NCBI GenBank assembly: GCA_041082215.1
Contig: JBDOIF010000008.1
Location: 6,036 to 70,035 of the forward strand
Length of the DNA stretch: 64,000 nucleotides
Reading direction: 5' to 3'
Origin: Anaerolineae bacterium
Lineage (GTDB): Bacteria; Chloroflexota; Anaerolineae; B4-G1; DUEL01
The notes beneath the pieces were generated by a model. The model searched no databases, was not told where the DNA came from, and worked only from the letters and a program-made list of their open reading frames with translations. Made by a program: the position numbers and the translations under genes. Positions 1 through 64,000 of the stretch are shown here, one piece after another. Numbering within the stretch: the first letter of the stretch is position 1; every line of letters starts with the position of its first letter.

Positions 1-2142
1 CTGCGCCGGCAGACCGGAGAGCTGGCCCGCTGGGCAATCAGCCAGGGCCTTGTCCTCCTCCTCCTGCTGCCCTGGATCGCCGCTGTCATCCTCAACCTGT
101 CGGCCGTGGTCGCCGATGCGGGGGTGGATGCCCCCTTCACCGAGCCGCTGCCGCTGGCCTACTTCCTTCGCCTCCTCTGGACCTTTCAATGGAGCGGTCT
201 GACGGCCGGGGTGGGCTACGCTCCTCTCCACGGAGCTGTCCTGACGCTGGCCCTGTTCCTGACGGCGGCCCTGCTGCTCCTCACGGCAGGCAGGGAGACC
301 CGCCGACCGGCCCTCTGGCTGCTGGCCGACTGGCTCGTCCCCCTCAGCGGTGCGATCCTGATGTGGCAGGCCAAGCCCCTCTCCCATCCCCGTTATGTCG
401 CCCTCTTCACCGTCGCTCTCCTGCTCCTGGCCGCGTACCTGCTCGACCGGCTGGCTGCCCGCCGCGCCACGATACCCCTGGCCGCCCTCCTGGCTCTCTC
501 ACTCCTGGTCACCTTCTCCTTCTCCCTCCGCGCCTGCTTCTTCGACCCCCGCTTCGCCAAGGACGACACCCGGGGCGCAGCAGCCGCCCTATCCGCCCAT
601 GCCGGTCCGGGCGACCTCATCCTGGTCCCACCCGAGGACTGGTCGGTCCCCTACTACTACGACGGCCCGGCACAGGTGGCGATGGTCTGGCCAGACCAGA
701 CCTGGGAGCGGCTGAGCGGGCTGACCCACGCCGTGCAGACCGTCTATCTGGTGGACTACTACCGGGGCTCGCGCGACCCGGCGGGGGTGCTCTCCTTCGC
801 CCTGGAGGCTGCCGGGAGTCTGGTTGACCGGTGGGGGTTCAAGGGGCTGTTCGTGCGGGTCTACCGGCTCGACCGGCCCGTGGAGATGCCGTCACCGGAG
901 CCGGCTGGCGCCCGCTTCGGGCCGCTCCAACTGACCGGGGCGTGGGTCGAGCAGGGGGCAGCGGCCGACACCGCCGTCGCCCTGGCCCTCCGCTGGCGAC
1001 CGGCAGAGCCGACCGGCGTTCCCCTCCGGGCCAGCCTCCGCCTGCGGGATGACGACGGCTGGACCTGGGCTGCCGCTGACGACTGGCTGCTGGACCCGCG
1101 CGGCGACCCCACCGACCGCTGGATGCCAGGCCAGGAGGTCACCACCTACCACCTTCTCCCCCTCCCACCTGGCACCCCGCCCCTCACCTATACCCTCACC
1201 CTCGGCATCTACCAGGTGGAAGGGGAGAGGGTCGAGCCGCTGGATCTGGTAGATGAAGCCGGCAACCCCCAGGGGCAATCCCTTGGCCTGGGGACCGTCG
1301 CTCTGTGGGCTTCCAGGGGGTTGGAGACCGACCCCTACGGGCTGGCGGATCGGGTCCCGCTGTGGGATGCACCCGTAGAGATGGCCGACGGCCTCCTGCT
1401 GGCAGGGGCGTCGCTGGACCGGGAGGTAGTCTCGCCGGGACAGCCCCTCTACGTTACCCTCCGGTGGCATGGATGGAATCCGTCGTGCCTGTGCACGGCC
1501 ACCCTTTCGCTCGTACAGGGGGATACGCCCCTTGTCACTGCCACAGACCCCATCGGCGGCCGCTACCCCGCCGACCGGTGGGCCGCCGGGCAGACGGTGG
1601 TCGAGCACCGGCGGCTGGTCATCCCTCCCACCGCCGCCGCCGGCCCTGCCGTGGTGGTTCTGGGGGTGGGGGATCGCCGCATCGAACTCGGCTCCGTGGC
1701 CGTCTCCGCCTCCGGGCACTGCTTCGAGCCGCCGCCGATAGGGTATGAGTTCCAGGTCCGTTTCGGCGACGTGGCGGAGCTGGTGGGGTATGATCTGGAT
1801 GCGGCTGAGATCGCCGCTGGCCAGCCGGTCACCCTCACCCTCTACTGGCGGGCGCTGGAGGGGGCCGGCCGGGCCGACTACACCGTCTTCACCCACATCC
1901 TGGCGGAAGACGGCCACCTGGTGGGCCAGCACGACGGCCCACCTGCGGAGGGAACCCGCCCCACCCGGGGCTGGGTGGTCGGGGAGATCGTCGTGGACCG
2001 GCACGTGATGGCCTTCCGTGAGCCATACACCGGCCCAGCCCGGATCGAGGTGGGGTTGTACGACGCCGTCACCCTGGAACGGGTAGCCACGGAGGGGGGG
2101 GAGACCTTCGCCCTGCTGCCAACCTTTCTCACAATCCGATGA
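1..2142 (+). CDS. polytopic membrane protein, GT-C/ArnT-like glycosyltransferase family (5' end off-window)
   Basis: Frame 1 is open from nt 1 (ORF track starts at M 106). Several hydrophobic helices, then a large soluble region. The last ~130 aa (YTVFTHILAEDGHLVGQHD...VGLYDAVTLERV) are paralogous to the C-terminus of the next gene. Confidence 0.5.
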   Translation: MRRQTGELARWAISQGLVLLLLLPWIAAVILNLSAVVADAGVDAPFTEPLPLAYFLRLLWTFQWSGLTAGVGYAPLHGAVLTLALFLTAALLLLTAGRETRRPALWLLADWLVPLSGAILMWQAKPLSHPRYVALFTVALLLLAAYLLDRLAARRATIPLAALLALSLLVTFSFSLRACFFDPRFAKDDTRGAAAALSAHAGPGDLILVPPEDWSVPYYYDGPAQVAMVWPDQTWERLSGLTHAVQTVYLVDYYRGSRDPAGVLSFALEAAGSLVDRWGFKGLFVRVYRLDRPVEMPSPEPAGARFGPLQLTGAWVEQGAAADTAVALALRWRPAEPTGVPLRASLRLRDDDGWTWAAADDWLLDPRGDPTDRWMPGQEVTTYHLLPLPPGTPPLTYTLTLGIYQVEGERVEPLDLVDEAGNPQGQSLGLGTVALWASRGLETDPYGLADRVPLWDAPVEMADGLLLAGASLDREVVSPGQPLYVTLRWHGWNPSCLCTATLSLVQGDTPLVTATDPIGGRYPADRWAAGQTVVEHRRLVIPPTAAAGPAVVVLGVGDRRIELGSVAVSASGHCFEPPPIGYEFQVRFGDVAELVGYDLDAAEIAAGQPVTLTLYWRALEGAGRADYTVFTHILAEDGHLVGQHDGPPAEGTRPTRGWVVGEIVVDRHVMAFREPYTGPARIEVGLYDAVTLERVATEGGETFALLPTFLTIR

Positions 2143-4724
2143 GCAGGCTGAGAGATCGGAGGTGGTTGCTCCTCACATTGGGGGTCCCGGCGGCCTACGG
2201 GCTGGCCGTCGGCCTGATGACCTTCCCGGCACCGCTCCATCTTACCGACCGGCTGATCGGCAACAACATTGATAACTGGATCTTCTACTGGAACAACTGG
2301 TGGCTGGGGCAGGCCCTCAGGGAGGGGCATAACTGGTTCTTCACCCCTTACCTGTTCCACCCTCAGGGTGCCTCACTCCTGGCCCATTCCATCTCCTTCC
2401 TGAATTCCCTCATCGCCCTGGCCCTCAAGCCAGCCGTAGGACCGGTGGCTGCTTACAATCTCAGTTTCCTTCTCGGCCTGTGGGTGGGCGGCATAGGGAT
2501 GTTCTGCCTGATGTACGAACTGACCCGCTCCCCCGCTGGATCTTTCCTTTCCGGCCTGGTGTTCACCTTTGCCCCCTACCACCTGACCCAGGTCCTGGCC
2601 CAGCTCCACCTGGGCTCCATCCAGTGGTGGCCCTTCTTTGCCCTCTTCCTCCACCGGGCCATGCGGCGAAGGAGCTGGAACGACGGAGCGTTCGCCGGAC
2701 TCTTCGCCGGGCTGACCCTCTGGTCTGGCCTGCAACTGGCCCTGCTGCTCCTTCTGTGGACGCCGTTGCGGCTGGGGTGGTATGCTCTCTTTGAATTCCG
2801 CCCCGATGGAGGGAAGAAAGGGTGGCTGAGGCTGGGCGGCGTCATTGGGGTCTGCATCATAGCAGCGGTTCTGGTCGGCCTTCCTCTGCTTCTGCCGCTG
2901 CTCAGGGGCTGGACGGAGATCACCGAAGCCACCCTCGCCTTCGACGAAAGCAGCACCAACCAGACCGACCTGCTGGCCTACCTGGTTCCGCCCACCTACC
3001 ATCCGCTTGTCGGCGCTCAGGTGAACGCCGTCTACGAGCTATTCGTTGCTAACCGCGCTATAATGCCCTACCTGGGCTATACCACGCTGGGGCTGGCGGC
3101 TATCGGCCTGATAGCACGATATTCGACCCTTAGGACGCGTGAGTCTCCTTCGCGTCCTGACGATAGGATATGGCGGCGGAGCGAACCCCTCTTCTGGGCC
3201 GCCACGGGTGTTATATGGCTTCTCCTCGCCGCCGGCTCCGTTCTCCGCGTCGGGGGCCGGCTGTATCCGGCGATCCCCTTGCCCTACCGGGTCATAGATG
3301 GGATCTTCCCCCTGTCCGCCATCCGAAACCCGGATCGGTTCAATCTGCTCGTCGTCTTCTCCTTTGCCGCTCTCCCCGGCCTGGGCGCGGCCTGGCTTGG
3401 CCGGCGCCGCCGCTGGATGCTCCCGCTGCTCCTGCTGCTGGTGATGCTGGAATACGTGCCGGTCCCCCTCCCCATGTGGGATCTGCCCGCGGTCTCTCCC
3501 TTCATCGCCCGTATGGCAGGCGATCCATCCTCCTATGCCGTGCTCGATTACCCGATGGACTACAGCCTGTCCAAGCTGTGGCTCTACGAACAGACCCTGC
3601 ACGGGAAACCGGTGATCCAGGGGCACGTCTCCCGCTACACCACGGAGACTTACGGCTTCATCATTTCCCACCCACTGCTGGCAATCCTGTACCGGGATGC
3701 GGAGAAGCCCCCCCGACTCCCTGCCATCCCAACCCCTTCCGAACCCTTTGAGCCAGCCCTGGGGCCCGCCCTCCGCTCGCTGGAGGCGGAGGGGGTGCGG
3801 TATATCCTTGTGCATGAGCCGTGGATGGACGACGATCACCGGACCCGCTTCCATCGCGTGGTCCCGCTTGTGCCCACTTATAAAGACGAACTGCTCTCCG
3901 TCTACGACCTCCGACATCCTCTCCCCCTTCTTTACGATGATTTCCCGACCCCTCTGAGCACCACGGCTGCTCTGGCTCGCCTCGAGGTGAAGCCGGAGAC
4001 AGAGGGGGGATGGCGTGTGCAGGTGGTGGCGCTTGCCCTGGCCGCCGATCCGCCGTCACTTTCTTGCCGCGTTGCTCTGGAGGGAGAAGGGAGGGCCGTG
4101 GAGGAGAGGACGGTCGAGCTTTTCGGTCCGGCGGCCCCGTCCCTGGTGGAAGGAGACCTCTGGCTGGCGGAGGCGACCTTTTCCTCGCCTCCTGACCTCC
4201 CGGCGGGGGCCTACCGGTGGGTTCTGGAGTGTGCAAGTGGAGGCCGGTACGTCTCCCCCGACAGTCTGATGGTGAGCGAAGATGGCAGCAGGCAGCTCCT
4301 CCGCCGCCGGCTGGACCTGCGGTACGGGGGATTGATCCGCCTGGGGGGATATCGCTGGTGGGTGGAGGGAGCCGATCTGCACCTGGAGCTGGAGTGGGAG
4401 GCGCTGGCCGATCTGGATACGGACTACAAGGTCTTCGTCCATCTTCTGGATCGCACCGGGGAGCTGCTCTGTCAGCACGACGCGATGCCCTGCGATTGGG
4501 GATGCCCGACCGCAGGGTGGCAGGCAGGGCAGATCATACAGGACGAGGCGGTCCTATCCCTCTGGGGTCTCCCGCCGGGCAGGTACCGGCTGGCCGTAGG
4601 GCTGTACGATGCGGCAACGGGGGAGCGGCTGGATGTCCGCGAAGGGGAGGGAGCCGAGATCCCGAACGGCTACCCGTTCCTGCCGGAGCCCTTTACCATT
4701 CGGTCGCTTGCCGGTGAACCGTGA
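2139..4724 (+). CDS. large polytopic membrane protein, GT-C-fold glycosyltransferase-like
   Basis: 861-aa ORF whose ATGA overlaps the previous stop. About 12 predicted TM helices in the first ~450 aa. C-terminal domain (YKVFVHLLDRTGELLCQHD...YRLAVGLYDAATGERL) is shared with the upstream gene. Confidence 0.5.
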   Translation: MSRLRDRRWLLLTLGVPAAYGLAVGLMTFPAPLHLTDRLIGNNIDNWIFYWNNWWLGQALREGHNWFFTPYLFHPQGASLLAHSISFLNSLIALALKPAVGPVAAYNLSFLLGLWVGGIGMFCLMYELTRSPAGSFLSGLVFTFAPYHLTQVLAQLHLGSIQWWPFFALFLHRAMRRRSWNDGAFAGLFAGLTLWSGLQLALLLLLWTPLRLGWYALFEFRPDGGKKGWLRLGGVIGVCIIAAVLVGLPLLLPLLRGWTEITEATLAFDESSTNQTDLLAYLVPPTYHPLVGAQVNAVYELFVANRAIMPYLGYTTLGLAAIGLIARYSTLRTRESPSRPDDRIWRRSEPLFWAATGVIWLLLAAGSVLRVGGRLYPAIPLPYRVIDGIFPLSAIRNPDRFNLLVVFSFAALPGLGAAWLGRRRRWMLPLLLLLVMLEYVPVPLPMWDLPAVSPFIARMAGDPSSYAVLDYPMDYSLSKLWLYEQTLHGKPVIQGHVSRYTTETYGFIISHPLLAILYRDAEKPPRLPAIPTPSEPFEPALGPALRSLEAEGVRYILVHEPWMDDDHRTRFHRVVPLVPTYKDELLSVYDLRHPLPLLYDDFPTPLSTTAALARLEVKPETEGGWRVQVVALALAADPPSLSCRVALEGEGRAVEERTVELFGPAAPSLVEGDLWLAEATFSSPPDLPAGAYRWVLECASGGRYVSPDSLMVSEDGSRQLLRRRLDLRYGGLIRLGGYRWWVEGADLHLELEWEALADLDTDYKVFVHLLDRTGELLCQHDAMPCDWGCPTAGWQAGQIIQDEAVLSLWGLPPGRYRLAVGLYDAATGERLDVREGEGAEIPNGYPFLPEPFTIRSLAGEP

Positions 4725-4730
4725 ATTGAA

Positions 4731-4804
4731 CCACAGAGGGCACGGAGAGGATCTGAAGGCAGGGGAAACCATCTGAACTCTGTGCCCTTTGTGTCTCTGA
4801 GGTG
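4731..4804. repeat. imperfect hairpin repeat, CCACAGAGG-CAC...CTCTGTGCC family (copy A)
   Basis: GGGCACGGAG pairs with CTCTGTGCCC. Related copies at 18099-18173 and 52151-52220. Sits between a stop codon and the next start. Confidence 0.6.
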
Positions 4805-4824
4805 AGCATTTCAGGAGGTGCAGG

Positions 4825-5802
4825 ATGCAGACGACGCGGTGTCCACGGGTGTTCATCGCCCATCTGCCCACCCCTCTGGAGCCGCTGCCCCGCCTGACAG
4901 CGGAGCTGGGCGGGCCCCAACTGTGGGTCAAACGGGATGACCAGACGGGGCTGGCGACGGGGGGGAACAAGACGCGCAAGCTGGAGTTTCTGGTGGCCCA
5001 GGCGCTGGCCCAGGGGGCGGATACCCTCATCACCTGCGGGGCGGCCCAATCCAACCACGCCCGACAGACGGCGGCGGCGGCGGCGAAGTTCGGCCTGTCC
5101 TGCACGCTGGTCCTCCGTGGCCAGGAGCCGCCCCAGCCGCAGGGGAACCTGCTGCTGGATCGGTGGCTGGGGGCGGAGGTGGTGTGGGCAGGAGATGCGC
5201 CGCTGATGGAGCAACTGGAGGAGGTGGCGGAGGGGCTGCGGGGCGCAGGCCGACATCCCTACGTGGTCCCCTACGGAGGGAGCAACCCGGTCGGTGCCAC
5301 TGGCTACGTGGCGGCGATGGAGGAGCTGCTGGCCCAGTGCGCCCGGGAAGGGCTCCACTTCGACCACATCGTGCTGGCCTCCTCCAGCGGCGGCACCCAG
5401 GCCGGGCTGGTGGTGGGGGCGCGGGCGCGGGGGTACACAGGCCGCATCCTGGGCATCAGCGTGGACCCGCAGGCCGACGCTCTGAAGCGCACGCTGGCTG
5501 GCCTGGCGACGGCCACAGCGGAGCACCTGGGGCTCCGGCTCAGCTTTGCCCCGGAGGACTTCGACGTGAACGACCGCTACCTGGGCGGCGGGTACGGCGT
5601 CGTCGGCGAACTGGAGCGGGAGGCGATCCGGCTGGCAGCCCGCACCGAGGGGCTTCTACTCGACCCCGTCTACACCGGCCGGGCCTTCGGCGGCCTGCTG
5701 GACCTGATCCGGCAGGGTGCGTTCTCCCCTGAGGAGCGGGTCCTCTTCTGGCATACCGGAGGGACCGCTGGCCTCTTCGCCCGACCAGACCTGATGGGAT
5801 AG
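4825..5802 (+). CDS. PLP-dependent D-cysteine desulfhydrase / ACC deaminase family protein
   Basis: 325 aa. Contains the family motif GGNKTRKLEFL and is colinear with the family over its full length. Confidence 0.85.
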   Translation: MQTTRCPRVFIAHLPTPLEPLPRLTAELGGPQLWVKRDDQTGLATGGNKTRKLEFLVAQALAQGADTLITCGAAQSNHARQTAAAAAKFGLSCTLVLRGQEPPQPQGNLLLDRWLGAEVVWAGDAPLMEQLEEVAEGLRGAGRHPYVVPYGGSNPVGATGYVAAMEELLAQCAREGLHFDHIVLASSSGGTQAGLVVGARARGYTGRILGISVDPQADALKRTLAGLATATAEHLGLRLSFAPEDFDVNDRYLGGGYGVVGELEREAIRLAARTEGLLLDPVYTGRAFGGLLDLIRQGAFSPEERVLFWHTGGTAGLFARPDLMG

Positions 5803-5924
5803 CAGAACAAGCACGACCGAAATAGCCCCGATTTTAAACTGATACTTGCGCCTGCACTGGAAGTATGCTATTCTGAAACCGACAGCCGAACGTTGAACCG
5901 CCCCAAACAGAGGGAGGCAAGGGC

Positions 5925-7076
5925 ATGGCCGAGTGCATTGTCTGCCAGGGAGAGTACACACCTGGTCAATTGTGCAGGCGCTGCGGCTCAGATAACCGCC
6001 CTTGGGAAGCCTGGCAGAATAGAGAACAGGGGGGGCTCGCGGGGATGCTGGCCTTCGCCGCCCCCCATTTTTATTTGCCCATTCTCGTCATCCTCCTCTC
6101 TCTTTTCTTCGGCCTGATCGGCCTGATCGGCTTCTGGAGCGGAATTCGGCCCGGCATGCGGCTTCTTGCCCTGCTGGTAGCAGTCGGCGGATGTATAGTC
6201 GTCTTTCAGGACGTCTACAGCCACCGTCGCGCCATCCGCCTGCAGAGGCTGCTGGACCGGGTAAGGAGGGGATGGGGAGTAAAGATAATGAACGCCAAGC
6301 TCTGGGCGATCATCCTCCCCGCCCTTGTTCTGCTCTCCACCTGCCCGTTGACCTACATTTTAGTTTCCTCGGATGTTCTATGGGATCTGACCCGCTGGCT
6401 CGTCTTCGAGCCGGGCTACGGTGGGCAAGTGGAGGGAGGGCTGCGCGAGCGGATACTGGAAGCGCTCCCCTTCCTGATGATGTTTGCCCATGTCGGCCTC
6501 ACGATCTCGTTTACCTATGCCTCCTCCGTTATGCTGGCCCTGCACCACGCCCAAGAGATGGATCGGGAACTGCCGCTGCCCATCTTCCTCAGGGGGGACC
6601 TCCTGGCCGAGGTGGTCCGGCGGGAGGTGGAAAGCCAGCTGGCCCGTCCGGGCGGCTATGTCATCCACACCTCGCGGGAAAAGGAAAGGTGGCTGGCCGA
6701 GGGGCAATATAAGGTCCCTGAACCCTCTAACGGAGCAGCCCTTGCTCCCCTTTATTTGCCCCCAGTCCCCGGCCCTTCCGACCAGCCTGTGCTCCCCTTG
6801 ATCCCGCCGGGGTTGCACAGCAGCAGCCGCTGGCGGGAGACGGTGGAGCGCTTCGGCCGCTGGAACTGGGAGGAGGTGGAACGGACGCCGGACGGCGGGA
6901 TCTCGATGAAAGCCCGGGGGGAGTATCAGGTGAAGAAGGGAGAGACCGAGGCCGGCTTTTCTAAAGAAAGTTCAGTGGCGGTGATTTACACTGTAAAGGC
7001 CGACCCGTGGGGCCGGATTCAGAAGATCAGCCGGAGCACGGAGGAGCAATCGAAGGATAAGGATAAGGATAAGTAG
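5925..7076 (+). CDS. hypothetical membrane protein with N-terminal zinc ribbon
   Basis: CIVCQG...CRRCG at the N-terminus, 4-5 hydrophobic helices, then a soluble C-terminal domain. The tail KDKDKDK is encoded by a GGATAA hexamer repeat (7053-7073). Confidence 0.5.
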   Translation: MAECIVCQGEYTPGQLCRRCGSDNRPWEAWQNREQGGLAGMLAFAAPHFYLPILVILLSLFFGLIGLIGFWSGIRPGMRLLALLVAVGGCIVVFQDVYSHRRAIRLQRLLDRVRRGWGVKIMNAKLWAIILPALVLLSTCPLTYILVSSDVLWDLTRWLVFEPGYGGQVEGGLRERILEALPFLMMFAHVGLTISFTYASSVMLALHHAQEMDRELPLPIFLRGDLLAEVVRREVESQLARPGGYVIHTSREKERWLAEGQYKVPEPSNGAALAPLYLPPVPGPSDQPVLPLIPPGLHSSSRWRETVERFGRWNWEEVERTPDGGISMKARGEYQVKKGETEAGFSKESSVAVIYTVKADPWGRIQKISRSTEEQSKDKDKDK

Positions 7077-7090
7077 TTGGGCCAGGCCAT

Positions 7091-7109
7091 CCCCAGGCTA
7101 AAATACACC
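7091..7109 (+). repeat. solo relic of the right end of the ~190-bp palindromic element
   Basis: CCCCAGGCTAAAATACACC versus the element end CCCCCAGGCTGAAATACACC. Lies 12 nt upstream of a -35 box. Confidence 0.35.
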
Positions 7110-7121
7110 CCGTACATATTT

Positions 7122-7150
7122 TTGCCCGTCTTCCCAACTGATGGTATAAT
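7122..7150 (+). promoter_or_regulatory. sigma70-like promoter TTGCCC-17-TATAAT
   Basis: Hexamers and 17-nt spacer read directly. Upstream of the LysM/M23 gene. Confidence 0.45.
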
Positions 7151-7165
7151 TATTTCAGAGCCTGT

Positions 7166-7237
7166 CCGAAAACAGTCGCCGGACAGCCTGGAAAGGCTAT
7201 CCGGGCAGGCTTTCCAGCCTGCCCCACGGCTTTTCGG
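7166..7237 (+). other. nested hairpins in the 5' leader (outer stem CCGAAAA/TTTTCGG enclosing two 9-bp hairpins)
   Basis: GGACAGCCT-GGAA-AGGCTATCC (7181-7202) and GGGCAGGCT-TTCC-AGCCTGCCC (7203-7224). The same hairpin motif recurs at 33778-33799. Confidence 0.4.
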
Positions 7238-7330
7238 ATAGACTCTTGGCAGGATTACGCGGCTTCGTTCGTCCTTATCGCCACAAACGCGTAACCCCTG
7301 CCCAAGTCGGTAGCCCCGACCAAGGAGCAT

Positions 7331-8497
7331 ATGTTCGAAAATCAATCGTGGGAGCGGGCAGGGACCATCCGCCTGGATGGCATGTCTCGTGTGTTTTCCC
7401 GTCTCTTTGTACGGGCCAGCACTTTCTTCTGGCGCGCTGGCGTGGACTGGCGGACCCGGCGGCCGGTGTTGACGCGGATGACCGCCCATTTCAGCGTACT
7501 GCTGCTGGCCCTGCTGGGGCTGGTTCTGGGCCGCATCCAGCCCCCCACTCAGGCCCTTGGCGGCCCTTCCTACGACGTTCCCGCCCTCTCCTCCCCCCCG
7601 CTTACAGCCGAGGACCAGGGCCGGCCGTGGCGGCCTGCGCCGCAGTTGGTGCTGAACCGGCTGGCGCTCCCCCAAACCCTCATCCCTGAACGGCCCCGCA
7701 GCACGGTGATCACCTACACTGTACAGCCGGGGGATACCATCTACGGCATCGCCCAGAAATTCGGCCTCACTCCCGACACCATCTACTGGGCCAACTCCGA
7801 CATCCTCCACGATAACCCCCATCTCCTCTGGCCGGATATGGTGCTCAACATCCTGCCTGTAAACGGGGTGTACCATACCGTCTCCGCAGGAGAGACGGTC
7901 GCCTCCATCGCCGACAAGTACGACGTTGACCCCTCGGCGCTCTACAACGAATGGAACAACCTGAAGGAAGGGGAACCCCTCCAGGCTGGGATGCAACTGG
8001 TCGTCCCCGGTGGGACGCGGGAGTACGTGCCCTGGCAACTGCCACGGTACAGCGACCTCCACGGCGCAGCGGCGGCAGGATCCGGGGTCTGTGCCCTGCC
8101 GTCGGTGGGCCTCACCGGCCGGGGCTGGTTTGCCTGGCCCACCGATAGCCGGCGGATCTCCGGCTGGACCTTCCACGATCCGCGCAACCCACCCCACGGC
8201 GGGATAGACATCGGCCTCCGCACCGGCGATCCGATCTACTCCGCCGACAACGGGGTGGTGGCCTACGCCGGCTGGAACGATTGGGGATATGGCTACCTGA
8301 TCGTCCTCGACCACGGCAACGGCTACCAGACCTACTACGCCCACCTGAGCGCCATCTGGGTCGTGTGTGGCCAATCGGTCCAATGGGGCACGCCAATCGG
8401 CGCTGGCGGTTCAACGGGACGCTCCAGCGGTCCCCATCTCCACTTCGAGATCCGTTACCAGGGAATACCGCAGGACCCCCTTTATTACCTGCCCTAG
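7331..8497 (+). CDS. LysM-domain M23 family metallopeptidase
   Basis: Two LysM repeats (YTVQPGDTIYGIAQKFG..., HTVSAGETVASIADKYD...). M23 motifs HGGIDI and GPHLHFE. The true start may be an internal Met (TM segment at MTAHFSVLLLALLGL). Confidence 0.85.
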   Translation: MFENQSWERAGTIRLDGMSRVFSRLFVRASTFFWRAGVDWRTRRPVLTRMTAHFSVLLLALLGLVLGRIQPPTQALGGPSYDVPALSSPPLTAEDQGRPWRPAPQLVLNRLALPQTLIPERPRSTVITYTVQPGDTIYGIAQKFGLTPDTIYWANSDILHDNPHLLWPDMVLNILPVNGVYHTVSAGETVASIADKYDVDPSALYNEWNNLKEGEPLQAGMQLVVPGGTREYVPWQLPRYSDLHGAAAAGSGVCALPSVGLTGRGWFAWPTDSRRISGWTFHDPRNPPHGGIDIGLRTGDPIYSADNGVVAYAGWNDWGYGYLIVLDHGNGYQTYYAHLSAIWVVCGQSVQWGTPIGAGGSTGRSSGPHLHFEIRYQGIPQDPLYYLP

Positions 8498-8554
8498 AAG
8501 CAGTCAAAAGCCCCGGAAGGGGGTGGTCGGAAGGCACAGTTTGGGTTACAGGGT

Positions 8555-11500
8555 ATGGAAAGAATATGGATTGTGGACCCGGACCCGGCCTTCTGTCAGG
8601 AATTAAAGAGAACCCTGCGTGAGGCCGGACTTCAAGTTTTCGGGATGACGCAGGTCCCCTCCCCCACCCCCTGGGAGAAAAACGATACTCTGCTTGTTGA
8701 CATAACCATACTGCCGGTGCCCACGCCACCGGAGATCGTCATCGCCCTTGTCCCCCCCGACGACAGGGCCGATCCAGCCCAGGCCCTCCGGTCCGGCGCT
8801 CATCTCTGCATTCCCAAGCTCCCCCCCTGGTTAGACTCGCTCCCCTCCCTCCTGCACAACCTCCACGCCCACAGGGAACGGGAGCAGGACCAGGCAGACT
8901 ATGACCAGGTGCTGACCCTCATGGGCGAAGGGATCGCCTTCGAGGATGCCGAGGGGCGCTTTACCTTCATCAGCCCTCATCTGGCCCGGATGCTGGGATA
9001 TGCGGAAGAAGAGCTGCTGGGCCGCCATTATACTGAGCTGATCCACCCCCACGACCGGGAACGGGCGCAGGCCGAGACGGCCAAGCGTCCCCACGGGATC
9101 GCCAGCCAGTACGAGCTGCGGCTTCTGCGGAAAGACGGCTCAGCTCTCCCGGTCTGGGTTGTAGCAACCCCCCGGATCGAAGGGGAAGTGTTCACCGGCG
9201 TAACGGTCGTTTTCCGCGATCTATCTCTTGAGAAAGAGAAAGTCAGAGCCCGCCTCCAGGCCCTCCAGCAGGTCATCTCCAGCGTCGGGGCAGAGTGGGA
9301 GCTTGTGGAGGTTTTCCGCAGGGCCCGAAACGTGCTGCGGGATATCTTCGAGGGCGTCCTGGAGGTGCTTTTCATGATCGCCGATGAGGGGGAGACGGGC
9401 ATCCTCCGTCCCATAGGCCTCCAGGAAGAATCCCCCCTGCTCGATCTGCTCGAGCAGCTCCTGGGAATTCCTGTGGCCGAAATGCGCTTCCCCCTTTCCA
9501 ACCTGCCCGTTGAGTGGCGAGAACGGATCCCCAAAGGACGTCCCTGCATCAGCCTCGACATTTCGGAACTGGGACGGATGCTCATCGGCCAGAAGGCAAC
9601 CGACACGGGCCTCCGCCTTGTCCAGGTCCAGAGTGTGGTGGCCCTGCCCCTGCGCACGGGCGGCCTCCTTCGGGGGTTGATCGTCGTGGCGATAGGCCGC
9701 CCCTACTTCCAGCAGGAGGAGCTGGACCTGGCGATGACGGTCGCTAACCTGGTGGCAGCAGCAATGGAGAGCCACGCCCTCCTGGAACAGGCCCGGCGGC
9801 GGATGGAGGACCTGAAGCGGCTGTTCGAACTCTCCCAGGCTATCGCCGCCTCCAGCGACCCCACGGAGCTGGCGACTATCGCCGCCCGACAGTTCATTCA
9901 GGCCGCCAATATGGAAGAGGCCAGCATCTACCTCTGGGACCGCGAGAGAGATGCGCTGCGCCTTGTTGTGGACCTGTACTACGACTACGAGGCGAACGTT
10001 TTTCAACACCGTCATGCTCCAGAGGTCTGCTCCCTCCAGGACGCCCCTTTCATCCGCCAGGTGCTGGAAACACGGCAGCCTCTACAGCTCCTCGCCGACG
10101 ATCCGGGCCTGGACTCTGAAACACCGGATAGCTTCCAGAGGGCCAGGGCCCGGATGAACGTCGTCCTCCCCCTGGTCCAGAAGGGGAGGAGCATCGGCAT
10201 CGTCGAGCTCAGAGACTCGGCCCGCAGGGAGCGGTTGGGGCGCGAACTGTTGAACCTGGGGATGACGCTGGCCGGGCAGGTGGCCGAAGCGCTGGAGAGC
10301 GCCCGCCTCTTCCACGAAACCCGGCAACGGGCCATCCAGTTGCAGACCGCAGCCGAGATCGCCCGACACGCCACCACCATCCTCGACGTCGAAACCCTCC
10401 TGACTCAGAGCGTAGAGCTGATCTGCGAGCGGTTCGACCTCTACTATGTCGGCATTTTCCTGCTGGACCCGACCGGGCAGTGGGCCGTCCTGCGGGCCGG
10501 TTCGGGGGAGGCGGGACGGAAGATGCTGGAGGCGGGCCACCGGCTCGAAGTGGGCGGCCCTTCTATGATCGGCTCCTGTGTTGCCCGCGGGGAGGCCCGC
10601 ATCGCCCTCGATGTGGGGAAAGAGGCGGTCCGTTTCGATAACCCCCTGCTCCCTGAGACCCATTCGGAGATGGCCCTCCCGCTGATCAGCCGGGGGCGCG
10701 TCATCGGCGCGATGACGATCCAGTCAACCCAGCCTGCCGCGTTCTCCGAAGAAGACATCACCATTCTCCAGACCATGGCCGACCAACTGGCCAACGCCAT
10801 CGAAAACGCCCGCCTTCATGAAGAGCAACAGCGTCGCCTCACCGAGCTGGCCGCTCTGTACGAGGTCGGCCGGGCCATCACCGCCATCCTCGACCCCCAG
10901 GCCCTCATCGAGGCCGTCTACGAACAGGTCAACCGCTTCATTGACGCCCCCATCTTCTACATCGCCCTGTGGGAACAGATAACCGACGCCATCCGTATCC
11001 CGGTCATTATCGAACACGGCCGGAGACTCTACGACCAGCAGGTGGGCTGGGAAGGGCTGGTGGGTTGGGTTATGCGCAGTAACCGGCCGCTCCTGGTGAA
11101 AAACCTGCAGGATGCAGGCGAACTCCCCCCCGAGGTCACGCCGCAGGTCATCGGCCACACATATCCCCTGTCCCTCGCCCTCGTCCCGCTAACCATCGGC
11201 GAGCGGGTGGTCGGTGTCCTTTCAGCCCAGAGCGAACAGGTCGGCGCCTACACCGAACAGGACCTCGATTTCCTCACCGCTGTCGCCAGTCAGGTGGCGG
11301 TCGCCGTGGAGAACGCCCGCCTCTATGAACAGGAGCGCCGTCGGGCCACCCAGGCCTCCCTCCTGAACACCGTAGCCCAGCAGGCCAACGCCATCCTCTC
11401 CGCCGAACGGCTCCTGCCCGCCGTCGCCGAGGCGATCCGTGAGCACTTCGGATACGATAGCGTCATCCTGATGCTGATAGACCCCAGGGAACGGGTCCTG

Positions 11501-14500
11501 AAGCTCGCCGGCAAGGCCGGAATGGGGACCGACGGCCTCCCCGAAGGCTTCCGTCAGTCGCTTGACCAGGGGATCATCGGCTGGGTCGCCCGCCACGGAG
11601 AGACCCTCCTGGTCAACGACACCCGGCAGGACGAGCGGTACTATGCCCCGATCCCCGACCTCTACCTGGCCGGCTCCGAACTGGCCGTCCCGCTCAAGAT
11701 CGGCGGAGAGACGGTCGGCGTGCTGGACCTGCAGTGCGTGGCAAGCTACGGGTTCGATGAGACGGACGTCGCCACGGCCCAGACGCTGGCCGAGCAGGTG
11801 GCCGTCGCGCTCCACAATGCCCGGCTTTACGAAGAGGCACGCCGCAGAGCAGAGGAGCTGGCCGCCCTTAACGCTGTGGCCGCCCGGCTGGGGCAGTCCC
11901 TGGAGCTGGAAGAGGTGCTGAACGGAGCGATGGAGGAAGTGACCCGCGTGCTGGGAGTCGAGGCCTCCGCCGTCAGCCTGGTAGATGAGGAAACGAATGA
12001 GGTGGTCCTGAAAGCCCAATACGGCCTCCGATACTCCCACCTGGGTATGCGGATCCCCCTGGGAGAGGGCCTCTCCGGCATAGTGATCCGAACCGGCGAA
12101 CCCCTGATCACCGGCGATGTCAGCCAGGACCCCCGGCTGGCGGTCCGGGAGTTTGCCCGGGAGAAGGTGCAGGCGATGGTCATGGTGCCCATCCACTCCC
12201 GTGGCAAGGTCGTGGGCATCCTCAGCGCTATGAGCCATTTCCCCCACGAATTCGACGAACGGGAGATCACTCTGCTGAAGGGTATCGCCAACCAGGTGGG
12301 GGCGGCTGTGGAGAACGCCCGCCTCTTCGAGGCCGAGCGCTCTCAGCGGCAGATGGCGGAAACACTCCGCAGCGTCGCCACCGTCCTCACCTCCACCCTG
12401 GAGCTGGGACAGGTCCTGGACTGGCTGCTGGACCATCTGGAACGGCTGGTAGCCCACGACCGGGCAAAGGTGATGCTGCTCCACGACGGACGGCTGCGGG
12501 TGATGGCTACCCACGGCTACGACCAGCACCCTGATGGCAGCCCTATGCTGGGCCGCCTGATCTCCCTGGCCGAAGCCCCCCTCCTGCGGGAAGTCGTGCA
12601 GGGAAAGAAACCGGTTGTGGTCACGGACCCCTCCACCGACCCCCGCTGGTGGCATAAAGAGGGGCTCTGGCGCTCCGAAAGCTGGATCGGAGTGCCGTTG
12701 ATCGTGCGGGATGAGGTGATCGGCGTTCTGACCGTATCACGGAAGGCCCCGCCCCGCTTCACCCCAAAAGAGGCAGCCCTGGTGACCGACATTGCTGTCC
12801 AGGCTGCCGTTGCTATCGAGAACGCCTACCTGTACGAAGAGGCCCGCCGCCAGACCCGCGAGCTGGCCGCTATGTACCGCATCGCCACCACTGTGGGCCG
12901 CTCGCTGGACCTGCCCGCCGTCCTTTCGGAGACGCTGACCCACGTGACGGAACTGATCAACCTGCAGGCCGGGGCGATCTTCCTGCGGGAGCAGGCCGGC
13001 CAATGGATGACCCTGGCAGCCCACCGCAAGCTCCCGGAAGGGGCAGAAAGAAACCTGCATACGGTCTATCTCGGAGAGGGTCCCCTCGGTAAGGCCGCGC
13101 TGCGGACAGAGGTAAGCCAGCTCCCGGTGTGGGAGATCTTCTGCGGCGAGGCGAAGGAAGAGGGGGAAGGGACAACAACAGGGGTGGTGGTACCCCTGCG
13201 GGTGCGGGGGCGGGTGATCGGAGCTATGGCCCTCGGCTCCCCCCACGCGGAGGAGATCCAGCCCGCCACGATCCGCCTGCTGGATACCGTCGCCCGCCAC
13301 CTGGCGGTGGCGATCGAGAACGCCCGGCTCTACGCCGAGATGGAAAACCGTGAGCAGATGGCCCGCGCCCTCTACCAGGTCACCCGTCACCTCACCTCAC
13401 TGGACCCCCATCAGATACCGGAGCGGGTGCTGGTGGAGCTCCGGCACGTGATCGCCTACGATGTGGCCGGCGTGCTGATCCGGGGGGATGCTGGCGCCGA
13501 TCTGATGCTCCACGTCGCCACGCCTTGCAGCCGGGGGGAACTCCAGGAGGCGGAAAACCGGCTGCTGGAGGGGTTCCGGCTTCTGGGCGGCGGGCCGATC
13601 CGACCGGATGAGATCAACCGATCCGTCTGGTCGCAGGTGGAACTCAGCCCTGAAACCTCCGGGGAGCCGGGGTTCCGATCCTATCTCAGCGCACCCCTCG
13701 TGGTGGGCGAGCGGCTGGCCGGCCTCCTCCAGCTCCTGTGTCGCCAGGCCGATGCCTACGACGAACAGGCACAGCGGCTTATCCTCATCGTCGCCAACCA
13801 GGTGGCGACAGCGGTCGAGAACGCCCAGCTCTACCAGGCAGTGCGGGAGCACGCAGCCAACCTGGAGGAGGCGTACAGACAGCTCCAGGAGGTGGATAAG
13901 CTCAAGGACGAGCTGATCCAGAACGTCTCCCACGAGCTGCGTACCCCCCTCACCTTCGTCAAGGGGTATGTGCGGTTGATGAGGGAGGAGGAACTGGGGC
14001 CGCTCACACCAGACCAGCAGAAGGCGCTGGAGGTGATGGACCGCAAGACCGATCACCTGGCCCGCCTGGTCAGCGACATTGTGACGCTGGAAACGGTCAG
14101 CCGGGAGACGCTGGAGATCAGGCCGACCGACCTGGTACAACTGGCACAGATGGCACTGGAGGCCTGCCGCCCGGCTGCTGTCGAGGCCGGGATTGAGCTA
14201 TGCACGGAGATCCCTCCCAGGCTTCCCCCTGTCCTGGCCGATTGGGCCCGCATCAGCGAGGTCTTCGACAACCTCCTGGCCAATGCCATCAAGTTCAGCC
14301 CGGATGGAGGGACGATCACCGTCCGGATGGAGGAGGAGAAAGACGCCGTGCGGGTCGAGATCTCCGACACCGGCATTGGCATCCCCAGAGATAAGCTCGC
14401 CCGCATATTCGACCGGTTTTACCAGGTAGACGGCTCTACCCGTCGGCGGTTCGGCGGTGCCGGCCTGGGACTGGCCATCGTCAAGCGGATCGTCGAATCC

Positions 14501-14581
14501 CACGGCGGGAAGGTGGGGGTGGAGAGCGAACCGGGGAAGGGGAGCACCTTCCACTTCACCCTCCCCAAAGCATCGCTGTAG
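8555..14581 (+). CDS. giant sensor histidine kinase: REC-like, PAS, ~9 GAF domains, HisKA, HATPase_c
   Basis: 2008 aa. The GAF-terminal motif ENARL(Y/F)EE recurs 9 times. H-box SHELRTPL. G-boxes DTGIGI and [10 protein letters not shown]. Confidence 0.9.
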
Positions 14582-14634
14582 GTTGCTCTCTTCTTTGACC
14601 ACGGATGCCATTCCAACCACCGGACAGTCTTGCA

Positions 14635-14812
14635 GATCACGAATCCCACGAATCAGACAAATGGCACAAATGGTGCGAAGCTGGGTAATGACCTGCCCAC
14701 GTAGCGCAGGCCGCCAGGCCTGTTTCGCGCAGGCTAACAGCCTGCGCTACGTAAGAACTGCCCGGAAATATCCGCATTCGTGAAACTCGGCCTGTTCGCG
14801 TCATTCGCGATG
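14635..14812. repeat. palindromic element of 9-bp CGAAT/CAAAT units (short family, copy D1) with internal alternative hairpins
   Basis: The left arm GATCACGAATCCCACGAATCAGACAAATGGCACAAATGG mirrors the right arm ...CATTCGTG...GTTCGCGTCATTCGCGATG. The second copy is at 39589-39706. Confidence 0.6.
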
Positions 14813-16012
14813 AGCAAAGAAGCCACCGGCAGCCTGTTCCTCAAGCCGGGACGGGAGCGGTCCGTCCTCCGCCACCACCCCTGGGTCTTCTCCGGAGCAG
14901 TTGCCCGCATCGAGGGACAGCCCACTGACGGGGATGTGGTGGAAGTGCGGGATGCCGCCGGGGCCTGGCTGGGCCGGGGCTACCTCAACCGCCGCTCCCA
15001 GATCGTCGTCCGGCTCCTCACCTGGGACCCCGAAGAGCGGGTGGACGGGACCTTCTGGCACAGGCGGCTGGAGCGGGCCGTGGCGGCCCGCAAAGGGCTG
15101 GAACGGGACCCCACTACCACCGCCTGCCGGCTTGTCCACGCCGAGTCGGACGGCCTGCCGGGGCTGGTGGTTGACCGGTACGGAGATTACCTGGCCGTGC
15201 AGTTCCTCACCCTGGGGGTGGAGCTGCGCCGCCAGGCAATCCTGGACAGCCTGGTGCAGCTTCTTACCCCCCGGGGGATCTTCGAGCGGTCCGATGTGGA
15301 GGTCCGGGAAAAGGAGGGGCTTCCCCCCCAAACGGGACATCTGCGGGGAGAACAGCCGCCGGACCGGCTGGAGGTACGGGAAGGCGGCCACCGCTTCCTG
15401 GTGGACATCCGCTCCGGTCAGAAGACGGGGTTTTATCTGGACCAGCGGGAGAACCGGGGACGACTCCCCCCTTTCTGCGCTGGGGCTGAGGTGCTGGACG
15501 GCTTCGCCTACACTGGAGCCTTTGGCGTCTACGCGGCGTCGGGCGGCGCGGCCCGGGTGACCTTTGTGGAGAGCTCCGGCCCGGCGCTGGCAATGGCCCG
15601 CCAGAACATGGCCCTCAACGGCCACCGGCCAGAGGCACACGAGTTCGTCGAGGGGAACATGTTCCAGACGTTGCGGCAGTTTGAGGCCGAGGGCCGACGG
15701 TTCGACGTCGTCGTCCTGGACCCGCCCAAGTTTGCCCCATCGGCCCAGGACGTACAGCGGGCAGCCCGGGCCTATAAGGACGTCAACCTGCTGGCCTTCC
15801 GGCTGCTCCGACCCGGCGGTGTGCTTTTTTCCACTTCATGCTCCGGGGCGGTCTCCGCCGACCTCTTTCAGAAGATCCTCTTTGGCGCAGCGGTTGACGC
15901 GGGGCGGGAGGCTCAGATCATCGGCTATCTGCATCAGGGGGCCGACCACCCGGTGGCTCTCACCTTCCCCGAAGGGGCATACCTCAAGGGGCTGATCTGC
16001 CGCGTGTGGTAG
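14810..16012 (+). CDS. rlmI: class I SAM-dependent rRNA (cytosine-C5) methyltransferase, RlmI-like
   Basis: N-terminal LKPGRERSVLRHHPWVFSGAV (PUA-like) and a C-terminal methyltransferase fold. I chose the start at ATG 14810 because the longer ORF start (14780) lies inside repeat D1. Confidence 0.75.
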   Translation: MSKEATGSLFLKPGRERSVLRHHPWVFSGAVARIEGQPTDGDVVEVRDAAGAWLGRGYLNRRSQIVVRLLTWDPEERVDGTFWHRRLERAVAARKGLERDPTTTACRLVHAESDGLPGLVVDRYGDYLAVQFLTLGVELRRQAILDSLVQLLTPRGIFERSDVEVREKEGLPPQTGHLRGEQPPDRLEVREGGHRFLVDIRSGQKTGFYLDQRENRGRLPPFCAGAEVLDGFAYTGAFGVYAASGGAARVTFVESSGPALAMARQNMALNGHRPEAHEFVEGNMFQTLRQFEAEGRRFDVVVLDPPKFAPSAQDVQRAARAYKDVNLLAFRLLRPGGVLFSTSCSGAVSADLFQKILFGAAVDAGREAQIIGYLHQGADHPVALTFPEGAYLKGLICRVW

Positions 16013-16016
16013 GTCC

Positions 16017-16790
16017 TCAATCCCGCTGCATCGCCACCCAGCGGCCGCTTTCCCTCCTCACCCAAAGGACCGGCTCCCCGCCGACCAGGGAGGGGCGGAG
16101 CCTTCCCCTCGTATCCACCATCCCTTCGGTCAGGAGCTGCCCATCCACCGCCTGTACACGGGCCACGCCCGCCGCCAGCAGGGTCGGGACGGGCTGGAGG
16201 CCCTCCAGCTCCCGCAGTCGTCCGCGAAGGATGAAGCGGCCGTCCTCGCCGGAGGCGGCCAGCCCCACGGCCGCCAGCGCGCCGACCGCCCCGCTCCCGT
16301 CTCCCCCCAGGCCCCGCAGGATCAGCCCGGCCTGATCGGCCAGGATGTGGGCCTCGGCCAGGGTGACCAGCGTCTCCTTCGCCTTCCGGCCAAAGGCCAT
16401 CACCGATGCCGGCACCTGCCAGGCCAGACAGAGGCCAGGATCGCTGCCGGGGGCGGCCCGCTCCATCACCCACCGGCCCACGAGCCAGGCCATCTCCTCC
16501 AGCTCCGCCGCCCCATCCGCCTCCAGATGGATCACCGCCGCGCTGTTGCGAGCGGTCATCGGCACCCGGGGGTCCTGCAGTAGCTGGTGCCGGGTGACGC
16601 CGAAGAGGGGGAACCGTTCCCCCAGGCGACCGGCGATCTCCCGCGCCAGCCTGCCCGTACCCGGCGATCCGGGCATGTCCGTATCGTCCAACCCGATCCA
16701 GATCACTTGACGAGACCTCGCAGGGATGATATAGTGCTCGTGCACAGAGTGTCTAACGTTTGACGTTTGACGTTTGACGTCAAACGTCAA
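16017..16790 (-). CDS. hypothetical protein with an N-terminal GLDDTD motif (TiaS N-terminal-like? uncertain)
   Basis: Long ORF. The first ~28 codons are encoded by the heptamer palindrome, so the real start is probably GTG 16706 (VIWIGLDDTDMPG...). Confidence 0.45.
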   Translation of the reverse strand: MTFDVKRQTSNVRHSVHEHYIIPARSRQVIWIGLDDTDMPGSPGTGRLAREIAGRLGERFPLFGVTRHQLLQDPRVPMTARNSAAVIHLEADGAAELEEMAWLVGRWVMERAAPGSDPGLCLAWQVPASVMAFGRKAKETLVTLAEAHILADQAGLILRGLGGDGSGAVGALAAVGLAASGEDGRFILRGRLRELEGLQPVPTLLAAGVARVQAVDGQLLTEGMVDTRGRLRPSLVGGEPVLWVRRESGRWVAMQRD

Positions 16791-16804
16791 GCGTCAAACG
16801 TCAG
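16753..16804. repeat. 52-bp near-perfect palindrome made of (GACGTTT)3 / (AAACGTC)3 heptamers
   Basis: Centre is GACGTC at 16776-16781. Only 2 mismatches in 26 pairs. Lies in the divergent intergenic region. Confidence 0.9.
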
Positions 16805-16841
16805 ATTTGAACATCAAGCCGGATGCCGGTGAGAACGTTTT

Positions 16842-17240
16842 ATGCCTCGACCACGGAAGAAGCGGACGGTCGAATACGTTCCGGCAGAGATGACGTACAA
16901 GCCGGTGGGACGACCGCTGGCGGAGCTGCCTCAGATCTGGCTCTCTTATGAGGAACTGGAAGCGCTGCGGCTGGCGGATCTGGAGGGTCTGTACCAGGCC
17001 GAGGCGGCCAGCCGAATGGAGGTCTCTCGCTCCACCTTCCAGCGCATCCTCAGCGATGCCCGGCGCAAGGTAGCCCAGGCGCTGGTGGAAGGGGCGGCGC
17101 TGGTCGTCGGGCAGGTGGAGACGCCGGTGCAGCGGTGGCGGTGTGGAGCATGCGGCTATGGCTGGGCGGTGCTCCACGGCTCGGGGGAGGCGGTCGCGCC
17201 GGTATGTCCCCGGTGTGGCCGGCCGGTGGATGAGGGCTGA
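16842..17240 (+). CDS. DUF134 (UPF0251) putative DNA-binding protein with C-terminal zinc ribbon
   Basis: MPRPRKKR...LSYEELEALRLADLEGLYQAEAASRMEVSRSTFQRIL is typical of DUF134. C-terminal CGACG...CPRCG. Confidence 0.75.
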   Translation: MPRPRKKRTVEYVPAEMTYKPVGRPLAELPQIWLSYEELEALRLADLEGLYQAEAASRMEVSRSTFQRILSDARRKVAQALVEGAALVVGQVETPVQRWRCGACGYGWAVLHGSGEAVAPVCPRCGRPVDEG

Positions 17241-17241
17241 G

Positions 17242-18012
17242 TCACCCATCCCGCCCCGAATAGATGCGGGTGCCCGGGTTTTCCCCCTTCAGCGCTGCCG
17301 TCAGCGTGCCAGGCTCCAGCCCGTTGACCAGCAGCACCTCCCGCACGGAGCGGGCCTGAGCCAGCGCTGCCAGCATCGCCCGCTCTACCGGCAGGTCCGG
17401 CAGGTCTCGCCTCATCAATTCCTCCACGCCGATCTCGGGGATAAACTCCGCTGAGGGGTTTCGCTTCGGGTCGTCGGTGTAGAGGCCGCGCTCGTCTTTG
17501 ACCAGGACGCAGCGGCGGGCGCCCAGCACCTCGGCGGTGAGCAGCGTGCCGACATCGGTGCGGTGGGGAGGAATGCGGCCGATGGCGGGAGGCTCCTCCC
17601 ACAGCCCATAGGGGGGCATCGCGTGCATCACCGGGATAGCCCCCAGCCGGAGATAAGCGGGAAGCTTGAGCAGGTCGTCGTGGCCGATCTTGACCCCCCC
17701 GTAGGGGGCCAGGAGAAGGGCGATCATCATAGCGTTCTGTTCGCTGGTGCTGGCCCCCAGCGCGGCCAGCACGCCTGTCGGCATCCCCAGATCGAGGGCG
17801 ATGGCGTAGGCGTGGCGGGAACGGGTCCCTCCGCCGGTCAGCACGAGCAGGTCAAGCCCGGCGCGCGCTGCGACCAGCTCTTCCAGAAGGGGGAAGACAG
17901 CGGCCCGCCCCCGGTCAATCACCGACTGTCCCCCCAGCTTGATCACTGCCAGGTCCGGCAGGGGCTGGAAGAGGACGGTCGCATCCGTCTCCTGGAGGAG
18001 TCGCTTTCGCAT
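17242..18012 (-). CDS. amino-acid-kinase-fold protein, molybdenum storage protein (MosA/MosB)-like
   Basis: VIKLGGQSVIDRG, LTGGGTRSRH, PPY...IPPHRTD and VNG..PG.LTAAL match my recollection of MoSto subunits. Start chosen at Met37 (GGGGGAG RBS), because Met1 lies in hairpin repeat B. Confidence 0.6.
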   Translation of the reverse strand: MRKRLLQETDATVLFQPLPDLAVIKLGGQSVIDRGRAAVFPLLEELVAARAGLDLLVLTGGGTRSRHAYAIALDLGMPTGVLAALGASTSEQNAMMIALLLAPYGGVKIGHDDLLKLPAYLRLGAIPVMHAMPPYGLWEEPPAIGRIPPHRTDVGTLLTAEVLGARRCVLVKDERGLYTDDPKRNPSAEFIPEIGVEELMRRDLPDLPVERAMLAALAQARSVREVLLVNGLEPGTLTAALKGENPGTRIYSGRDG

Positions 18013-18098
18013 CAACGACTCCCCCATCAGGGGGGATTCGATGTGGAGCCGCCCGCTCTCGTCCCGTTTCAGTCCCACAGGTCCCTCGGGTAGTAGAA

Positions 18099-18173
18099 AC
18101 CACAGAAGCACAGAGGACACAGAGGGATGCCGGAATTAAGTAGAACTCTGTGCTCTTCGTGCCTCTGTGGTGG
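18099..18173. repeat. hairpin repeat, CCACAGA-GCAC family (copy B)
   Basis: ACCACAGAAGCACAGAGGACACAGAG pairs imperfectly with CTCTGTGCTCTTCGTGCCTCTGTGGTGG. Lies between clpP and the next gene. Confidence 0.65.
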
Positions 18174-18196
18174 AAATATCGAAACAAGGGGAGCAA

Positions 18197-18790
18197 CTAT
18201 CTGGCCGGCTCCAGCACCTGGTCTATGATCCCGTACGTGGCCGCCTGCTCCGCCGTCATATAGAAATCCCGGTCGGTGAACCGCTCGATCTGCTCGTCGG
18301 AAAGGCCAGTGTGCCGCTTCAGGAGGTCGTTGAGGAGGGAGCGCATCCGCAGGATCTCCTTGGCTGCGATCTCGATGTCGGTGGCCTGGCCCTGCACCCC
18401 GCCCAGCGGCTGGTGGAGATGGATGGTGGCGTGAGGGAGAGCGAACCGGCGGCCCTTGGTGCCGGCGGTGAGGAGAACCGTGCCCATGCTGGCCGCCATT
18501 CCCACGGCGATGGTGGAGACGGGGGCACGCAGGAGCTGCATCGTATCGTAGATCGCCAGCCCGGCCGGGATCACCCCGCCGGGGCAATTTATGTAAAGGG
18601 AAATCTCCCGCTCCGGGTCCTCCCGGTCCAGAAACAGCAACTGGGCCACGATCAGGTTGGCCACCTGGTCGGTGATGGGGGTGCCCAGGAAGACGATCCG
18701 TTCGCGCAGAAGGAGGGAAAAGATATCGTAGGCCCGCTCCCCCCGCCCGGTGGACTCGATGACCATGGGAATCAGATTCTCAACGTCCAT
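18197..18790 (-). CDS. clpP: ATP-dependent Clp protease proteolytic subunit
   Basis: 197 aa, full-length family colinearity ([32 protein letters not shown]). Confidence 0.95.
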
Positions 18791-20110
18791 CTACTCTTTC
18801 TCCTTTACTGGAGCCTCCGGCGCCTCCTCGCCCCGGGCGATGGCGGTCAACCGGTTGATGACCTTTTCCACCAGGAGGTCGTTGAACAGGGCCCGCCGGT
18901 TGTTCTCCTTTTGGAGCCGCCGACGCACCTCCTCCGCCCGGTCCCCCCACGGCTGACTGGCTTCGGCAATGCGCTGCTCCACCTCTTCGTCGCTCACCTC
19001 GAGCCCCTCTGCCTCCACCACTTTGGCCAGCACCAGGGAGCGCTCCAGCCGCCTCCTGGCCCGGGGGCGAAGCTCCTGACGCAGGTCCTCTAAACTCTTC
19101 TGCGTGACCCGCAGGTAATCGGCCAGGCTCATCCGCACTTCCTGCTCGACCTGACGGCCGTACTGCTCCACCAGCTCGTCAACCACCTCCTCCAGCGCAT
19201 CGGGCGGATACTCGATCCGGGATCGTTCCACCACGGCCTGGATGACCTGATCGGCGTAGCTTTCCTCCGCCTCCTGCTCCTTCCTCCGTCGAAGCTGCTC
19301 CTCGATCCTGGCCCGGAGCTCCTGGAGGTTGTCGTAATCCCCCACCGTCCGGGCCAGATCATCGTCTATCTGGGGGAGGATGCGGTCGAAAAGGCGGACC
19401 AGGCGGACGGTGAACTCGGCCTCCCCAGGGGACTCCCCCCCGGACGACTCCAGCCGAAAGGTCTTTTCCTCTCCTGCCGTCATCCCCTCCAGGGCCTGGT
19501 GGAAGCCGGGGAGCGGGTAGTCGCTTTCGGGGTCCAGCAGGACCTGGACCTCGGAATCCTTCAGGAAGAGCTTCCCTTCCTCATCCCGCCCCTCGACGTC
19601 AATGACCACCACATCCCCGGCCCGTGCCGGTCGCCCCTCCAGCGGCTCCAGCACTGCGTTCTCCTGGCGGAGGCGCTCCAGCACCTCTTCGACCTCCTCC
19701 CCGGTCACCTGGACCGTTGGGGGTTCGATGCGCAGCGCACGGTAGTCCCCCAGCTCGACCACCGGGGGCAGGGGGACGGTGAAGACGAAGCGCATAGGGG
19801 TCAGTTGAGATTCGACGAGGGTTGCAGGGGCGTAAGCCTGGATCCCCTCCTGCTCCATAGCCTTCCGGTAGGCCTGCTCGATCAGCCCGTCAGCCGTCTC
19901 GCGGCGAACCGCCTCTTCACCGAAACGCTGGAGGATGATATGGTAGGGGGCCTTGCCCTTGCGGAAGCCAGGGATGTTGACCTCCTGGGCGATCCGCCTG
20001 GCTGTCCGGCGCATCTCTTCCTGCACCTGCTCCTCGGGGATCTCCACGGTGAGGCGAAGCCGCCGGGTCTCCACTGGTTCTGTGTTGACTTTTATCTCCA
20101 GCCTGTCCAT
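18791..20110 (-). CDS. tig: trigger factor
   Basis: 439 aa. N-terminal ribosome-binding GFRKGKAP motif. Directly abuts clpP. Confidence 0.93.
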   Translation of the reverse strand: MDRLEIKVNTEPVETRRLRLTVEIPEEQVQEEMRRTARRIAQEVNIPGFRKGKAPYHIILQRFGEEAVRRETADGLIEQAYRKAMEQEGIQAYAPATLVESQLTPMRFVFTVPLPPVVELGDYRALRIEPPTVQVTGEEVEEVLERLRQENAVLEPLEGRPARAGDVVVIDVEGRDEEGKLFLKDSEVQVLLDPESDYPLPGFHQALEGMTAGEEKTFRLESSGGESPGEAEFTVRLVRLFDRILPQIDDDLARTVGDYDNLQELRARIEEQLRRRKEQEAEESYADQVIQAVVERSRIEYPPDALEEVVDELVEQYGRQVEQEVRMSLADYLRVTQKSLEDLRQELRPRARRRLERSLVLAKVVEAEGLEVSDEEVEQRIAEASQPWGDRAEEVRRRLQKENNRRALFNDLLVEKVINRLTAIARGEEAPEAPVKEKE

Positions 20111-20172
20111 CCGATCTCACGTACTCCTCATCCGGGTAACAAATCTGCGGGGCGCAACTGCGCCCCGAACGA

Positions 20173-20254
20173 TGGGGAAGGCGGGACTCGAACCCGCACG
20201 GGTTGCCCCACGTGATCCTAAGTCACGCTCGTCTGCCCATTCCGACACTTCCCC
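20173..20254 (-). tRNA. tRNA-Leu (anticodon UAG), long variable arm, no encoded CCA
   Basis: Cloverleaf folded by hand: acceptor GGGGAAG/CTTCCCC, anticodon stem CGTGA/TCACG, loop CTTAGGA, T arm GCGGG-TTCGAGT-CCCGC. Confidence 0.9.
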
Positions 20255-20266
20255 TCGCGCTGGGGT

Positions 20267-20295
20267 ATTATAAACTGGAGTCCGCTTTCCTGCAA
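20267..20295 (-). promoter_or_regulatory. sigma70-like promoter TTGCAG-17-TATAAT for tRNA-Leu (and possibly tig-clpP)
   Basis: Read on the minus strand. The -10 is 12 nt upstream of the tRNA 5' end. The -35 is 10 nt from the left end of element copy 1. Confidence 0.5.
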
Positions 20296-20305
20296 GGAGC
20301 AGCGG

Positions 20306-20495
20306 GGCGTATTTCAATTTCGGGGCGAGTGATCCTCTCGCCCGCCGGTGGATCGCGAATCCCACGAATGGCCCGAATACAGCAAATAAGAGGGGTACCT
20401 GCTCCATTCGCGGTATTCGTTTCCATTTGCGTCATTCGTGTTTCCCCAGGTCCGGCCCGGGCCAGGGACATCTCGCCCCCAGGCTGAAATACACC
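20306..20495 (+). repeat. ~190-bp palindromic CGAAT-unit element, copy 1
   Basis: Terminal inverted repeats GGCGTATTTCA.../...TGAAATACACC. 4 GAAT units at 9-bp spacing, an ~18-nt centre, then 4 ATTC units. Confidence 0.9.
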
Positions 20496-20512
20496 TGGAG
20501 CGGCGCGCTGAC

Positions 20513-20540
20513 TTGACGCATCCCCTGCGGATGGTATCAT
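20513..20540 (+). promoter_or_regulatory. candidate promoter TTGACG-16-TATCAT
   Basis: 17 nt downstream of element copy 1. Very close to the downstream start codon, so uncertain. Confidence 0.3.
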
Positions 20541-20554
20541 AGCAGGTGGAGGGA

Positions 20555-21298
20555 ATGATGCAATCGCGGAACTGGACGCCAGTAGCGATCGGGGTGATCC
20601 TGCTTTCGGCAGCCGTCGGACTGGCCCTGCTGGCCCTGGGCAGGGAGCCAGCGCCCACGCCCACCCCCACGCCCTCCCCGACGGCCACCCCCGCGCCGTC
20701 GGCTGTCCCCCTTCCCTCCCCCCTTACCCTCCCATCCCCCACGCCTGGCCCGCTCCTCTACACGGTCCAGGAGGGGGACACACTGGCCCGGATCGCCGCC
20801 GCTTATGGGGTCTCGCTGGAGGAGCTGATCGCCGCCAACGGCCTGAGCGACCCCAACCTGATCCACGTCGGGCAGGTGCTGGTTATCCCCGGGGGCACAG
20901 CCCCCATCTCCGAGGAGCCATCCACACCCACCCCTCTTCCGCCCACCGCTCCGCCCACCCCCATCCTTCCCACATCTACCCCTTCCGGTCCACCGCTGGT
21001 GGAGATCGGCGGGGTGCTGGGAGCGGGGGACCTGGCGGCGGAGGTGGTGCGGGTGCGGAACCGGGGCGGGACAGCCCTGCTGGAGGGATGGACCCTATCC
21101 GACGCAGCCGGCAACCTGTTCACCTTCCCCCGGCTGATCCTCTTTCCGGGGGGAGAAGTGGCCGTGCACTCCGGCCCAGGCTCCTCCACTCCCACGCATC
21201 TCTACTGGGGTCGGGCCGAGGCGGCGTGGGAATCCGGGGAATTGATCGTGCTGCGGGATCGGGAGGGGGCGGTGGTGGATACCTACATCGTGCCGTAG
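20555..21298 (+). CDS. secreted/membrane-anchored LysM + lamin-tail-domain (LTD) protein
   Basis: N-terminal TM, P/T-rich linkers, LysM (YTVQEGDTLARIAAAYGVSLEELIAANG) and a C-terminal LTD-like beta domain (VRVRNRGGTALLEGWTLSD...). ATG 20555 chosen over GTG 20546. Confidence 0.7.
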   Translation: MMQSRNWTPVAIGVILLSAAVGLALLALGREPAPTPTPTPSPTATPAPSAVPLPSPLTLPSPTPGPLLYTVQEGDTLARIAAAYGVSLEELIAANGLSDPNLIHVGQVLVIPGGTAPISEEPSTPTPLPPTAPPTPILPTSTPSGPPLVEIGGVLGAGDLAAEVVRVRNRGGTALLEGWTLSDAAGNLFTFPRLILFPGGEVAVHSGPGSSTPTHLYWGRAEAAWESGELIVLRDREGAVVDTYIVP

Positions 21299-21310
21299 CC
21301 CTCCAAAGCC

Positions 21311-22771
21311 CTACACACCGACAGCCCTGGCCCCGGGTGTCTTCACCTTTGTCAGAACAATGACGGAGATGAGGAAGAGAGCGCCGTAGATGGCGAACAG
21401 GAGCACGTAGCCCAACCCCGGCACATCTGGCACGTAGAGAGTGATGTGGTCGGCGATCGGCCCCCCGATGTAGGCGCCGACAGCGCCGGCGCCGGCGCCG
21501 GCCAGGTTGGAGATGCCCAGATAACGGCCTGCCTCCTCCTTTGGCACAAGCTCCGTGCCCAGGGCCCAGTTGGCGGTAAAGAAGAGGCCGGCGGCGATGC
21601 CGATGATGCAACCGCCGATGTAGATGGGCGTGAGGCTGGGGGAGAGCAACAGGATCATCGTGCCGGCCGTCGCCACAAGGCCGCTGAGGGCAACGATCCG
21701 CTTATGGCCGATGCGGTCGGCAAGCCAGCCGCTGGGGAGGGCGGAGAGGAGGATAAAGACCCCCACCGCCATCATCAACTGGCTGGCCGGTCCGGCCGCC
21801 TTCTCCTCCGGATAGCCCAGCCGTCCCTGGAGGAAGTATACCGCGAACCCGGAGAGGTTGGTCGTCCCCACCAGGAAGGCCAGCCGGTTGACCACCCACC
21901 AGGTGAAGGAGGGGTTGGCACGGGCAGCCTCGCCGATGCTGACGCGGACGCTGGCCCACACGCCCAGCGCCACGGCAACGACCATTCCCGCCAGGCCAAC
22001 GGCCCCCATGAGGAGGACCAGGGTAGCCGTCGAGCCCCCTCCTCCCAGCAGCCTTCCTGCTATCTTCACCACCTCCCCCATGCCGAGGATGACCGCCGTG
22101 AACAGCCCCGTCATCACCAGCAGCCGCAGGAAGGGGGCCCAATCCAGCCGGGAGGGGGGGGCTTCCAGCCGCTTTTCCGGGACCAGCATTGTGATCAGCA
22201 TGCACAGGGTGAGCACGCCCGCGGCCACCATCAACCCTCCCCAGAGATCGCCCCGGGCGACGATGGGGCCGACGGCGAAGGCGACCAGGATCACGGGGAG
22301 AGGGATCTCCAGCACCGCCTTGATGCCGGAGAAACGGCCCCGCCGGTCCTCGGGGACCAGGTCGGGGATCAGCCCCTGCTCGGCTCCGTGGGCGGTGTTG
22401 GAGGAGATCTGGAGGAGGATGGCCATGGCGAAGAGGAACCAGTAGCCTGCCATTCCCTCCAGGCCGATGGAGAAGCCGATGGCAGTGATGAAGACCAGGT
22501 CCGCCAGGGTGCCCAGGAAGATGAAGGGGCGGCGGCGGCCCCAGCGGAGGGTGCTGTGGTCGGAGAGCATCCCCATCAGCGCCTGGGCCAGCAGAGCGAC
22601 CATCAGCGACCAGAGGCGGAGGGTGCCAAAGAAGGTGGCCTTCCCCGTTTCCCCCACGAACTTCTGGACCAGCAGGGGGAAGACCAGGCCGTTGGTCTGG
22701 GAGAGAGTGGTGAGGCCCAGCCAGTAGATGTTGATAGTGATGTAATCGTACCATCGGAGCGGGCGGTTCAT
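21311..22771 (-). CDS. MFS transporter (GPH/sugar-cation symporter-like)
   Basis: 486 aa, ~12 TM helices, RWGRRRPF loop motif. Confidence 0.8.
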   Translation of the reverse strand: MNRPLRWYDYITINIYWLGLTTLSQTNGLVFPLLVQKFVGETGKATFFGTLRLWSLMVALLAQALMGMLSDHSTLRWGRRRPFIFLGTLADLVFITAIGFSIGLEGMAGYWFLFAMAILLQISSNTAHGAEQGLIPDLVPEDRRGRFSGIKAVLEIPLPVILVAFAVGPIVARGDLWGGLMVAAGVLTLCMLITMLVPEKRLEAPPSRLDWAPFLRLLVMTGLFTAVILGMGEVVKIAGRLLGGGGSTATLVLLMGAVGLAGMVVAVALGVWASVRVSIGEAARANPSFTWWVVNRLAFLVGTTNLSGFAVYFLQGRLGYPEEKAAGPASQLMMAVGVFILLSALPSGWLADRIGHKRIVALSGLVATAGTMILLLSPSLTPIYIGGCIIGIAAGLFFTANWALGTELVPKEEAGRYLGISNLAGAGAGAVGAYIGGPIADHITLYVPDVPGLGYVLLFAIYGALFLISVIVLTKVKTPGARAVGV

Positions 22772-23271
22772 TTTTCATCCTCCTGGGCGTCCTGTCCTTC
22801 CTGCTCTTCGATCATCTCCCGGATATCCCGTTCCAGTTGTTCGGCCAGGGCGAGGGCATCCAGGAGCATCTCTTCGGCCTCCGCGTCCCCTTTGGGGCGG
22901 GTCTCCCAGGCCCCCTGGAGGGCGGCGTTCAACTGGGCCAGGCTGCGGTAGAGGCCGGCGAAGACGTCCTCGGCTGTCATTTCCCGGGAGGCCAGCTTCA
23001 CGCGGGGGCCGCTGAAGAAGCCCAGGGCCTCCATATCCTGTTCCATCTCAGCGGCCAGCTCCGGGTCGTCTTCGAACCCCTCGGTGTGGTCCACTCCCTC
23101 GATGAATTCGAACCGGTCATCGGCCTCCAGTTGGGCGTGAAAGCTCTCCAGGTCCAGATCGAGGGCCAGCCCCTCTCGCTGGAGCATCAGCCACAGCTTT
23201 TTCACCGGCACGTAGAAATCGGGGTCGGTCTCCAGAACTTCGATCACCCGCTGCTCGGCTCTTTCGTCCAT
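22768..23271 (-). CDS. hypothetical acidic protein
   Basis: Start moved to MDERAEQ (ATG 23271). The longer ORF would overlap the upstream gene. 4-nt overlap with the MFS start. Confidence 0.5.
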   Translation of the reverse strand: MDERAEQRVIEVLETDPDFYVPVKKLWLMLQREGLALDLDLESFHAQLEADDRFEFIEGVDHTEGFEDDPELAAEMEQDMEALGFFSGPRVKLASREMTAEDVFAGLYRSLAQLNAALQGAWETRPKGDAEAEEMLLDALALAEQLERDIREMIEEQEGQDAQEDEK

Positions 23272-23284
23272 CGTTTTCCCTCTT

Positions 23285-24019
23285 TCAGACCTTCTCCGGC
23301 ATGGTCTCCTCAAACACCAGCGATTCATCACTGGGGCCGGTGTAGCCGCACTCGCCCACACGCGGCGAGTTGACCAGGGGGAGGAAGCCGTCTTCCCAGT
23401 CTTCGTGCTCCTGAGCGTGTTTGTTGCAATAGGTCTCATAGCTGCCGCTGAAGGTGTAGACCCACTGGGCTGGCTGCCCACATCCTACGCAGGAGAACAC
23501 CAGCGCGTAGTTGCGGGCCAACACGCGCACCCCTTCTCGAGGCCGTGGGCCCTCTCTCTCCCCCACCACCTTCAGTTTTAAGGTCGTGGTGGTGCCGAAG
23601 TCATACTCGTGGAAGAAGACATCTCCTACCGAGAGTACCTTTTGTAGCTGGACGTTCATCTTGCGTGTCGGGATGGAGGGGCCAAAGAAGTCCTTCCACA
23701 TGGCGTCCACCATGCCGGTATCCAGTTCATAGTGGGTATCGCCGATGGTGAAAGCGCTCAGGTGGCCACAGCACTCCAGCCAGATAGCGCGCAGAAAATG
23801 GTCCAGGTCCATCAGGGTGGCGGTGGCCGGCATCTCCAAGTGCATCCAGTAATACGGGGCGTAATAGCCCTCAACGCGCAGGTGGAACAGACGGACCGGC
23901 TTGCCTTTGGTAACCTCGTGGGCTGGGACGCATTTCTGCAGATGGCGACCGATCGTGTTTTTGGCGAACGTCCCACCACAGAGGAAGCACTTGCCATAGG
24001 AGACAAAGCGTTTAGCCAT
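23285..24019 (-). CDS. pRiA4b ORF-3-like (MM3350-like) domain protein with Zn-ribbon ends
   Basis: RLFHLRVEG...YWMHLEMPATATLMDLDHFLRAIWLECCGHLSAF resembles the family core. CFLCGG and CVGCG motifs. Assignment from memory only. Confidence 0.45.
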   Translation of the reverse strand: MAKRFVSYGKCFLCGGTFAKNTIGRHLQKCVPAHEVTKGKPVRLFHLRVEGYYAPYYWMHLEMPATATLMDLDHFLRAIWLECCGHLSAFTIGDTHYELDTGMVDAMWKDFFGPSIPTRKMNVQLQKVLSVGDVFFHEYDFGTTTTLKLKVVGEREGPRPREGVRVLARNYALVFSCVGCGQPAQWVYTFSGSYETYCNKHAQEHEDWEDGFLPLVNSPRVGECGYTGPSDESLVFEETMPEKV

Positions 24020-24135
24020 TATAAATCTCCCGTAAGTCAGATTGCAGGACGTGGATGGGTTCCCTCACTGCAAAGGAGGCAAAGAGCAAGGGACATGGAG
24101 CACCCTGCTCCTGCATCCTGCGGCTTATGTGTCTT

Positions 24136-24819
24136 CTAGAGCGTGATGCTCTCCCCCGGCTTGAGCACCACCGGCTCGGCGGAGGTCTCTGCCCGCACCC
24201 GCTCTGCCCAGGCGTGGGGGTCCTGGCGGATGATGTCGAAGGTATCGTAGTGGATGGGGACCACCTTACGGGGCGTGAGCAGTTTCACTGCCCGGAGCGC
24301 GTCGTCCGGCCCCATAGTGAAATTGTCGCCGATGGGGAGGACGGCCAGGTCCAGCCCCTCCTCGCCGATCAGCTTCATGTCGTAGAAGAGGCCGGTGTCG
24401 CAGGCCAGGTAGAGCTTCTTGCCCTCGGTGGTGAGGAGGAAGCCGCAGGGGTTGCCGCCGTAGGAGCCGTCGGGCAGGGCGGAGCCGTGGTGGGCGATGG
24501 TGAGCTTGAGGTAGCCGAAGGGATAGCGGAAGCCGCCGCCGATATGCTGGGGGTGGACGTTGGCGTGGCCCTGGGCCTGGAACCAGTTGGTGATCTCAAA
24601 GTTGCTGATAACGAGGGCGCCGGTGCGGCGGGCCAGGTCCAGAGCGTCCCCCACATGGTCTCCGTGGCCGTGGGAGACCAGGATGACGGTGGGGTTGAGC
24701 TGGCCTGGGGAGGCGGCGGCGAGGGGGTTACCGGTGAGGAAGGGGTCGGCCAGCAGCCGATGTTCACCCACTTCGATGCCAATGCATGCATGGCCGTACC
24801 AGGTGACTGTGACGGTCAT
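24136..24819 (-). CDS. UPF0173 metal-dependent hydrolase (MBL fold)
   Basis: MTVTVTWYGHACIGIEV start and the SHGHGDHVGD motif. Confidence 0.85.
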   Translation of the reverse strand: MTVTVTWYGHACIGIEVGEHRLLADPFLTGNPLAAASPGQLNPTVILVSHGHGDHVGDALDLARRTGALVISNFEITNWFQAQGHANVHPQHIGGGFRYPFGYLKLTIAHHGSALPDGSYGGNPCGFLLTTEGKKLYLACDTGLFYDMKLIGEEGLDLAVLPIGDNFTMGPDDALRAVKLLTPRKVVPIHYDTFDIIRQDPHAWAERVRAETSAEPVVLKPGESITL

Positions 24820-24896
24820 CGTGACCTCCTTTCCGTGAGAGGGACCACTGAAAAGAGCACTTGCCTGCGCTGGAGCATGTACCGCAGGTTGACAGA

Positions 24897-24925
24897 AGTA
24901 TAGACCAGAGAGGGGAAGTTGTCAA
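24897..24925 (-). promoter_or_regulatory. sigma70-like promoter TTGACA-17-TATACT
   Basis: Read on the minus strand upstream of the MBL gene. Lies 24 nt downstream of the 18-bp palindrome. Confidence 0.5.
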
Positions 24926-24941
24926 CGGAGAGGTGATTACT

Positions 24942-25733
24942 TTATGTCAACGTTTCACGTGAAACGTCCGGCTCTGTCGGTCGGGGGAGGCGGCGAAGGG
25001 CCCAGATGGCAGCGGCGGCGGCGAGGGCGAAGAGGAACACCACCCCCTCAACCGCCTCCAGAGCCCAGCCGCTCTGGGCCAATCCCACCGCCATTCCGTC
25101 CACCAGGGCGTGGCCGAGGATGGCTGCCCCCAGCCAGAGCAGGTTGTTGTGGGTGAGGGAGCGGACCACCATCAGGCTCCAGGCGATGTGCATGGTGATG
25201 GCGAAGGCGCGCTCCAGCCCTCCCAGGAGCGGCATGTACCAGGGCGTGGCCCAGAACGCCTCCACCTGCGCCTGGGCCTGTTCCAGCATCTCGCCGGAAA
25301 GCCCCAGCGCACCCAGGTCCGTCCCGCGCAGGGCCAGCATCTGGACAAAGGTGATAAGGACAGCCAGGGCGGTGAGGAGGGATTCAACCCCACCGTGTCC
25401 TGCGCCAAAGGCCACCCCCTGACCCCAGGAGCGGGCCTCCCGTCGCCAGAACCGGAGCACCAGGTAGCGGGCCACCTCCTCGCAGACGCCCGCGCTGAGG
25501 CCGGCAACAGCGGCCATCAGCGGGATGGGCCACAGCGCCACGCCACGCCCACCCGTCAGGAGGCCCAGCCCCCAGTTCAGGGGGAGATGGACCACCTGGG
25601 AAGCGACGAATGTGAGGACCCCCGCCCCGATCAACCCCCAGGTGACCCCCGGCCAGCGTCGGACCAGCAACCAGAGGGCTATGGGCAGGACAAGCATGAT
25701 GAGGATCTCCAGGCTGAGCGTTGCGTACAACAT
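24942..25733 (-). CDS. YhfC-family intramembrane metalloprotease-like protein
   Basis: Polytopic. CEEVARY (ExxxR) and paired His motifs. Start chosen at MLYATLSLEIL (ATG 25733). The last 6 codons are encoded by the palindrome. Confidence 0.6.
   Translation of the reverse strand: MLYATLSLEILIMLVLPIALWLLVRRWPGVTWGLIGAGVLTFVASQVVHLPLNWGLGLLTGGRGVALWPIPLMAAVAGLSAGVCEEVARYLVLRFWRREARSWGQGVAFGAGHGGVESLLTALAVLITFVQMLALRGTDLGALGLSGEMLEQAQAQVEAFWATPWYMPLLGGLERAFAITMHIAWSLMVVRSLTHNNLLWLGAAILGHALVDGMAVGLAQSGWALEAVEGVVFLFALAAAAAIWALRRLPRPTEPDVSRETLT
24950..24967. repeat. perfect 18-bp palindrome ACGTTTCACGTGAAACGT
   Basis: Read directly. Related to the GACGTTT heptamer family. Overlaps the 3' end of the YhfC-like CDS. 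Confidence 0.9.
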
Positions 25734-25916
25734 TTCTGCCTCCTTCCCTGTACGGGCAACGTGCAACTGCCTACGCAGCCCCTGCCGCCCCACCGTCATT
25801 GCGGGCCCAGGGACAACGAAATCCACCGCCCGGCAAAGCGGGTTGTCAGCCTGCAAAAAACAGGCCCGGCAGCCCGTGCTACGTGGGCGGGTCTCTGCGG
25901 CAATGTACAAAATACG

Positions 25917-26396
25917 CTAATACCTCCGCCGTGCCGCCCGCCGTTGGGTGACAAAGAGGTAATAGACAAAGGCGATGAGGTCGGTATCCACCGGCCTGTG
26001 GACGACAATCTCCGCCCGTCCCCACCCGGTCCGACGCACCGTCAGCACCAGCCGATCGTCCCCGTCTCGCAACTCCCAGGCCGTCTGCCAGAGGCGGGTC
26101 GGCCGAAAGGAAAAGGACTGGCTATCCAGCTCCACGCCTACCTGCCACCCCAGCAGGCTCACGCGGGCGGACGCCCGCTCCCGATCCTCTTCCCACATCC
26201 GGTATTCCGGCAGCCATAGCGAAACGCGCGCCATCCGCATCTCCCGCCCCTCGGCGTCGGTGTAAGGGACGGAAGAGCCGAGGCCAAAGGCCATCTCGCC
26301 CACGAAGGTAGCCCCCGCCAGCAGCCGATGGCGTCGGGGGAACAGGCCCGACGCCTCGACCACCACCCGATCCGCTGTGACAGGCCCTGCAGCCAT
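25917..26396 (-). CDS. hypothetical beta-rich protein (paralog 1 of a tandem pair)
   Basis: Its C-terminus RPVDTDLIAFVYYLF aligns with GPIDTDLLAFTYYLV of the neighbouring gene. Confidence 0.5.
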   Translation of the reverse strand: MAAGPVTADRVVVEASGLFPRRHRLLAGATFVGEMAFGLGSSVPYTDAEGREMRMARVSLWLPEYRMWEEDRERASARVSLLGWQVGVELDSQSFSFRPTRLWQTAWELRDGDDRLVLTVRRTGWGRAEIVVHRPVDTDLIAFVYYLFVTQRRAARRRY

Positions 26397-26399
26397 CGC

Positions 26400-26909
26400 C
26401 TAGCTCGACGCCGCGGCCGCCGCAGCCGCCCCTTCTTCCTGCCAGCGCGCGTTTACCAGGTAGTAAGTGAAGGCGAGCAGATCGGTGTCAATGGGACCCA
26501 GGATCTTTATCCGGGCCCCTCGACGGAAGGCACCGCGTGGCCGGACCTCCAGGATCGCTACCCCGGCCTCATCCGCCAGACGCCAATCGCGGGCCCAGAA
26601 GCCAACGGGAGCCAGCTCATACATCCGCCCCCGGAATTCGACGTCCATCTTTCGCCGCCAGAAACCGCGCGGCCGGGCCGTGCCCACCCCGACTCCACCC
26701 TCGCGCAGCTCATGCCAGCCCCTCCACCAGCTGGTCCGCCGCATCACCAGCTCCCGCCCATCGGCGGTACAGAAGCGACCTTCGGAACGAAAAGCAGGAA
26801 GGGTCAGCTCCCCCAGAACCCCCGATGGGGTTTCCAGACGGTGGTAGGTGGTGAAGACCCCCGATACCGAGACCGTGATCTCGTCCAATACCCAGGCTTC
26901 TCCCGTCAT
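26400..26909 (-). CDS. hypothetical beta-rich protein (paralog 2 of a tandem pair)
   Basis: Start at MTGEAWV (ATG 26909, GGAGGG RBS). Shares its architecture with 25917-26396. Confidence 0.5.
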   Translation of the reverse strand: MTGEAWVLDEITVSVSGVFTTYHRLETPSGVLGELTLPAFRSEGRFCTADGRELVMRRTSWWRGWHELREGGVGVGTARPRGFWRRKMDVEFRGRMYELAPVGFWARDWRLADEAGVAILEVRPRGAFRRGARIKILGPIDTDLLAFTYYLVNARWQEEGAAAAAAASS

Positions 26910-26977
26910 TGTATCCCTCCGGCTATCCAGTCTTGAGTTAGCGGCCTGGCCGACCACTCCCTGCCAACCGCCTCGAA

Positions 26978-27877
26978 CTACCTCTCACCGCCCCTGTCGG
27001 TCGAGACCAGTCCCCCTACTGCGGAGACGCCCAGGACCCCGCCCAGGTTCATCGTGTCCACCGCGCTGGAAGGTACGATGACCAGAGCGCCCTTCTCCTT
27101 CAGCCCCTCGAAGAGCATGTTCATCGCCCGCAGGTGAAGGGCAGTGGGGTTGTCCCTGTAGGCCTCTGCCGCCTCGGCAAAGGAAGCCGCGATCTGCTTC
27201 TCGCTCTCACCCAGGATCACCCGGGCCTGCCGCTCCCGCTCCGCCTGGGCCTGGCGGCTCATCGCATCCTCCAGCGCTTCGGGGATCACAATGTCGCGGA
27301 TCTCCACCGACTGGACCGTGATCCCCCATGGGTTGGTCCGCTCGTCAATGATCCGCTGCAGCTCTGCGTCCATCTTCGCCCGCCCCACCAGGATGTCCGC
27401 CAGGTCCATCTGGCCGATGATCTCCCGCAGGGCAGTCTGCGCCGCCCAGGAGATCGCCGCCCGGTAGTCCTCCACCTCCAGCGCCGCCTTCTCCGCATCC
27501 CACACCACCCAGAAAAGGACCGCATCCACGTCCACCGGGACCGTGTCTTTGGTCAGCGTCTTCTCAGCACTGAAGGGAGTGACCATCACCCGGTGGTCCA
27601 CCATCGCCGGGATGGTGTCCACAACAGGGATGATCCAGAAAGGGCCGGGGCCCTTGAGGCCGAGAAAGCGCCCCAGCCGGAGGACAATAGCCTTCTCCCA
27701 CTGGCTGGCGACGCGGAAGGCGAGGAGGATGTAGAGGCCGATCAGGTTCAACAGGAAGATCTCGCCCAGGACCCAACCGGCCTGTACGCCTGCCACGCCC
27801 AGGATGACGGCCAGCGCGATGGAGAGGATCAGCAGGACCAGAAAGATCAGCAGAGCCAGCCCGTTAAAACCCTTCAT
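26978..27877 (-). CDS. SPFH/band-7 (stomatin/slipin-like) membrane protein
   Basis: Start at MKGFNGLALLIF (GGAGGAG RBS). N-terminal TM followed by a full SPFH domain. Confidence 0.85.
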   Translation of the reverse strand: MKGFNGLALLIFLVLLILSIALAVILGVAGVQAGWVLGEIFLLNLIGLYILLAFRVASQWEKAIVLRLGRFLGLKGPGPFWIIPVVDTIPAMVDHRVMVTPFSAEKTLTKDTVPVDVDAVLFWVVWDAEKAALEVEDYRAAISWAAQTALREIIGQMDLADILVGRAKMDAELQRIIDERTNPWGITVQSVEIRDIVIPEALEDAMSRQAQAERERQARVILGESEKQIAASFAEAAEAYRDNPTALHLRAMNMLFEGLKEKGALVIVPSSAVDTMNLGGVLGVSAVGGLVSTDRGGER

Positions 27878-28021
27878 AGGAATCTCCTCCTTCGGTCTGA
27901 TGTACGCGGAAGCAGGGAGCTGTCTGCCCTCGGTGGGCCGGACTGTCGGTTTGATCATCATTTTCCCTCCTTAAAGTTAATGAATAGAATACACCCTCTA
28001 CCACGGACGGAGCTTATACCC

Positions 28022-28417
28022 TTATTGACCGTTCTCCCGGAGCCAGTGGGCCAGCGCCCGATGAAAAGCGGCAGCGACCTCGTCGGTGCTGTAGCCCAGG
28101 CGACGAGCCTCCTCCAGGGAGCTGAGAAGGATGCTGTGGAGTTTTTCCTCCCGCAGGCGAGCCATCTGCTTCTCATCGGGCATCCCGGCGACAAAGGTGC
28201 CCCGCCCCCGCTGAGTAGTGATCACCCCATCCCGGTCCAGTTCCAGGTAGGCGCGGGCCACTGTATTATAATTTACCCGCAGATCGGTCGCCAACTGACG
28301 GATGGTGGGGAGCTGATCGCCAGGCCGGAGCTGCCCTGCGGCGATCATCGCCCGCACCTGCTCCTCGATCTGAATGTATATGGGAACCTTGCTATCCGGT
28401 TCAATCCGCAGCTTCAT
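28022..28417 (-). CDS. GntR family transcriptional regulator (YtrA-like, short)
   Basis: wHTH LPTIRQLATDLRVNYNTVARAYLELDRDGVI. Alternative start at 28432. Confidence 0.85.
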   Translation of the reverse strand: MKLRIEPDSKVPIYIQIEEQVRAMIAAGQLRPGDQLPTIRQLATDLRVNYNTVARAYLELDRDGVITTQRGRGTFVAGMPDEKQMARLREEKLHSILLSSLEEARRLGYSTDEVAAAFHRALAHWLRENGQ

Positions 28418-28429
28418 AGCCGGTTGAAT

Positions 28430-28467
28430 CATATTGAGCTAATGAAATATTGAACTAACTCAATATG
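28430..28467. promoter_or_regulatory. candidate GntR operator: inverted repeat CATATTGAG-N20-CTCAATATG
   Basis: 9-bp arms at 28430-28438 and 28459-28467, immediately downstream of the -10 box in an AT-rich island. Confidence 0.4.
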
Positions 28468-28496
28468 ATTATATCATACCGGGACGGTTTTGTCAA
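28468..28496 (-). promoter_or_regulatory. consensus sigma70 promoter TTGACA-17-TATAAT for the GntR operon
   Basis: Both hexamers are perfect on the minus strand. The -35 is 17 nt from the edge of element copy 2. Confidence 0.6.
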
Positions 28497-28513
28497 GTCC
28501 CCCAGACTGAAGA

Positions 28514-28702
28514 GGTGTATTTCAGTTTGGGGGCGAGATGTCCCTGGCCCGGGCCGGACCCCGGGGAACACGAATGGCGCGAATGGAAACGAATACCGCG
28601 TATGGAGCAGGTATCCCTCCTGTTCGCCGTATTCGGGCCATTCGTGGGATTCGCGATCCACCGGCGAGCCGGAAGACCACTCGCCCCGAATTGAAATACG
28701 CC
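28514..28702 (-). repeat. ~190-bp palindromic CGAAT-unit element, copy 2 (inverted orientation)
   Basis: Aligns end to end with the reverse complement of copy 1. Confidence 0.9.
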
Positions 28703-28718
28703 CCCCGCCCTCTCGTTT

Positions 28719-28746
28719 TTGTGACCTTCTGCAACAGTGGTATAAT
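28719..28746 (+). promoter_or_regulatory. sigma70-like promoter TTGTGA-16-TATAAT
   Basis: 16 nt beyond element copy 2. Upstream of the LuxR-Kelch gene. Confidence 0.45.
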
Positions 28747-28805
28747 CATACCAGGCAGGTTGCGAAGGGAGGTAGCTCCCGGGCAGGAATTGGGAGAGAA
28801 AGACA

Positions 28806-30125
28806 GTGGCCGAGTATGGGGAGCCGCTGAGCGAGCGAGAGCTGGAGGTCCTTCAGCTCGTCGCCACGGGCGTCACCAACAAGCAGATCGCGCATCGGCT
28901 CGGCATCAGCACCAATACCGTCAAAGTCCATCTGCGCAACATCTTCGCCAAGCTGGGGGCCGAATCCCGCACCGAAGCGACGATGATCGCCATCCAGCAG
29001 GGCTGGGTCGCCGTCCCCCAGGAAGAGGCCTACCCGCTCCCGGCCACCGCGCCCCCTCTCCCCCCCTCCCTCCCTGTCCCCCTCCCCCGGCACCGCCGGG
29101 CAGCGCTTCTCCTCGCCGCCCTGCTGGCAGCCCTGGGTGGCATCCTCTCCTGGCCTCGCTCCTCCCCAGCCGCCAACCCAACCGGGCTTCTCCCCCCTGG
29201 AGGAGGAGGAGAGCAGGGACAGCTCGTCGGCCTTGGGGAGGGAAGCCGCTGGACCGAGCGGGCACAGATGCCTACCCGTCGGGCCTGGCTGGGGCTGGCC
29301 GCCTACGCCGAGCGGCTCTATGCTATCGGCGGAGAAGGACCCGATGGACCGAGCAGCTCGGTGGAGGTCTACGACCCGGAAAGCGATACCTGGAGCCGGG
29401 GGACGCCCAAATCCACCCCGGTCGCCTACGTGGCGGCTGCCCTACTGGGGGACCGGATCTTCGTCCCCGGCGGATGCGCCGACGGCGGAGAAGCCCTGGC
29501 CCTGGCCGAAGCCTACCGACCTGCGACCGACACATGGGAGAAGGTCCCCTCCCTCCCCCATCCCCTCTGCGCCTACGCTCTGGCTGTCCACGAAGGACGC
29601 ATCTACCTCTTCGGCGGCACCGACGGAGACAGCTACCTGGCCAACACGCTTGTCTATATCCCCGAGGAGGGCCGATGGGAGGAACGCTCCCCCATGCCTC
29701 AACCGCGGGCACTGGCGGCAGCAGCCCCGCTGGAGGGAAAAATCTACGTGGTCGGCGGCTACCGGGACGGACGGGAGTTGACGACCTGCACAGCCTATGA
29801 CCCGCAGAGGGATACGTGGGAAAGCTGCACGCCGCTCACGATGGCCCGGGGCGGGCTGGGCCTGGTCCCCCTGGCCGGGCAGCTCTACGCCATCGGCGGC
29901 GGCGGCTGGGGAGGGTACCTCGGCTTCAACGAGCAGTACGTGTCGGCAGAGGCCCGCTGGATAGCGGTGGAAACGCCGCTGACGCGGGAATGGCAGGGAG
30001 CCGGGATTGCCCTGCTCGACCAGGTCATCTATGCCGCCGGGGGCTACAGCGACGACTATCTGAGCCTGACCCTGGCCTTCGAGCCGTTCCCCTTCCGTAT
30101 CTTCATCCCCGCTACCGAGCGATAG
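28806..30125 (+). CDS. membrane-anchored LuxR-family HTH regulator with extracytoplasmic Kelch beta-propeller
   Basis: GTG start. LSERELEVLQLVATGVTNKQIAHRLGISTNTVKVHLRNIF, one TM (AALLLAALLAALGGILSW), then repeated Kelch-like blades (...LYAIGG, ...IFVPGG, ...IYLFGG, ...IYVVGG, ...LYAIGG, ...IYAAGG). Confidence 0.75.
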   Translation: MAEYGEPLSERELEVLQLVATGVTNKQIAHRLGISTNTVKVHLRNIFAKLGAESRTEATMIAIQQGWVAVPQEEAYPLPATAPPLPPSLPVPLPRHRRAALLLAALLAALGGILSWPRSSPAANPTGLLPPGGGGEQGQLVGLGEGSRWTERAQMPTRRAWLGLAAYAERLYAIGGEGPDGPSSSVEVYDPESDTWSRGTPKSTPVAYVAAALLGDRIFVPGGCADGGEALALAEAYRPATDTWEKVPSLPHPLCAYALAVHEGRIYLFGGTDGDSYLANTLVYIPEEGRWEERSPMPQPRALAAAAPLEGKIYVVGGYRDGRELTTCTAYDPQRDTWESCTPLTMARGGLGLVPLAGQLYAIGGGGWGGYLGFNEQYVSAEARWIAVETPLTREWQGAGIALLDQVIYAAGGYSDDYLSLTLAFEPFPFRIFIPATER

Positions 30126-30128
30126 CCG

Positions 30129-30319
30129 GACGTATTTCAATTTCGGGGCGAGTGGTCCTCCCGCCCGCCGGTGGATCGCGAATCTCACGAATGGCCCGAA
30201 TACGGCGAACAGGAGGGATCCCTGCCCCATTCGCGGTATTCGTTCCCATTCGCGCCATTCGTGTTTCCCCGGATTCCGGCCCGGGCCAGGGACATCTCGC
30301 CCCCAGACTGAAATACACC
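30129..30319 (+). repeat. ~190-bp palindromic CGAAT-unit element, copy 3
   Basis: Full-length match to copy 1. Starts 3 nt after the upstream stop codon. Confidence 0.9.
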
Positions 30320-30336
30320 CGCGATAACCCCCACTG

Positions 30337-30365
30337 TTGCCCGGCCCGACAAGGTGCGGTATAAT
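30337..30365 (+). promoter_or_regulatory. sigma70-like promoter TTGCCC-17-TATAAT
   Basis: 17 nt beyond element copy 3. Upstream of the cyclase gene. Confidence 0.5.
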
Positions 30366-30397
30366 GCCCGTGGTGCTCCACGTTTCCCGGCACTGAG

Positions 30398-32176
30398 ATG
30401 CAAGAGAAGGAGTGTTCTGTGAACCATCCCGATCCACAGGCCCCCTTTCCGGGCGGCGAATCGCTCGCCCGCATCCGACAGGAACTGGCCGAGATGGCCC
30501 GCCTCCTGGCACGCCATCAGGCCGGGCCTGCCAGCCCCCTGGCGATGAGCCTCACCCCCTACCTCCAGCACCTCAACGGATCCCTCGACTATCTGGAAAA
30601 AGAGCTGGCCGCCCAGGCCGACGAACGGGCCCAACTGGCCTCCCTGGCCGAAGTGGCCCGCGTGGTCAACTCCTCCCTCGACCTGAGCGAGGTCCTCAAC
30701 CGGGTGATGGACGAGATCATCCGCATCACCGGCGCGGAACGGGCCTTCCTGATGCTGGTGGATCCGGAGACCGGGAGCCTGGAGTTCCGCGCCGCGCGGA
30801 ATATGGACCAGGAGACGATCGCCGACTCCGCCTTCGAGATCAGCCGCAGCGTGGTCTACCGGGTGGCCCAGGAAGGGGAGCCGGTGGTCACCACCGACGC
30901 CCAGCTGGACCCCCGCTTTATGGGCAGGGAGAGCATCGTCAGCTACAACCTCCGCTCCATCCTCTGCGTCCCCCTGCGGGTGCGGGACCGGATCACCGGC
31001 GTCATCTACGCCGACAACCGCATCCGCACCGGCATCTTCGACGACCGGGACCGGGACCTGCTGGCCGCCTTCGCCGACCAGGCCGCCATCGCGATCGAGA
31101 ACGCCCGCCTTTTCGAGAGCGTCACCGCCGCCAAGGCGCTGATGGACAACATCTTCGCCTCCATCGCCAGCGGCGTCATCACAACTGACGAGGAGGATAT
31201 GATCACCCTGGTCAACCAGGCCGCCGAACGCATCCTCGCCGTCTCCGCCGAAGAGACGGCGGGCCGTCCCCTCGCCGAGGCCCTCCCCGCCCTCTTCCCC
31301 CACCTGAAAGGGCTGATAGACCAGATCCGGCGAAAAGATCAACCCCTCCTGCGCTGGGAACTGGAGCCAGAGCTGCCCCAGCGGGGCCGGGTCAACCTCA
31401 GCGTGAGCCTCTCCCCGTTGAAAGACCCCGAACAGCGACGGCTGGGCACCGCCCTGGTGGTGGACGATCTGACCGAACAGCGGCGGCTGGAGGCCCGCGA
31501 ACGGTTCATCCGGGAGACCTTCCAGCGGTATGTCTGCCCCGCCGTCGTGCAGCGGCTGCTGGAAGACCCCGGCAGCCTGAAGCTCGGAGGCCACCGGCAG
31601 GAGGTCACCATCCTCTTCGCCGACATCCGCGGCTTTACCGCCTTCAGCGAATACCTGGACCCCGAGGAGCTGGTGGAGGTGCTCAACCGGTATCTGGCCA
31701 TCGGCGCGGATGCGGTGCTGGCGGAGGAGGGGACCCTGGATAAGTTTATGGGAGACGCGGTGATGGCGATCTTCAACGCCCCCCTCCCCCAATCAGACCA
31801 TACGCTCCGGGCCGTGCGGGCAGCGCTGCGGATGCAGGAGGCGATCCGGTCCTACCACAGGAGCGCCCCGCCCGCCCATCATCTCGCCTACGGCGTGGGG
31901 ATCGCCGTGGGAGAGGCGGTGGTGGGCAACGTCGGCACCGCCCAGCAGTTGAACTATACCGCCATCGGGGCCAGCGTCAACCTGGCCAAGCGGCTCCAGG
32001 AGAACGCCGCCGCCGGCCAGGTCCTGCTCGACCAGGCCGCCTACGAACGGGTCGAAGGATGGGTGCTCGCCCGGCCGCTCCCCCCGATAGAGGCCAAAGG
32101 ATTCACCGCACCGGTGCCGGTCTACGAGCTGTTGGGGCTGCGCGATTCAGCGCCCCCTCAGTCCCCCCAACGCTGA
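30398..32176 (+). CDS. GAF-PAS class III adenylate/guanylate cyclase
   Basis: GAF (ENARLFES end motif), PAS (ITTDEEDMITLVNQAAERIL) and cyclase motifs ILFADIRGFT and GDAVMAIFNAP. Confidence 0.85.
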   Translation: MQEKECSVNHPDPQAPFPGGESLARIRQELAEMARLLARHQAGPASPLAMSLTPYLQHLNGSLDYLEKELAAQADERAQLASLAEVARVVNSSLDLSEVLNRVMDEIIRITGAERAFLMLVDPETGSLEFRAARNMDQETIADSAFEISRSVVYRVAQEGEPVVTTDAQLDPRFMGRESIVSYNLRSILCVPLRVRDRITGVIYADNRIRTGIFDDRDRDLLAAFADQAAIAIENARLFESVTAAKALMDNIFASIASGVITTDEEDMITLVNQAAERILAVSAEETAGRPLAEALPALFPHLKGLIDQIRRKDQPLLRWELEPELPQRGRVNLSVSLSPLKDPEQRRLGTALVVDDLTEQRRLEARERFIRETFQRYVCPAVVQRLLEDPGSLKLGGHRQEVTILFADIRGFTAFSEYLDPEELVEVLNRYLAIGADAVLAEEGTLDKFMGDAVMAIFNAPLPQSDHTLRAVRAALRMQEAIRSYHRSAPPAHHLAYGVGIAVGEAVVGNVGTAQQLNYTAIGASVNLAKRLQENAAAGQVLLDQAAYERVEGWVLARPLPPIEAKGFTAPVPVYELLGLRDSAPPQSPQR

Positions 32177-32236
32177 AAGCGCCGGAGGCCCGGAACCCTC
32201 CCCTTCACAGCCCATCTCTGAACAGGACGATCGCCT

Positions 32237-33775
32237 ATGGCCGATTTCATCGCCCCCGCCCTCGCCATTCTCTACACGCTGGTCACGCTCTGGCTGGCCC
32301 TCTACGGACTGAACAGTTGGGCGCTGGTGGTTCTCTACTGGCGGAACCGTCGCCGCGCGCCGTTCACAACACAGGTGGATGGGGATCGCCTCCCCAGTGT
32401 GACGGTCCAGCTTCCAATCTACAACGAGCGGCACGTGGTGGAGCGGCTGATTGACGCCGTCGCCGGGCTGGAATACCCGCGCGACCGGCTCCAGATTCAG
32501 GTGCTGGACGATTCCACCGATGAGACCACCCGGCTGGCGGAGGCCCGCGCCGCCTTCCATCGGGAGCGGGGAGTGGATATCCACGTCCTCCGCCGGTCGG
32601 ACCGGGTGGGGTTCAAGGCCGGGGCGCTGGCCTGGGGACTGGCCCACGCCCGGGGAGAGTTCATCGCCGTCTTCGACGCCGACTTCGTCCCCCGACCCGA
32701 CTTCCTCCTGCGCACCATCCCTCCCCTCCTCACCGACCCCCGCCTGGGCATGGTCCAGACCCGCTGGGCTCACCTCAACGCCGATTACTCCCTCCTCACC
32801 CGGGTCCAGGCGCTGGCGCTGGACGGCCACTTCGTCGTCGAGCAGACCGCCCGCAGCCGCTCCGACCTGCCGATGCACTTCAACGGGACGGCAGGGGTAT
32901 GGCGACGGGCCTGCATCGAAGCCAGCGGCGGCTGGCAGACGGACACCGTCTGTGAGGACCTGGACCTGAGCTACCGGGCGCAGATGGCCGGGTGGCGGTG
33001 TCTCTATCTGCCAGAGGTCGAAGGGCCGGCGGAGCTGCCCCCCCAGGTCCTGGCTTTCAAACGGCAACAGGCCCGCTGGACCCGGGGCTCGGTTCAGTGT
33101 CTGCGTAAACTGGCCGGGCCGCTGGTCCGTTGCCGTCAGCTCAACGGGGTGCAGAAAGCGATGGGGCTGATCCATCTGAGCGGATACCTGGCCCATCCGT
33201 TGATGGTGGCCCTCCTTCTGCTCACCCTTCCCCTCCTCTTCCACCCCCACCTGATGCGCGGGCCGCTGAATCTGCTGGGGCCGGTCTGCCTGGGGCCGTT
33301 CCTGGTGTACGCCACCAGCCAGTGGGCGCTGTATCCGGATTGGAAACGCCGGCTGCTGGCCTTCCCACTTCTGGTGCTGGTGGGAACCGGGATTGCCTGG
33401 AACAACACCCTGGCCGCCTGGGAAGGGTTAACCCGCTGGGGAGGGGACTTCGCCCGCACCCCGAAGTTCCGCCTGGAGGGGCGACGGGGGGAATGGATAC
33501 ACAGCCGGTACCGGCTGGGGAGCGACCGGTCAGTCGTGGGAGAGATCGTGCTGGCCCTCTACGCGCTGGCGGCAGCAGGCGTGGCGCTGGCGACGGGGAA
33601 CACCGGCTCCATCCCTTTCCTGCTCGTCTACGTGGCCGCGTTCGGGCTGGTGGCGGGGCTGAGCCTGGCGGAAATCATCGGGACCGGAGGACGCGCCCTT
33701 TCGGCTCGCCGCCCCTTCCCCATCTCCCATCTCAGGAGAAGAGATACCCCCCCTCGCCTCACCACCAAGACGTAG
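32237..33775 (+). CDS. processive family 2 glycosyltransferase (cellulose-synthase-like) with C-terminal TM domain
   Basis: DDSTDET, FDADF and QTRWAH motifs, plus TM helices at both ends. Confidence 0.85.
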   Translation: MADFIAPALAILYTLVTLWLALYGLNSWALVVLYWRNRRRAPFTTQVDGDRLPSVTVQLPIYNERHVVERLIDAVAGLEYPRDRLQIQVLDDSTDETTRLAEARAAFHRERGVDIHVLRRSDRVGFKAGALAWGLAHARGEFIAVFDADFVPRPDFLLRTIPPLLTDPRLGMVQTRWAHLNADYSLLTRVQALALDGHFVVEQTARSRSDLPMHFNGTAGVWRRACIEASGGWQTDTVCEDLDLSYRAQMAGWRCLYLPEVEGPAELPPQVLAFKRQQARWTRGSVQCLRKLAGPLVRCRQLNGVQKAMGLIHLSGYLAHPLMVALLLLTLPLLFHPHLMRGPLNLLGPVCLGPFLVYATSQWALYPDWKRRLLAFPLLVLVGTGIAWNNTLAAWEGLTRWGGDFARTPKFRLEGRRGEWIHSRYRLGSDRSVVGEIVLALYALAAAGVALATGNTGSIPFLLVYVAAFGLVAGLSLAEIIGTGGRALSARRPFPISHLRRRDTPPRLTTKT

Positions 33776-33777
33776 CC

Positions 33778-33799
33778 GGACAGGCTTTCCAGCCTGTCC
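33778..33799. repeat. 9-bp-stem hairpin GGACAGGCT-TTCC-AGCCTGTCC (small hairpin family)
   Basis: Starts 3 nt after the GT2 stop. Same motif as 7181-7224. Followed by a promoter 30 nt later. Confidence 0.7.
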
Positions 33800-33829
33800 G
33801 AACGGCTTCGAACCCCCGCCTGCTCCCGC

Positions 33830-33858
33830 TTGTTTCCCCCCTGCAACCGTTGTATAAT
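33830..33858 (+). promoter_or_regulatory. sigma70-like promoter TTGTTT-17-TATAAT
   Basis: Directly upstream of the tsaE GTG start. Confidence 0.45.
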
Positions 33859-33864
33859 CTCGAT

Positions 33865-34371
33865 GTGGCCCCGATTCTGGATGACCGATCCCTGGAGTTC
33901 ATCAGCCGCGATCCGGAGCAGACCCGTCGGCTGGGCAGCCGACTGGGCCAGTTGCTCCAGGGAGGGGAAGTTATCTGCCTGGAAGGCCCCCTCGGAGCCG
34001 GCAAGACAGTGCTGGCCCAGGGCATCGGCCGGGGTTGGGGGGCCACTGAACCCATCATCAGCCCCAGCTTCGTCCTGATCCGGGAACACCGCCGCCCCGC
34101 CGACAACCAGCGGTTCCTCCACGTGGACTTCTATCGCCTGGAGAAGGCCGAAGAGGCCTGGGGGTTGGGACTTCAGGACTGGATGGAGGACCCGCAGATC
34201 GTGACCGTCGTCGAATGGCCGGAACGGGCCCTCTCCGTCCTTCCGGAAGAACGGTTATGGGTCCGGCTGGAATTCGCCGGGCAGGGCCGCCGACGGCTGC
34301 TCTTCACTGCCTGTGGCCCTTCGTACCTGGACCTGCTGCATGCGTTCCGCCGGGCCGCCTTCGGAGTGTGA
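33865..34371 (+). CDS. tsaE: tRNA t6A37 biosynthesis ATPase TsaE
   Basis: GTG start. Walker A GPLGAGKT, PSFVLI..., VEWPE. Confidence 0.85.
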   Translation: MAPILDDRSLEFISRDPEQTRRLGSRLGQLLQGGEVICLEGPLGAGKTVLAQGIGRGWGATEPIISPSFVLIREHRRPADNQRFLHVDFYRLEKAEEAWGLGLQDWMEDPQIVTVVEWPERALSVLPEERLWVRLEFAGQGRRRLLFTACGPSYLDLLHAFRRAAFGV

Positions 34372-34373
34372 CG

Positions 34374-35018
34374 ATGCTCCTGGCTCTGGATACGGCTACC
34401 CGCACCGCCAGCCTCGCCCTCCACGACGGCCTTCGCGTCCGTTATGAGGCAACGTGGGAAGCGGACCGCCGTCACACGGTCCAGCTGACCTCCCGGGTGG
34501 TGGCTGCGCTGGAGGACCTGGGCCTGGAGCCGGAGGCGCTCGCCGGGGTGGCGGTGTCGCTGGGGCCGGGGTCGTTCACCGGCCTGCGGGTGGGGATGGC
34601 GCTGGCCAAAGGGCTGGCTATGGCCCGATACATCCCCCTTGTGGGTATTCCCACCCCGGACATCGTGGCGGCGGCCCAGGGGCGGGACCGGCGACCGCTG
34701 GTGGTGGTCCTTCAGGCAGGGCGGGGACGGCTCTGCGCTGCCATCTACCGGTGGTGGAAGGGGTGGCGGCGTCGGGAAGGCCCCTTTCTGACCACCTGGG
34801 AGCGGCTGGCGGCAGGTCTGGAGAAGCCCACCCTCTTCTGCGGCGAGGTGGATGAGCCGGGGTTGAAGGTGCTGAAAGAGCTGCGGGGGCTGGCCGAACT
34901 GCTCCCCCCCGCCCACTGCCTGCGGCGGGCCGGCTTCCTGGCCGAGCTGGCATGGCAAAGGATCCGGCGGGGGGAAACGGACGACCCCGCCACTCTGGTG
35001 CCGATCTATCTGCATTGA
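34374..35018 (+). CDS. tsaB: tRNA t6A37 biosynthesis protein TsaB
   Basis: MLLALDTAT..., GPGSFTGLRVG. Confidence 0.85.
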   Translation: MLLALDTATRTASLALHDGLRVRYEATWEADRRHTVQLTSRVVAALEDLGLEPEALAGVAVSLGPGSFTGLRVGMALAKGLAMARYIPLVGIPTPDIVAAAQGRDRRPLVVVLQAGRGRLCAAIYRWWKGWRRREGPFLTTWERLAAGLEKPTLFCGEVDEPGLKVLKELRGLAELLPPAHCLRRAGFLAELAWQRIRRGETDDPATLVPIYLH

Positions 35019-35046
35019 GCCTGCAAAAGGGCGGAAGGAGGCGAGC

Positions 35047-35697
35047 GTGAGGGAACGGAACCGGAGGCGGGACCTGGAACAGCCCCCTGTGGCTTCCACT
35101 CTCCCCTTCATCGTCCGCCGTATGCAGGAACAGGACATCCCCGATGTGATGGAGATCGAACGGCGGTCCTTCCCCTCCCCCTGGCCGGAATCCGCCTACC
35201 GGTACGAACTGCTCTACCGATCGGACTCCCGTTTCTATGTCCTGCGGCCCGCTGGTGAGCCGCCACCCGCTACCGGCTGGCGCGATCGGCTGTGGAGCGC
35301 CCTTCGCCGGGGGGAAGGCCCCCCCCTTCTGGGGTACATCGGCCTTCGCCTGTACAGGGATACAGCCCACATCAGCACCTTCGCCATCCACCCCGACTGG
35401 CGAGGGCGGGGGCTGGGGGAATTCCTGCTGCTGGCGGCCCTGGAAAAAGCGCTGGATAACGGCGTCCGTCGGGTCACGCTGGAGGTGCGCGCCTCCAATC
35501 GGGTAGCCCAGCAACTTTATATCAAGGTCGGCTTCGTCCGCACCGGCATTCGCCCCGCCTACTACCGGGACGGAGAGGACGCCTGGCTGATGATGCTGGG
35601 GCCACTGGATGAAGCCCGCGTCGCCCGCCTGCGGGAGCTTCGCCAGGAGGTGGAGGGCCGGCTGGCGAAGGCGGCAGCCGGGAACGGAAGGGAGTAG
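35047..35697 (+). CDS. rimI: ribosomal-protein-alanine N-acetyltransferase (GNAT)
   Basis: IRRMQEQDIPDVMEIERRSFPSPW, RGRGLG. Standard tsaE-tsaB-rimI context. Confidence 0.8.
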   Translation: MRERNRRRDLEQPPVASTLPFIVRRMQEQDIPDVMEIERRSFPSPWPESAYRYELLYRSDSRFYVLRPAGEPPPATGWRDRLWSALRRGEGPPLLGYIGLRLYRDTAHISTFAIHPDWRGRGLGEFLLLAALEKALDNGVRRVTLEVRASNRVAQQLYIKVGFVRTGIRPAYYRDGEDAWLMMLGPLDEARVARLRELRQEVEGRLAKAAAGNGRE

Positions 35698-35731
35698 CAT
35701 CCTGTCAGGGATACATTGTGGAGGTGAGACC

Positions 35732-36334
35732 GTGTCTGAACTGGAAAAGATCGCCGCAGAAATCCGGGCCTGCAGAGCCTGCATCCTCCACCGTGGCCGC
35801 ACCCAGGCGGTGCCCGGCGACGGACCGGAGGACGCTCAGATTATGTTCATCGGGGAGGCGCCCGGATTCCATGAAGACCAGCAGGGACGACCTTTCGTTG
35901 GTCAGGCAGGACAGTTCCTGGAAGAGCTCCTTGCCAGCATCGGCCTGAGCCGCGAGCAGGTCTATATCACCAACGTCGTCAAGTGCCGCCCCCCGAGCAA
36001 CCGGGACCCCCTGCCCGAAGAAGTCGAGGCCTGCAGCCCCTTTCTGGACCGTCAACTGGCGGTGATCCGGCCCCGTCTGGTGGTCACGCTGGGGCGGTTC
36101 TCGATGGCCCGCTTCTTCTCCCAGGCCCGCATCTCCCAGATCCACGGCCAACCCCGGCGGTTTGGAAACCTGATCTGCCTGCCGATGTACCATCCAGCCG
36201 CGGCGCTCCACCAGCCCTCCCTGCGGCGGATCGTCGAAGAGGACTTTCGTCGCATCCCCGAGGTGCTGGAAAAGGCGGAGCAGGTCACCGAATATGAGCC
36301 GCCGCCCCAGGCGGAGCAGTTGCGGCTGTTCTAG
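35732..36334 (+). CDS. uracil-DNA glycosylase, family 4
   Basis: GTG start with GGAGGTGAG RBS. CRAC...GEAPG..ED..GRPFVGQAG motifs. Confidence 0.85.
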   Translation: MSELEKIAAEIRACRACILHRGRTQAVPGDGPEDAQIMFIGEAPGFHEDQQGRPFVGQAGQFLEELLASIGLSREQVYITNVVKCRPPSNRDPLPEEVEACSPFLDRQLAVIRPRLVVTLGRFSMARFFSQARISQIHGQPRRFGNLICLPMYHPAAALHQPSLRRIVEEDFRRIPEVLEKAEQVTEYEPPPQAEQLRLF

Positions 36335-36359
36335 AAAAACGACGGAGACGAGAAACCCC

Positions 36360-37778
36360 ATGTTCTCTACTTTAGAAGAAGCTCGCCGCTTTGTTGAGAA
36401 GCAAAATGTGCAGATGATTGACCTCAAGTTCACCGATCTCTGGGGCCGATGGCATCACCTCTCTCTCCCCGCTGACCGGCTCACCCCTGCCCTGATGGAA
36501 GACGGAGTGGGGTTCGACGGCTCGGCGCTGGGCCTCAAATCGGTCAAGGCCGGGGATATGGTGCTGATACCCGACCTCTCCACCGGATTTCTCGACCCTT
36601 TCTGGGAGCTCCCCACCCTCAGCTTCATCTGCACCACCCTGGAGGCGGATACGAAAAAGGTCTTCGCCAACGATCCTCGCAACGTCGCCCGGCAGGCCGA
36701 GGCATACCTGCGCCAGACCGGCATCGCCGATGAGAGCCGGTGGGGGCCGGAGTTCGAGTTCTACGTCTTCGACCGGGTGTCCTACGAATACGGGATGAAC
36801 CGCTGCGGCTACGTGATCGAATCGAGAGAGGCGGATTGGGGAGACGGGAACCGGGAGCAGGCCCATGCTGTCCCCCCCCACGGGGGCTACCACGCTATCC
36901 CCCCTGCGGACACCCTCTACAACCTGCGCTCCGAAATGGTCCGTTGCCTCCAGGGGATGGGGGTACCGGTCAAATACCACCACCACGAAGTGGGCGGGCC
37001 GGGGCAGTGCGAGATCGAAACGCCGATGATGGGGCTGGTGGAGGCCGGCGACGCGGCGATGAAAATCCGATACGTTACCAGGATGGTCGCCCGCGCCCAT
37101 GGACTCACGGTCACCTTTATGCCCAAACCGCTCTACGGAGAGGCCGGGAACGGGATGCATTTCCACCAGCACCTTTTCAGGGACGGCCAGAACCTCTTCT
37201 ACGCCCCGCAGGGGTACGGGCTGCTCAGCCAGCTCGCCCTCTCCTATATCGGCGGGCTCCTGAGCCACGGACCGGCCCTCCTGGGGCTGGTCAGCCCCAG
37301 CACCAACTCCTTCCGCCGTCTGGTGCCGGGGTACGAAGCCCCGGTCAACGCTTTCTTCTCCCTCGGCAACCGCAGCGCCGCCGTCCGTATCCCCCGCTAC
37401 GCCACCCGCCCCGACGCGGTGCGGATCGAGTTCCGCCCCCCGGACGGGACCTGCAACGTCTATCTGGCGATGGCGGCGCAATTGATGGCCGGGCTGGATG
37501 GCATCCGACAGGGGATAGACCCAACCAGGGCGGGCTTCGGGCCGGTTGACGCCGATATCTTTTCCTGGACCGAGGAGCAGCGGGCGACGATCCGGCCCCT
37601 GCCGACCTCGCTGGATGCTGCCCTGGATGCTCTTTCCGCCGACCGGGCCTTCCTTCTTACCGGCGAGGTCTTCAGCGACGATTTAATCGAACGCTGGATC
37701 GGCCAGAAGCGGGAAGAGGCGCGCGCCGTGCGGCTGCGGCCCCATCCGTATGAGCTGCGATTGTACTATGATGCCTGA
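36360..37778 (+). CDS. glnA: glutamine synthetase, type I
   Basis: 472 aa colinear with GSI. Starts MFSTLEEARRFVEKQNVQMIDLKFTD. Its stop TGA is the first unit of a TGAC heptamer array. Confidence 0.9.
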   Translation: MFSTLEEARRFVEKQNVQMIDLKFTDLWGRWHHLSLPADRLTPALMEDGVGFDGSALGLKSVKAGDMVLIPDLSTGFLDPFWELPTLSFICTTLEADTKKVFANDPRNVARQAEAYLRQTGIADESRWGPEFEFYVFDRVSYEYGMNRCGYVIESREADWGDGNREQAHAVPPHGGYHAIPPADTLYNLRSEMVRCLQGMGVPVKYHHHEVGGPGQCEIETPMMGLVEAGDAAMKIRYVTRMVARAHGLTVTFMPKPLYGEAGNGMHFHQHLFRDGQNLFYAPQGYGLLSQLALSYIGGLLSHGPALLGLVSPSTNSFRRLVPGYEAPVNAFFSLGNRSAAVRIPRYATRPDAVRIEFRPPDGTCNVYLAMAAQLMAGLDGIRQGIDPTRAGFGPVDADIFSWTEEQRATIRPLPTSLDAALDALSADRAFLLTGEVFSDDLIERWIGQKREEARAVRLRPHPYELRLYYDA

Positions 37779-37803
37779 CGCTTGACGTATGACGTATGAC
37801 ACA
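37776..37803 (+). repeat. heptamer tandem array TGACGCT TGACGTA TGACGTA TGACACA
   Basis: Read directly. TGA falls in all three frames. Confidence 0.9.
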
Positions 37804-37828
37804 CAACGACAAACCCAGGAGCGAGGCC

Positions 37829-39256
37829 ATGAGCATCCAATTCGGCACTGACGGCTGGCGAGCTGTCATCTCCGACACGTTCACCTTTGCCAACGTGCGG
37901 CTGGTGGCCCAGGCCATCGCCGATTTCGTGCAGGAGGAGGGTGGGACGAAGCCCCCTGAGGTCGTCGTCGGCTTCGATACCCGCTTCCTCTCCGACCGGT
38001 ACGCCGCTGAGGTCGCCCGGGTGCTGGCCGGCAACGGGATCGTGGCCCACCTCACCCGCGCCGACGCCCCCACCCCCGCCGTCTCCTACGCCGTGGTCTA
38101 TAAAAAGGCGGCCGCCGGGGTGATGATCACCGCCAGCCACAATCCGCCCCGCTACAACGGCCTCAAGCTGAAGGCCGCCTTCGGCGGCTCCGCTCTCCCC
38201 GAACAGGCCCGCCAGGTGGAGGCATTTCTGGTCCGCAACCAGGAGATGGCCCGGAAGCCCAAAGTGATGGATTATCAACAGGCGCTGGACCTGGGGCTGA
38301 TCCGACGGTTCGACCCCGCCTGGCCGTATTACGAGCACCTCACCCACCTGGTTGACCTGGACGTGATCTCGGCGGGGGAGTTGAGGGTGATCACCGACGC
38401 GATGTACGGCTCTGCCCGCAACTGCATCGCCGATATGCTGGCCCGTACCCGCTGCCGGGTGCGGGAGATCCGGGGGGAGATGAACCCCGGCTTTGGGGGC
38501 ATCCACCCCGAACCCATCGCCCGCTACCTGAACGCCCTCTCCGCCGCCGTCCGCGCCGATCAGGCCGACCTGGGGCTGGCCACCGATGGGGACGGGGATC
38601 GCATCGGAGCGGTGGACGCCCGGGGCCAGTTCGTGGACCCCCACCACATCTTCGTCCTGGTGCTCCAGCATCTGGTGGAGAGGCGCGGCTGGCAGGGCAT
38701 GGTGGTCCGCTCCGTCTCCACCACCCGGATGGTGGATCGAATGGCGGCCCGGTACGGACTGCAGGTCGTGGAGACCCCCGTCGGCTTCAACCATATCGCC
38801 GACCGGATGCTGAACGACGACGTCCTTATCGGTGGGGAGGAGTCGGGCGGCTTCTCCATCAAGGGCCATATCCCCGAGGGGGACGGGGTGCTGATGGGTC
38901 TCCTGATCCTGGAGGCGGTCGCTGCTGCCCATGCGCCGCTTCACGAGCTGGTGGCCCAGATCCAGGCGACCGTCGGCCCGGCCCACTACGCCCGAAGGGA
39001 CCTCCGGCTCTGCCACGCCATCTCCAAACCGGAGATGGTAGCGCGGCTCATCCAGGAAGTCCCACCCACCCTTGCCGGCCAGACGGTCACCGAGGTCCAG
39101 ACCACCGACGGGGTCAAGTACCTGCTGGCGGACGACTCCTGGCTCCTCATCCGCCCCTCCGGCACCGAACCGGTGCTCCGCGTCTATGCCGAGGCGCGGG
39201 AGCCGGAGATGGTGGAGGCGCTGCTGGCTTACGGTGAGGAGGTGGCCCGCACGTAG
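37829..39256 (+). CDS. phosphoglucomutase/phosphomannomutase family protein
   Basis: GTDGWR, TASHNPPRYNGLK and DGDGDR motifs. Start at MSIQFGTDGWR. Confidence 0.85.
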   Translation: MSIQFGTDGWRAVISDTFTFANVRLVAQAIADFVQEEGGTKPPEVVVGFDTRFLSDRYAAEVARVLAGNGIVAHLTRADAPTPAVSYAVVYKKAAAGVMITASHNPPRYNGLKLKAAFGGSALPEQARQVEAFLVRNQEMARKPKVMDYQQALDLGLIRRFDPAWPYYEHLTHLVDLDVISAGELRVITDAMYGSARNCIADMLARTRCRVREIRGEMNPGFGGIHPEPIARYLNALSAAVRADQADLGLATDGDGDRIGAVDARGQFVDPHHIFVLVLQHLVERRGWQGMVVRSVSTTRMVDRMAARYGLQVVETPVGFNHIADRMLNDDVLIGGEESGGFSIKGHIPEGDGVLMGLLILEAVAAAHAPLHELVAQIQATVGPAHYARRDLRLCHAISKPEMVARLIQEVPPTLAGQTVTEVQTTDGVKYLLADDSWLLIRPSGTEPVLRVYAEAREPEMVEALLAYGEEVART

Positions 39257-39267
39257 GGGGAGGGAAG

Positions 39268-39570
39268 ATGAAAGTGCGAACAGAGATCGTCCGGGGCCGT
39301 CCCATTCAAGTCGAAGGACGTACACTGGTGCCGGTGGTCCGTCAGACCACAGGCTCCTGGCAGCAGGCGACCATCGGCAACCATCGGCTTGCCGGCCGGG
39401 GGGGTGGATTTGTCCACCTGCATCCCCTCGGTGTGGTCGAACAGAAGGGGGAAGAGGAGCGGTTCATCCCCATCCCGGACGTCACAGCTCGGATGCTGGT
39501 TGGGCTATTCCTGGCAGCCGTCGTTGTGCCGCTGTTGCTGGTGATCGGCCTGCGGCTCCTCCGCCGTTAA
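39268..39570 (+). CDS. small hypothetical protein with C-terminal TM, weakly GerW/YtfJ-like
   Basis: PIQVEGRTLVPV resembles PVTVEGRTVIPV of the downstream GerW-like gene. Hydrophobic tail. Confidence 0.4.
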   Translation: MKVRTEIVRGRPIQVEGRTLVPVVRQTTGSWQQATIGNHRLAGRGGGFVHLHPLGVVEQKGEEERFIPIPDVTARMLVGLFLAAVVVPLLLVIGLRLLRR

Positions 39571-39588
39571 GGGGAGCGGGCCGACATA

Positions 39589-39706
39589 GATCACGAATCC
39601 CACAAATCAGGCAAATGACACGAATTGCGCGAAACCGGCTCGAACAGGGCCAGTATTGGCCCGGAAACATTCGCGAGATTCGGCCCATTCGCGTCATTTG
39701 CGATCA
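39589..39706. repeat. palindromic CGAAT/CAAAT-unit element, short family copy D2
   Basis: GATCACGAATCCCACAAATCAGGCAAATGACACGAAT...ATTCGCGTCATTTGCGATC. Its first 35 nt nearly match D1. Confidence 0.6.
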
Positions 39707-39811
39707 GGCTCCTGGACTCCGCCATAAGCGGAGTGGCGCGGAATCGGCACTCCATTGTGTTCCGTGCCCTGCTATGAACAATTCTCAGATAAGCTCTCAG
39801 AGGAGGGGGCG

Positions 39812-40201
39812 ATGGGAGAATCCATCCAGAGCCTGTTCGATGCGGTGGAGGACCTGCGGCGGAAGGCGAACGTTAACGCCGTCTTCGGTCGGCCGGTGAC
39901 CGTCGAGGGGCGGACGGTGATCCCGGTGGCCGAGGTCGGCTACGGCTTCGGCCTGGGCTTCGGCTCCGCCGGGTCGGAAGAGGAAGGGAAGACGGAAGGG
40001 GAGGGCGGCGGCGGTGGCGGCGGCGCACGGGCCCGCCCCCTTGGCGTGATCGAAATCACCTCCGAGGGGATCCACGTGGAGCCAGTGGTAGACGAACAGA
40101 AGGTCGCTCTGGCGGGGGTGCTGCTCGCCGCCTGGGTCGTCTTCTGGGTCGCCCGGGCGCTGATCCGTGTCTTTGGCCGGGAGGCGAAACCGGGCGCTTA
40201 G
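39812..40201 (+). CDS. GerW/YtfJ family protein
   Basis: VFGRPVTVEGRTVIPVAEVGYGFGLGFG...GGGGGGGG...PLGVIEIT pattern. AGGAGGGGG RBS. Confidence 0.7.
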   Translation: MGESIQSLFDAVEDLRRKANVNAVFGRPVTVEGRTVIPVAEVGYGFGLGFGSAGSEEEGKTEGEGGGGGGGARARPLGVIEITSEGIHVEPVVDEQKVALAGVLLAAWVVFWVARALIRVFGREAKPGA

Positions 40202-40277
40202 CAGCGATTGGCAGCGAAAAGGTGCGACGCCCTTCCCCGTCAGCTTACAGGTCCGTCGCACCTTCAGGGAGGACAGT

Positions 40278-41300
40278 ATGTCTGCCCTGCGACAAGCCTG
40301 GCGCTTTCTGGGGCGGATGGGGGTCGCCTCTTCCCTGCTTTTCCTCCTGCTCCTCGTCGCTCTCCTGGCTGCTCTCATCCCTCAGCTCCCCCCTTCCATC
40401 GCCAGGGATCCGGCACGCCTGGCCGCCTGGTTGACGGCAGCGCAGGAACGTTGGGGACCGGTGATGGTCATCCTTCACCGATGGGGCCTTCTCACCGTTT
40501 ACCGCTTCCCTTTCCTTGCCGGCCTCCTGTCGGTGCTGGCCCTATCCACCCTCTCCTGCACCCTGAGCCGCTGGCGGGCCGCCTGGCGGCGGGCGCTCCG
40601 CCGCGCCGCTCCCCCTGTCGAGTTCCCCCTCTCCCTTTCCCCCCTCCCCGCCGACAGGCTCCGATCCGCTCTGAGGGAGAGGGGCTACCGCGTCCGGACC
40701 GCCTCCGGGGAGGGAACGACCCACCTTGAAGCCGACCGGTATCCCCTATCCGAGCTGGCAACGCTGGCGACCCACCTGGCCGTCCTCCTGCTGGTGGCCG
40801 CCTGCGGGCTGAGCGGGTGGCTGGGCTGGCAGGCGGAGGTGACAGTGAGGGCAGGAGAGGCGGTGCCGGTAGGAGGCGGGGCCGATCTGTGGGTGCGTAA
40901 CGACAGCTTCGCCATCGTCCACAGCCCCGACGGCAGCGTGGCCGACTACCGGGCAGAGGTCGCCCTCCTGGGAGGGGAGCAGGAAGTGGCGCGGGGCCGG
41001 GTTCGCGTCAACCACCCCCTCCGCTTCCGGGGGATGGCGGTCTACCTCTGGGGGTTTCAGGATTGGGAAGGGGGGATGTCCGTCACCCTGAAGGTGGTGC
41101 GTGATCCGGGAGCGGGGCTGGCGCTGGCGGGCGGGCTGCTCCTTCTGCTGGGCGTCACTGCCTCGGCCTACCTCCCCCATCGGCGGATCTGTGCCCGGCT
41201 GGAGCCGGAGCGGACCCTGCTGGCGGTCCGCTCTTCGGGGCGGGACGACGCCGCGGCGGCAGAGCTGGAGGCGCTTGTGCGGGAGCTGGGGGAATGCTGA
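40278..41300 (+). CDS. resB: cytochrome c biogenesis protein ResB/Ccs1 (system II)
   Basis: N-terminal TM pair, large loop and C-terminal TM. Precedes and overlaps ccsA. Confidence 0.75.
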   Translation: MSALRQAWRFLGRMGVASSLLFLLLLVALLAALIPQLPPSIARDPARLAAWLTAAQERWGPVMVILHRWGLLTVYRFPFLAGLLSVLALSTLSCTLSRWRAAWRRALRRAAPPVEFPLSLSPLPADRLRSALRERGYRVRTASGEGTTHLEADRYPLSELATLATHLAVLLLVAACGLSGWLGWQAEVTVRAGEAVPVGGGADLWVRNDSFAIVHSPDGSVADYRAEVALLGGEQEVARGRVRVNHPLRFRGMAVYLWGFQDWEGGMSVTLKVVRDPGAGLALAGGLLLLLGVTASAYLPHRRICARLEPERTLLAVRSSGRDDAAAAELEALVRELGEC

Positions 41301-42097
41301 CGGCGGTCTATGTGTTCCTCTGGGCCTCGTTGCTTTTCTATGGCCTCCACCTGCTGGCGGGCCGGAGGTGGGGGGCATGGGGCGGCGCGGCGGGGGCAGC
41401 CGCGGCCTGGCTGATCCTGACCGGCGAGCTGGCAGTCCGGGGGGTGGCGGCCGGCCGATGGCCGCTGGCCAACCGGTATGAGTTCGGCCTCTGCTTCCTC
41501 TGGGCGCTTCTGGGGGTCTATCTGCTGCTGGAGTTCGCCACATCCGAGCGCCGGTGGGGGGGCTTCGGGATCGCAGCGGCGCTCGTCGTGGCGACGATGA
41601 CGCTGGCCCGGCCCGTCGAGGAGCGGGCGATCTCCCCGCTCACCCCCGCCCTCCGCTCCTTCTGGCTGCCGATCCACGGGCTGACAGCGGCCATCGGCTA
41701 CGGGGCCTGCACGCTGGCCGGCGCGCTGGCGCTGATGGAGCTGGTCCGCCCCGGGGGGGAGCGGGGGGCAGGCTGGCCCCCGCCGGAGCGGATCGAGCAG
41801 GGGATGGGGAGGGCAGCCAGCCTGGGCTTCCCCTGGCTCACCCTCAGCATCCTCACCGGCGGCATCTGGGCCGAGGCGGCCTGGGGGCGATACTGGGGCT
41901 GGGACCCCAAGGAGACGTGGTCGCTGGCGGTCTGGCTGGCCTATCTCCTCTTCTTCCACCTGCGGGCGGCCAGGGGCTGGCGGAGCTGTCGGCTGGCCGG
42001 GATGCTGGTCGCGGCGACGGCGCTGCTCCTTTTCGGCTTCGCGGGGTTTCCCGCGCTGGTGCGGATGGTGCGGCTGGAGAGCCTGCACGGATTCTGA
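41294..42097 (+). CDS. ccsA: cytochrome c biogenesis protein CcsA/ResC
   Basis: Trp-rich heme-handling motif WGRYWGWDPKETW. Polytopic. Confidence 0.85.
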   Translation: MLTAVYVFLWASLLFYGLHLLAGRRWGAWGGAAGAAAAWLILTGELAVRGVAAGRWPLANRYEFGLCFLWALLGVYLLLEFATSERRWGGFGIAAALVVATMTLARPVEERAISPLTPALRSFWLPIHGLTAAIGYGACTLAGALALMELVRPGGERGAGWPPPERIEQGMGRAASLGFPWLTLSILTGGIWAEAAWGRYWGWDPKETWSLAVWLAYLLFFHLRAARGWRSCRLAGMLVAATALLLFGFAGFPALVRMVRLESLHGF

Positions 42098-42114
42098 CCG
42101 GCGGCTGGCGGCAA

Positions 42115-42170
42115 ATGACGGATGACGGATGACGGATGACGAATGACGAATGACGAATGACGAATGAGGG
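42115..42170 (+). repeat. heptamer tandem array (ATGACGG)x3 (ATGACGA)x4 ATGAGGG
   Basis: Read directly. 8 units between ccsA and the radical SAM gene. Confidence 0.95.
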
Positions 42171-42184
42171 ATTGGAGGTTGGGA

Positions 42185-43486
42185 ATGGGTCGGGTGACGC
42201 GGAGACGGTTTTTGGGAATGGTGGGGGTGGGCGCGGCCTGCGGGCTGGGGGCAGCGGCAGGGCTGACGGGAGACGGCTGGTGGCAGCGGTCGGCTATCGC
42301 AGGTCCTCCCCGGCCAACGCCCAGCCCGCCCACCCCCTGGTCGGTGGAAGCCGCCTACTACACGCCGGTGCTGGAGGAGGGGACCCTGAACTGCAGCTCC
42401 TGTCACGCCGGGGCGGAGGCCCCCCTCCCGGTCTCCTACTGCCACACCCCTCACACCGGCTCCTATGTCCGCTGCAACCTCTGCCCCCATGGATGCTTCA
42501 TCGCCGAGGGGGAGCGGGGCCACTGCCGGGTGCGGGAGAACCGGGGCGGCCGGCTCTTCTCCGTCGTCTACGGCAACCCCTGCGCCGTCCACGTGGACCC
42601 CATCGAAAAGAAGCCTTTCTACCACTTCCTCCCCACCGCCGCTGCCTTCTCCCTGGCCACCGCCGGGTGCAACCTGCGCTGTCTTTACTGCCAGAACTGG
42701 CAGATCTCCCAGTTCCCGCCGGAGGAGACGGAAAATGTGGACCTGCCGCCAGAGGCGGTGGTCCATTACGCCCGCCAGGCAAAGGCGCCGGTGATCGCCT
42801 ACACCTATACTGAGCCGACGGTCTTTTACGAATACATGCTGGCGACGGCCCGGCTGGCACGGGAGGCAGGCCTGCTGAACGTGGTCATTTCCGCCGGGTT
42901 TATCAACCCCGAGCCGCTGCGGGAGCTGTGCGCGGCGGTGGACGCCATCAAGATTGACCTGAAGGGGTACGACGAGGGGTTCTATCGGGAGGTGTGTTCA
43001 GCCGAGCTGGGGCCGGTGCTGGAGACGATCCGCATCATCTATGAAAGCGGCACCCATCTGGAGATCGTCAACCTGGTGGTACCCACCCTGAACGACCGGA
43101 TGGACCAGCTCCGGGCGCTGGCCCGCTGGGTGGCGCGGGAACTGAGCCCCGATGTCCCCCTCCACTTCACCCGCTTCAGCCCCCAGTACAAGCTGATGAA
43201 CCTGCCGCCGACGCCGGTGGAGAGCCTGGAGCAGGCCCGCGAGATCGCGCTGGAGGAAGGGGCGCGGTTCGTCTATGTGGGCAACGTCCCTGGCCATCCG
43301 GGCAACAACACCTACTGCCCCGCCTGCCAGCGGCCGATCATCGTCCGGCAGGGATTCGCAGTAATGGAGTACCACCTGCGGGGAGGCCGCTGCGCCTACT
43401 GTGGGGAAGAGATCCCGGGGGTCTGGTGGCCGGAAGAACCGGAAGGGGGGCCGGTGGAGATAGCCCCGGGGCCGCCGGATCAGTAA
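42185..43486 (+). CDS. AmmeMemoRadiSam system radical SAM enzyme with N-terminal twin-arginine signal
   Basis: MGRVTRRRFLGMVGVGAACGLGAAAG (Tat-like), VRCNLCPHGCFIAEGERGHCRVRE and CNLRCLYCQNWQIS. ATG 42185 has a GGAGG RBS. ORF-track start 42164 lies in the repeat. Confidence 0.85.
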   Translation: MGRVTRRRFLGMVGVGAACGLGAAAGLTGDGWWQRSAIAGPPRPTPSPPTPWSVEAAYYTPVLEEGTLNCSSCHAGAEAPLPVSYCHTPHTGSYVRCNLCPHGCFIAEGERGHCRVRENRGGRLFSVVYGNPCAVHVDPIEKKPFYHFLPTAAAFSLATAGCNLRCLYCQNWQISQFPPEETENVDLPPEAVVHYARQAKAPVIAYTYTEPTVFYEYMLATARLAREAGLLNVVISAGFINPEPLRELCAAVDAIKIDLKGYDEGFYREVCSAELGPVLETIRIIYESGTHLEIVNLVVPTLNDRMDQLRALARWVARELSPDVPLHFTRFSPQYKLMNLPPTPVESLEQAREIALEEGARFVYVGNVPGHPGNNTYCPACQRPIIVRQGFAVMEYHLRGGRCAYCGEEIPGVWWPEEPEGGPVEIAPGPPDQ

Positions 43487-43490
43487 AGGA

Positions 43491-43530
43491 GTGACTGGGT
43501 GACTCGGTGACTGGGTGACTCGGTGATTGG
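43491..43530 (+). repeat. octamer tandem array GTGACTGG GTGACTCG x2 GTGATTGG
   Basis: Read directly. Lies between the radical SAM and Memo-AMMECR1 genes. Confidence 0.95.
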
Positions 43531-43549
43531 GGGATAAGGAGGTGGGAGT

Positions 43550-45085
43550 GTGAAACTCAAGACTTGCGGCCTGAAGTCTCCAGTTGTTGCGCTCCTGGTG
43601 GTCGTCCTGCTCCTCTCCGCCTGTACCGCGCCGGGAGGGACGCCGGAAGCCGTAGAGACGGTGGAGCCTCTCCTTTCCCCTACCGTTCCCCCTGGTCGGA
43701 TCCGCCCCGCCGCCGTCGCTGGCTCCTGGTATCCAGACGATCCCCAGGAGCTGGCCCGGATGATTGACGGGATGCTGGAGGCGGTGGAACCGGTGGATGG
43801 GGCTCCCCTGGCCCTCATCGTCCCCCATGCTGGCTACGTCTATTCCGGGCCGGTGGCGGCGGCTGGATTCCGCCAGCTGGAGCAGGGGGAGTACGACATC
43901 GCCGTGATCATCGCCGCCGACCATCAGTCTCCCCTCTCGAACCCCATCTCCGTCTGGGCGGAGGGGGGCTTTGAGACCCCGCTGGGGGTTGTACCGGTGG
44001 ATGTGGAGCTGGCGGCGGCGCTCCTGGAGGCCGACCCCCGCATCACCTTCGACCCTGCTGCCCACGGTTACGAGCACCCCATCGAGATCGAGCTGCCCTT
44101 CCTCCAGCGGGTCTGCCCCGGCTGCGCCCTCGCGCCGGTCCTGATGGGCGCCGACGACGAGGAAACAGTGCAGGCCCTGAGCGACGCCCTCCTCGCCGTG
44201 CTGCCGGGCCGTCGCGCCGTCGTCATCGCCTCCTCCGACCTCTCCCACTACCCCTCGCGGGAGGACGCACTGCGGGTGGACTCGGCCACGCTGGCCGCCA
44301 TCGAAACCGGCGACCCCGCTGCGGTCCGGGCGACGATCGCCGAAACGATGGCAGCAGGGGTGCCCAACCTGGCCACCTGCGCCTGCGGCGAGGGTCCCAT
44401 CCTGGTCGCGATGCGGGTGGCGGCAGGGCTGGGGGCGGATACGATCACAGTGTTGCGCTACGCCAACTCCGCCGACTCCCCCTACGGGGACGAGAAGCAG
44501 GTGGTAGGGTACGGGGCGGTGATGTTCTGGCACTATGAGCCGCCTGAACTGACCGCCCGGAGGGAGGAGGAGCTCCTGACCCTGGCCCGTTCCACGCTGG
44601 CGGCCTATCTGGAGAATGGCTCCATCCCTCCCTACGAGACCCAGGACCCGGTGCTGGCCCGTCGCTCGGGGGTGTTCGTCACGTTGAAGGAAGGCGGAGC
44701 ATTGCGCGGCTGCATCGGCCACACCTGGGCCGACCTGCCCCTCTATCGGGCGGTGCAGGAGATGGCGGTGGCTGCCGCCACACAGGACCCCCGCTTCCCG
44801 CCGATGACGGCGGAGGAACTGGACAGGGTCACCATCGAGATCTCCGTCCTCTCCCCCTTCCATCGGGTGACGGACATCTCCCAGATTGAGGTGGGCGTCC
44901 ACGGGCTGGTGATTCTCAAAGAGGGACGTCAGGGATTGCTCCTGCCCCAGGTCCCGGTGGAGGAGGGGTGGGACCGGGAGGCCTTTCTGGAGGGGCTTTG
45001 CCAGAAGGCCGGGCTTCCGGAGGACTGCTGGCAGGATGGGGCAACCTTATATGCCTTCACGGCGGTTGTGTTTGGGGAGAGATAG
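43550..45085 (+). CDS. Memo (AmmeMemoRadiSam protein B) - AMMECR1 (protein A) fusion lipoprotein
   Basis: GTG start with AAGGAGGTG RBS. Signal peptide with lipobox LLSAC. Memo motifs AGSWYP and IVPHAGYVYSG. AMMECR1 motif GVFVTLKEGGALRGCIGH. Confidence 0.85.
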   Translation: MKLKTCGLKSPVVALLVVVLLLSACTAPGGTPEAVETVEPLLSPTVPPGRIRPAAVAGSWYPDDPQELARMIDGMLEAVEPVDGAPLALIVPHAGYVYSGPVAAAGFRQLEQGEYDIAVIIAADHQSPLSNPISVWAEGGFETPLGVVPVDVELAAALLEADPRITFDPAAHGYEHPIEIELPFLQRVCPGCALAPVLMGADDEETVQALSDALLAVLPGRRAVVIASSDLSHYPSREDALRVDSATLAAIETGDPAAVRATIAETMAAGVPNLATCACGEGPILVAMRVAAGLGADTITVLRYANSADSPYGDEKQVVGYGAVMFWHYEPPELTARREEELLTLARSTLAAYLENGSIPPYETQDPVLARRSGVFVTLKEGGALRGCIGHTWADLPLYRAVQEMAVAAATQDPRFPPMTAEELDRVTIEISVLSPFHRVTDISQIEVGVHGLVILKEGRQGLLLPQVPVEEGWDREAFLEGLCQKAGLPEDCWQDGATLYAFTAVVFGER

Positions 45086-45124
45086 AGAGTATAGAGTATA
45101 ATGACCTTCAACGTGGAGGTGCAT

Positions 45125-47092
45125 ATGAAGGGGAAGCTCTTGTTGAGCGTCGGGATAGCCGGGCTGTCTGTGGCCCTGGCATTGGTGCTGCTGGCCTCGG
45201 CCGCACCCTGGGCGGCGCGGGCCGCAGGCGGTGAAACGTTCACTGTAGACACTTCAGCGGACGGGTCAGACAACAATCCTGGGGATTGTCAGTGCCAGAC
45301 ATCCGGAGGCCAATGCACCCTGCGTGCCGCTATCCAGGAAGCTAACGCCTGCTCCGGCCCGCAGACCATCAAGTTCGGCGGCCCCTGGGGTATCACGGTT
45401 GCCGGACCACTGCCCACCCTCACCGATAACGGCACAGTGATTGATGGCAGCGACTGGTGGGGTGAAGGCAGCGGCCTGGGGTTTCCTATGGTCTGGCTGA
45501 ACGGTGGGGGTGGCTCGTTTCACGGCCTGGTCATCACCGCGTCCGATTGCGCCGTCTACGGACTGGTGATCTATAATTTCGGAGGCCACGGTGTTTACCT
45601 GTACGGCGGCGCCCGGAACAACCGCATCGGCGGGGCCGGTACCCACCAGCGCGTTGTCATCTCCGATAACGGCTGGAACGGGGCCATGATCACGGGCACC
45701 ACGACGACCAGCAACACGGTGGAGGCCTGCTACATCGGCACTCCTCCGGAAGGCACGGTTGGCGATTGGGGCAACGGCTGGCATGGGGTCAGTATCTGGT
45801 ACGGGGCGGGCAACGTGATCAGCGGCAACCTGATCGCCGGCAACGGCTGGAGCGGCGTGGCCGTGGATTCCGTTAACCACACCGTGGAGATACGGAACAA
45901 CCGCATCGGACTTTCTATAGACGGCCAGCCGCTGGGCAACGGGTTCTACGGCATTCATGTCGCCCACGGCGCGATGCCGGTTATCATTTCCAACACTGTC
46001 GCTTTCAACCGGCGGGGCATCCACGTGGAGGGGAGCAGCAGCCCGTGGATCTACGGTAACCTCATCTATGGCCACAATGCGTCCAACGGCAGCCTGGATT
46101 TCCCCAGATGCGGTGCTGGTATATTGTGTGACACTTCTTCGCTCATCATTGCCGGCAATGTCATCACGAGCAATGTTGCCTATACCGGGACCGACCTGAC
46201 CGGTTTCGGCGGCGGGATCGCTATGTCGGAGTGCGATGGCAGCATCATCGGCGGCAACCAGATCGTCAGCAACACGGCCAATACGGCTGGCACCGGCCGC
46301 GGGGGCGGCATCTACCTCTACGAAAGCGACGTGACCATCGCAACCAACACAATCATGAGCAACACGGCCGGCCCAGGAGTCAACAGCCGAGGCGGCGGCC
46401 TTGCTCTGAATCATAGCAACGCCCTGATCACCGGCAATACCGTCCACGGAAACTCGGTCGATAGTGGTCTCGGAGGAGGAGCGTGGCTCTTTTACAGCAA
46501 CGTCACACTGGACGGTAATACCATCATCGCCAACCGCTCTATCGGTGGTGATGGCTTGGAGATCGAGAACTGTGCATTCTTCACTCTGACGAACAATATC
46601 ATCGCCCAGCATGACCATGGCGAGGGTGTGGATATCTGGGTGACGCCAGACTTTTCCCACGGCTGGCTGGTCAACAACACCATCGCCCAGAATGCCCCCT
46701 ATGGGTATGGGGTGCGACTGCTCGAGAACACAACGCTCACGCTCACCAATAACATGATCGTCAGCAACACCACCGGCATCTACGCCACCCCCGGCCAGAC
46801 GAACACAGTGATTGCAGACCATACGCTGTTCTATGGCAATACCAATGACACCGATGGCAGCGTAATTACCAACACTCATGCTATCACTGGCCGCGACCCG
46901 CTGTTTCTGGACCCGGCCGCGGGGAACTATCATCTGCGCGCCGGCTCGCCCGCCGTGAACGCCGGCGTTGCCGTCCCCTGGCTGACTGCCGACATAGACA
47001 GCGACCCGCGGCCCATCGGGGCGGGCTATGATATCGGCGCGGATGAGTATGTCGCGCGCATTTGGTTGCCGCTGGTGTTGCGGGACTCTTAG
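45125..47092 (+). CDS. secreted right-handed parallel beta-helix repeat protein
   Basis: Signal peptide, N-terminal CTLRAAIQEANAC cap motif, then many ~22-aa NxxIxxN-type beta-helix repeats. Confidence 0.7.
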   Translation: MKGKLLLSVGIAGLSVALALVLLASAAPWAARAAGGETFTVDTSADGSDNNPGDCQCQTSGGQCTLRAAIQEANACSGPQTIKFGGPWGITVAGPLPTLTDNGTVIDGSDWWGEGSGLGFPMVWLNGGGGSFHGLVITASDCAVYGLVIYNFGGHGVYLYGGARNNRIGGAGTHQRVVISDNGWNGAMITGTTTTSNTVEACYIGTPPEGTVGDWGNGWHGVSIWYGAGNVISGNLIAGNGWSGVAVDSVNHTVEIRNNRIGLSIDGQPLGNGFYGIHVAHGAMPVIISNTVAFNRRGIHVEGSSSPWIYGNLIYGHNASNGSLDFPRCGAGILCDTSSLIIAGNVITSNVAYTGTDLTGFGGGIAMSECDGSIIGGNQIVSNTANTAGTGRGGGIYLYESDVTIATNTIMSNTAGPGVNSRGGGLALNHSNALITGNTVHGNSVDSGLGGGAWLFYSNVTLDGNTIIANRSIGGDGLEIENCAFFTLTNNIIAQHDHGEGVDIWVTPDFSHGWLVNNTIAQNAPYGYGVRLLENTTLTLTNNMIVSNTTGIYATPGQTNTVIADHTLFYGNTNDTDGSVITNTHAITGRDPLFLDPAAGNYHLRAGSPAVNAGVAVPWLTADIDSDPRPIGAGYDIGADEYVARIWLPLVLRDS

Positions 47093-47197
47093 CGCCGCAG
47101 GCTGAAAGCCCGTGCTGCATTCTGGCCTTCCGGGCCTCGGACAAGAGTTCGGATAGGGTGGGAGAGCGACCCTCACCCCTCCCCCTATCCCTTCCCT

Positions 47198-47356
47198 TTC
47201 GCTCGCCGGTGGATCGCGAATCCCACGAATGGCCCGAATACAGCGAACAGGAGGGATACCTGCTCCATTCGCGGTATTCGTTTCCACTTGCGCCATTCGT
47301 GTTTCCCCAGGTCCGGCCCGGGCCAGGGACATCTCGCCCCCAAACTGAAATACACC
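47198..47356 (+). repeat. ~190-bp palindromic CGAAT-unit element, copy 4 (left ~30 nt missing)
   Basis: Matches copies 1/3/6 from ...CGCCGGTGGATCGCGAATCCC to ...TGAAATACACC. The left terminal repeat is absent. Confidence 0.85.
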
Positions 47357-47372
47357 TACTTCAGGGCCTCCC

Positions 47373-47401
47373 TTGTGAAAATGGGCCAGTCGTGGTAAAA
47401 T
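47373..47401 (+). promoter_or_regulatory. sigma70-like promoter TTGTGA-17-TAAAAT for tRNA-Phe
   Basis: 16 nt beyond element copy 4. The -10 is 30 nt upstream of the tRNA. Confidence 0.5.
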
Positions 47402-47431
47402 CTATACAGGTCATAGCTGGCGAATTTCTGT

Positions 47432-47505
47432 GCCGAGGTAGCTCAGCCTGGTAGAGCACCTGACTGAAAATCAGGGAGTCGTCAGTTCAAATCTGACCCT
47501 CGGCA
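47432..47505 (+). tRNA. tRNA-Phe (anticodon GAA)
   Basis: Hand-folded cloverleaf: acceptor GCCGAGG/CCTCGGC, D arm GCTC/GAGC, anticodon loop CTGAAAA, T arm GTCAG-TTCAAAT-CTGAC. Confidence 0.92.
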
Positions 47506-47518
47506 CCTGAGGACAAAA

Positions 47519-47552
47519 GAGGGCCCCGAACAGGGGCCCTTTCTTTTCTGTT
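47519..47552 (+). terminator. rho-independent terminator
   Basis: Stem GGGCCCC/GGGGCCC with loop GAACA, followed by TTTCTTTTCTGTT. Confidence 0.65.
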
Positions 47553-47702
47553 GTGGTCTGGCCTCTCCAGTTATGAATTGAGAGGCCGCAGGTTCAGAGG
47601 TCCCTTGTGGTGGGCGTAAGGTAAGCTGATTGCAGCAGGGCCAGGTAGCTTTGTCAGCAGTCCGTATGACCTTTGTCATATGCGCCGGATACTTACCGAC
47701 AC

Positions 47703-47731
47703 TTGAGAAAAAGGGGGTTAAGGGTTATTAT
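47703..47731 (+). promoter_or_regulatory. candidate promoter TTGAGA-17-TATTAT for the oxidoreductase/Hdr cluster
   Basis: Lies in a locally AT-richer stretch ~80 nt upstream of the first CDS. Confidence 0.4.
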
Positions 47732-47813
47732 ATTGTAGCCACCTGTAGCCTGGACGGAACCTGTGGCCATAAAGGGCGGCGGTCAGCCTGCAGAATCTAG
47801 GAGGAGGCGTGCG

Positions 47814-48095
47814 GTGAAGTTTTGGCGTGAGCCGCTGGACCTGAAGGACATCCGTGTACCTCGTGGCGAGATCCATATGCTGGTCGAGCGTTGCAAGGGC
47901 TGCGGCTGGTGTGTGGAGTTCTGCCCCCGAGGCGTGCTCGAGGTCTCCGACGAGATCAACTCCAAAGGATACCACCCTCCCCGCGTCGTCCGGCAGGGAG
48001 CCTGCGTCGGCTGCGGGCTGTGTGAGCTGCTCTGCCCCGAGTTCGCCATCTACGTTGTAGAAGGGGAGGGGGAGGCTGTGTTGTATGAAAGCTAA
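47814..48095 (+). CDS. 2-oxoacid:ferredoxin oxidoreductase delta subunit (2x[4Fe-4S] ferredoxin)
   Basis: GTG start after AGGAGGAGG. CKGCGWCVEFCP and CVGCGLCELLCP. Confidence 0.8.
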   Translation: MKFWREPLDLKDIRVPRGEIHMLVERCKGCGWCVEFCPRGVLEVSDEINSKGYHPPRVVRQGACVGCGLCELLCPEFAIYVVEGEGEAVLYES

Positions 48096-49260
48096 AGACG
48101 GCCTTCTCTGCGGCGAGTTCTTCATGCTGGGGGACATCGCCTGCGCGGAGGGGGCGATCTGCGCCGGCTGTCGCTTCTTCGCAGGTTACCCCATCACCCC
48201 TGCCACCGAGATCGCCCAGCGGATGAGCGAACGGCTCCCCCTGGTCGGGGGGATGTACATCCAGATGGAAGACGAGATGGCCTCGATGAACGCCATACTG
48301 GGCGCTTCCTGGGCCGGGGTAAAGGCGATGACCGCCACCAGCGGCCCCGGTTTTTCTCTGATGATGGAAAACCTGGGGCTGGGCATCATGACGGAAACCC
48401 CGTGCGTGCTGGTCAACGTCCAGCGGGGCGGTCCCTCCACCGGCCTGCCCACGCTGGTGGGACAGGGGGACATGATGCAGGCCCGGTGGGGTTCCCACGG
48501 CGACTACTCTATCATCGCCCTTTCACCCTCCTCCCCCCAGGAGCTTTTCGACCTCACCATCCACGCCTTCAACCTCTCCGAAATCTACCGCCTGCCGGTC
48601 CTGGTGATGACCGACGCCGAGGTGGGACATATGACCGAGAAGGTGGTCATCCCCCCTGTGGAGGAGATCGAGCTCGTCGAGCGGCGGAAACCCACGGTCC
48701 CTCCTGAAGCATACCACCCCTACCACGTCGAGCCGGGAGAGTGGGTGCCGCCGATGGCGATCGCAGGAGAAGGATACCGCATTCACATCACCGGCCTCAC
48801 CCACGACGAGCGGGGCTACCCCGCCACCGCCGACGACAGCGCCCAGTGGCCGCTGGTGCAGCGGCTGGTTGATAAAGTCGAAAAGAACCGGGATCGGATC
48901 ATCCGGCTGGAAATGGACCGGATGGATGATGCGGAGGTGGCCGTCGTTTCCTACGGCATTGCTGCCCGCATCGCCGCCTGGCCGATCCAGATGGCCCGCG
49001 AAGAGGGCATCCGGGTGGGATTGCTGCGGCTGATCACCGTCTGGCCCTTCCCCGATGAACAGGTCCGGGATCTGGCGGGGCGGGTGCAGGGGATCGTGGT
49101 GCCGGAGATCAATATGGGGCAGATCGTCCGTGAGGTGGAGCGGTGCGCGGCCGGGCAGGCGGAGGTGATCTCCGTGCCCCACCCCGGAGGAGGCATCCAC
49201 AACCCGTTGACGGTGCTGAACGCGATCCGCAGGGCAGCAGGACGAAAGACAGAGGGATAG
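48085..49260 (+). CDS. 2-oxoacid:ferredoxin oxidoreductase alpha subunit
   Basis: GDIACAEGAICAGCRFFAGYPITPATEI, ATSGPGFSLMMENLG. Substrate (2-oxoglutarate, pyruvate or branched-chain) cannot be decided from sequence alone. Confidence 0.9.
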   Translation: MKAKDGLLCGEFFMLGDIACAEGAICAGCRFFAGYPITPATEIAQRMSERLPLVGGMYIQMEDEMASMNAILGASWAGVKAMTATSGPGFSLMMENLGLGIMTETPCVLVNVQRGGPSTGLPTLVGQGDMMQARWGSHGDYSIIALSPSSPQELFDLTIHAFNLSEIYRLPVLVMTDAEVGHMTEKVVIPPVEEIELVERRKPTVPPEAYHPYHVEPGEWVPPMAIAGEGYRIHITGLTHDERGYPATADDSAQWPLVQRLVDKVEKNRDRIIRLEMDRMDDAEVAVVSYGIAARIAAWPIQMAREEGIRVGLLRLITVWPFPDEQVRDLAGRVQGIVVPEINMGQIVREVERCAAGQAEVISVPHPGGGIHNPLTVLNAIRRAAGRKTEG

Positions 49261-49263
49261 ACG

Positions 49264-50166
49264 ATGGGCCTGAAGACAAATGGCTACCGGCTGGATAAGA
49301 CGCTGGAGACCTACGCGGAGGCGGAAGGGCTGCGGGAGGAGGTTTACGGACGCCACCCGATGGACGACCTCCTGCGCACGGAACGGCTCCCCCATATCTG
49401 GTGCTCCGGCTGCGGGCTGGGCACGGCCCTTACCTGCTTCCTGAGCGCGCTGCGCAAGTCCGGGCTGGACCTGGATAAGGTGGTGGTGGTCTCCGGGATC
49501 GGCTGCGCCGGCCGGGTGGCGGGTTACGTGCGGCTGGATTCGTTCCACACCACCCACGGCCGGGCCATCCCCTTCGCCACCGGCCTCAAGCTGGGCAATC
49601 CGGAGCTGAAAGTGGTGGTCTTTTCCGGGGATGGGGACCTGGTGACGATCGGCGGCAACCACTTCATCCACGCCGCCCGGCGCAATATGGATATGACGAT
49701 CATCTGCGTCAACAACTTCAACTACGGGATGACCGGCGGGCAGGTAGGGGCGACGACCCCCATCGGCGCCATCACCACCACCTCTCCCTACGGCAATTAC
49801 GAATACCCCTTCAACATTTCCGCGCTGGCGGCAGCCAGTGGGGCGGTGTACGTGGCCCGCTGGACGGTGCTCCATGCCCGACGGCTGGAACGCTCCATCC
49901 TGGAAGCGTTGCTCAAGCCTGGCTTCACTTTTATAGAGGTGATCTCCCCCTGCCCCACCGGCTTCGGCCGCCACAACCGGCAGCGGGAGGGGCTGGACGC
50001 CCTCCGGTACTACCGGGAACACGGCGTCATCCGCCACGGCGCCGACCTCCGGGAGACGGACATCCAGTTGGGTGGACCGCTGGTCGAAGGGAAGTTCGTG
50101 GATGTGAGCAAGCCGACCTTCCTGGAGCAGTACCATCAGCGGCTGGATCGGCTGCAGGAAAAGTAG
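49264..50166 (+). CDS. 2-oxoacid:ferredoxin oxidoreductase beta subunit (TPP-binding)
   Basis: WCSGCGLG, GIGCAGR, SGDGD...NNFNYGMTGGQ. Confidence 0.9.
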   Translation: MGLKTNGYRLDKTLETYAEAEGLREEVYGRHPMDDLLRTERLPHIWCSGCGLGTALTCFLSALRKSGLDLDKVVVVSGIGCAGRVAGYVRLDSFHTTHGRAIPFATGLKLGNPELKVVVFSGDGDLVTIGGNHFIHAARRNMDMTIICVNNFNYGMTGGQVGATTPIGAITTTSPYGNYEYPFNISALAAASGAVYVARWTVLHARRLERSILEALLKPGFTFIEVISPCPTGFGRHNRQREGLDALRYYREHGVIRHGADLRETDIQLGGPLVEGKFVDVSKPTFLEQYHQRLDRLQEK

Positions 50167-50222
50167 GACGACGCGGGGGCACGGAGACGCGGAGACGGGG
50201 AGGCGAGGAAAAGGGAGCGAGC

Positions 50223-50813
50223 ATGAACCGGCTGGAGATACGGCTTTCCGGTTTCGGCGGGCAGGGGATCATCCGCAGCGGTGAGATCATCGGCAGGGCT
50301 GCGACGCTCTACGATGGCCGCTACGCCACTTTCACTCAGAGCTACGGGCCGGAGTCGCGGGGCGGGGCAGCCGCCGCCCAGGTGGCCATCGCCGACGATC
50401 CGATGGAGCTGAGCTACCCCCATCTCATCAACCCCTCCATCCTGGTGGTGATGTCCCAGGGGGCATACAACCGGTACGTGCCCGAATTCCGCCGGGATGG
50501 TGTGCTCATTATTGACGAGAGCCTGGTGGAGCTGGACGAGAAGGCAGAAGGACTACAGGTGCTGGGGGTCCCGGCCACCCGGCTGGCGGAGGAGCTGGGC
50601 CGCCGCGTCGTGGCCAACGTGGTGATGCTCGGCTTCCTGGCTGCCGTCACCGACATCGCCTCGCCAGAGGCCCTCCGCAAAGCGGTGCTCGATTCGGTAC
50701 CCAGGGGGACGGAGGAGCTGAACGAGCGGGCGTTTGAGGTGGGGTTTGAGTACGGGAGGGAAAAAGTCAGGCGTCAAACGTCAGGCGTCAAACGTCAGGA
50801 AGATGACGGATGA
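50223..50813 (+). CDS. 2-oxoacid:ferredoxin oxidoreductase gamma subunit
   Basis: RLSGFGGQGII...SYGPESRGG. The last ~15 codons (RRQTSGVKRQEDDG) are encoded by tandem repeats. Confidence 0.85.
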   Translation: MNRLEIRLSGFGGQGIIRSGEIIGRAATLYDGRYATFTQSYGPESRGGAAAAQVAIADDPMELSYPHLINPSILVVMSQGAYNRYVPEFRRDGVLIIDESLVELDEKAEGLQVLGVPATRLAEELGRRVVANVVMLGFLAAVTDIASPEALRKAVLDSVPRGTEELNERAFEVGFEYGREKVRRQTSGVKRQEDDG

Positions 50814-50843
50814 CGAATCACGAATGACGAATGACGAATGACG
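50765..50843 (+). repeat. compound tandem repeat: (GTCAGGCGTCAAAC)x2.4 then (ATGACGR)x6
   Basis: Read directly. Spans the 3' end of the gamma subunit and the spacer to hdrA. Confidence 0.95.
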
Positions 50844-50864
50844 TTGAATCCAGAGGAAACGCAG

Positions 50865-52142
50865 ATGGGAGAGGTGCTCGTCATCGGCGGGGGGATCGCC
50901 GGCATTCAGGCCGCTCTGGACCTGGCGGAGATGGGCGTTCGAGTCCACCTGGTGGAAAGGGCGCCTTCCATCGGGGGACGGATGGCCCAGTTGGATAAGA
51001 CCTTTCCGACCAACGATTGCTCCACCTGCATCCTATCCCCCAAGATGAACGATTGCGCCCGCCATCCTAATATCATTCTCCACACCCTCTCCGAGGTAAG
51101 GGGGCTGGAGGGAACAGCCGGCCGCTTCGCCGTCTCGGTCCTCAAACACCCCCGTTATGTGGATGAGGCCCGGTGCACCGGCTGTGGGGAGTGTGCGGAG
51201 AAATGTCCTTCCAGAGTGCCCGATGCATTCGATATGGGCCTGCGCCAGCGAAAAGCGATCTACCTCTACTTCCCCCAGGCCATCCCACAGGCGATGGCCA
51301 TTGATCCGGACCACTGTATCTACCTCCAGCGAGGGAAGTGCGGGGCCTGCGCCCTGGTTTGCCAGCGAAAGGCCATCAACTTCGAGCAGACGGAACAGGT
51401 GGTGGAGCTGAGCGTGGGGGCAGTGGTGGTCGCCACCGGCTACGACTTCTTCGACCCCCGGGGGCTTTCTCAGTTCGGCTACGGGAAGTGCCCCAATGTC
51501 ATCACCGCGCTGGAATACGAGCGACTGATCAGCGCCTCCGGTCCCACGGAAGGCCGCCTGCTCCGCCTCTCCGACGGCCGGCCAGCGAAACGGATCGGCT
51601 TCATCCAGTGCGTCGGCTCGCGGGATGTGCGCCATCAGCGGTTCTGCTCGACGGTCTGCTGTATGCACTCCAGCAAGCAGGCAGTGCTGGCCGCCGAGCA
51701 CGACCCCCAGGTCGAGTCCTACATCTTCTACACCGACTTTCGGGGATCGGGCAAGGGGTTCCGGGAGTATGTGGAGCGGGCGGAACGGGAGTACGGGGTC
51801 CATTACGTCCGCAGCCGGGTAGCCCGCATTACGGAGGACGGGGACCACAACCCCATCATCCATTACGAGGACGCCGCGACCTTCCGCCCGGCCCGGCTGA
51901 CAGTGGACCTGACGGTGCTGGCGACCAGCCTGATCCCCCGGCCCACCACAGCAGCGCTGGCGCAGGTGCTGGGGATCGAGATGGACGCTTATGGCTTCGT
52001 CCAGACGGATCCCTTCTCCCCGGTGGATACGAGCCGTCCGGGGATCTTCGTCGCTGGCTGCTGCCGGGGCCCGGCCGATATCCCCGAATCGGTGATGCAG
52101 GCCAGTGCAGCAGCAGCCCGGGCAGCGCGCTTTGCGGGATAA
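50865..52142 (+). CDS. hdrA: HdrA-like FAD/FeS oxidoreductase (core form, Cys variant)
   Basis: [36 protein letters not shown], inserted ferredoxin CTGCGECAEKCP / CGACALVCQRKAI. ATG 50865 has a GAGGAA RBS. ORF-track start 50838 is inside the repeat. Confidence 0.8.
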   Translation: MGEVLVIGGGIAGIQAALDLAEMGVRVHLVERAPSIGGRMAQLDKTFPTNDCSTCILSPKMNDCARHPNIILHTLSEVRGLEGTAGRFAVSVLKHPRYVDEARCTGCGECAEKCPSRVPDAFDMGLRQRKAIYLYFPQAIPQAMAIDPDHCIYLQRGKCGACALVCQRKAINFEQTEQVVELSVGAVVVATGYDFFDPRGLSQFGYGKCPNVITALEYERLISASGPTEGRLLRLSDGRPAKRIGFIQCVGSRDVRHQRFCSTVCCMHSSKQAVLAAEHDPQVESYIFYTDFRGSGKGFREYVERAEREYGVHYVRSRVARITEDGDHNPIIHYEDAATFRPARLTVDLTVLATSLIPRPTTAALAQVLGIEMDAYGFVQTDPFSPVDTSRPGIFVAGCCRGPADIPESVMQASAAAARAARFAG

Positions 52143-52150
52143 GTGGAGAA

Positions 52151-52220
52151 AACTACGGAGGCTCAGAGGACACAGATATGAAGAAGCGGCAGATTTCTGT
52201 GCCCCTCCGTGCTTCGTGGT
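52151..52220. repeat. hairpin repeat, CCAC-GAGG-CAC family (copy C)
   Basis: AACTACGGAGGCTCAGAGGACACAGA pairs imperfectly with TCTGTGCCCCTCCGTGCTTCGTGGT. Confidence 0.6.
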
Positions 52221-52244
52221 AAACCATCAACCTGCGGAAGATCA

Positions 52245-53957
52245 ATGAGCGAAGGGCCGAGGATCGGGGTCTTTATTTGCCACTGCGGCACCAACATCGC
52301 CGGGCACGTGGATGTGGCAGCGGTGGAGGCATACGCGCGGACGCTTCCAGGGGTCGTCTTCGTCCAGCGGAACCTCTACACCTGTTCCGAGGCTGGCCTC
52401 TCTGAGATCAGGCGGGCCATCACAGAGGAGGGACTGGGACGGGTGATTGTGGCCGCCTGCACTCCCCGCACCCACGAACCCCTCTTCCGGGAGACCTGCC
52501 GGGAGGCCGGGTTGAACCCCTACCTCTTCGAATTCGTCAACATCCGCGACCAGTGCTCCTGGGTCCATATGCACGAGCCGGAACGGGCTACGGAGAAAGC
52601 GAAGGACCTGGTGCGAATGGGTGTGGCCAGGGCCTGGCTGCTGGAGCCGCTGGAGGAGCAGGAAGTGCCGGTGGAACCGGCGGCGCTGGTCGTGGGCGGG
52701 GGGATGATCGGGATGACCGCTGCCCTCAGCCTGGCGGAGCGGGGCTTCGCCGTCAAGCTGGTGGAGCGGGAGCCTCAACTGGGAGGACTCCTCCTCCGGC
52801 TGGACAGGCTCTACCCCACCCACGAGGACGCCCGATCGCTGGTGGAGAAACGGATCGCCCAGGTGCAGGCCAGCGACCGCATCGAGGTCTTCACCTCTTC
52901 CGTTGTCACCCAGATTAAAGGATTCGTCGGCAACTACGAGGTAGAAATCACCACGCTCCAGCAACCAGCAACCAGCAACCAGCAACCAGTAACCACCTCC
53001 TTCCGCGTCGGGGCCATCATCGTCGCCACCGGCGCGCGGGTCCTCCGGCCGGAGGGGATGTATGGCTACGACGGCCAGCGGGTGATCACCCAGTTCGAGC
53101 TGGAGGAGCGGCTCAGGAACGGCACGTTCGAGGCGGACCGGGTGGTGATGATCCAGTGCGTCGGTGCGCGCATCCCGGAGCGGCCTTACTGCTCCCGCAT
53201 CTGCTGTACCACCGCCATCAAGAACGCGCTCCAGATCAGGGCCCGCCGTCCCGAAGCCCAGGTCTACATCCTCTACCGGGATACGGAGACCCAGGGGACC
53301 CGCTACGAGGCTTATTACACCCAGGCCCGCGAGGCCGGCATCCAGTTTATCCGCTACAGCCTCCAGCAGCCGCCAGAGGTGACCGGCGAGCGGGTGGTAG
53401 TGTACGACGAGCTACTGGGGGCCAGGCTCGGCATCCCCTGCGACTTCGTGGTCCTCTCCACCCCGCTGGTAGCCCACCCGGATGCCCACGAGCTGGCCCG
53501 GATGCTCAAGGTGCCGGTGGACGAGCACGGCTTCTTCCTGGAAGCCCATGTAAAGCTCCGACCGCTCGATTTTGCCACCGACGGGGTCTACGTGGCCGGG
53601 ACGGCCCGCTGGCCGGCCCATCTGGAAGAGACCATCGTCCAGGCCTACGGTGCAGCGGCCCGGGCGGCGACGGTCCTTTCCAAAGACCGCGTTGTCTCCT
53701 CCGGCATCGTGGCGCGGGTGAACGAGAGGCTCTGCCGAGGGTGTGGCCGCTGTGTGGAGGTGTGCAAGTTCGGCGCGCCTTCGCTGGTGGAGAGGGCCTC
53801 CGGGGCGAGGGTGGCCCGCGTCAACCCGGTGATGTGTAAGGGGTGCGGGGCCTGTGCTGCAGCCTGTCCCACCGGGGCGATGACGGCAATGCACTTCACC
53901 GACGAGCAGATTACGGCGACGGTGCGGGCGGCGTTGGATGAATGGGTAATTGGGTGA
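52245..53957 (+). CDS. HdrA-like protein, divergent (N-terminal HdrA domain, no DCSxC motif, no inserted ferredoxin, C-terminal 2x[4Fe-4S])
   Basis: PRIGVFICHCGTNIAGHVD...NIRDQCSWVH, VVGGGMIGMTAALSLAE, CRGCGRCVEVCK / CKGCGACAAACP. Confidence 0.75.
   Translation: MSEGPRIGVFICHCGTNIAGHVDVAAVEAYARTLPGVVFVQRNLYTCSEAGLSEIRRAITEEGLGRVIVAACTPRTHEPLFRETCREAGLNPYLFEFVNIRDQCSWVHMHEPERATEKAKDLVRMGVARAWLLEPLEEQEVPVEPAALVVGGGMIGMTAALSLAERGFAVKLVEREPQLGGLLLRLDRLYPTHEDARSLVEKRIAQVQASDRIEVFTSSVVTQIKGFVGNYEVEITTLQQPATSNQQPVTTSFRVGAIIVATGARVLRPEGMYGYDGQRVITQFELEERLRNGTFEADRVVMIQCVGARIPERPYCSRICCTTAIKNALQIRARRPEAQVYILYRDTETQGTRYEAYYTQAREAGIQFIRYSLQQPPEVTGERVVVYDELLGARLGIPCDFVVLSTPLVAHPDAHELARMLKVPVDEHGFFLEAHVKLRPLDFATDGVYVAGTARWPAHLEETIVQAYGAAARAATVLSKDRVVSSGIVARVNERLCRGCGRCVEVCKFGAPSLVERASGARVARVNPVMCKGCGACAAACPTGAMTAMHFTDEQITATVRAALDEWVIG
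52958..52992 (+). repeat. intragenic heptamer array (CCAGCAA)x4 CCAGTAA
   Basis: 35 nt inside the hdrA-like CDS, translated as QQPATSNQQPVT. Confidence 0.9.
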
Positions 53958-53993
53958 CTGGGGAAGTGAGGGACCGGGTGACTGGGGGGGAAG

Positions 53994-54428
53994 ATGGAGG
54001 AGTTTCAGCCTCGGATTGTGGTTTTCGCCTGTAACTGGTGCTCCTATGCCGGGGCGGACCTGGCAGGGGTGAGCCGGATCCAGTACCCACCCACCACCCG
54101 CGTCATTCGCGTTATGTGTTCCGGGCGGGTGACCTCCGGCTTCATCCTGGAGGCCTTCCGCCGCGGAGCCGACGGGGTGCTGGTCACCGGCTGCCATCCG
54201 GGCGATTGCCACTACATCTCCGGCAACTTGAAAGCGGTCACCGTCGTCCAGCAGACCGTCCAGCTCCTCCAGCTCCTGGGCATCGAGACCGACCGGCTCC
54301 GCCTGGAGTGGGTCTCCGCCGCCGAGGGAGCCCGCTTCGCCCGCATCGTGACGGAGTTCACCGAACAGGTCCGCGCTCTGGGGCCAAGCCCCTTACGGAA
54401 TACGCAACACGCAATACGCTACAGGTGA
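53994..54428 (+). CDS. mvhD: MvhD-like (methyl-viologen-reducing hydrogenase delta subunit family) protein
   Basis: [17 protein letters not shown]...RVMCSGRV...GCHPGDCHY. The C-terminal RNTQHAIRYR is encoded by an AATACGC heptamer array (~54397-54431). Confidence 0.85.
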   Translation: MEEFQPRIVVFACNWCSYAGADLAGVSRIQYPPTTRVIRVMCSGRVTSGFILEAFRRGADGVLVTGCHPGDCHYISGNLKAVTVVQQTVQLLQLLGIETDRLRLEWVSAAEGARFARIVTEFTEQVRALGPSPLRNTQHAIRYR

Positions 54429-54434
54429 CACCCT

Positions 54435-55556
54435 ATGTCCTTCGAGGAGATCCTCCGCCAGACCCGAAGCATTCTCTGCCTGGACTGCGGAAAATGCACC
54501 GGAGCCTGCCCGATCACCCGGGTGGACCCCACCTACTCTCCCCGCGCCACCATTGAACGGGTACTGGCGGGCCGTCCGGAGGAGTTGATCAAAAACGACT
54601 ACCTCTGGGCCTGCCTGACCTGCCGCCTTTGCACCGTCCGTTGCCCCTCCGGGGTGGATTACCCTGCCTTTGTCGTCGCTGCCCGCATTGAGGCCCGCAG
54701 GGCGGGCGTGGAGGGAACCTATGCCCACAACGCGGTGATGCAGGAGCTGATGGGGCTGATGGCCCTGCCGGTAAGGCAGAACCGCACCGGTTGGGTGACG
54801 GAAGAGTTGCAGGTAGCGACCCGTGGGGACGATTTCTACTTCGTCGGCTGCCTGCCCTATTTCGACGTGGTCTTTGCCGACCTGGGGATCGCCTCCACCG
54901 ACATCGCCCGCAACACGGTCCGGCTTCTGAACCGGGTGGGGATCACGCCGGTGGTGAGCGACGATGAGCGGTGCTGCGGGGCGGACCTGCTCCTCAACGG
55001 CGATGAGGCCGGTTTCCGAAAGCTGGCCGAACTGAACATGCAGGTCATCGTCGAAAGCGGTGCCCGCCGGGTGATCTTCTCCTGCCCGGAGTGCTACAAT
55101 GCCTTCCGCAATGACTACCCCCGCGTCGTCGGCCCGCTCCCTTTTGAGGTGGTCCATCTCACCGGGCTGCTGGCCGGGCATGTGGGGGAACTGGGGCTGG
55201 GGGAGCTGGAGGAAACCGTCACCTATCAGGACCCCTGTCGGCTGGGCCGCTATCAGGGGATCTACGACGAGCCGCGCGCCCTCATCCAGGCTGTCGAGGG
55301 TGTGGAGCTGGTGGAGATGGCCAAAAGCCGCGCCCGTTCCCTCTGCTGCGGCTCCACCGGCTGGGTCCACTGCGGCCACTGTTCCCGGGAGATCCAGGCG
55401 ACCCGGCTGCGCCAGGCCCGGGCCACCGGCGCGACGCGGCTGATCACCGCCTGCCCCAAGTGCCGTATTCACTTCACCTGCGCCCTGAAAGATATGGAAG
55501 ACGAGATTTCCATCGAAGTGGAGGACCTGACAGGGCTTCTGGTGCGGGCGCTATGA
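54435..55556 (+). CDS. HdrD-like FeS/CCG-domain protein (HdrC-like + HdrB-like fusion)
   Basis: CLDCGKCTGACP and CLTCRLCTVRCP, then Cys-rich CCG motifs (RCCGAD, DPCRLGR, LCCGSTG). Confidence 0.75.
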   Translation: MSFEEILRQTRSILCLDCGKCTGACPITRVDPTYSPRATIERVLAGRPEELIKNDYLWACLTCRLCTVRCPSGVDYPAFVVAARIEARRAGVEGTYAHNAVMQELMGLMALPVRQNRTGWVTEELQVATRGDDFYFVGCLPYFDVVFADLGIASTDIARNTVRLLNRVGITPVVSDDERCCGADLLLNGDEAGFRKLAELNMQVIVESGARRVIFSCPECYNAFRNDYPRVVGPLPFEVVHLTGLLAGHVGELGLGELEETVTYQDPCRLGRYQGIYDEPRALIQAVEGVELVEMAKSRARSLCCGSTGWVHCGHCSREIQATRLRQARATGATRLITACPKCRIHFTCALKDMEDEISIEVEDLTGLLVRAL

Positions 55557-55597
55557 GGACCTGCAGCGCAGGATTTACCTTGCACAAGAGGTAGAAT

Positions 55598-56491
55598 ATG
55601 CCGGTTTTCGGAGGAATCGAGGCAGGGGGGACCAAGTTCGTCTGCGCCGTCGGTTCCGGCCCGGACGACCTGCGGGCCGTCGTCCGCTTCCCCACGACGA
55701 CGCCCGAAGAGACCCTGGGCCGGGCGGTGGCTTTTCTGAAGGATCAGGGGCCGCTCGCCGCTGTCGGTGTGGCCTCCTTTGGGCCGGTGGACCTGGACCC
55801 GGCCTCTCCCACCTACGGCTACATCACCACCACCCCCAAGCCGGGCTGGGCCTATACCGATGTGGTCGGCCCGATCCGACGGGCGCTGGGGGTAGAGGTG
55901 GGGTTCGATACGGACGTGAATGGGGCGGCACTGGCGGAGTACCGCTGGGGAGCCGCCCGGGGATTGGATACGTTCGTCTATCTGACGGTGGGCACCGGCA
56001 TCGGCGGCGGAGGGATGGTGGACGGCCGGCTGATCCACGGCCTGGTCCATCCCGAGATGGGCCACGTTTATGTGCCCCATAACCGGGAGCAGGACCCCTA
56101 CTCCGGTTGCTGCCCTTACCACGGCGACTGCCTGGAGGGGCTGGCCTCCGGCCCGGCCATCGAGGGCCGCTGGGGGCAGCCCGCCGAGACGCTCCCCCCC
56201 GACCATCCGGCCTGGGAGCTGGAGGCGGAGTACCTGGCCCTGGCCGTTGCCAATCTGGTCTGCCTTCTTTCCCCCCGGCGGGTCATCCTGGGGGGCGGGG
56301 TGATGCAGCAGGCCCATCTCTTCCCACCGATCCGGCGGAGGGTCAAGGAGCTGCTCGGAGGCTACATCCCCTCGCCGGCCATTCTGGAGCGGATCGAGGC
56401 CTATATCGTGCCGCCGGGGCTGGGGGACCGGTCCGGTGTGCTGGGGACGCTCGCGCTGGCCCGGCAGGCCGCAGAGGGAGGCCAGGGATGA
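55598..56491 (+). CDS. ROK family sugar kinase (fructokinase/Mak-like)
   Basis: [24 protein letters not shown], Zn motif HPEMGH...[11 protein letters not shown]. Confidence 0.85.
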
Positions 56492-56994
56492 GCGACGAGA
56501 TCATAGATGTCAGCACCTTCGACCCCCACTTCGCCGACGAGATCGCCGCTGAGCCGGGAGGGGAGCATATCCGGCGCTGCTTTTTCTGCTCCACCTGCAC
56601 CGCTGGCTGTCCGGTGTCCGGGGTCACGGATAAATACAACCCCCGCCGCATCGTCCATATGGCCCTTTTGGGGATGCGGGAGCAGGTTTTGAGGAGCGAT
56701 TTCGTCTGGCTCTGCGCTGTCTGCTACACCTGCTACGAGCGATGTCCGCAGGACGTGCGCATCCCGGAGCTGATGAACGCCATCCGCAACATCGCCGTGC
56801 GGGAGGGGATCGTCCCTCAGACCTTCCGGCTGCAGGTGGAGAAGCTGCGAGCAAGCGGCCGGCTGTACGAGGTGGGGGAGTACGAGAACGAGCGGCGCCT
56901 GGAACATGGCCTGCCTTCCATCTGCGACAGCCCGGAGGAGGTGCGGCGGCTGCTGGATCGGGCAGGGGTCGGAGAGAGTTGTATTTCAGTCTGA
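56488..56994 (+). CDS. hdrC: heterodisulfide reductase subunit C-like
   Basis: The ATG overlaps the ROK stop (ATGA). [12 protein letters not shown] and [12 protein letters not shown]. The last 5 codons and the stop lie inside element copy 5. Confidence 0.8.
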
Positions 56995-57167
56995 GGGCGA
57001 GATGTCCCTGGCCCGGGCCAGACCTGGGAAAACACGAATGGCGCGAATGGAGACGAATGCTGCGAATGGGGCAAGGATTCCTCCTGTTCGCGGTATTCGG
57101 GCCATTCGTGGGATTCGCGATCCACTGGCGGGCGAGAGGACCGCTCGCCCCGAAATTGGAATACGCC
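56978..57167 (-). repeat. ~190-bp palindromic CGAAT-unit element, copy 5 (inverted orientation, intra-operon)
   Basis: Full-length match to copy 2. Lies between hdrC and hdrB. Confidence 0.9.
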
Positions 57168-57185
57168 CGTCGGAGGGGAGGGGGA

Positions 57186-58079
57186 ATGAGCCGATACGCC
57201 CTGTACCTGGGCTGCACGGTGCCGGTGCGGGGGCTGAACTACGAGATGGCCGCCCGCCGGGTCTGCCAGCGGTTGGGGATCGAGCTGGTGGAGGTGGAGG
57301 GGTTTTCCTGTTGCGGCTTCCCTGTCCGCCCGCTGAGCTGGCGAGCCGGGCTGCTGATGGCCGCGCGGAACCTGGCCCTGGCTGAAGCGGAGGGGCTGGA
57401 TGTGATGGCCCTCTGCAGCGCCTGCACCGAGACCCTCACCGAGGTCGGTTATCATCTTAAAAAGGATGCGGAGCTGAGAGGCTGGGTCAACGACCGGCTG
57501 GCCGAAGTGGGGAGGACGTATAGAGGGACAGCGCGGGTGCGCCACTTCGCGCGGGTGCTCTACGAAGAGGTGGGGGTCGAGCGGCTGCGGGAAGCGGTGA
57601 CGGTGAGCCTGGAGGGGTTCAGCTTCGCCCCTCACTACGGCTGTCATTACCTCAAGCCTTCCCACCTGTACGACGGCTTCGACGACCCGGAAACCCCCCA
57701 GAGCCTGGATCGGCTCATCGAGGCCGTCGGGGCTCAAGTCGTGCGGTACGAGGACGAAGGGGATTGCTGCGGCGGAGGGATCCTGGCCTTCGACGAGGAG
57801 ACGGCGCTGCGGATGGCGAAGCGAAAGCTGGACCACGTCGCAGCGGCCGGAGCGGACGGACTGGTGCTTATCTGTCCCTTTTGTGCTATTATGTACGAAG
57901 CCAATCAGCGCCGCATCGAGGGGTTATTTCAGTCAGAATACAACCTTCCGGTGCTCTACTACCCCCAGGTCCTCGGCCTGGCGATGGGGTTCTCGCCGGA
58001 GGAGATGGGTATGCGGCTGAACCGGGTCAGGCCGATGCGGTTGATCCAGAGGCTGCGCGGACAGGCAGTGACACGGTGA
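57186..58079 (+). CDS. hdrB: heterodisulfide reductase subunit B-like (two CCG domains)
   Basis: MSRYALYLGCTVP..., FSCCGFP, CCGGGIL, CPFC. The ATG is 18 nt after element copy 5, with a GGAGGGG RBS. Confidence 0.85.
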   Translation: MSRYALYLGCTVPVRGLNYEMAARRVCQRLGIELVEVEGFSCCGFPVRPLSWRAGLLMAARNLALAEAEGLDVMALCSACTETLTEVGYHLKKDAELRGWVNDRLAEVGRTYRGTARVRHFARVLYEEVGVERLREAVTVSLEGFSFAPHYGCHYLKPSHLYDGFDDPETPQSLDRLIEAVGAQVVRYEDEGDCCGGGILAFDEETALRMAKRKLDHVAAAGADGLVLICPFCAIMYEANQRRIEGLFQSEYNLPVLYYPQVLGLAMGFSPEEMGMRLNRVRPMRLIQRLRGQAVTR

Positions 58080-58099
58080 CACGGGGACGCGGTAAAGGG
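58068..58099 (+). repeat. octamer array GTGACACG GTGACACG GGGACGCG GTAAAGGG
   Basis: Read directly. The hdrB stop TGA is inside the second unit. Confidence 0.85.
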
Positions 58100-58137
58100 T
58101 TCTGGACATCGCAGCATCATCGCAGGGAGGAGCCCAA

Positions 58138-60777
58138 ATGGCGAATGTACGACATTTCCGAGCGTCTCCGTGTCTCCAGAGAGGAGGTGGCGAATTGCCG
58201 GAAAGCGAGTTGCGTATCGGCGTCTTCGTCTGCGACTGCGGGCTGAACATCGCCGGCAGTGTGGATACGGAGGCGGTGCGGGCCTTCGCCGAGACCCTGC
58301 CGGATGTTGTGGTGGCCATCCGCAACCGCTACACCTGCTCCGACCCCGGCCAGCAGCAGATCCGGCTGGCTATCGCCGAGCACCGGCTCAACCGGGTGGT
58401 GGTCGCCTCCTGCTCCCCCCGGCTCCATGAACCCACCTTCCGCAACTGCGTCCGTCAGGCTGGCCTCAACCCCTACCTCTTCGATATGGCCAACATCCGC
58501 GAACACTGCTCCTGGGTCCATCTGGCCGACCGGGAGGCGGCAACGCGGAAGGCGCAGGACATCGTCAAGGCGGCGGTGGCCCGCGCCCGCTGGCTCTACC
58601 CCCAGGAGGAGACGGGGCTGCCCGTCACCGACGCGGCGCTGGTCATCGGCGGAGGGGTGGCGGGCATTCAGGCCGCGCTCGACCTGGCCGATGCGGGCCA
58701 CCCGGTCTACCTGGTGGAGCGGGAGCCCTCCATCGGCGGCATGATGGCCCGGCTGGATAAGACCTACCCCACGATGGACTGCAGCATATGAATCCTCGGC
58801 CCCAAGATGATGGATGTCGGTCGACATCCCAACATCGAGCTGATGACCTACAGCGAGGTCGAGGAGGTCTCCGGCTACGTGGGCAACTTCCGGGTGCGGG
58901 TGCGTCGTAAGGCCCGCTACGTAAACGAGAAGGAGTGCACCGCCTGCGGCGACTGCGTCAGGGTCTGCCCCATTGTCAAACCGGACGAGTTCCAGGCTGG
59001 CCTCTCCACCCGTCGGGCCATCTACATCCCCTTCCCCCAGGCCGTCCCCTCCGCTTACGTCATCAATATGGACGAGTGCCTGGGGGATAACCCTATCGCC
59101 TGCGGCAAGTGCCTGGAGGCATGCGATAAAAAGTGCATTGACTTCGATATGCGGGACGAGATCGTGGAGCTGTCGGTGGGGGCCATCATCGTCGCCACCG
59201 GGATGGAGGTCTACGACCCCGCGCCGCTGGACGAGTACGGCTACACCAGTTTCCCCAACGTCATCACCAGCCTGGAGTTCGAGCGGCTGATCTCCGCTGG
59301 CGGCCCCACCGAGGGCCACTTCATCCGCCCCTCGGACCGGAAGCGCCCCCGCCGCATCGGCTTCGTCCAGTGCGTCGGCTCCCGCACCGCCCGCACCCCC
59401 ACCAACCCCGAAGGCAGCCGGGGCAACCCCTACTGTTCCAACATCTGCTGCATGAACACGATCAAGGACAGCCTCCTCCTCAAGGACCACTACCCCGATA
59501 CCGAGATCACCGTCTTCTATATGGACATCCGTGCCTTTGGCAAGGGGTTCGAGGACCTCTATATGCGCTCCCGCGAGGCGGGGGTCCGCTATATCCGCGG
59601 CCTCCCCGGCGAGGTGGAGGAGGACCCGGAGACGGGCAACCTGCGGGTCTACGTGGAGAACACGACGACAGGAACGCTGGAGACCTATGACTTCGACCTG
59701 CTGGTGCTCTCGGTGGGGGCGGTTCCCCGTCGGGAGACGGAGCTGATACGGCAGCTTCTGAACCTCTCCCGCACCGGCGACGGCTTCCTGATGGAGGCCC
59801 ATCCCAAACTGAAGCCGGTGGATACGCCGACGAGGGGGGTCTATATCGCTGGATGCGCCGAGTCCCCCAAAGACATCAAGGATTCGGTCACCCAGGCCAG
59901 CGCCGCCGCCGCCCGGGCGGAGATCCTCCTCAGCTCCCCCTCTGTCCCGGTGGAGGCGATCACCGCCGTCGTTGATCCCGATCTGTGCAGGAAGTGCGGA
60001 CGGTGCGCCGCGGTCTGCCCCTTCTCCGCCATTCGCTGGCAGAAAGGGGAGGTGGCTCAGGTTGTCAGCGCTGCCTGTGCCGGGTGTGGCACCTGCGCTG
60101 CCGAGTGTCCCTTCGGCGCCATCAGCCAGCGCCACTTCACCGACCAGCAGATCTACGCGATGATTGACGCGATCCTGGAGGAGGACCCGCTGGAGAAGAT
60201 CATCGCCTTCGCCTGCAACTGGTGCTCCTACGCCGGGGCCGACACGGCGGGCGTCTCCCGCTTCCAGTACCCGCCCAACGTCCGCATCATCCGCACCATG
60301 TGCTCCGGCCGGGTGAACCCCGACTTCGTCTGGTACGCCTTCCAGAAAGGAGCGCCGGTGGTGCTGGTCTCCGGCTGTCATTATGCCGACTGCCACTATA
60401 TCAACGCCAACCGGAACACCGTCCGCCGGGTGGACGCGCTGTGGGAGGGGCTGGAGAAGGCAGGCATCCGCCCTGAACGGCTACAACTGGATTGGTGCAG
60501 CGCCGCCGAGGGGCAGAAGTGGGCTAGAATCATCCAGGAAATCGAGGGGCTGCGGGCCACTGTGACCGCCGGGGAGGTGGAGCGGACGCGAGAGGCGCTG
60601 AAAGGGGAGAAGCCCCCCACCTCCAGCAAGGTATGGCGGCTTAAGGAGCCGACGGAGGCCACCATGCGGTGTATGCGCTGTGGCCACGAGTGGACCGTTT
60701 CGTTTGACCCCACGGCCGACCAGGAGCGGATGTGCACCGCCTGCCGCTCCAACAGCGTGCGGGTGGTCCTGTTGTAG
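58138..60777 (+). CDS. hdrA: HdrA-MvhD fusion with C-terminal zinc ribbon; in-frame TGA 58789-58791 predicted to encode selenocysteine
   Basis: ORF-track pieces 58138-58791 and 58807-60777 share one frame. The protein is colinear with the Cys paralog across the TGA (TMDCSI-U-ILGPKM vs TNDCSTCILSPKM). An MvhD module ([17 protein letters not shown]...GCHYADCHY) and CMRCG...CTACRS follow. [11 protein letters not shown] before ATG 58138. Confidence 0.75.
58812..58829 (+). promoter_or_regulatory. candidate bacterial SECIS apical hairpin GGAUGUC-GGUC-GACAUCC
   Basis: 7-bp stem and GGUC tetraloop at +31..+34 from the U of UGA. Flanking GAUG/CAUC and CUC/GAG can extend the helix. Confidence 0.5.
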
Positions 60778-60786
60778 GAGGGCGGG

Positions 60787-61872
60787 ATGAGCCGCATCGG
60801 ATGGGCAGCCGGCCCCCGGCGACTGCTCCAGGAAGGGGAGTCAGAAGATCGGCACGCCGTGTACAGCCTCAATCGTTTGGCGGAGGCCGGGCTGCTCAAC
60901 CCTCAGAAGGTCCGGCAGTTCCTCCAGGCAACCGGCCTGGCCGACTTCTCCTGGCAGGCCACCTGGTCTGCCCGCGGGGGGAGGGACGCTGGGGAAGCCC
61001 TGGCACGGGCGGAGGGTTGTGTTGTCCTGATCCACGGCTGGGATGGCAGCCACACCATCTGGGAGGACCTGCCCGCCCGCATCTGTCTGGACAACCCCCG
61101 CCTTTTCGTCCTCGCCCCGGATGTCAACGGCTTCGGCGGCTCTCCCTTTGTCGAGGAGCTTCCCCCGCCGCAGGCCTGCGACCCGGCGGCGCTGATGCGG
61201 GCTGTGGAGGGATGGGTGGAGCTGCTGGGCCTCCGCTCCGACGCCCGTGCTCAACGCCGATACCGGGTCATCACCTTTGTGGGCCATTCGATGGGCGGTG
61301 CGGCAATCTTTTATCTGGATGAGGACCGCTGGCGGCCCCACGAAGTCGCCCGGCTGGCCCTGGCTCCCGCCCTCCTGCTCAACGACCTGTTGCGCAAGCA
61401 ATTTTATAAGGCGCTGGGGGTCGGGATATGGGCCGGCGCGACCACCAGCACCCTCGATTGGCTGAAGGACCGGCTCGCCCCTCCCCTCATCGAAGCCCTC
61501 ATCGGCGACGCCAGCCAGGCGGTGAAGAACGAGCACCTGCGGGTTTTCAGAAACACCCCCCGGGGGGTCCTCGCCCAGACCTTCTACGCGATGGGCGCCG
61601 TTCCCCATGCCGTCCGTCAACGCCGCCGGTCCCACTTCCAGGTGGTGCTGGCCCACCGGGACCGGCTGGTGGGGGTGGGGCCGATGCTTCAGCTCCTGGA
61701 GGAGCTGGGCTTTACTTCGCAGGACATCCGCGTGATGCTCGGCGATCACTACTTCTTTTCGTCGGGCCTGCGGAGCCGAAGGCTGCATAGCCTCAACCGG
61801 GACCTTGTGATCCGTCAGATTCTCGACCTCCATCGGGAATGCCGCCAGGCACAGCAGGAGCCTGCCCGTTGA
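60787..61872 (+). CDS. alpha/beta hydrolase fold protein
   Basis: VVLIHGWDGSH and nucleophile elbow GHSMGG. Confidence 0.75.
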   Translation: MSRIGWAAGPRRLLQEGESEDRHAVYSLNRLAEAGLLNPQKVRQFLQATGLADFSWQATWSARGGRDAGEALARAEGCVVLIHGWDGSHTIWEDLPARICLDNPRLFVLAPDVNGFGGSPFVEELPPPQACDPAALMRAVEGWVELLGLRSDARAQRRYRVITFVGHSMGGAAIFYLDEDRWRPHEVARLALAPALLLNDLLRKQFYKALGVGIWAGATTSTLDWLKDRLAPPLIEALIGDASQAVKNEHLRVFRNTPRGVLAQTFYAMGAVPHAVRQRRRSHFQVVLAHRDRLVGVGPMLQLLEELGFTSQDIRVMLGDHYFFSSGLRSRRLHSLNRDLVIRQILDLHRECRQAQQEPAR

Positions 61873-63062
61873 AAGCGAGCAACCAGCGACAAGCAACCAG
61901 CAGAGCGTCCCTCCCACCAGACTACCGCCCCAACCTGATCCATCAGCTCATTCTCCTGGCTGACCTTCTGAGCGGCACGCCGCCTCTATCCATCGGCCCG
62001 GCGCTGGTCGGGATGGCCGCCATCGGCGCCTGGCCGTGGGGGGAGCCGGCCCTTCAGGCTATCGCCGGCGTTCTTACCCTGCTGGCCATCGTCGGCGACG
62101 GGGTGTCGCTGGCCCTGCTCCCCCGTAAGGGCCGCTCCTGCGGCCCCGTTACCCCGCCCCTCCTGGCGCTGGCGCTGGTGCGGAGTGGGCTGGCTCTCGC
62201 CCTGGGGCTTCTCTGGCCCTCATGGCCCGCCCTCGGGCTGACGGCTGCCTTCCAACTGGCGCTCACCGCCGGCCAGGTCTACGCCACATGGGTCGAGCCG
62301 TTCCGCCTGCAGGTCACCCGCGTGGAGCTGACCTCTCCCAGGCTGCGAGGAGACAGGCCACTGCGGGTGCTGCATGTGAGCGACATCCATTTCGAGATAT
62401 GGAGCCCCCGGGAGCGCCGGCTGCTGGAGGTGGCGCGGGAGCTGGCGCCGGACCTGATCCTGGTCACCGGTGACTACCTGAACCTCTCCTCTGTGGAGGA
62501 GCCAGCCGCTCAGAAGGGGGTACGGGAGCTGATGGAAGCCCTCTCCTCCCTGGCCCCCACCTGGGCCATCGCCGGCAGCCCACCAGTGGACCGTTCCCAC
62601 GTGGTCCCGGCGATCTTTCAGGGGCTGCCCATCCGGTGGCTGCTGGATGAGGCGGCGGAGGTGGAGGTGGAAGGCCATCCCCTCCGGCTGTTGGGGCTTC
62701 GCTGTACGAAAGACCGGAGGCGGGACGGCGCCCGGCTCCGCAGCCTCCTGCCCGAAGGGGCCGGAGAGACCTTTACGGTCCTTCTTTACCACTCCCCTGA
62801 TCTGATGCCGGACGCGGTGAAGGCAGGGGTGGACCTCTATCTGGCCGGCCACACCCACGGCGGGCAGGTCCGGCTTCCCCTCTTCGGCGCCATCTTCACC
62901 AGCTCCGACTTCTGGAAGCGGTACGAGGCGGGGCTGTATCAGGAGGGAGGGACTGTCCTGTATGTGAGCCGGGGGTTGGGGGTGGAGGGGCTGGGCGCCC
63001 CTCGTGCCCGGTTCCTTTCTCCGCCGGAGCTGGTGTTGTTGACCCTTTCCCCTTCACTCTGA
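61839..63062 (+). CDS. membrane-anchored metallophosphoesterase
   Basis: N-terminal TM helices, then LHVSDIHFE, TGDYLN and AGHTHGGQ. The true start is uncertain: the ORF-track start overlaps the previous gene and an AGCAACC heptamer array at ~61871-61905. Confidence 0.7.
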   Translation: MPPGTAGACPLKASNQRQATSRASLPPDYRPNLIHQLILLADLLSGTPPLSIGPALVGMAAIGAWPWGEPALQAIAGVLTLLAIVGDGVSLALLPRKGRSCGPVTPPLLALALVRSGLALALGLLWPSWPALGLTAAFQLALTAGQVYATWVEPFRLQVTRVELTSPRLRGDRPLRVLHVSDIHFEIWSPRERRLLEVARELAPDLILVTGDYLNLSSVEEPAAQKGVRELMEALSSLAPTWAIAGSPPVDRSHVVPAIFQGLPIRWLLDEAAEVEVEGHPLRLLGLRCTKDRRRDGARLRSLLPEGAGETFTVLLYHSPDLMPDAVKAGVDLYLAGHTHGGQVRLPLFGAIFTSSDFWKRYEAGLYQEGGTVLYVSRGLGVEGLGAPRARFLSPPELVLLTLSPSL

Positions 63063-63073
63063 ACCTCAGGATG

Positions 63074-63263
63074 GGCGCATTTCAATTTCGGAGCGATTGG
63101 TCCTCTCGCCCGCCGGTGGATCGCGAATCCCACGAATGGCCCGAATACAGCGAATAGGAGAGATACCTGCTCCATTCGCTGTATTCGTTTCCATTCGCGC
63201 CATTCGTGTTTCCCCAGGTCCGGCCCGGGCCAGGGACATCTCGCCCCCAGACCGAAATACACC
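63074..63263 (+). repeat. ~190-bp palindromic CGAAT-unit element, copy 6
   Basis: Full-length match. All 8 GAAT/ATTC units are intact. Confidence 0.9.
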
Positions 63264-63280
63264 TCCTCGGGATAGCCTAC

Positions 63281-63309
63281 TTGACTACTTCCCCTTTTCG
63301 CGCCATAAT
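63281..63309 (+). promoter_or_regulatory. sigma70-like promoter TTGACT-17-CATAAT
   Basis: 17 nt beyond element copy 6. Upstream of the BMP lipoprotein gene. Confidence 0.45.
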
Positions 63310-63432
63310 AAGCTCCGCTTCCACGAATTTATGTCGAAGGAGGTGAGGGACTGAGAGTAAGAAAAAAGTTGAGGAAAGAGCTGCGCGATGGTAGTACCAA
63401 TCCATTCCATCCAAAACGAGGAGGAGAAAGCC

Positions 63433-64000
63433 ATGCGTAAGTCATTGATCGCAGTAACGGGCCTGACCATCCTGGTGACGCTGCTCGTTGCCTGCGCCCC
63501 GAAGCCGACTCCCACTGCAGCCCCCTTCCGGGTCGGCATGGTGACCGACGTGGGCGGGATTGACGACAAGTCCTTCAACGCCACCTCCTGGCACGGCATG
63601 GAGCTGGCGCGGGACGAGCTGGGGGTGGAGGTCGCCTACCTGGAGTCCCAGCAGCAGGCGGACTATGCAGCCAACATCACCCAGTTCCTGGATCAGGGCT
63701 ACGATATGATCGTCACGGTGGGCTTCCTGCTGGGGGAGGACACGAAGACCTTCGCCGAGCAGAATCCCGACACCAAGTTCGCCATCGTCGACTTCGCCTA
63801 CGACCCGCCCATCAACAATGTGCTGGGGCTGACCTTCGCCACCGATGAGGCGGCCTTCCTGGCCGGCTACCTGGCGGCGGGGATGACCAAGACCGGGAAA
63901 GTGGGCACCTTCGGCGGCATCGAGATCCCGCCGGTCACCATCTTCATGGTCGGCTTCCAGGGCGGGGTTAACTACTACAATGAGAAGCACGGCACCAACG
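63433..64000 (+). CDS. BMP family (Med/PnrA-like) ABC-transporter substrate-binding lipoprotein, 3' end off-window
   Basis: Not in the ORF track because it has no stop in the window. My translation: MRKSLIAVTGLTILVTLLVAC (lipobox) ...RVGMVTDVGGIDDKSFN...GTFGGIEIPPV. GAGGAGAAAG RBS. Confidence 0.85.
   Translation, partial: MRKSLIAVTGLTILVTLLVACAPKPTPTAAPFRVGMVTDVGGIDDKSFNATSWHGMELARDELGVEVAYLESQQQADYAANITQFLDQGYDMIVTVGFLLGEDTKTFAEQNPDTKFAIVDFAYDPPINNVLGLTFATDEAAFLAGYLAAGMTKTGKVGTFGGIEIPPVTIFMVGFQGGVNYYNEKHGTN

Follow-up and report, generated by a model that had tools for sequence, protein, structure and literature searches.

Copies of a palindromic repeat in the window

The window, by which we mean the whole 64-kb stretch of DNA analysed here, contains six copies of a palindromic repeat of about 190 bp. 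Five of them are full length (~192 bp) and one lacks its left end; a relic is present in addition. The set was obtained by repeat search, MAFFT alignment and an nhmmer profile, and the coordinates agree within 1 nt with those at which the original prediction had placed six copies. Pairwise identity among the copies is 87–94%, and their nhmmer E-values (1e-58 to 1e-68) are far beyond chance.

Copy 1 (20305–20496, plus strand, 192 bp) begins with the left repeat GGGCGTATTTCAATTTCGGGGCGAG and ends in ...CTCGCCCCCAGGCTGAAATACACCT. It is located between the tRNA-Leu promoter and the promoter of a LysM/LTD gene (20546–21298), as had been described before. Copy 2 (28513–28703, minus strand) lies between the divergent promoters of a GntR gene (28022–28432, minus strand) and a LuxR-Kelch gene (28806–30125). 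Copy 3 (30128–30320, plus strand) starts 3 nt past the stop codon of the gene upstream of it and is followed by a GAF-PAS-cyclase gene (30398–32176). Copy 4 (47198–47357, plus strand), upstream of tRNA-Phe (47432–47507), lacks the left repeat and ~30 nt and should thus be immobile. Copy 5 (56977–57168, minus strand) is found within an operon, between a 4Fe-4S gene (56107–56994) and a CCG/HdrB-like gene (57186–58079). Copy 6 (63073–63264, plus strand) starts 11 nt past an upstream stop codon and precedes a gene for a Bmp/PnrA-type lipoprotein (from ~63433). The relic, which had been assigned to 7091–7109, is a real fragment of the right end, …CCCCAGGCTAAAATACACC; fuzzy search now delimits it to 7086–7109 (plus strand), where it agrees with the terminal repeat at 19 of 24 positions.

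The terminal inverted repeat reads GG(C/T)GTATTTCA...GGGGCGAG and is accompanied by GC clamps (GGCCCGGGCC). The termini are 24-nt ends, GGYGTATTTCARYYTSGGGGCGAG on both sides, of which left and right match at 20 of 24 positions. In the core, CGAAT units follow each other at spacings of 9, 9 and (9) on the left arm, and ATTCG units at 9, 10 and 9 on the right arm. In copy 1 the core spans 20352–20438 (plus strand), with CGAAT at 20356, 20365 and 20374 (CAAAT at 20383), a centre of ~18 nt, and ATTCG at 20406, 20415 and 20434 (ATTTG at 20425). Terminal repeat, clamps and CGAAT units are all as in the earlier description, which had overlooked two further features, namely 9-bp target-site duplications and a constant distance to promoters.

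The element is open in several reading frames solely through its GC content, and a profile built from translations of the six copies in one frame gave no hits against the protein collection. Reading frames which cross the copies should be treated as spurious in annotation.

At 47150–47197, where the left end of copy 4 would be expected, a small hairpin of another kind (GGATAGGGTGGGAG…CTCCCCCTATCC) lies downstream of a gene for a beta-helix protein and could represent a terminator or a further insertion. In contigs of the same organism no empty site was seen: four that carry the GntR gene (L171–L174; runs SRR27730030/41/42 and SRR28530377) break off within copy 2 or right at its border, which is expected of short-read contigs at a multi-copy repeat. 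Three of them differ slightly from the window copy, having GGCCTGGGCC for GGCCCGGGCC and a C-run shorter by one C.

Two other repetitive regions were noted. A reading frame of 2008 residues (8555–14581) contains internal repeats of ~500 bp resembling the GAF domain of the gene at 30398–32176, and the region 50838–60800 holds two paralogous sets of flavin/4Fe-4S (HdrA-like) and neighbouring genes. Both are ordinary gene-family repeats unrelated to the palindromic element.

Target-site duplications

For the analysis of flanking sequences, the element was taken to extend by one further base beyond GGYGTATTTCA…TGAAATACACC at either end. With this boundary, 9-bp target-site duplications were found at one fixed position in four of the five full copies, each with eight of nine matches. 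They are located at 20296–20304 (GGAGCAGCG) and 20497–20505 (GGAGCGGCG) for copy 1, at 30119–30127 (GCGATAGCC) and 30321–30329 (GCGATAACC) for copy 3, at 56968–56976 (GTCGGAGAG) and 57169–57177 (GTCGGAGGG) for copy 5, and at 63064–63072 (CCTCAGGAT) and 63265–63273 (CCTCGGGAT) for copy 6. The second 9-mer of copy 5 overlaps the ribosome-binding site of the CCG/HdrB-like gene. By our own arithmetic, a match of eight in nine at a fixed position has a chance of ~1e-4 per site. The flanks of copy 2 agreed at none of the nine positions.

Every one of the four pairs differs by one transition. Together with the divergence among copies (6–13%) and the presence of one truncated copy, this indicates old insertions, and judging from these sequence differences the copies are probably no longer moving. 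We also considered whether copies 2 and 3, which are inverted and flank the LuxR-Kelch gene, form a composite transposon. This was rejected, as the outer flanks mismatch and copy 3 has a duplication of its own.

Terminal repeats shared with ISKra4-type insertion sequences

The terminal-repeat pattern GTATTTCARYYTSGGGGCGAG was scanned across 185,579 species-representative genomes, which returned 17 loci, mostly from MAGs of Anaerolineae or other Chloroflexota. The prefix GGYG, which is absent from the pattern, is present in nearly all of them. None of the 17 loci contained the CGAAT core or a member of the repeat family of the window, and a search of viral contigs for the terminal repeat gave no match.

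In one of these loci, L008, an apparent response-regulator gene is interrupted by a 1.43-kb insertion sequence (1505–2933), which has the same terminal repeats and is flanked by a 9-bp duplication without mismatches, GATGGCAAT. Its transposase is encoded in two frames. When these were joined by dropping one C from a C-run, the resulting product of 450 residues scored 269.3 bits against the NCBIfam model NF033572, ‘ISKra4 family transposase’ (cut-off 205); the second frame alone scored 204.9 bits. The match to the ISLre2 model was weak (108.8 bits, under the cut-off of 200). A protein search retrieved 3,070 relatives at E-values below 1e-30. Thirteen contigs, fetched for four of the relatives, show the same terminal repeats and, where both ends are present, the same size. 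The full-length relatives (L158–L169), which like L008 come from other assemblies, are 1.43-kb insertion sequences with the terminal repeats of the window element.

Several of the 17 loci contain sister elements of 125–200 bp which have the same repeats, different interiors and duplications of 8–9 bp. A similarity to the 3′ terminus of the transposase gene persists in the right ~45 nt of the window element (…ARARDISPPD* in the element, …GRAYNSPPN* in the insertion sequence), as is expected for a deletion derivative. The left repeat of the window element is closer to the right end of the insertion sequence than to the left end. With the extra terminal base included, the ends read GGGCG… on the left and AGGTG… on the right (GGGTG… in copy 3). 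According to ISfinder, the ISKra4 group has 9-bp direct repeats and ends starting with GGG; the element fits these traits in its 9-bp duplications and its GGG-type ends, the right end being AGG except in copy 3. The window itself contains no transposase, as had been noted before: the best tblastn match in the 64 kb was no better than E=0.3.

The original prediction had counted a MITE among its options, and had named identification as a known MITE, with target-site duplications and a cognate transposase, as the outcome that would count against it. This is in essence what we obtained. The MITE option was borne out by 9-bp duplications and by an ISKra4 transposase gene which, in other assemblies, is bounded by the same terminal repeats; what was found is the duplications and the transposase family.

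The duplications also bear on a REP-like origin, which had been named together with the MITE option. As a REP/BIME-type repeat, the element would have been spread by a RAYT (IS200-like) enzyme. Such repeats are likewise intergenic, palindromic and present in many copies. The element, however, has ~190 bp as opposed to the 20–40 bp typical of REPs, shares 24-nt terminal repeats with an insertion sequence of the DDE type, and does not form clustered doublets. REP/RAYT systems are also not known to make 9-bp target duplications, which contradict this type. We regard such an origin as hardly credible.

Some features of the relatives were noted in addition. The transposase is split in all full-length relatives for which the junction was read (L008 at 1890–1930, L158, L160, L164, L166, L167 and L168). 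A frame of 116–127 residues is followed by one of ~333–344 residues, which is always in +1, and the junction of ORF1 and ORF2 contains a conserved run of T5–6 C4–6, GGnTTTTTCCCCCTGGATGA. The split suggests programmed recoding, by transcriptional slippage or +1 frameshifting, rather than damage. In L158, a MITE of 151 bp with a perfect duplication, CTGGTCGAC, at 2176–2328 abuts a full-length insertion sequence of the same family at 2338–3764, the flanks of which mismatch each other. The sister MITEs of L009 (~2660–2820) and L017 (1272–1420) carry the palindromic cargo GTCATTGCGAG…GCAATCTCC, while those of L010 (2988–~3180) and L020 (5735–~5905) carry another, CTTCGACTTTGCTCAGGATG. We take these cargo motifs to be a widespread source of spurious reading frames in many phyla.

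Position of the insertions relative to promoters

In five of the six copies, the flank of the right end contains a predicted promoter of the sigma-70 type, the −35 box of which starts 16–17 nt past …ACACC, i.e. 6–7 nt beyond the duplicated 9-mer. For copy 1 this is TTGACG-16-TATCAT (20513–20540, plus strand) of the LysM/LTD gene, 17 nt past the ...ACACC end. Copy 2 has promoters at 16–17 nt from both ends: TTGACA-17-TATAAT of the GntR gene (28468–28496, minus strand) is 17 nt from the right end, and TTGTGA-16-TATAAT of the LuxR-Kelch gene (28719, plus strand) is 16 nt from the left end. The remaining promoters are all on the plus strand: TTGCCC-17-TATAAT of the GAF-PAS-cyclase gene (30337–30365, 17 nt from the right end of copy 3), TTGTGA-17-TAAAAT of tRNA-Phe (47373–47401, 16 nt from that of copy 4) and TTGACT-17-CATAAT of the lipoprotein gene (63281–63309, 17 nt from that of copy 6). 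A further promoter, TTGCCC-17-TATAAT (7122–7150, plus strand), is found 12 nt beyond the relic and belongs to a LysM-M23 peptidase gene (7331–8497). The genes downstream of these promoters read away from the element. Among the 12 promoter-like sites of the window with at least 10 of 12 consensus matches, six adjoin an end of the element.

The same relation holds beyond the window. When all right-end junctions examined were taken together, including those of the other MITEs in the MAG loci, a −35 box was found at 12–17 nt in 12 of 21, as compared with 0.16% of random positions (binomial P ~1e-28). Three of the eight full-length relatives (L158–L169) with a readable right flank have a promoter 17 nt from the right end. 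Copy 5 has no adjoining promoter and is an off-target insertion within an operon. Outside the window, the exceptions are the insertion sequence of L008, which lies inside a gene, and the element of L012, which was inserted in the opposite orientation. As copy 5 and L008 are located away from promoters, promoter targeting is a preference and not a rule.

We conclude that the palindromic repeat is very probably a MITE of the ISKra4 type, a new family of an ordinary kind, with the promoter-directed insertion known for this group; the terminal repeats, the duplications and the promoter distances all point to this reading.

The hairpin of the element

Each element folds into one long hairpin; the folding energy is −91 kcal/mol on one strand (z-score −4.9) and −99 kcal/mol on the other (z-score −5.9). 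A structured non-coding RNA had been among the options of the original prediction; for the upstream gene, the hairpin might also act as terminator or stabiliser. Its high stability on both strands and the start of copies 3 and 6 immediately past stop codons (by 3 and 11 nt) would be in line with such a role. However, an Rfam search returned no match at the gathering score beyond the two tRNAs of the window, hits at E-values up to 1 being at chance level. Across the five full copies, a compensatory change was found in only one of 72 predicted pairs, and roughly 20 of the pairs are disrupted in one copy or more. The stem lacks a following U-tract, the orientation of the element tracks the downstream promoter and not the upstream gene, and the 9-bp duplications would be left unexplained. 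A function as RNA or terminator is thus very improbable, and the structured-RNA option was not supported. Judged from the comparison of copies, the hairpin is inherited from the putative palindromic transposon and is not kept by selection.

The CGAAT core and the ‘B’ elements

That no annotated feature explains these repeats, as had been stated originally, holds for the CGAAT core only; the element as a whole is accounted for as a MITE. The units had also been called helical-phase, which does not agree with their spacing of 9 bp, since B-DNA has ~10.5 bp per turn. The left CGAAT array is nearly invariant among copies (one variable column in 33). Permutation tests on invariant runs gave marginal P-values of ~0.03–0.04, and the invariance may hint at constraint.

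We searched for the core outside the element. CGAAT is not over-represented in the window outside the repeats, CGAAT arrays were not found in ~200 kb of other loci, and they are absent from the autonomous insertion sequences and the sister MITEs. The core should thus be dispensable for transposition. Four phased CGAAT units were found at 120 or more loci in viral contigs; these have no context in common with the MITE, several are giant-virus MAG contigs with tandem matches, and we consider them uninformative. The invariant 20-mer GGGCCAGGGACATCTCGCCC, used in a scan of metagenomes, gave 17 loci, none of which contains the element; these were rejected as chance matches.

Within the window, two sites resemble the core. 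One, at 39586–39705 (plus strand, GATCACGAAT...ATTTGCGATC), aligns to positions 46–138 of the MITE model (E=1.7e-7) and starts 16 nt past a stop codon. The other, at 14634–14812 (plus strand), has arms which are 84% identical to those of the first over 51 nt and a larger, different centre; it starts 53 nt past a stop codon. Both, which we refer to as ‘B’ elements, have the core arms of the MITE, their own ends (GATCACGAAT…ATTYGCGATS), different centres and no ISKra4 terminal repeats.

These sequence relations suggest that the CGAAT palindrome is probably captured cargo which stems from a second family of palindromic repeats in the same genome. In a specific form of this proposal, the core would be an independent small palindromic ‘B’ repeat which entered an ISKra4-type MITE, by capture or by insertion, before the MITE was amplified. 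This is compatible with the MITE reading and we favour it slightly. The two B elements have the arms of MITE positions 46–138 and ends of their own where the ISKra4 repeats are missing, the autonomous insertion sequences and sister MITEs are free of CGAAT arrays, and palindromic cargo is also found in other MITEs of the superfamily. Nevertheless, the proposal rests on two B copies, and neither these nor the core inside the MITE are surrounded by a duplication or another sign of mobility. The reverse direction, B elements as MITE remnants without ends, is possible, though no trace of the GC clamps is seen in the B flanks.

The arrays had also been proposed to form a protein-binding platform, which would make the element a mobile cis-regulatory module placing the sites of a multimeric regulator upstream of promoters. 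Eight phased units in two inverted arrays, the near invariance of the left one and the presence of the same module, free of terminal repeats, at two other intergenic sites would all suit such a function, as would the position of the element, whose span upstream of promoters reaches from about −52 (relative to where the −35 box starts) to about −245. Palindromes built from heptads in a similar design also occur in the same genome (see below). We nevertheless consider this improbable: a binding protein is neither known nor predictable, 9-bp spacing would place successive sites on different faces of the helix, the units of the right arm vary freely, and the statistic for invariance is marginal. 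Moreover, sister MITEs have unrelated cargo at the same promoter positions, and the downstream genes have no common function. It is equally doubtful that the palindrome functions as an independent protein-binding module, existing by itself in the form of the ‘B’ elements and hitch-hiking on a promoter-seeking MITE. If this were true, the transposon would have spread the docking platform of one regulator to a fixed site upstream of many sigmaA promoters and could have brought unrelated genes under common control.

Arrays of 7-bp units with the core TGACG/CGTCA were observed in four short intergenic spacers of the window (16757–16806, 37765–37800, 42110–42170 and 50775–50845). The first is a perfect palindrome, (GTTTGAC)3(GTCAAAC)3. 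The array at 42110–42170 consists of (ATGACGR)x7 directly upstream of a radical-SAM gene, and the one at 50775–50845 of inverted arrays upstream of an HdrA-like gene. Palindromes assembled from short phased units may thus be more widespread in this genome.

Discussion

The evidence for an ISKra4-type MITE suggests the following mechanism. The element would be a non-coding DNA transposon of ~192 bp, moved in trans by a transposase of the ISKra4 group. This enzyme, a prokaryotic Mutator-like DDE transposase (‘p-MULT 4’), would be encoded by a full-length insertion sequence elsewhere in the genome. Insertion would generate the 9-bp target duplication and place an end of the IS-right type 16–17 nt upstream of the −35 hexamer, so that the core promoter stays intact. 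To judge from the literature on the group, the orientation would be set by the difference between the two terminal repeats, and insertion into this ‘safe haven’ would replace everything upstream of about −45.

Promoter-directed insertion is established for the relatives. Guerillot et al. (2014; PMC3942029) found a spacing of 13–17 bp between the insertion site and the downstream sigmaA −35 box for TnGBS, for the ISLre2 family and for 13 ISKra4-group members. The same study reports that the asymmetry of the terminal repeats sets the orientation of insertion and that a transposase motif is associated with promoter specificity; a contact with the RNA polymerase initiation complex was proposed by analogy with Ty3. 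MITEs are unmentioned there, and our literature search found no published description of MITEs from the ISKra4/ISLre2/TnGBS group.

With the ISKra4 group, for example ISKra2, ISKra4, ISKra5 and ISKra6 of Ktedonobacter (Chloroflexi), the element shares the terminal-repeat family, the 9-bp duplication, insertion upstream of promoters and the host phylum Chloroflexota. In contrast to these insertion sequences it has only ~190 bp and no transposase, the gene being replaced by the palindrome with its CGAAT arrays. Its orientation in the window is uniform, the right end facing the promoter, but both orientations are reported for ISKra4-group members whose repeats are near-perfect (PMC3942029). With ISLre2 and TnGBS the element has in common an oriented insertion, in which the right repeat is the one closer to the sigmaA promoter, at 15–17 bp upstream of it. 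These, however, have a different transposase family and occur mainly in Firmicutes, and TnGBS is large and conjugative.

The element also resembles the classical MITEs, being small, non-coding, intergenic and multi-copy, with terminal inverted repeats, target duplications and the ability to form a hairpin, and presumably moved in trans by the transposase of an insertion sequence. Classical bacterial MITEs (Correia/NEMIS, RUP, Nezha, MITEAba12) derive from other families such as IS630, IS5 and IS4. Some of them hold internal tandem repeats, e.g. a MITE of P. gingivalis which is reported to contain a minisatellite. To our knowledge, none of the classical MITEs inserts at a fixed distance from a −35 box. 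Position-specific integration beside the machinery of transcription initiation, as a safe haven, is also seen with Ty3 and with TRE of Dictyostelium. This is a functional analogy only, as both are eukaryotic retrotransposons which target genes of RNA polymerase III and have no homology to the element described here.

The promoter-seeking behaviour of the ISKra4/ISLre2/TnGBS transposases would thus extend to miniature, non-coding derivatives in uncultured Chloroflexota. Given the distance of 16–17 nt between right end and −35 box, the copies flag likely sigmaA promoters in a lineage without transcription data. Seven insertions in 64 kb, each of which would have replaced the DNA upstream of about −45, suggest a sizeable effect of this family on upstream regulatory DNA.

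Follow-up and report, generated by a model that had tools for sequence, protein, structure and literature searches.

Why does a repeated element of about 190 bp lie at the same distance from the -35 boxes of promoters that serve different genes? The question is raised by a contig of an Anaerolineae bacterium (JBDOIF010000008.1), of which a continuous stretch of 64,000 nucleotides, here called the window, was analysed. Here we report that the element is a non-coding MITE, a transposable element of 192 bp, and that its distance from the promoters is not due to chance. The window contains six copies and one relic of about 30 nt derived from the L end. They are listed below with their 9-bp target-site duplications (TSDs).

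20305-20496, minus strand: copy 1, between divergent promoters; TSD GGAGCAGCG (20296-20304) and GGAGCGGCG (20497-20505)
28513-28703, plus strand: copy 2; L end AGGTGTATTTCAG..., R end ...GAATTGAAATACGCCC
30128-30320, minus strand: copy 3; TSD GCGATAGCC (30119-30127, including the LuxR-Kelch stop codon TAG) and GCGATAACC (30321-30329)
about 47201-47357, minus strand: copy 4; L end intact, R end lost with about 36 nt missing
56977-57168, plus strand: copy 5, in the final codons of hdrC and 11 nt ahead of the hdrB ATG; TSD GTCGGAGAG (56968-56976) and GTCGGAGGG (57169-57177)
63073-63264, minus strand: copy 6, 1 nt past the stop codon of a metallophosphoesterase gene; TSD CCTCAGGAT (63064-63072) and CCTCGGGAT (63265-63273)
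7080-7109, minus strand: L-end relic GGTGTATTTTAGCCTGGGGATGGCCTGGCC, directly after the stop codon of the gene at 5925-7076 and 12 nt ahead of a promoter, TTGCCC-17-TATAAT (7122-7150)

The element is recognized as transposable because it combines 9-bp TSDs, terminal inverted repeats (TIRs) and an orthologous empty site. TSDs flank four of the five full-length copies (copies 1, 3, 5 and 6), with 8 of 9 positions matching and in identical register; 9-mers compared across copies as a control matched at a mean of 4.4 and a maximum of 6 positions. The TIRs are imperfect and about 24 nt long (A/GGGTGTATTTCAGTCTGGGGGCGAG ... CTCGCCCCGAAATTGAAATACGCCC). All intact copies have them: 20 of 24 letters are identical between the L end, GGTGTATTTCAGTCTGGGGGCGAG, and the reverse-complemented R end, GGCGTATTTCAATTTCGGGGCGAG, and the terminal sequence reads GGKSGTATTTCA.... 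The true ends lie 1 nt beyond the edges drawn in a preliminary description of the locus, on each side, which extends the element from 190 to 192 bp. Excision of copy 5 in silico together with one copy of its TSD restores an hdrC C-terminus with an ATGA stop/start overlap. The orthologous hdrC-hdrB junctions of two relatives, L011 and L012, are intact empty sites, at which the hdrC product ends in ...LLDRLGVKGDGE and ...VGVVGEEEE, respectively, and the two genes overlap by 4 nt. No other copy yielded an empty site because the synteny around copies 1-4 and 6 is not conserved in the relatives. Copy 2 has no TSD (flanking 9-mers AGACTGAAG and CCCGCCCTC), and its L flank contains 13 nt derived from a TIR, which points to a more complex history.

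The outer arms of the MITE enclose a palindrome of 4+4 inverted CGAAT motifs, phased at 9-10 bp with intervening spacers that are not complementary; the element as a whole is GC-rich and nearly a full palindrome. Pairwise identity of the copies is 87-93% in a star-like pattern. Nucleotide diversity (pi) is about 0.10 overall and does not differ in conservation between the L half (0.095) and the R half (0.106). Two blocks are nearly invariant and GGGGCGAGATGTCCCTGGCCCGGGCC is a conserved block, but an invariant run as long as the longest one is barely out of the ordinary (own estimate about 0.06). At a divergence of about 10%, the insertions are old. Short-read (Logan) contigs of the same organism contained the same loci only, with breaks that fall inside the element, and also included the junction between copy 2 and the GntR promoter. 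The organism is present in the read sets SRR27730030/41/42 and SRR28530377.

The concatenated six-frame translation of the consensus had no homologue among 5.8 billion proteins, and the plasmid collection contained no match to the element. Rfam gave no credible family at E<=10 for positions 28400-28800, and the only matches at gathering score in the window were two tRNAs. No transposase or autonomous parent of the MITE was identified, and there is no further TIR pair inside the window. Relatives reached through the LuxR-Kelch and HdrB homologues contained no 192-bp copies. Exact-pattern scans of genome and metagenome contig collections, which did not include the source genome or close relatives, returned only chance matches in unrelated coding sequences.

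Promoters were sought with fixed criteria in the 150 nt outward from each of the 12 element ends. This unbiased scan found promoter-like sites at seven ends, six at 16-17 nt and one at 10 nt from the originally drawn edges, and reproduced every gap in the preliminary description (given below as the original gap).

20267-20295, minus strand: tRNA-Leu promoter, TTGCAG-17-TATAAT, abutting the R-side TSD of copy 1 (0 nt); original gap 10 nt
20513-20540, plus strand: promoter of the LysM-LTD gene, TTGACG-16-TATCAT, 7 nt past the L-side TSD of copy 1; original gap 17 nt
28468-28496, minus strand: GntR-operon promoter, TTGACA-17-TATAAT (12/12, extended -10); -35 box and corrected L end of copy 2 separated by 16 nt (9-mer plus 7 nt); original gap 17 nt
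28719-28746, plus strand: LuxR-Kelch promoter, TTGTGA-16-TATAAT; -35 box and corrected R end of copy 2 separated by 15 nt (9-mer plus 6 nt); original gap 16 nt
30337-30365, plus strand: promoter of the GAF-PAS-cyclase gene, TTGCCC-17-TATAAT, 7 nt past the L-side TSD of copy 3; original gap 17 nt
47373-47401, plus strand: tRNA-Phe promoter, TTGTGA-17-TAAAAT (extended -10), with the L end of copy 4 at a distance of 9+6 nt; original gap 16 nt
63281-63309, plus strand: promoter at copy 6, TTGACT-17-CATAAT, 7 nt past the L-side TSD; original gap 17 nt

With the true ends 1 nt further out, the distance that is kept resolves into a 9-bp duplication followed by 6-7 bp of host DNA, so that the regular spacing persists as a gap of 15-16 nt between element and -35 box at six ends. 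The tRNA-Leu promoter is the only one of the seven that departs from the rule of 6-7 nt. As first described, it is the distance and not the spacer sequence that is conserved, yet 9 of the 15-16 nt are a product of transposition. Positions -36 to -51 are host DNA unrelated between copies, and the targets have no motif in common except the TTG of the -35 box. The idea that the -35 region mimics the transposon end was dropped, as comparison by eye gave no convincing similarity. A second promoter scan listed the same sites, with 9 promoter-like sites between 20 and 31 kb against 1.3 expected from shuffles. The geometry is present in five of six insertion events, whereas insertion at random would produce it at only 30 of the 3767 intergenic positions outside the element (0.8%; binomial P about 2e-10). 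Of the 12 promoter-like sites in intergenic DNA of the window, about 8 touch a copy or the relic.

The two ends had been thought to behave alike. Two R ends do have a promoter, but five of the seven promoter-bearing ends are L ends, and the scan found no promoter at the R ends of copies 3, 4 and 6 or on either side of copy 5. The L end faces a promoter in all promoter-adjacent copies and is the end retained in both truncated ones, copy 4 and the relic.

If the element itself carried the promoters, or if they had evolved after insertion, the alignment of all copies, in which the -35 and -10 hexamers stand in register with the element, would be readily explained. This reading is effectively refuted. 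The hexamers lie outside the TSDs and are embedded in sequence unrelated between copies. The flanks, as judged from TSD copies that differ at about one position in nine, have diverged too little to build promoters matching at 10-12 of 12 positions six times over. Species without the element share the LuxR-Kelch -10 box, whose conserved context GTGGTATAAT stands in the window and ahead of the L008 and L017 orthologues, in three species altogether. Two of the seven promoters serve tRNA genes, which needed promoters before any insertion. The two copies of each TSD differ at only one of nine positions, which means that the flanks have changed little, and the promoters predate the insertions. An IS element or MITE with an outward or hybrid promoter was likewise rejected, both hexamers being outside the TSD.

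Of the three readings offered initially, the TSDs, the TIRs, the empty site and the pre-existing promoters favour the last, namely that insertion prefers promoter-proximal targets. We consider it probable, with some reservation, that the MITE inserted position-specifically upstream of existing promoters and that selection then acted within the compact spacers. Mobilization would presumably occur in trans, by a DDE-type transposase whose gene lies elsewhere in the genome and whose cuts, staggered by 9 bp, would fall at about -43 and -52 of an existing promoter; the L end would usually come to lie on the promoter side. Most likely, the transposition complex would select this position by reading the promoter. 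The cue could be promoter-bound RNA polymerase or sigma factor, or alternatively the distorted AT-rich DNA of the promoter, conspicuous against the GC-rich rest of the genome. Because the genome is very compact, selection would then clear insertions elsewhere. Target choice, and not selection alone, would accordingly set the distance. A more specific version, to which we give only tentative credence, is a family of DNA transposons in Chloroflexota that reads promoter architecture. Its transpososome might be guided, for example, by the holoenzyme (sigma region 4) or by DNA bent by alpha-CTD, and would cut at about -43/-52, 6-7 bp from the -35 box and in a preferred orientation.

The whole sample for the preferred reading consists of six copies and one relic from a single 64-kb window, and there are exceptions to the promoter rule: copy 5 has no promoter, the tRNA-Leu promoter stands at 0 nt, and the relic lies 12 nt from its -35 box. 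Moreover, because the insertions are old (about 10% divergence), survivorship had time to shape the pattern. An inert element may have inserted at random and persisted only in spacers of 9-22 nt, which leave a mere sliver that spares both neighbours. The pre-insertion spacers were indeed tiny, with 9-17 nt between the stop codon and the next -35 box (9 nt at copy 3, where the TAG lies in the TSD, and 17 nt at copy 6) and 16 nt between the back-to-back -35 boxes at copy 1, narrowing the tolerated positions to about 20 per site. As copy 5 shows, insertions away from promoters survive too. However, about 19-27 positions would spare both stop codon and -35 box, yet 6-7 nt is found at six ends (own estimate roughly 1e-4 to 1e-5). 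Larger non-coding DNA amounting to about 1.3 kb, including convergent 3' regions, has no copy (for instance, regions of 397, 470 and 210 nt at 33776, 35139 and 47508). In addition, 0 nt is tolerated at the tRNA-Leu promoter, so that 7 nt is not a required minimum. We therefore regard passive survival of random insertions as improbable.

The bias of the L end towards promoters and its retention in both truncated copies could instead reflect function. Insertion would then have been nearly random, and copies would have been kept or spread only where an end came to lie at about -52 of a promoter. An activator, an architectural protein or alpha-CTD could have its binding site in the end itself (GAAATAC, about -57 to -62), in the conserved block GGGGCGAGATGTCCCTGGCCCGGGCC or in the phased CGAAT arrays. 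Or the 190-bp palindrome might be extruded to form a cruciform that buffers the supercoiling of the promoter. Besides the orientation of the L end, the high proportion of promoter-like sites that touch a copy or relic and the two nearly invariant blocks speak for such an exapted module, as does the phasing of the CGAAT motifs, which with their non-complementary spacers resemble protein-binding sites more than a hairpin. Against it, the CGAAT arrays are part of an older palindromic repeat family that is found away from promoters too: in copy 5 (inside hdrCB), at 14628-14822 and 39589-39705 in the window, and at 2856-2937 and 6562-6690 in the relative L008, where no promoter adjoins them. The 15-16 nt beside the -35 box are unrelated host sequence, the diversity of the element equals the divergence of the TSDs, as expected of neutral decay, and the longest invariant run is hardly exceptional. 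To obtain one exact position from random insertions would require an enormous number of mostly harmful events. The idea of an activator or architectural platform is weakened by the promoterless members of the CGAAT family, and its arrays, which had been placed at -85 to -200, actually extend from about -102/-111 to -184/-193. An UP element or class I activator platform was rejected, with -36 to -51 being unrelated host DNA, the arrays starting at about -102/-111 and arrays also occurring where there is no promoter. We regard a promoter-upstream module maintained by selection as a rather unlikely alternative.

It had also been suggested that the element is a terminator-insulator, whose long hairpin would stop or process the transcripts of the upstream gene ahead of the next promoter. 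Copies 3, 4 and 6 and the relic do lie between a stop codon and the next promoter, always with the R end entered first, and copy 5, inside an operon, is oriented oppositely. As a single strand, the element has a predicted fold of -102 kcal/mol (z about -5) in either orientation. Yet none of 25 terminator-like sites lies in a copy on either strand, and the tRNA genes have canonical terminators of their own, each a hairpin with a T-run. Copies 1 and 2 are located between divergent promoters, where no transcription enters, copy 5 interrupts an operon, and the pre-insertion sites of copies 3 and 6 had no room for a terminator. Only 1 of 73 hairpin pairs shows a compensatory change among the copies, and termination leaves the fixed distance to the -35 box unexplained. 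We consider this role highly unlikely.

If promoter-upstream insertion holds genome-wide, the element would exemplify a 'safe-haven' strategy of a mobile element in a very compact genome, provide a natural promoter-marking tool for a poorly studied phylum, and make it possible to test whether a transposase interacts with the transcription machinery. A promoter-reading transposon, if real, would occupy most sigma-70-type promoters of the genome. A pattern that results from selection would also be of interest, with the element as a widely reused promoter-upstream module. In practical terms, short-read assemblies of this lineage break at promoters, at the element.

The known targets of bacterial transposons are replication forks, specific genes (Tn7 at glmS), REP hairpins, terminators and short consensus sequences; to our knowledge, no transposon has been described whose insertions keep a constant distance from the -35 boxes of unrelated promoters, on their upstream side. 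Our literature search on promoter-targeting bacterial IS elements and on the repeat of this element found nothing specific. In hybrid-promoter IS elements, an outward -35 box resides inside the terminal repeat, at a distance from the host -10 box that varies by insertion. They share with the present case a transposon end in the vicinity of a host promoter element, which bears on expression, but here both hexamers are host DNA and the element itself is set at a fixed distance. Among the REP/BIME and REPIN elements, which RAYT transposases mobilize, REPs are 20-40 bp long, have a GTAG/CGTC head and no TSD, and often directly follow stop codons. They too are repeated extragenic palindromes in intergenic DNA; the element has a length of 192 bp, ends A/GGGTG...CGCCC and 9-bp TSDs, and was not assigned to them. 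Correia elements of Neisseria (CREE/NEMIS) are MITEs of 100-150 bp that have TIRs, abound in intergenic DNA, form a hairpin when transcribed, and influence neighbouring promoters. Their target duplication is TA, their ends supply promoter hexamers, and they contain an IHF site. The MITE described here resembles them in its TIRs, its intergenic location near genes and its capacity to form a hairpin, but has a 9-bp TSD of arbitrary sequence and hexamers that are host sequence 15-16 nt away.

MITEAba12 of Acinetobacter, an example of the bacterial MITEs that descend from DDE insertion sequences, has a length of 113 bp, 16-bp TIRs and 9-bp TSDs, and is mobilized in trans by ISAba12 (PMC6382973). 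Both elements are short multi-copy sequences that encode no protein, have TIRs and 9-bp TSDs, and are found beside genes with a possible effect on transcription, but MITEAba12 is AT-rich, contains predicted outward promoters and has no reported fixed relation to host promoters (PMC6382973). The present element, in contrast, is a GC-rich near-palindrome with no known parent IS and with host promoters outside the TSD at a constant distance. A parallel in targeting comes from the eukaryotic retrotransposons Ty3 and DGLT-A, which integrate upstream of tRNA genes and are tethered to TFIIIB/TFIIIC of RNA polymerase III (PMC6101501). The similarities are a defined distance upstream of a transcription unit, a gene-dense genome and the avoidance of coding DNA, and tRNA genes account for two of the seven promoters here. 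The Anaerolineae element differs in being derived from a bacterial DNA transposon and in lying at predicted sigma-70-type promoters, with tethering that is only proposed. If the proposal is correct, Ty3 and DGLT-A, whose integration is guided by a transcription complex, would have their first counterpart in a prokaryote.

The host of the window is a GC-rich member of the Chloroflexota; the nearest named homologues are annotated as Anaerolineae, Thermoflexia or Chloroflexi MAGs. Copies of the palindromic element were located in three ways: the region was compared with the window by BLAST, a multiple alignment was built, and both ends (L and R) were matched by fuzzy search.

Copies of the element in the window (c1-c6 found by BLAST, alignment and end search)
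20305-20496, (-), copy c1
28513-28703, (+), copy c2
30128-30320, (-), copy c3
about 47201-47357, (-), copy c4, R end missing
56977-57168, (+), copy c5
63073-63264, (-), copy c6
7080-7109, (-), solo L-end relic, ~30 nt

The copies are 87-93% identical to one another in a star-like pattern. Their ends are imperfect inverted repeats (L, A/GGGTGTATTTCAGTCTGGGGGCGAG; R, CTCGCCCCGAAATTGAAATACGCCC), between them lie four CGAAT motifs spaced 9-10 nt apart and then four ATTCG motifs, and a single long hairpin spanning the whole element is predicted for the single strand in both orientations (-102 kcal/mol, z about -5). No coding capacity was recognised in any database searched, and Rfam gave no match. 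The relic immediately follows a stop codon. A promoter-like site (7122-7150) comes 12 nt after the relic and is itself followed by a ~175-nt leader with several hairpins and no Rfam match, and then by a gene at 7331.

Target-site duplications (TSDs) were sought by comparing the left and right 16-nt flanks of every full-length copy. A 9-mer is repeated at 8/9 matches and in constant register in four of the five (GGAGCAGCG/GGAGCGGCG at c1, GCGATAGCC/GCGATAACC at c3, GTCGGAGAG/GTCGGAGGG at c5, CCTCAGGAT/CCTCGGGAT at c6), compared with a mean of 4.4/9 and never more than 6 when left flanks were set against right flanks from different copies. The left 9-mer stops 1 nt before the left edge assigned in the preliminary description and the right one begins 1 nt past the right edge; the true element is therefore 192 bp long and makes 9-bp duplications of arbitrary sequence. 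The geometry described earlier is retained, but the 190-bp edges move outward by 1 nt on each side.

Copy c5 separates two genes, one hdrC-like (Fer4) and the other hdrB-like (CCG domain), which overlap by 4 nt in two relatives (HdrB 84% and 88% identical). In the window, the hdrC-like gene ends ...GVGESCISV* within c5. In silico removal of 192 bp and one TSD copy regains both the ATGA overlap seen in the relatives and an HdrC C-terminus, whose counterparts in the relatives read ...LLDRLGVKGDGE* and ...VGVVGEEEE*. The junction, as reconstructed, is proof of transposition independent of the TSDs. In relatives, hdrB is followed by a small gene with 23S_rRNA_IVP/bAvd domains (L011 1679-2071, L012 1312-1713); the window ORF 58138-58791 is larger.

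Four public sequencing runs gave short-read contigs of this organism in which the GntR promoter is identical to that of the window. They stop within the element, as contigs usually do at a multi-copy repeat. These Logan contigs (L002-L005; SRR27730030/41/42, SRR28530377), P0001 (1521-nt contig) and P0121 (1494-nt contig) belong to the same organism, with proteins 100% identical; their copy of the element shows a slight difference from that of the window (GGCCTGGGCC in place of GGCCCGGGCC). Since they end inside it, the element fragments the assemblies of this lineage precisely at promoters. The element is a MITE by every testable criterion.

Promoters were sought by applying a single rule to the 150 nt outside every one of the 12 ends (hexamers at least 3/6 and at least 4/6, total at least 8/12, spacer 16-18 nt, -10 hexamer with A2 and T6). 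Only 7/12 ends had a promoter-like site. Measured from the preliminary edges, the gap to the -35 hexamer is 17 nt at the L ends of c1, c2, c3 and c6, 16 nt at the L end of c4 and the R end of c2, and 10 nt at the R end of c1 (tRNA-Leu). All hexamers and distances described earlier were thus reproduced, and a separate promoter scan by another tool lists identical sites. The two ends do not behave fully alike: the R ends of c1 and c2 have promoter-like sites, but the 150-nt scan gave none on either side of c5 or at the R ends of c3, c4 and c6. The sites are placed correctly upstream of the tRNA-Leu, tRNA-Phe, GntR, LuxR-Kelch, LysM and GAF-PAS-cyclase genes, and promoter-like sites number 9 vs 1.3 in shuffled sequence at 20-31 kb and 6 vs 2.7 at 45-64 kb. 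ORF 8555-14581 (2008 aa) is made up of numerous GAF-like repeats that recur every ~500 bp (families D3 and D4) and have the motif ...VENARLYE... in common; the GAF-PAS-cyclase gene (30398-32176) contains this motif too.

The corrected layout is element, 9-nt duplication, host nucleotides and -35 box. The host stretch measures 7 nt at the L ends of c1, c2, c3 and c6 and 6 nt at c4 (L end) and c2 (R end); c1 has none at its R end, where the tRNA-Leu -35 box directly follows the duplication. With the -35 hexamer taken as -35 to -30, the staggered cuts fall at about -43 and -52. Before insertion, the LuxR-Kelch stop codon TAG lay inside the duplicated 9-mer at c3, 9 nt from the next -35 box; the stop codon and -35 box were 17 nt apart at c6, and two back-to-back -35 boxes were 16 nt apart at c1. 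Placement relative to promoters is non-random: only 30/3767 non-element intergenic positions of the window (0.8%) would have a promoter-like site starting 6-7 nt past a 9-bp duplication, and 5/6 insertion events show this placement (binomial P about 2e-10). Under a narrower null that admits only positions sparing the -35 box and the upstream stop or other -35 box (about 19-27 per site), six ends at 6-7 nt have an estimated probability of roughly 1e-4 to 1e-5. About 8/12 distinct intergenic promoter-like sites in the window touch a copy or relic, and larger non-coding stretches of 397 nt (convergent), 470 nt (divergent) and 210 nt contain no copy.

The TSD halves differ at 1/9 positions, in every case by a transition, which equals the pairwise divergence among element copies (about 10%). 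A single transposition burst has thus been followed by just a few per cent of change in the flanks, far too little to build 9-12/12 promoters at six or seven places. The -10 context upstream of LuxR-Kelch (GTGGTATAAT) also precedes the orthologues in two other species, which have no element there, and two of the element-adjacent promoters serve tRNA genes. These sequence comparisons establish that the promoters are older and that the element arrived later.

The preliminary suggestion of a terminator-insulator is unlikely to hold: a hairpin with a T-run is absent from all copies on both strands, which rules out an intrinsic terminator, whereas both tRNA genes have textbook terminators. Divergent promoters flank c1 and c2, and c5 sits within an operon. 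The upstream gene enters from the R end in c3, c4, c6 and the relic, and the in-operon c5 has the opposite orientation; this pattern (4 vs 1) is suggestive, with too few cases to carry weight.

An upstream activator or architectural-protein platform had also been proposed. The CGAAT arrays, at about -111 to -193 from an L-side promoter, are not specific to the promoter-adjacent element and also occur in stand-alone palindromes with homologous arms, (A/G)GATCACGAATCCCRCGAATGG...ATTCGCGTCATTCGCGATGAG.

Related repeats in the window and in contigs of relatives
Window 14628-14822 (flanks 14617-14627, 14823-14832), MITE-like element, ~195 bp, arms homologous to the CGAAT core
Window 39589-39705, stand-alone palindrome, 4+4 inverted CGAAT
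L008 (hydrothermal-vent relative) 2856-2937 and 6562-6690, stand-alone palindromes, 4+4 inverted CGAAT
L009 718-749, member of the CGAAT palindrome family
L017 1398-1423, CGAAT 9-mer array (CACGAATTA x3), right after the LuxR-Kelch orthologue stop, at the contig end

No promoter-like site adjoins 14628-14822, 39589-39705, L008 2856/6562 or the L017 array. The ~195-bp element is unlike the 192-bp element in its centre and termini (TCTTGCAGATCACGAAT...ATTCGCGATGAGCAAAGAAG) and is flanked on both sides by CCACCGG(A)CAG (CCACCGGACAG / CCACCGGCAG), a probable target-site duplication. The palindrome arms (GATCACGAATCCCRCGAATGG...) are conserved between species, and the palindrome begins exactly 18 nt past a stop codon at both window 39589 and L008 2856. 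In this Chloroflexota clade the CGAAT palindromes seem to form an older repeat family, and the 192-bp element looks like such a core with ~55-nt outer arms bearing the terminal repeats. Spacers between the motifs are not complementary between arms, so repeated protein-binding sites fit better than a selected hairpin; a compensatory change was found in only 1/73 predicted pairs. The motifs could be, for instance, subterminal transposase-binding sites.

Other arrays were also observed. Tandem heptamers (ATGACGG/ATGACGA, TGACGTA) at 42115-42165, 50797-50843 and 37770-37800 carry the same CGAAT pentamer at 7-nt period and occupy the short interval that separates a stop codon from the following gene's ribosome-binding site. 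GACGTTT followed by inverted AAACGTC heptamers, (ACGTTTG)x3 then (ACGTCAA)x3, occur at 16756-16804, and also at 24950-24975 and 50768-50795; these arrays look like operators, directly upstream of the promoter-like sites TAGACA-18-TATCAT at 16755(-) and TTGACA-17-TATACT at 24925(-).

The proposal that fared best is an insertion preference for a promoter-proximal target. Mobility, geometry, non-randomness and promoter precedence are established; the targeting step and its determinant we infer. A transposase supplied in trans would bind the terminal repeats, and perhaps the CGAAT arrays, and integrate the element by 9-bp staggered cuts at a target 6-7 bp upstream of a -35 box, with the L end usually facing the promoter. 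The targets have only the TTG at the start of the -35 box in common and c5 has no promoter, which argues that a promoter-specific state, not a sequence, would be recognised; c5 also shows that a promoter is not absolutely needed. The recognised state may be RNA polymerase holoenzyme on the promoter, or AT-rich DNA that is bent or melts readily, in a genome whose curated genes mostly have >80% GC at the third codon position. Other insertions would then be removed by selection in the compact genome. Copy c2 has no duplication, yet its two ends keep the usual spacing of 9+7 and 9+6. In its left flank, 13 nt (CCCCCAGACTGAA, 28499-28511) are identical to the inner L repeat in inverted orientation, and a similar CTGAAGTA adjoins the L end of c4 (47358-47365); these features could stem from recombination between two copies or from insertion beside an older remnant.

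MITEAba12 is a documented bacterial MITE with 9-bp duplications (PMC6382973). The present element shares these features, and its structure is ordinary for a bacterial MITE. Its 192-bp length and 9-bp TSDs rule out a REP/BIME. Correia-type elements make TA duplications, and their own ends provide promoter hexamers; such an identity is ruled out by the 9-bp duplication and by promoter hexamers outside the element, as is an IS with an outward -35 box by -35 boxes beyond the 9-nt duplication. Its unusual features are a position that stays constant relative to unrelated sigma-70-type promoters already in place and the large share of such promoters that it occupies; they will be of interest if they hold genome-wide, the present base being seven ends in one window. 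The nearest functional parallel, in its fixed placement upstream of transcription units, is that of eukaryotic retrotransposons, which integrate at fixed positions upstream of tRNA genes via contacts with the Pol III machinery (PMC6101501).

Follow-up and report, generated by a model that had tools for sequence, protein, structure and literature searches.

Is the TGA at positions 58789-58791 of this stretch of DNA the end of a gene, or is it a selenocysteine (Sec) codon inside a longer one? In the list of open reading frames, two ORFs on the forward strand, 58138-58791 and 58807-60777, lie in the same frame, and an earlier note on this DNA regarded them as a single gene that the ORF track splits at a TGA. 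Translation of 58138-60777 bears this out: the product has 879 residues and a single internal stop, the TGA in question, before it terminates at TAG. From comparison of sequences, we put the probability at roughly 90% that this interval is one selenoprotein gene, in which UGA would be decoded as selenocysteine within a fusion of HdrA and MvhD. We refer to the gene as hdrA2(Sec)-mvhD, and to the whole 64-kb stretch that was analysed as the window. The features discussed below are collected in Table 1.

Table 1. Features at and around hdrA2(Sec)-mvhD, in coordinates of the window.
Feature	Position	Strand	Basis or remark
HdrA-like paralogue with Cys, 434 aa, confined to the flavoprotein core	50838..52142	+	TGC 51027-51029 homologous to the UGA
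hdrC, 168 aa, two CxxCxxCxxxCP motifs	56488..56994	+	translation
hdrB, 297 aa, two CCG domains	57186..58079	+	TIGR03288 at residues 152-438 of the long ORF; PF02754
hdrA2(Sec)-mvhD coding sequence (predicted)	58138..60777	+	879 codons, one of them a UGA that is read through; ends at TAG
UGA codon 218, predicted selenocysteine, motif C215-S-I-U218	58789..58791	+	same column as Cys197 of M. thermolithotrophicus HdrA
Possible lower SECIS stems	58796-58800/58839-58843 and 58806-58809/58833-58836	+	in the window's minimum-energy fold only; weakly supported
SECIS apical hairpin, 7-bp stem GGAUGUC/GACAUCC, loop GGUC at 58819-58822	58812..58829	+	-9.4 kcal/mol; candidate SelB site by comparison
MvhD (FlpD) domain fused to HdrA, residues 688-802	60199..60543	+	PF02662 E 1.3e-46; PDB MvhD chains E about 1e-40
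C-terminal CxxC...CxxC tail (C845, C848, C866, C869), putative Zn ribbon	60670..60744	+	read from sequence

Results

Identity of the read-through protein

We place the start of the gene at ATG 58138, which has a Shine-Dalgarno sequence, GGGAGGAG, at 58125-58132. An alternative start at TTG 58195, with GAGGAGG at 58181-58187, is possible; homology to HdrA starts at residue 24-26 of the read-through protein. Both sides of the TGA carry a coding signature, with GC3 values of 0.92 and 0.88.

The read-through protein matches the solved HdrA 5ODC chain A over residues 24-680 with an E-value of 7.3e-243. When U is modelled as C, the protein scores 1197.9 bits against the NCBIfam HdrA2 profile NF040770, whose curated cut-off is 1100 bits, and its residues 26-811 span profile positions 1-773 of 777. 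Pfam detects Pyr_redox/FAD and Fer4 domains, followed by FlpD, and both HdrA and MvhD chains in the PDB match. That is, the protein has the architecture of HdrA2, in which an HdrA flavoprotein core with ferredoxin domains is joined to MvhD; the fusion and the length of 879 aa had both been claimed earlier, and both stand. The Pfam scan of the read-through protein gives no match to the Cys4 tail, after which comes a conserved CRSNSVR motif. The tail is kept in a Chloroflexota and Desulfobacterales sub-clade, and is missing in other phyla and in the Cys orthologues.

The UGA codon and its homologues

According to the earlier note, the TGA replaces the second Cys of a conserved DCSxC motif. Alignment with homologues and with the solved HdrA agrees: Cys stands at the homologous column in 5ODC_A, in four orthologues and in the paralogue within the window. 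The canonical position of Sec in archaeal HdrA is at about residue 200 (PMC4989117), and in M. maripaludis HdrA it is Sec197 (PMC13518236).

The alignment of homologues around DCSxC/U, which had been proposed as a check, finds either TGA or Cys at this codon. Among 80 orthologous loci, from species-level genomes of many phyla, the codon is TGA in 76, in each case with the same hairpin downstream; these loci span Chloroflexota, Desulfobacterales, Eisenbacteria, Marinimicrobia, KSB1, Zixibacteria, Ignavibacteria and others. Seven second, paralogous copies likewise carry TGA at this codon, and TGA and hairpin are found together in 84 sequences.

We also scanned the six frames of the window for in-frame TGAs flanked on either side by a coding signature. 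Four candidates resulted, of which only that at 58789 is genuine: those at 17452 and 13399 are antisense artefacts, and that at 54426 is the ordinary stop of mvhD, which by chance is in frame with the following gene.

A hairpin downstream of the UGA

The hairpin starts 20 nt past the TGA, and its loop occupies +31..+34 if numbering starts with the U of UGA as +1; the perfect 7-bp stem, the GGUC loop, their position and the spacing are all as first described. Perfect hairpins with a 7-bp stem and a 4-nt loop number only 12 per strand in the window, and in just three, on the + strand, does the loop start with G[G/U]. For any given TGA, such a hairpin would be found by chance within the permitted 22 nt downstream with a probability of about 0.001.

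We compared the hairpin with the bSECIS consensus model of Zhang and Gladyshev, as given in PMC13188914. The model allows a loop of 3-9 nt and an upper stem of 4-16 bp, which here measure 4 nt and 7 bp; it asks for a G at loop position 1 or 2, with G or U as the usual next base, and GGUC is invariant in the 84 sequences. The spacing of 27 nt (58792-58818) lies within its bounds, and the energy of the 18-nt hairpin lies below its limit of -7.5 kcal/mol. Rfam, searched over the whole window at gathering thresholds, returns two tRNAs only; searched over 251 nt around the TGA at E-values up to 10, it returns only a chance snoRNA match, and no family fits the hairpin.

A fold of the region had been suggested as a further check. 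The 7-bp hairpin forms, and the stretch from UGA to +60 folds at -20.1 kcal/mol; by itself, the folding energy is only mildly significant, being no more than modestly unusual for the 76-nt stretch (z = -1.86). The additional pairings that had been described below the hairpin, GAUG/CAUC and an outer stem, form in the window and are not conserved: across the orthologues only 78% (58806-58809/58833-58836) and 62% (58796-58800/58839-58843) of cells are paired. RNAalifold omits both from its consensus fold, and we therefore reject them as a conserved feature of the SECIS.

For the predicted SECIS, the decisive evidence is comparative rather than energetic. In the 84 sequences 99.8% of cells in the apical hairpin are paired, and it is the sole helix that RNAalifold predicts. 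Its pair 38-45 is UA in 63 sequences, UG in 12 and CG in 9, and is never unpaired; GTC..CGA gives way to GCC..CGG in 9 of 9 cases, as a compensatory pair. The codons at +8 to +12 past the UGA show zero synonymous variation (GAT, GTC or GCC, GGT, CAT), with the exception of CGA/CGG (n = 84), and the codons flanking the hairpin show 0.9-1.9 bits of it. The four Cys orthologues keep the peptide MDVGRHP by means of other codons (GTG; GGG, GGA or GGC; CGC, CGT or CGG), and there the hairpin is absent. Wherever the hairpin occurs the codon is TGA, never one for Cys. Between the UGA and the following ATG stand five codons for ILGPK; the amino acids are invariant while the synonymous sites vary, from which we conclude that the stretch past the UGA is translated.

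Decoding of the UGA

The comparative evidence suggests that UGA codon 218 would be read as selenocysteine during translation: SelB carrying Sec-tRNA(Sec) would bind the 18-nt hairpin, whose GGUC loop would offer the same G and U by which E. coli SelB recognises the fdhF element. The fdhF SECIS sequence used for comparison occurs with 100% identity within the fdhF gene of more than 5400 E. coli genomes, and the GGUC loop is indeed shared. As here, the fdhF element lies in the coding frame just 3' of the UGA, with an identical GGUC (G22 G23 U24 C25), of which G23 and U24 are contacts of SelB (PMC8659212). The two elements differ in their stems, whose sequences are unrelated: that of fdhF has 5+2 bp and a bulged U17, which E. 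coli SelB needs, whereas here all 7 bp are paired and no base is bulged. In fdhF the loop lies at +22..+25, so that the loop here is 9 nt farther from the UGA.

Pfam scans of the approximately 43 predicted proteins of the window find no selA, selB or selD, and ARAGORN finds no tRNA-Sec in it, only tRNA-Leu and tRNA-Phe. At one orthologous locus, tRNA-Sec, selA, selB and nifS-selD adjoin the orthologue, and at another selB does. SelB, tRNA-Sec and Sec-containing formate dehydrogenases have been reported from Anaerolineales and other Chloroflexi (PMC4959059, PMC5389517).

The same SECIS and SelB might instead deliver cysteine, by way of a tRNA(Sec)-like tRNA(Cys) or, at low selenium, of a thiophosphate-derived Cys-tRNA(Sec). 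SelB accepts some tRNA(Sec)-like tRNAs that carry Cys, and the content of the window fits delivery of either amino acid. The tRNA(Sec)-like tRNAs as a class are reported to be widespread in bacteria, and unusual 8/4 tRNA(Sec) species to occur in Chloroflexi (PMC5389517). Nevertheless, the UGA stands at the canonical Sec site of HdrA, selA and selD, which serve to make Sec, adjoin the gene in relatives, and a Cys codon, as used by four orthologues, would be a simpler route to the same end; we regard decoding as Cys as very improbable. More improbable still is a true stop, which would leave either a pseudogene or a split gene with a product of 217 aa and another of 656 aa that is initiated at ATG 58807. 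Gene callers do treat the TGA in this way, and the public protein collection holds close relatives only as C-terminal fragments of 654-664 aa, which is the mis-annotation by automated callers that had been anticipated. However, a stop would not account for a TGA conserved in 84 sequences over many phyla, for purifying selection on both halves, or for the ILGPK codons described above; no Shine-Dalgarno motif is seen before 58807, and a split at the TGA would cut the FAD-binding domain mid-way.

The least probable readings are an error of sequencing or assembly, by which TGC or TGT came to be read as TGA, and a reassignment of UGA to Trp or Gly throughout the genome. A single-base difference would suffice for the former, and nothing specific speaks in its favour. 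Against it, 76 genomes that were assembled independently share this TGA, and the hairpin occurs only where the TGA does. Against reassignment, 17 of the window's 44 predicted genes end in TGA, and the TGA at 58789-58791 is alone among the in-frame ones there in having a coding context. Decoding of the UGA as selenocysteine is accordingly the reading that we retain, at the probability given above.

Gene neighbourhood and the Cys paralogue

The ATG of hdrC overlaps the stop of a ROK gene, and hdrC lies directly upstream of hdrB, as it does at seven other loci. As a model for hdrB, the long ORF 56742-58079 is over-extended; over its first 148 codons, which run into a repeat element, it does not look like coding sequence. 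The locus thus contains what an HdrABC complex calls for, namely an adjacent hdrB with CCG domains and hdrC with two 4Fe-4S motifs, in an order conserved in close relatives. The gene context suggests that HdrA2(Sec) most likely joins HdrC and HdrB in a soluble, flavin-based electron-bifurcating HdrABC-like complex, whose partners would be ferredoxin and a disulfide; neither CoM nor CoB is expected to occur in this bacterium. By homology, U218 may pair with C215, as C215-x-x-U218, in a redox couple next to the bifurcating FAD. In Methanococcus HdrA the Cys-Sec pair sits between FAD and an Fe-S cluster, and a selenylsulfide relay through Sec197 has been proposed between the two (PMC13518236).

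In the Cys paralogue the motif reads LDKTFPTNDCSTCILSPKM, and no hairpin is found downstream of its TGC (-4.2 kcal/mol). The paralogue is 47.6% identical to HdrA2(Sec) over 420 aa and, as had been stated, colinear with it across the stop, with Cys at the UGA column. At 48% identity, and with its N-terminal, ferredoxin and MvhD domains missing, the paralogue is not isofunctional with HdrA2(Sec), and we reject the idea of the 434-aa protein as a selenium-free back-up isoform.

Comparison with known systems

The Sec-HdrA family, the position of its Sec and HdrA-MvhD fusions are already known, and the present gene is not a new kind of system. Over residues 24-680 it has the same domain order as the Sec-HdrA of Methanococcales (Sec197 in M. 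maripaludis; Cys197 in 5ODC chain A), a group in which either Sec or Cys occupies the same DCSxC/U column as here. In those archaea, however, the hdrA SECIS is of the archaeal type and lies outside the coding region, whereas the hairpin here is bacterial and in frame; their MvhD/VhuD is a separate subunit and itself a selenoprotein, whereas here it is fused and without a UGA. Also unlike the Methanococcales case, there are no hydrogenase genes nearby, and the host is a non-methanogenic Anaerolineae-type bacterium.

Bacterial Sec-HdrA has been described from Syntrophobacter fumaroxidans, Desulfobacterium autotrophicum HRM2, Moorella, Carboxydothermus and others; its genes combine an in-frame UGA with a bSECIS and occur in multi-copy hdrA/mvhD/hdrBC clusters, and a single genome can encode both a Sec and a Cys paralogue (PMC1794560, PMC2702500). 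The novelty that the earlier note saw in a Sec/Cys pair was therefore overstated, and the range that it gave for Sec-HdrA, Methanococcales and Deltaproteobacteria, is correct but too narrow, since Firmicutes have it too. The published bacterial examples are from Deltaproteobacteria and Firmicutes, and the present one is from Chloroflexota; in the literature searched, we found no paper naming a Sec-HdrA in that phylum. It differs from them also in belonging to the HdrA2 type, to which MvhD is fused, in its additional Cys4 tail, and in its linkage to a 2-oxoacid:ferredoxin oxidoreductase operon.

In architecture the gene is like HdrA2 of the Methanosarcina and Archaeoglobus type (NF040770), which shows the same fusion; hdrB and hdrC are adjacent here. 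Where the UGA stands in our gene, HdrA2 of these archaea has Cys. The characterised M. acetivorans HdrA2B2C2 reportedly takes F420H2 as its donor. HdrA-MvhD fusions are also noted in PMC2702500.

Discussion

The hdrA2(Sec)-mvhD gene lies in a conserved cluster with 2-oxoacid:ferredoxin oxidoreductase (POR). The arrangement POR(alpha, beta, gamma)/1-2 HdrA-like/MvhD/HdrCB-like/(HdrC, HdrB)/HdrA2(Sec)-MvhD recurs in more than 10 mostly uncultured phyla, with the 18-nt SECIS conserved almost base for base, and we found no description of a POR-linked Hdr cluster in the literature searched. It is conceivable, but on balance unlikely, that this is an undescribed cross-phylum module with the present gene as its selenium-dependent flavoprotein. 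If so, it would imply the horizontal spread of a ready-made Sec-dependent unit, in which the oxidation of 2-oxoacids is coupled to a disulfide/thiol couple by electron bifurcation.

The practical value of the finding is a correction of the annotation of hdrA2(Sec) and of dozens of its orthologues. Annotation as fragments hides the FAD-binding half, and the predicted selenium dependence, of an energy-metabolism enzyme that is abundant in Anaerolineae and many uncultured anaerobes. The invariant 18-nt SECIS, GGAUGYCGGUCGRCAUCC, offers a simple and specific marker for Sec-hdrA2 genes in metagenomes. The orthologues would also add many bacterial examples to the question of what role a Cys-x-x-Sec pair plays near a bifurcating flavin (PMC13518236). 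For the organism itself, the Sec call, if correct, implies a Sec-decoding trait and a requirement for selenium.

Reading frame and protein identity

The best-supported reading of positions 58138-60777 is a single selenoprotein gene, hdrA2(Sec)-mvhD. The mechanical ORFs 58138-58791 (217 aa) and 58807-60777 (656 aa) lie in one common frame, and the translation across both has 879 residues, a single internal stop (TGA, 58789-58791) and the terminator TAG. The coordinates given in the earlier note were all correct when the TGA, the frame, the hairpin and its loop were rechecked on the sequence. Translation could start at ATG 58138 or TTG 58195, each preceded by a good Shine-Dalgarno sequence, and HdrA homology begins at residue 24-26 of the read-through protein.

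For homology searches, the stop was replaced by Cys. The read-through protein then matches the solved HdrA of Methanothermococcus thermolithotrophicus (5ODC_A) over residues 24-680 (E 7.3e-243) and MvhD chains over residues 682-807 (about 1e-40). It scores 1197.9 bits with the NCBIfam HdrA2 model NF040770 (cut-off 1100), and Pfam identifies a FAD/pyridine-nucleotide-disulfide fold, two ferredoxin modules and FlpD (MvhD) at 688-802. The last 37 residues contain CxxC...CxxC, then CRSNSVR; among the orthologous loci compared, this tail is kept in the sub-clade of Chloroflexota and Desulfobacterales, and is absent elsewhere. In the protein collection, every match of at least 81% identity is a 654-664 aa fragment starting after the UGA, just the mis-annotation that had been anticipated.

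In the alignment with 5ODC_A, the UGA falls on residue 197, which is the second Cys of DCSIC, and therefore the motif here is C215-S-I-U218. At the matching motif the Cys paralogue, an HdrA-like protein encoded in the same cluster, reads LDKTFPTNDCSTCILSPKM, with TGC at 51027. Archaeal Sec-HdrA has a single Sec at ‘canonical position ~200’ (PMC4989117), and in M. maripaludis Hdr-Vhu-Fwd, whose cryo-EM structure dates from 2026, Sec197 and a Cys probably form a selenylsulfide that lies between FAD and cluster A3 (PMC13518236).

Conservation of the UGA and the hairpin

With each GTDB species represented by one genome, the scan yielded 80 orthologous loci, whose labels are Anaerolineae, Chloroflexia, Caldilineae, Thermoflexia, Dehalococcoidia, Desulfobacterales, Eisenbacteria, Fidelibacterota/Marinimicrobia, KSB1, Zhuqueibacterota, Zixibacteria, Ignavibacteria and others. 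At the orthologous codon, 76 of the 80 have TGA, and TGC or TGT stands in the remaining four (L061, L065, L069, L075; all Dehalococcoidia or Chloroflexota).

The 18-nt hairpin hardly varies across 84 aligned TGA-type sequences: the RNAalifold consensus is exactly the 7-bp helix, with no other helix, and 99.8% of hairpin cells are paired. One pair varies (U-A in 63, U-G in 12, C-G in 9) and is broken in none; in 9/9 cases of the C-G state, a Val-to-Ala change (GUC to GCC) is coupled with CGA to CGG. Synonymous entropy is zero at codons +8 GAT, +9 GTC, +10 GGT and +12 CAT, against 0.9-1.9 bits in the flanks, and codon +11 is only ever CGA or CGG. The identical peptide, MDVGRHP, is found in the four Cys orthologues, which spell it with GTG, GGG/GGA/GGC, CGC/CGT/CGG and CAC/CAT; no hairpin forms in them.

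Termination followed by re-initiation at 58807 is excluded by the five codons between the UGA and that next ATG (I-L-G-P-K): they are invariant as amino acids while their third positions are free to vary, and therefore the stretch past the UGA is translated. Genome-wide reassignment of UGA is likewise excluded, since TGA terminates 17 of the 44 predicted genes in the window, where no second in-frame TGA occurs in a coding context.

Next to the UGA (58786-58792), the preceding Ile codon is ATA in 58 of the 84 sequences, and A then U invariably follow the UGA (Ile, ATH); this may reflect a preferred recoding context, or merely conserved Ile residues. At 54426-54437, the TGA that ends the separate mvhD gene shares its frame with the gene that follows (ATG 54435), which makes the pair resemble a read-through candidate; the spacing to the next gene varies among relatives, and we take this TGA as an ordinary stop.

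Comparison with bacterial SECIS elements

The hairpin, GGAUGUC-GGUC-GACAUCC, begins 20 nt past the TGA, with its loop at +31 to +34 from the U of the UGA. Perfect hairpins with 7 bp and a 4-nt loop are rare, at 12 per strand in the window, and of those on the + strand 3 begin their loop with G[G/U]; such a hairpin would fall by chance within the SECIS-compatible range behind a given TGA with a probability of about 0.001. By folding energy alone, the 76-nt stretch stands out only modestly (z -1.86).

In the published model of bacterial SECIS elements, a stem of 4-16 bp carries a loop of 3-9 nt with G as its first or second base (mostly G[G/U]); the loop lies 16-37 nt from the UGA, and the free energy does not exceed -7.5 kcal/mol (PMC13188914). 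The window hairpin agrees in all four respects (4-nt loop on a 7-bp stem; GG; 27 nt; -9.4 kcal/mol). Together with the UGA/Cys alignment, the prevalence of TGA and the conserved hairpin, this agreement supports the Sec-containing HdrA-MvhD fusion that the earlier note had proposed.

The fdhF SECIS sequence used for comparison is 100% identical within fdhF in >5400 E. coli genomes. Its apical loop, G22 G23 U24 C25, is the GGUC of the window hairpin; this numbering agrees with the published one, in which G23 and U24 are the SelB contacts and U17 is bulged (PMC8659212). The window hairpin, however, has no bulge, and its loop lies 9 nt farther from the UGA.

Gene neighbourhood and selenocysteine machinery

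Features of the window and of locus L078 (Ignavibacteriaceae)
Feature	Position	Strand	Remarks
Sensor histidine kinase	8555-14581	+	2008 aa; PAS, ~eight GAF, then HisKA and HATPase
Palindrome	16770-16787		ACGTTTGACGTCAAACGT
Palindrome	24950-24967		ACGTTTCACGTGAAACGT
Repeat copy	20305-20482	-
Repeat copy	28528-28703	+
Repeat copy	30127-30307	-
Repeat copy	47195-47342	-
Repeat copy	56990-57170	+
Repeat copy	63070-63251	-
POR alpha, beta, gamma	48085-50813
HdrA-like	50838-52142	+	434 aa; Cys
HdrA-like	52209-53957		582 aa
MvhD	53994-54428
HdrCB-like	54435-55556		373 aa
ROK kinase	55598-56491
hdrC	56488-56994		ATG overlaps ROK stop (ATGA)
hdrB	57186-58079
hdrA2(Sec)-mvhD	58138-60777	+
Predicted SECIS hairpin	58812-58829	+
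L078 sel cluster	14964-20603	-	complete set
L078 cysteine-desulfurase-like/SelD fusion	14964-17168	-	734 aa
L078 selB	17161-19110	-
L078 selA	19744-20595 and 19107-19811	-	two overlapping ORFs
L078 tRNA-Sec	20510-20603	-

The gene order in the table comes from our re-annotation of the neighbourhood. The mechanical ORFs 56742-58079 and 56107-56994 mislead here: hdrB starts only at 57186, the 148 codons ahead of it crossing a repeat element, and hdrC starts at 56488. The window's full order (48085-60777) is repeated in the close relatives L003-L005. The cluster consists of POR (2-oxoacid:ferredoxin oxidoreductase), HdrA-like protein(s), MvhD, HdrCB-like, sometimes HdrC and HdrB, then HdrA2(Sec)-MvhD, and occurs in L003-L005, L009, L019, L021, L023, L025, L039, L051, L067, L068, L078 and others; the reduced order POR, HdrA-like, MvhD, HdrCB-like, HdrA2(Sec) is found in most of the 80 loci, across many phyla. 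We found no description of this cluster in the searched literature.

The Cys paralogue is 47.6% identical to Sec-HdrA2 and comprises the flavoprotein core only. In seven loci (L051:3738, L059:1253, L067:2725, L068:3439, L071:2819, L078:5439, L080:2521), the cluster's first HdrA-like gene is longer (~960-1050 residues after the stop) and has a TGA at the same motif, DCxI-U. These genes share the hairpin GGAUGYCGGUCGRCAUCC (KSB1, Zixibacteria, Ignavibacteria, Eisenbacteria and similar loci); the window's clade has Cys at this position. Since several non-Chloroflexota phyla thus carry the UGA in both genes, the Sec/Cys pair, initially thought noteworthy, is one lineage's state and not a special pairing.

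No tRNA-Sec was found in the 64-kb window, nor SelA, SelB or SelD among its ~43 predicted proteins (Pfam scan). In L078, Sec-hdrA2-hdrC-hdrB is immediately followed by tRNA-Sec, selA, selB and a nifS-selD fusion, the split selA suggesting a frameshift or assembly error; in L029, a deltaproteobacterial MAG, selB adjoins the hdrA2 orthologue. Both arrangements support Sec decoding indirectly. Anaerolineales single-cell genomes encode Sec-specific elongation factors and Sec-containing formate dehydrogenases (PMC4959059), and 8/4-type tRNA-Sec is present in Chloroflexi (PMC5389517).

The window also contains six copies of an interspersed palindromic repeat of ~185 nt, all intergenic and 87-89% identical, with inverted ends (GTATTTCAGTCTGGGGGCGAG ... 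CTCGCCCCGAAATTGAAATAC). Each unit folds as one long hairpin (-100 kcal/mol, z -5.3). The gap from hdrC to hdrB, only 6-115 nt in close relatives, here has a copy inserted in it. Rfam gives no match to the repeat, and none of the 80 related loci contains a copy; it resembles a MITE- or REP-like element. The two near-identical perfect palindromes may be operator sites of a dimeric regulator.

Interpretation

As for mechanism, we infer that SelB with Sec-tRNA(Sec) would dock on the hairpin when the UGA arrives at the ribosome. In the enzyme, U218 and C215 would form a redox pair beside the bifurcating FAD, and the protein would partner HdrB and HdrC in a soluble electron-bifurcating complex.

Few prokaryotic selenoprotein families are commoner than HdrA, which is reported from Deltaproteobacteria, Firmicutes and methanogens (PMC1794560; PMC13188914). 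Every Hdr group of Desulfobacterium autotrophicum includes both Sec and Cys paralogues, and HdrA-MvhD fusions have been noted for Methanosarcina and Archaeoglobus (PMC2702500). We found no paper in the searched literature that names Sec-HdrA in Chloroflexota; its presence there is a taxonomic extension, and no new kind of system.
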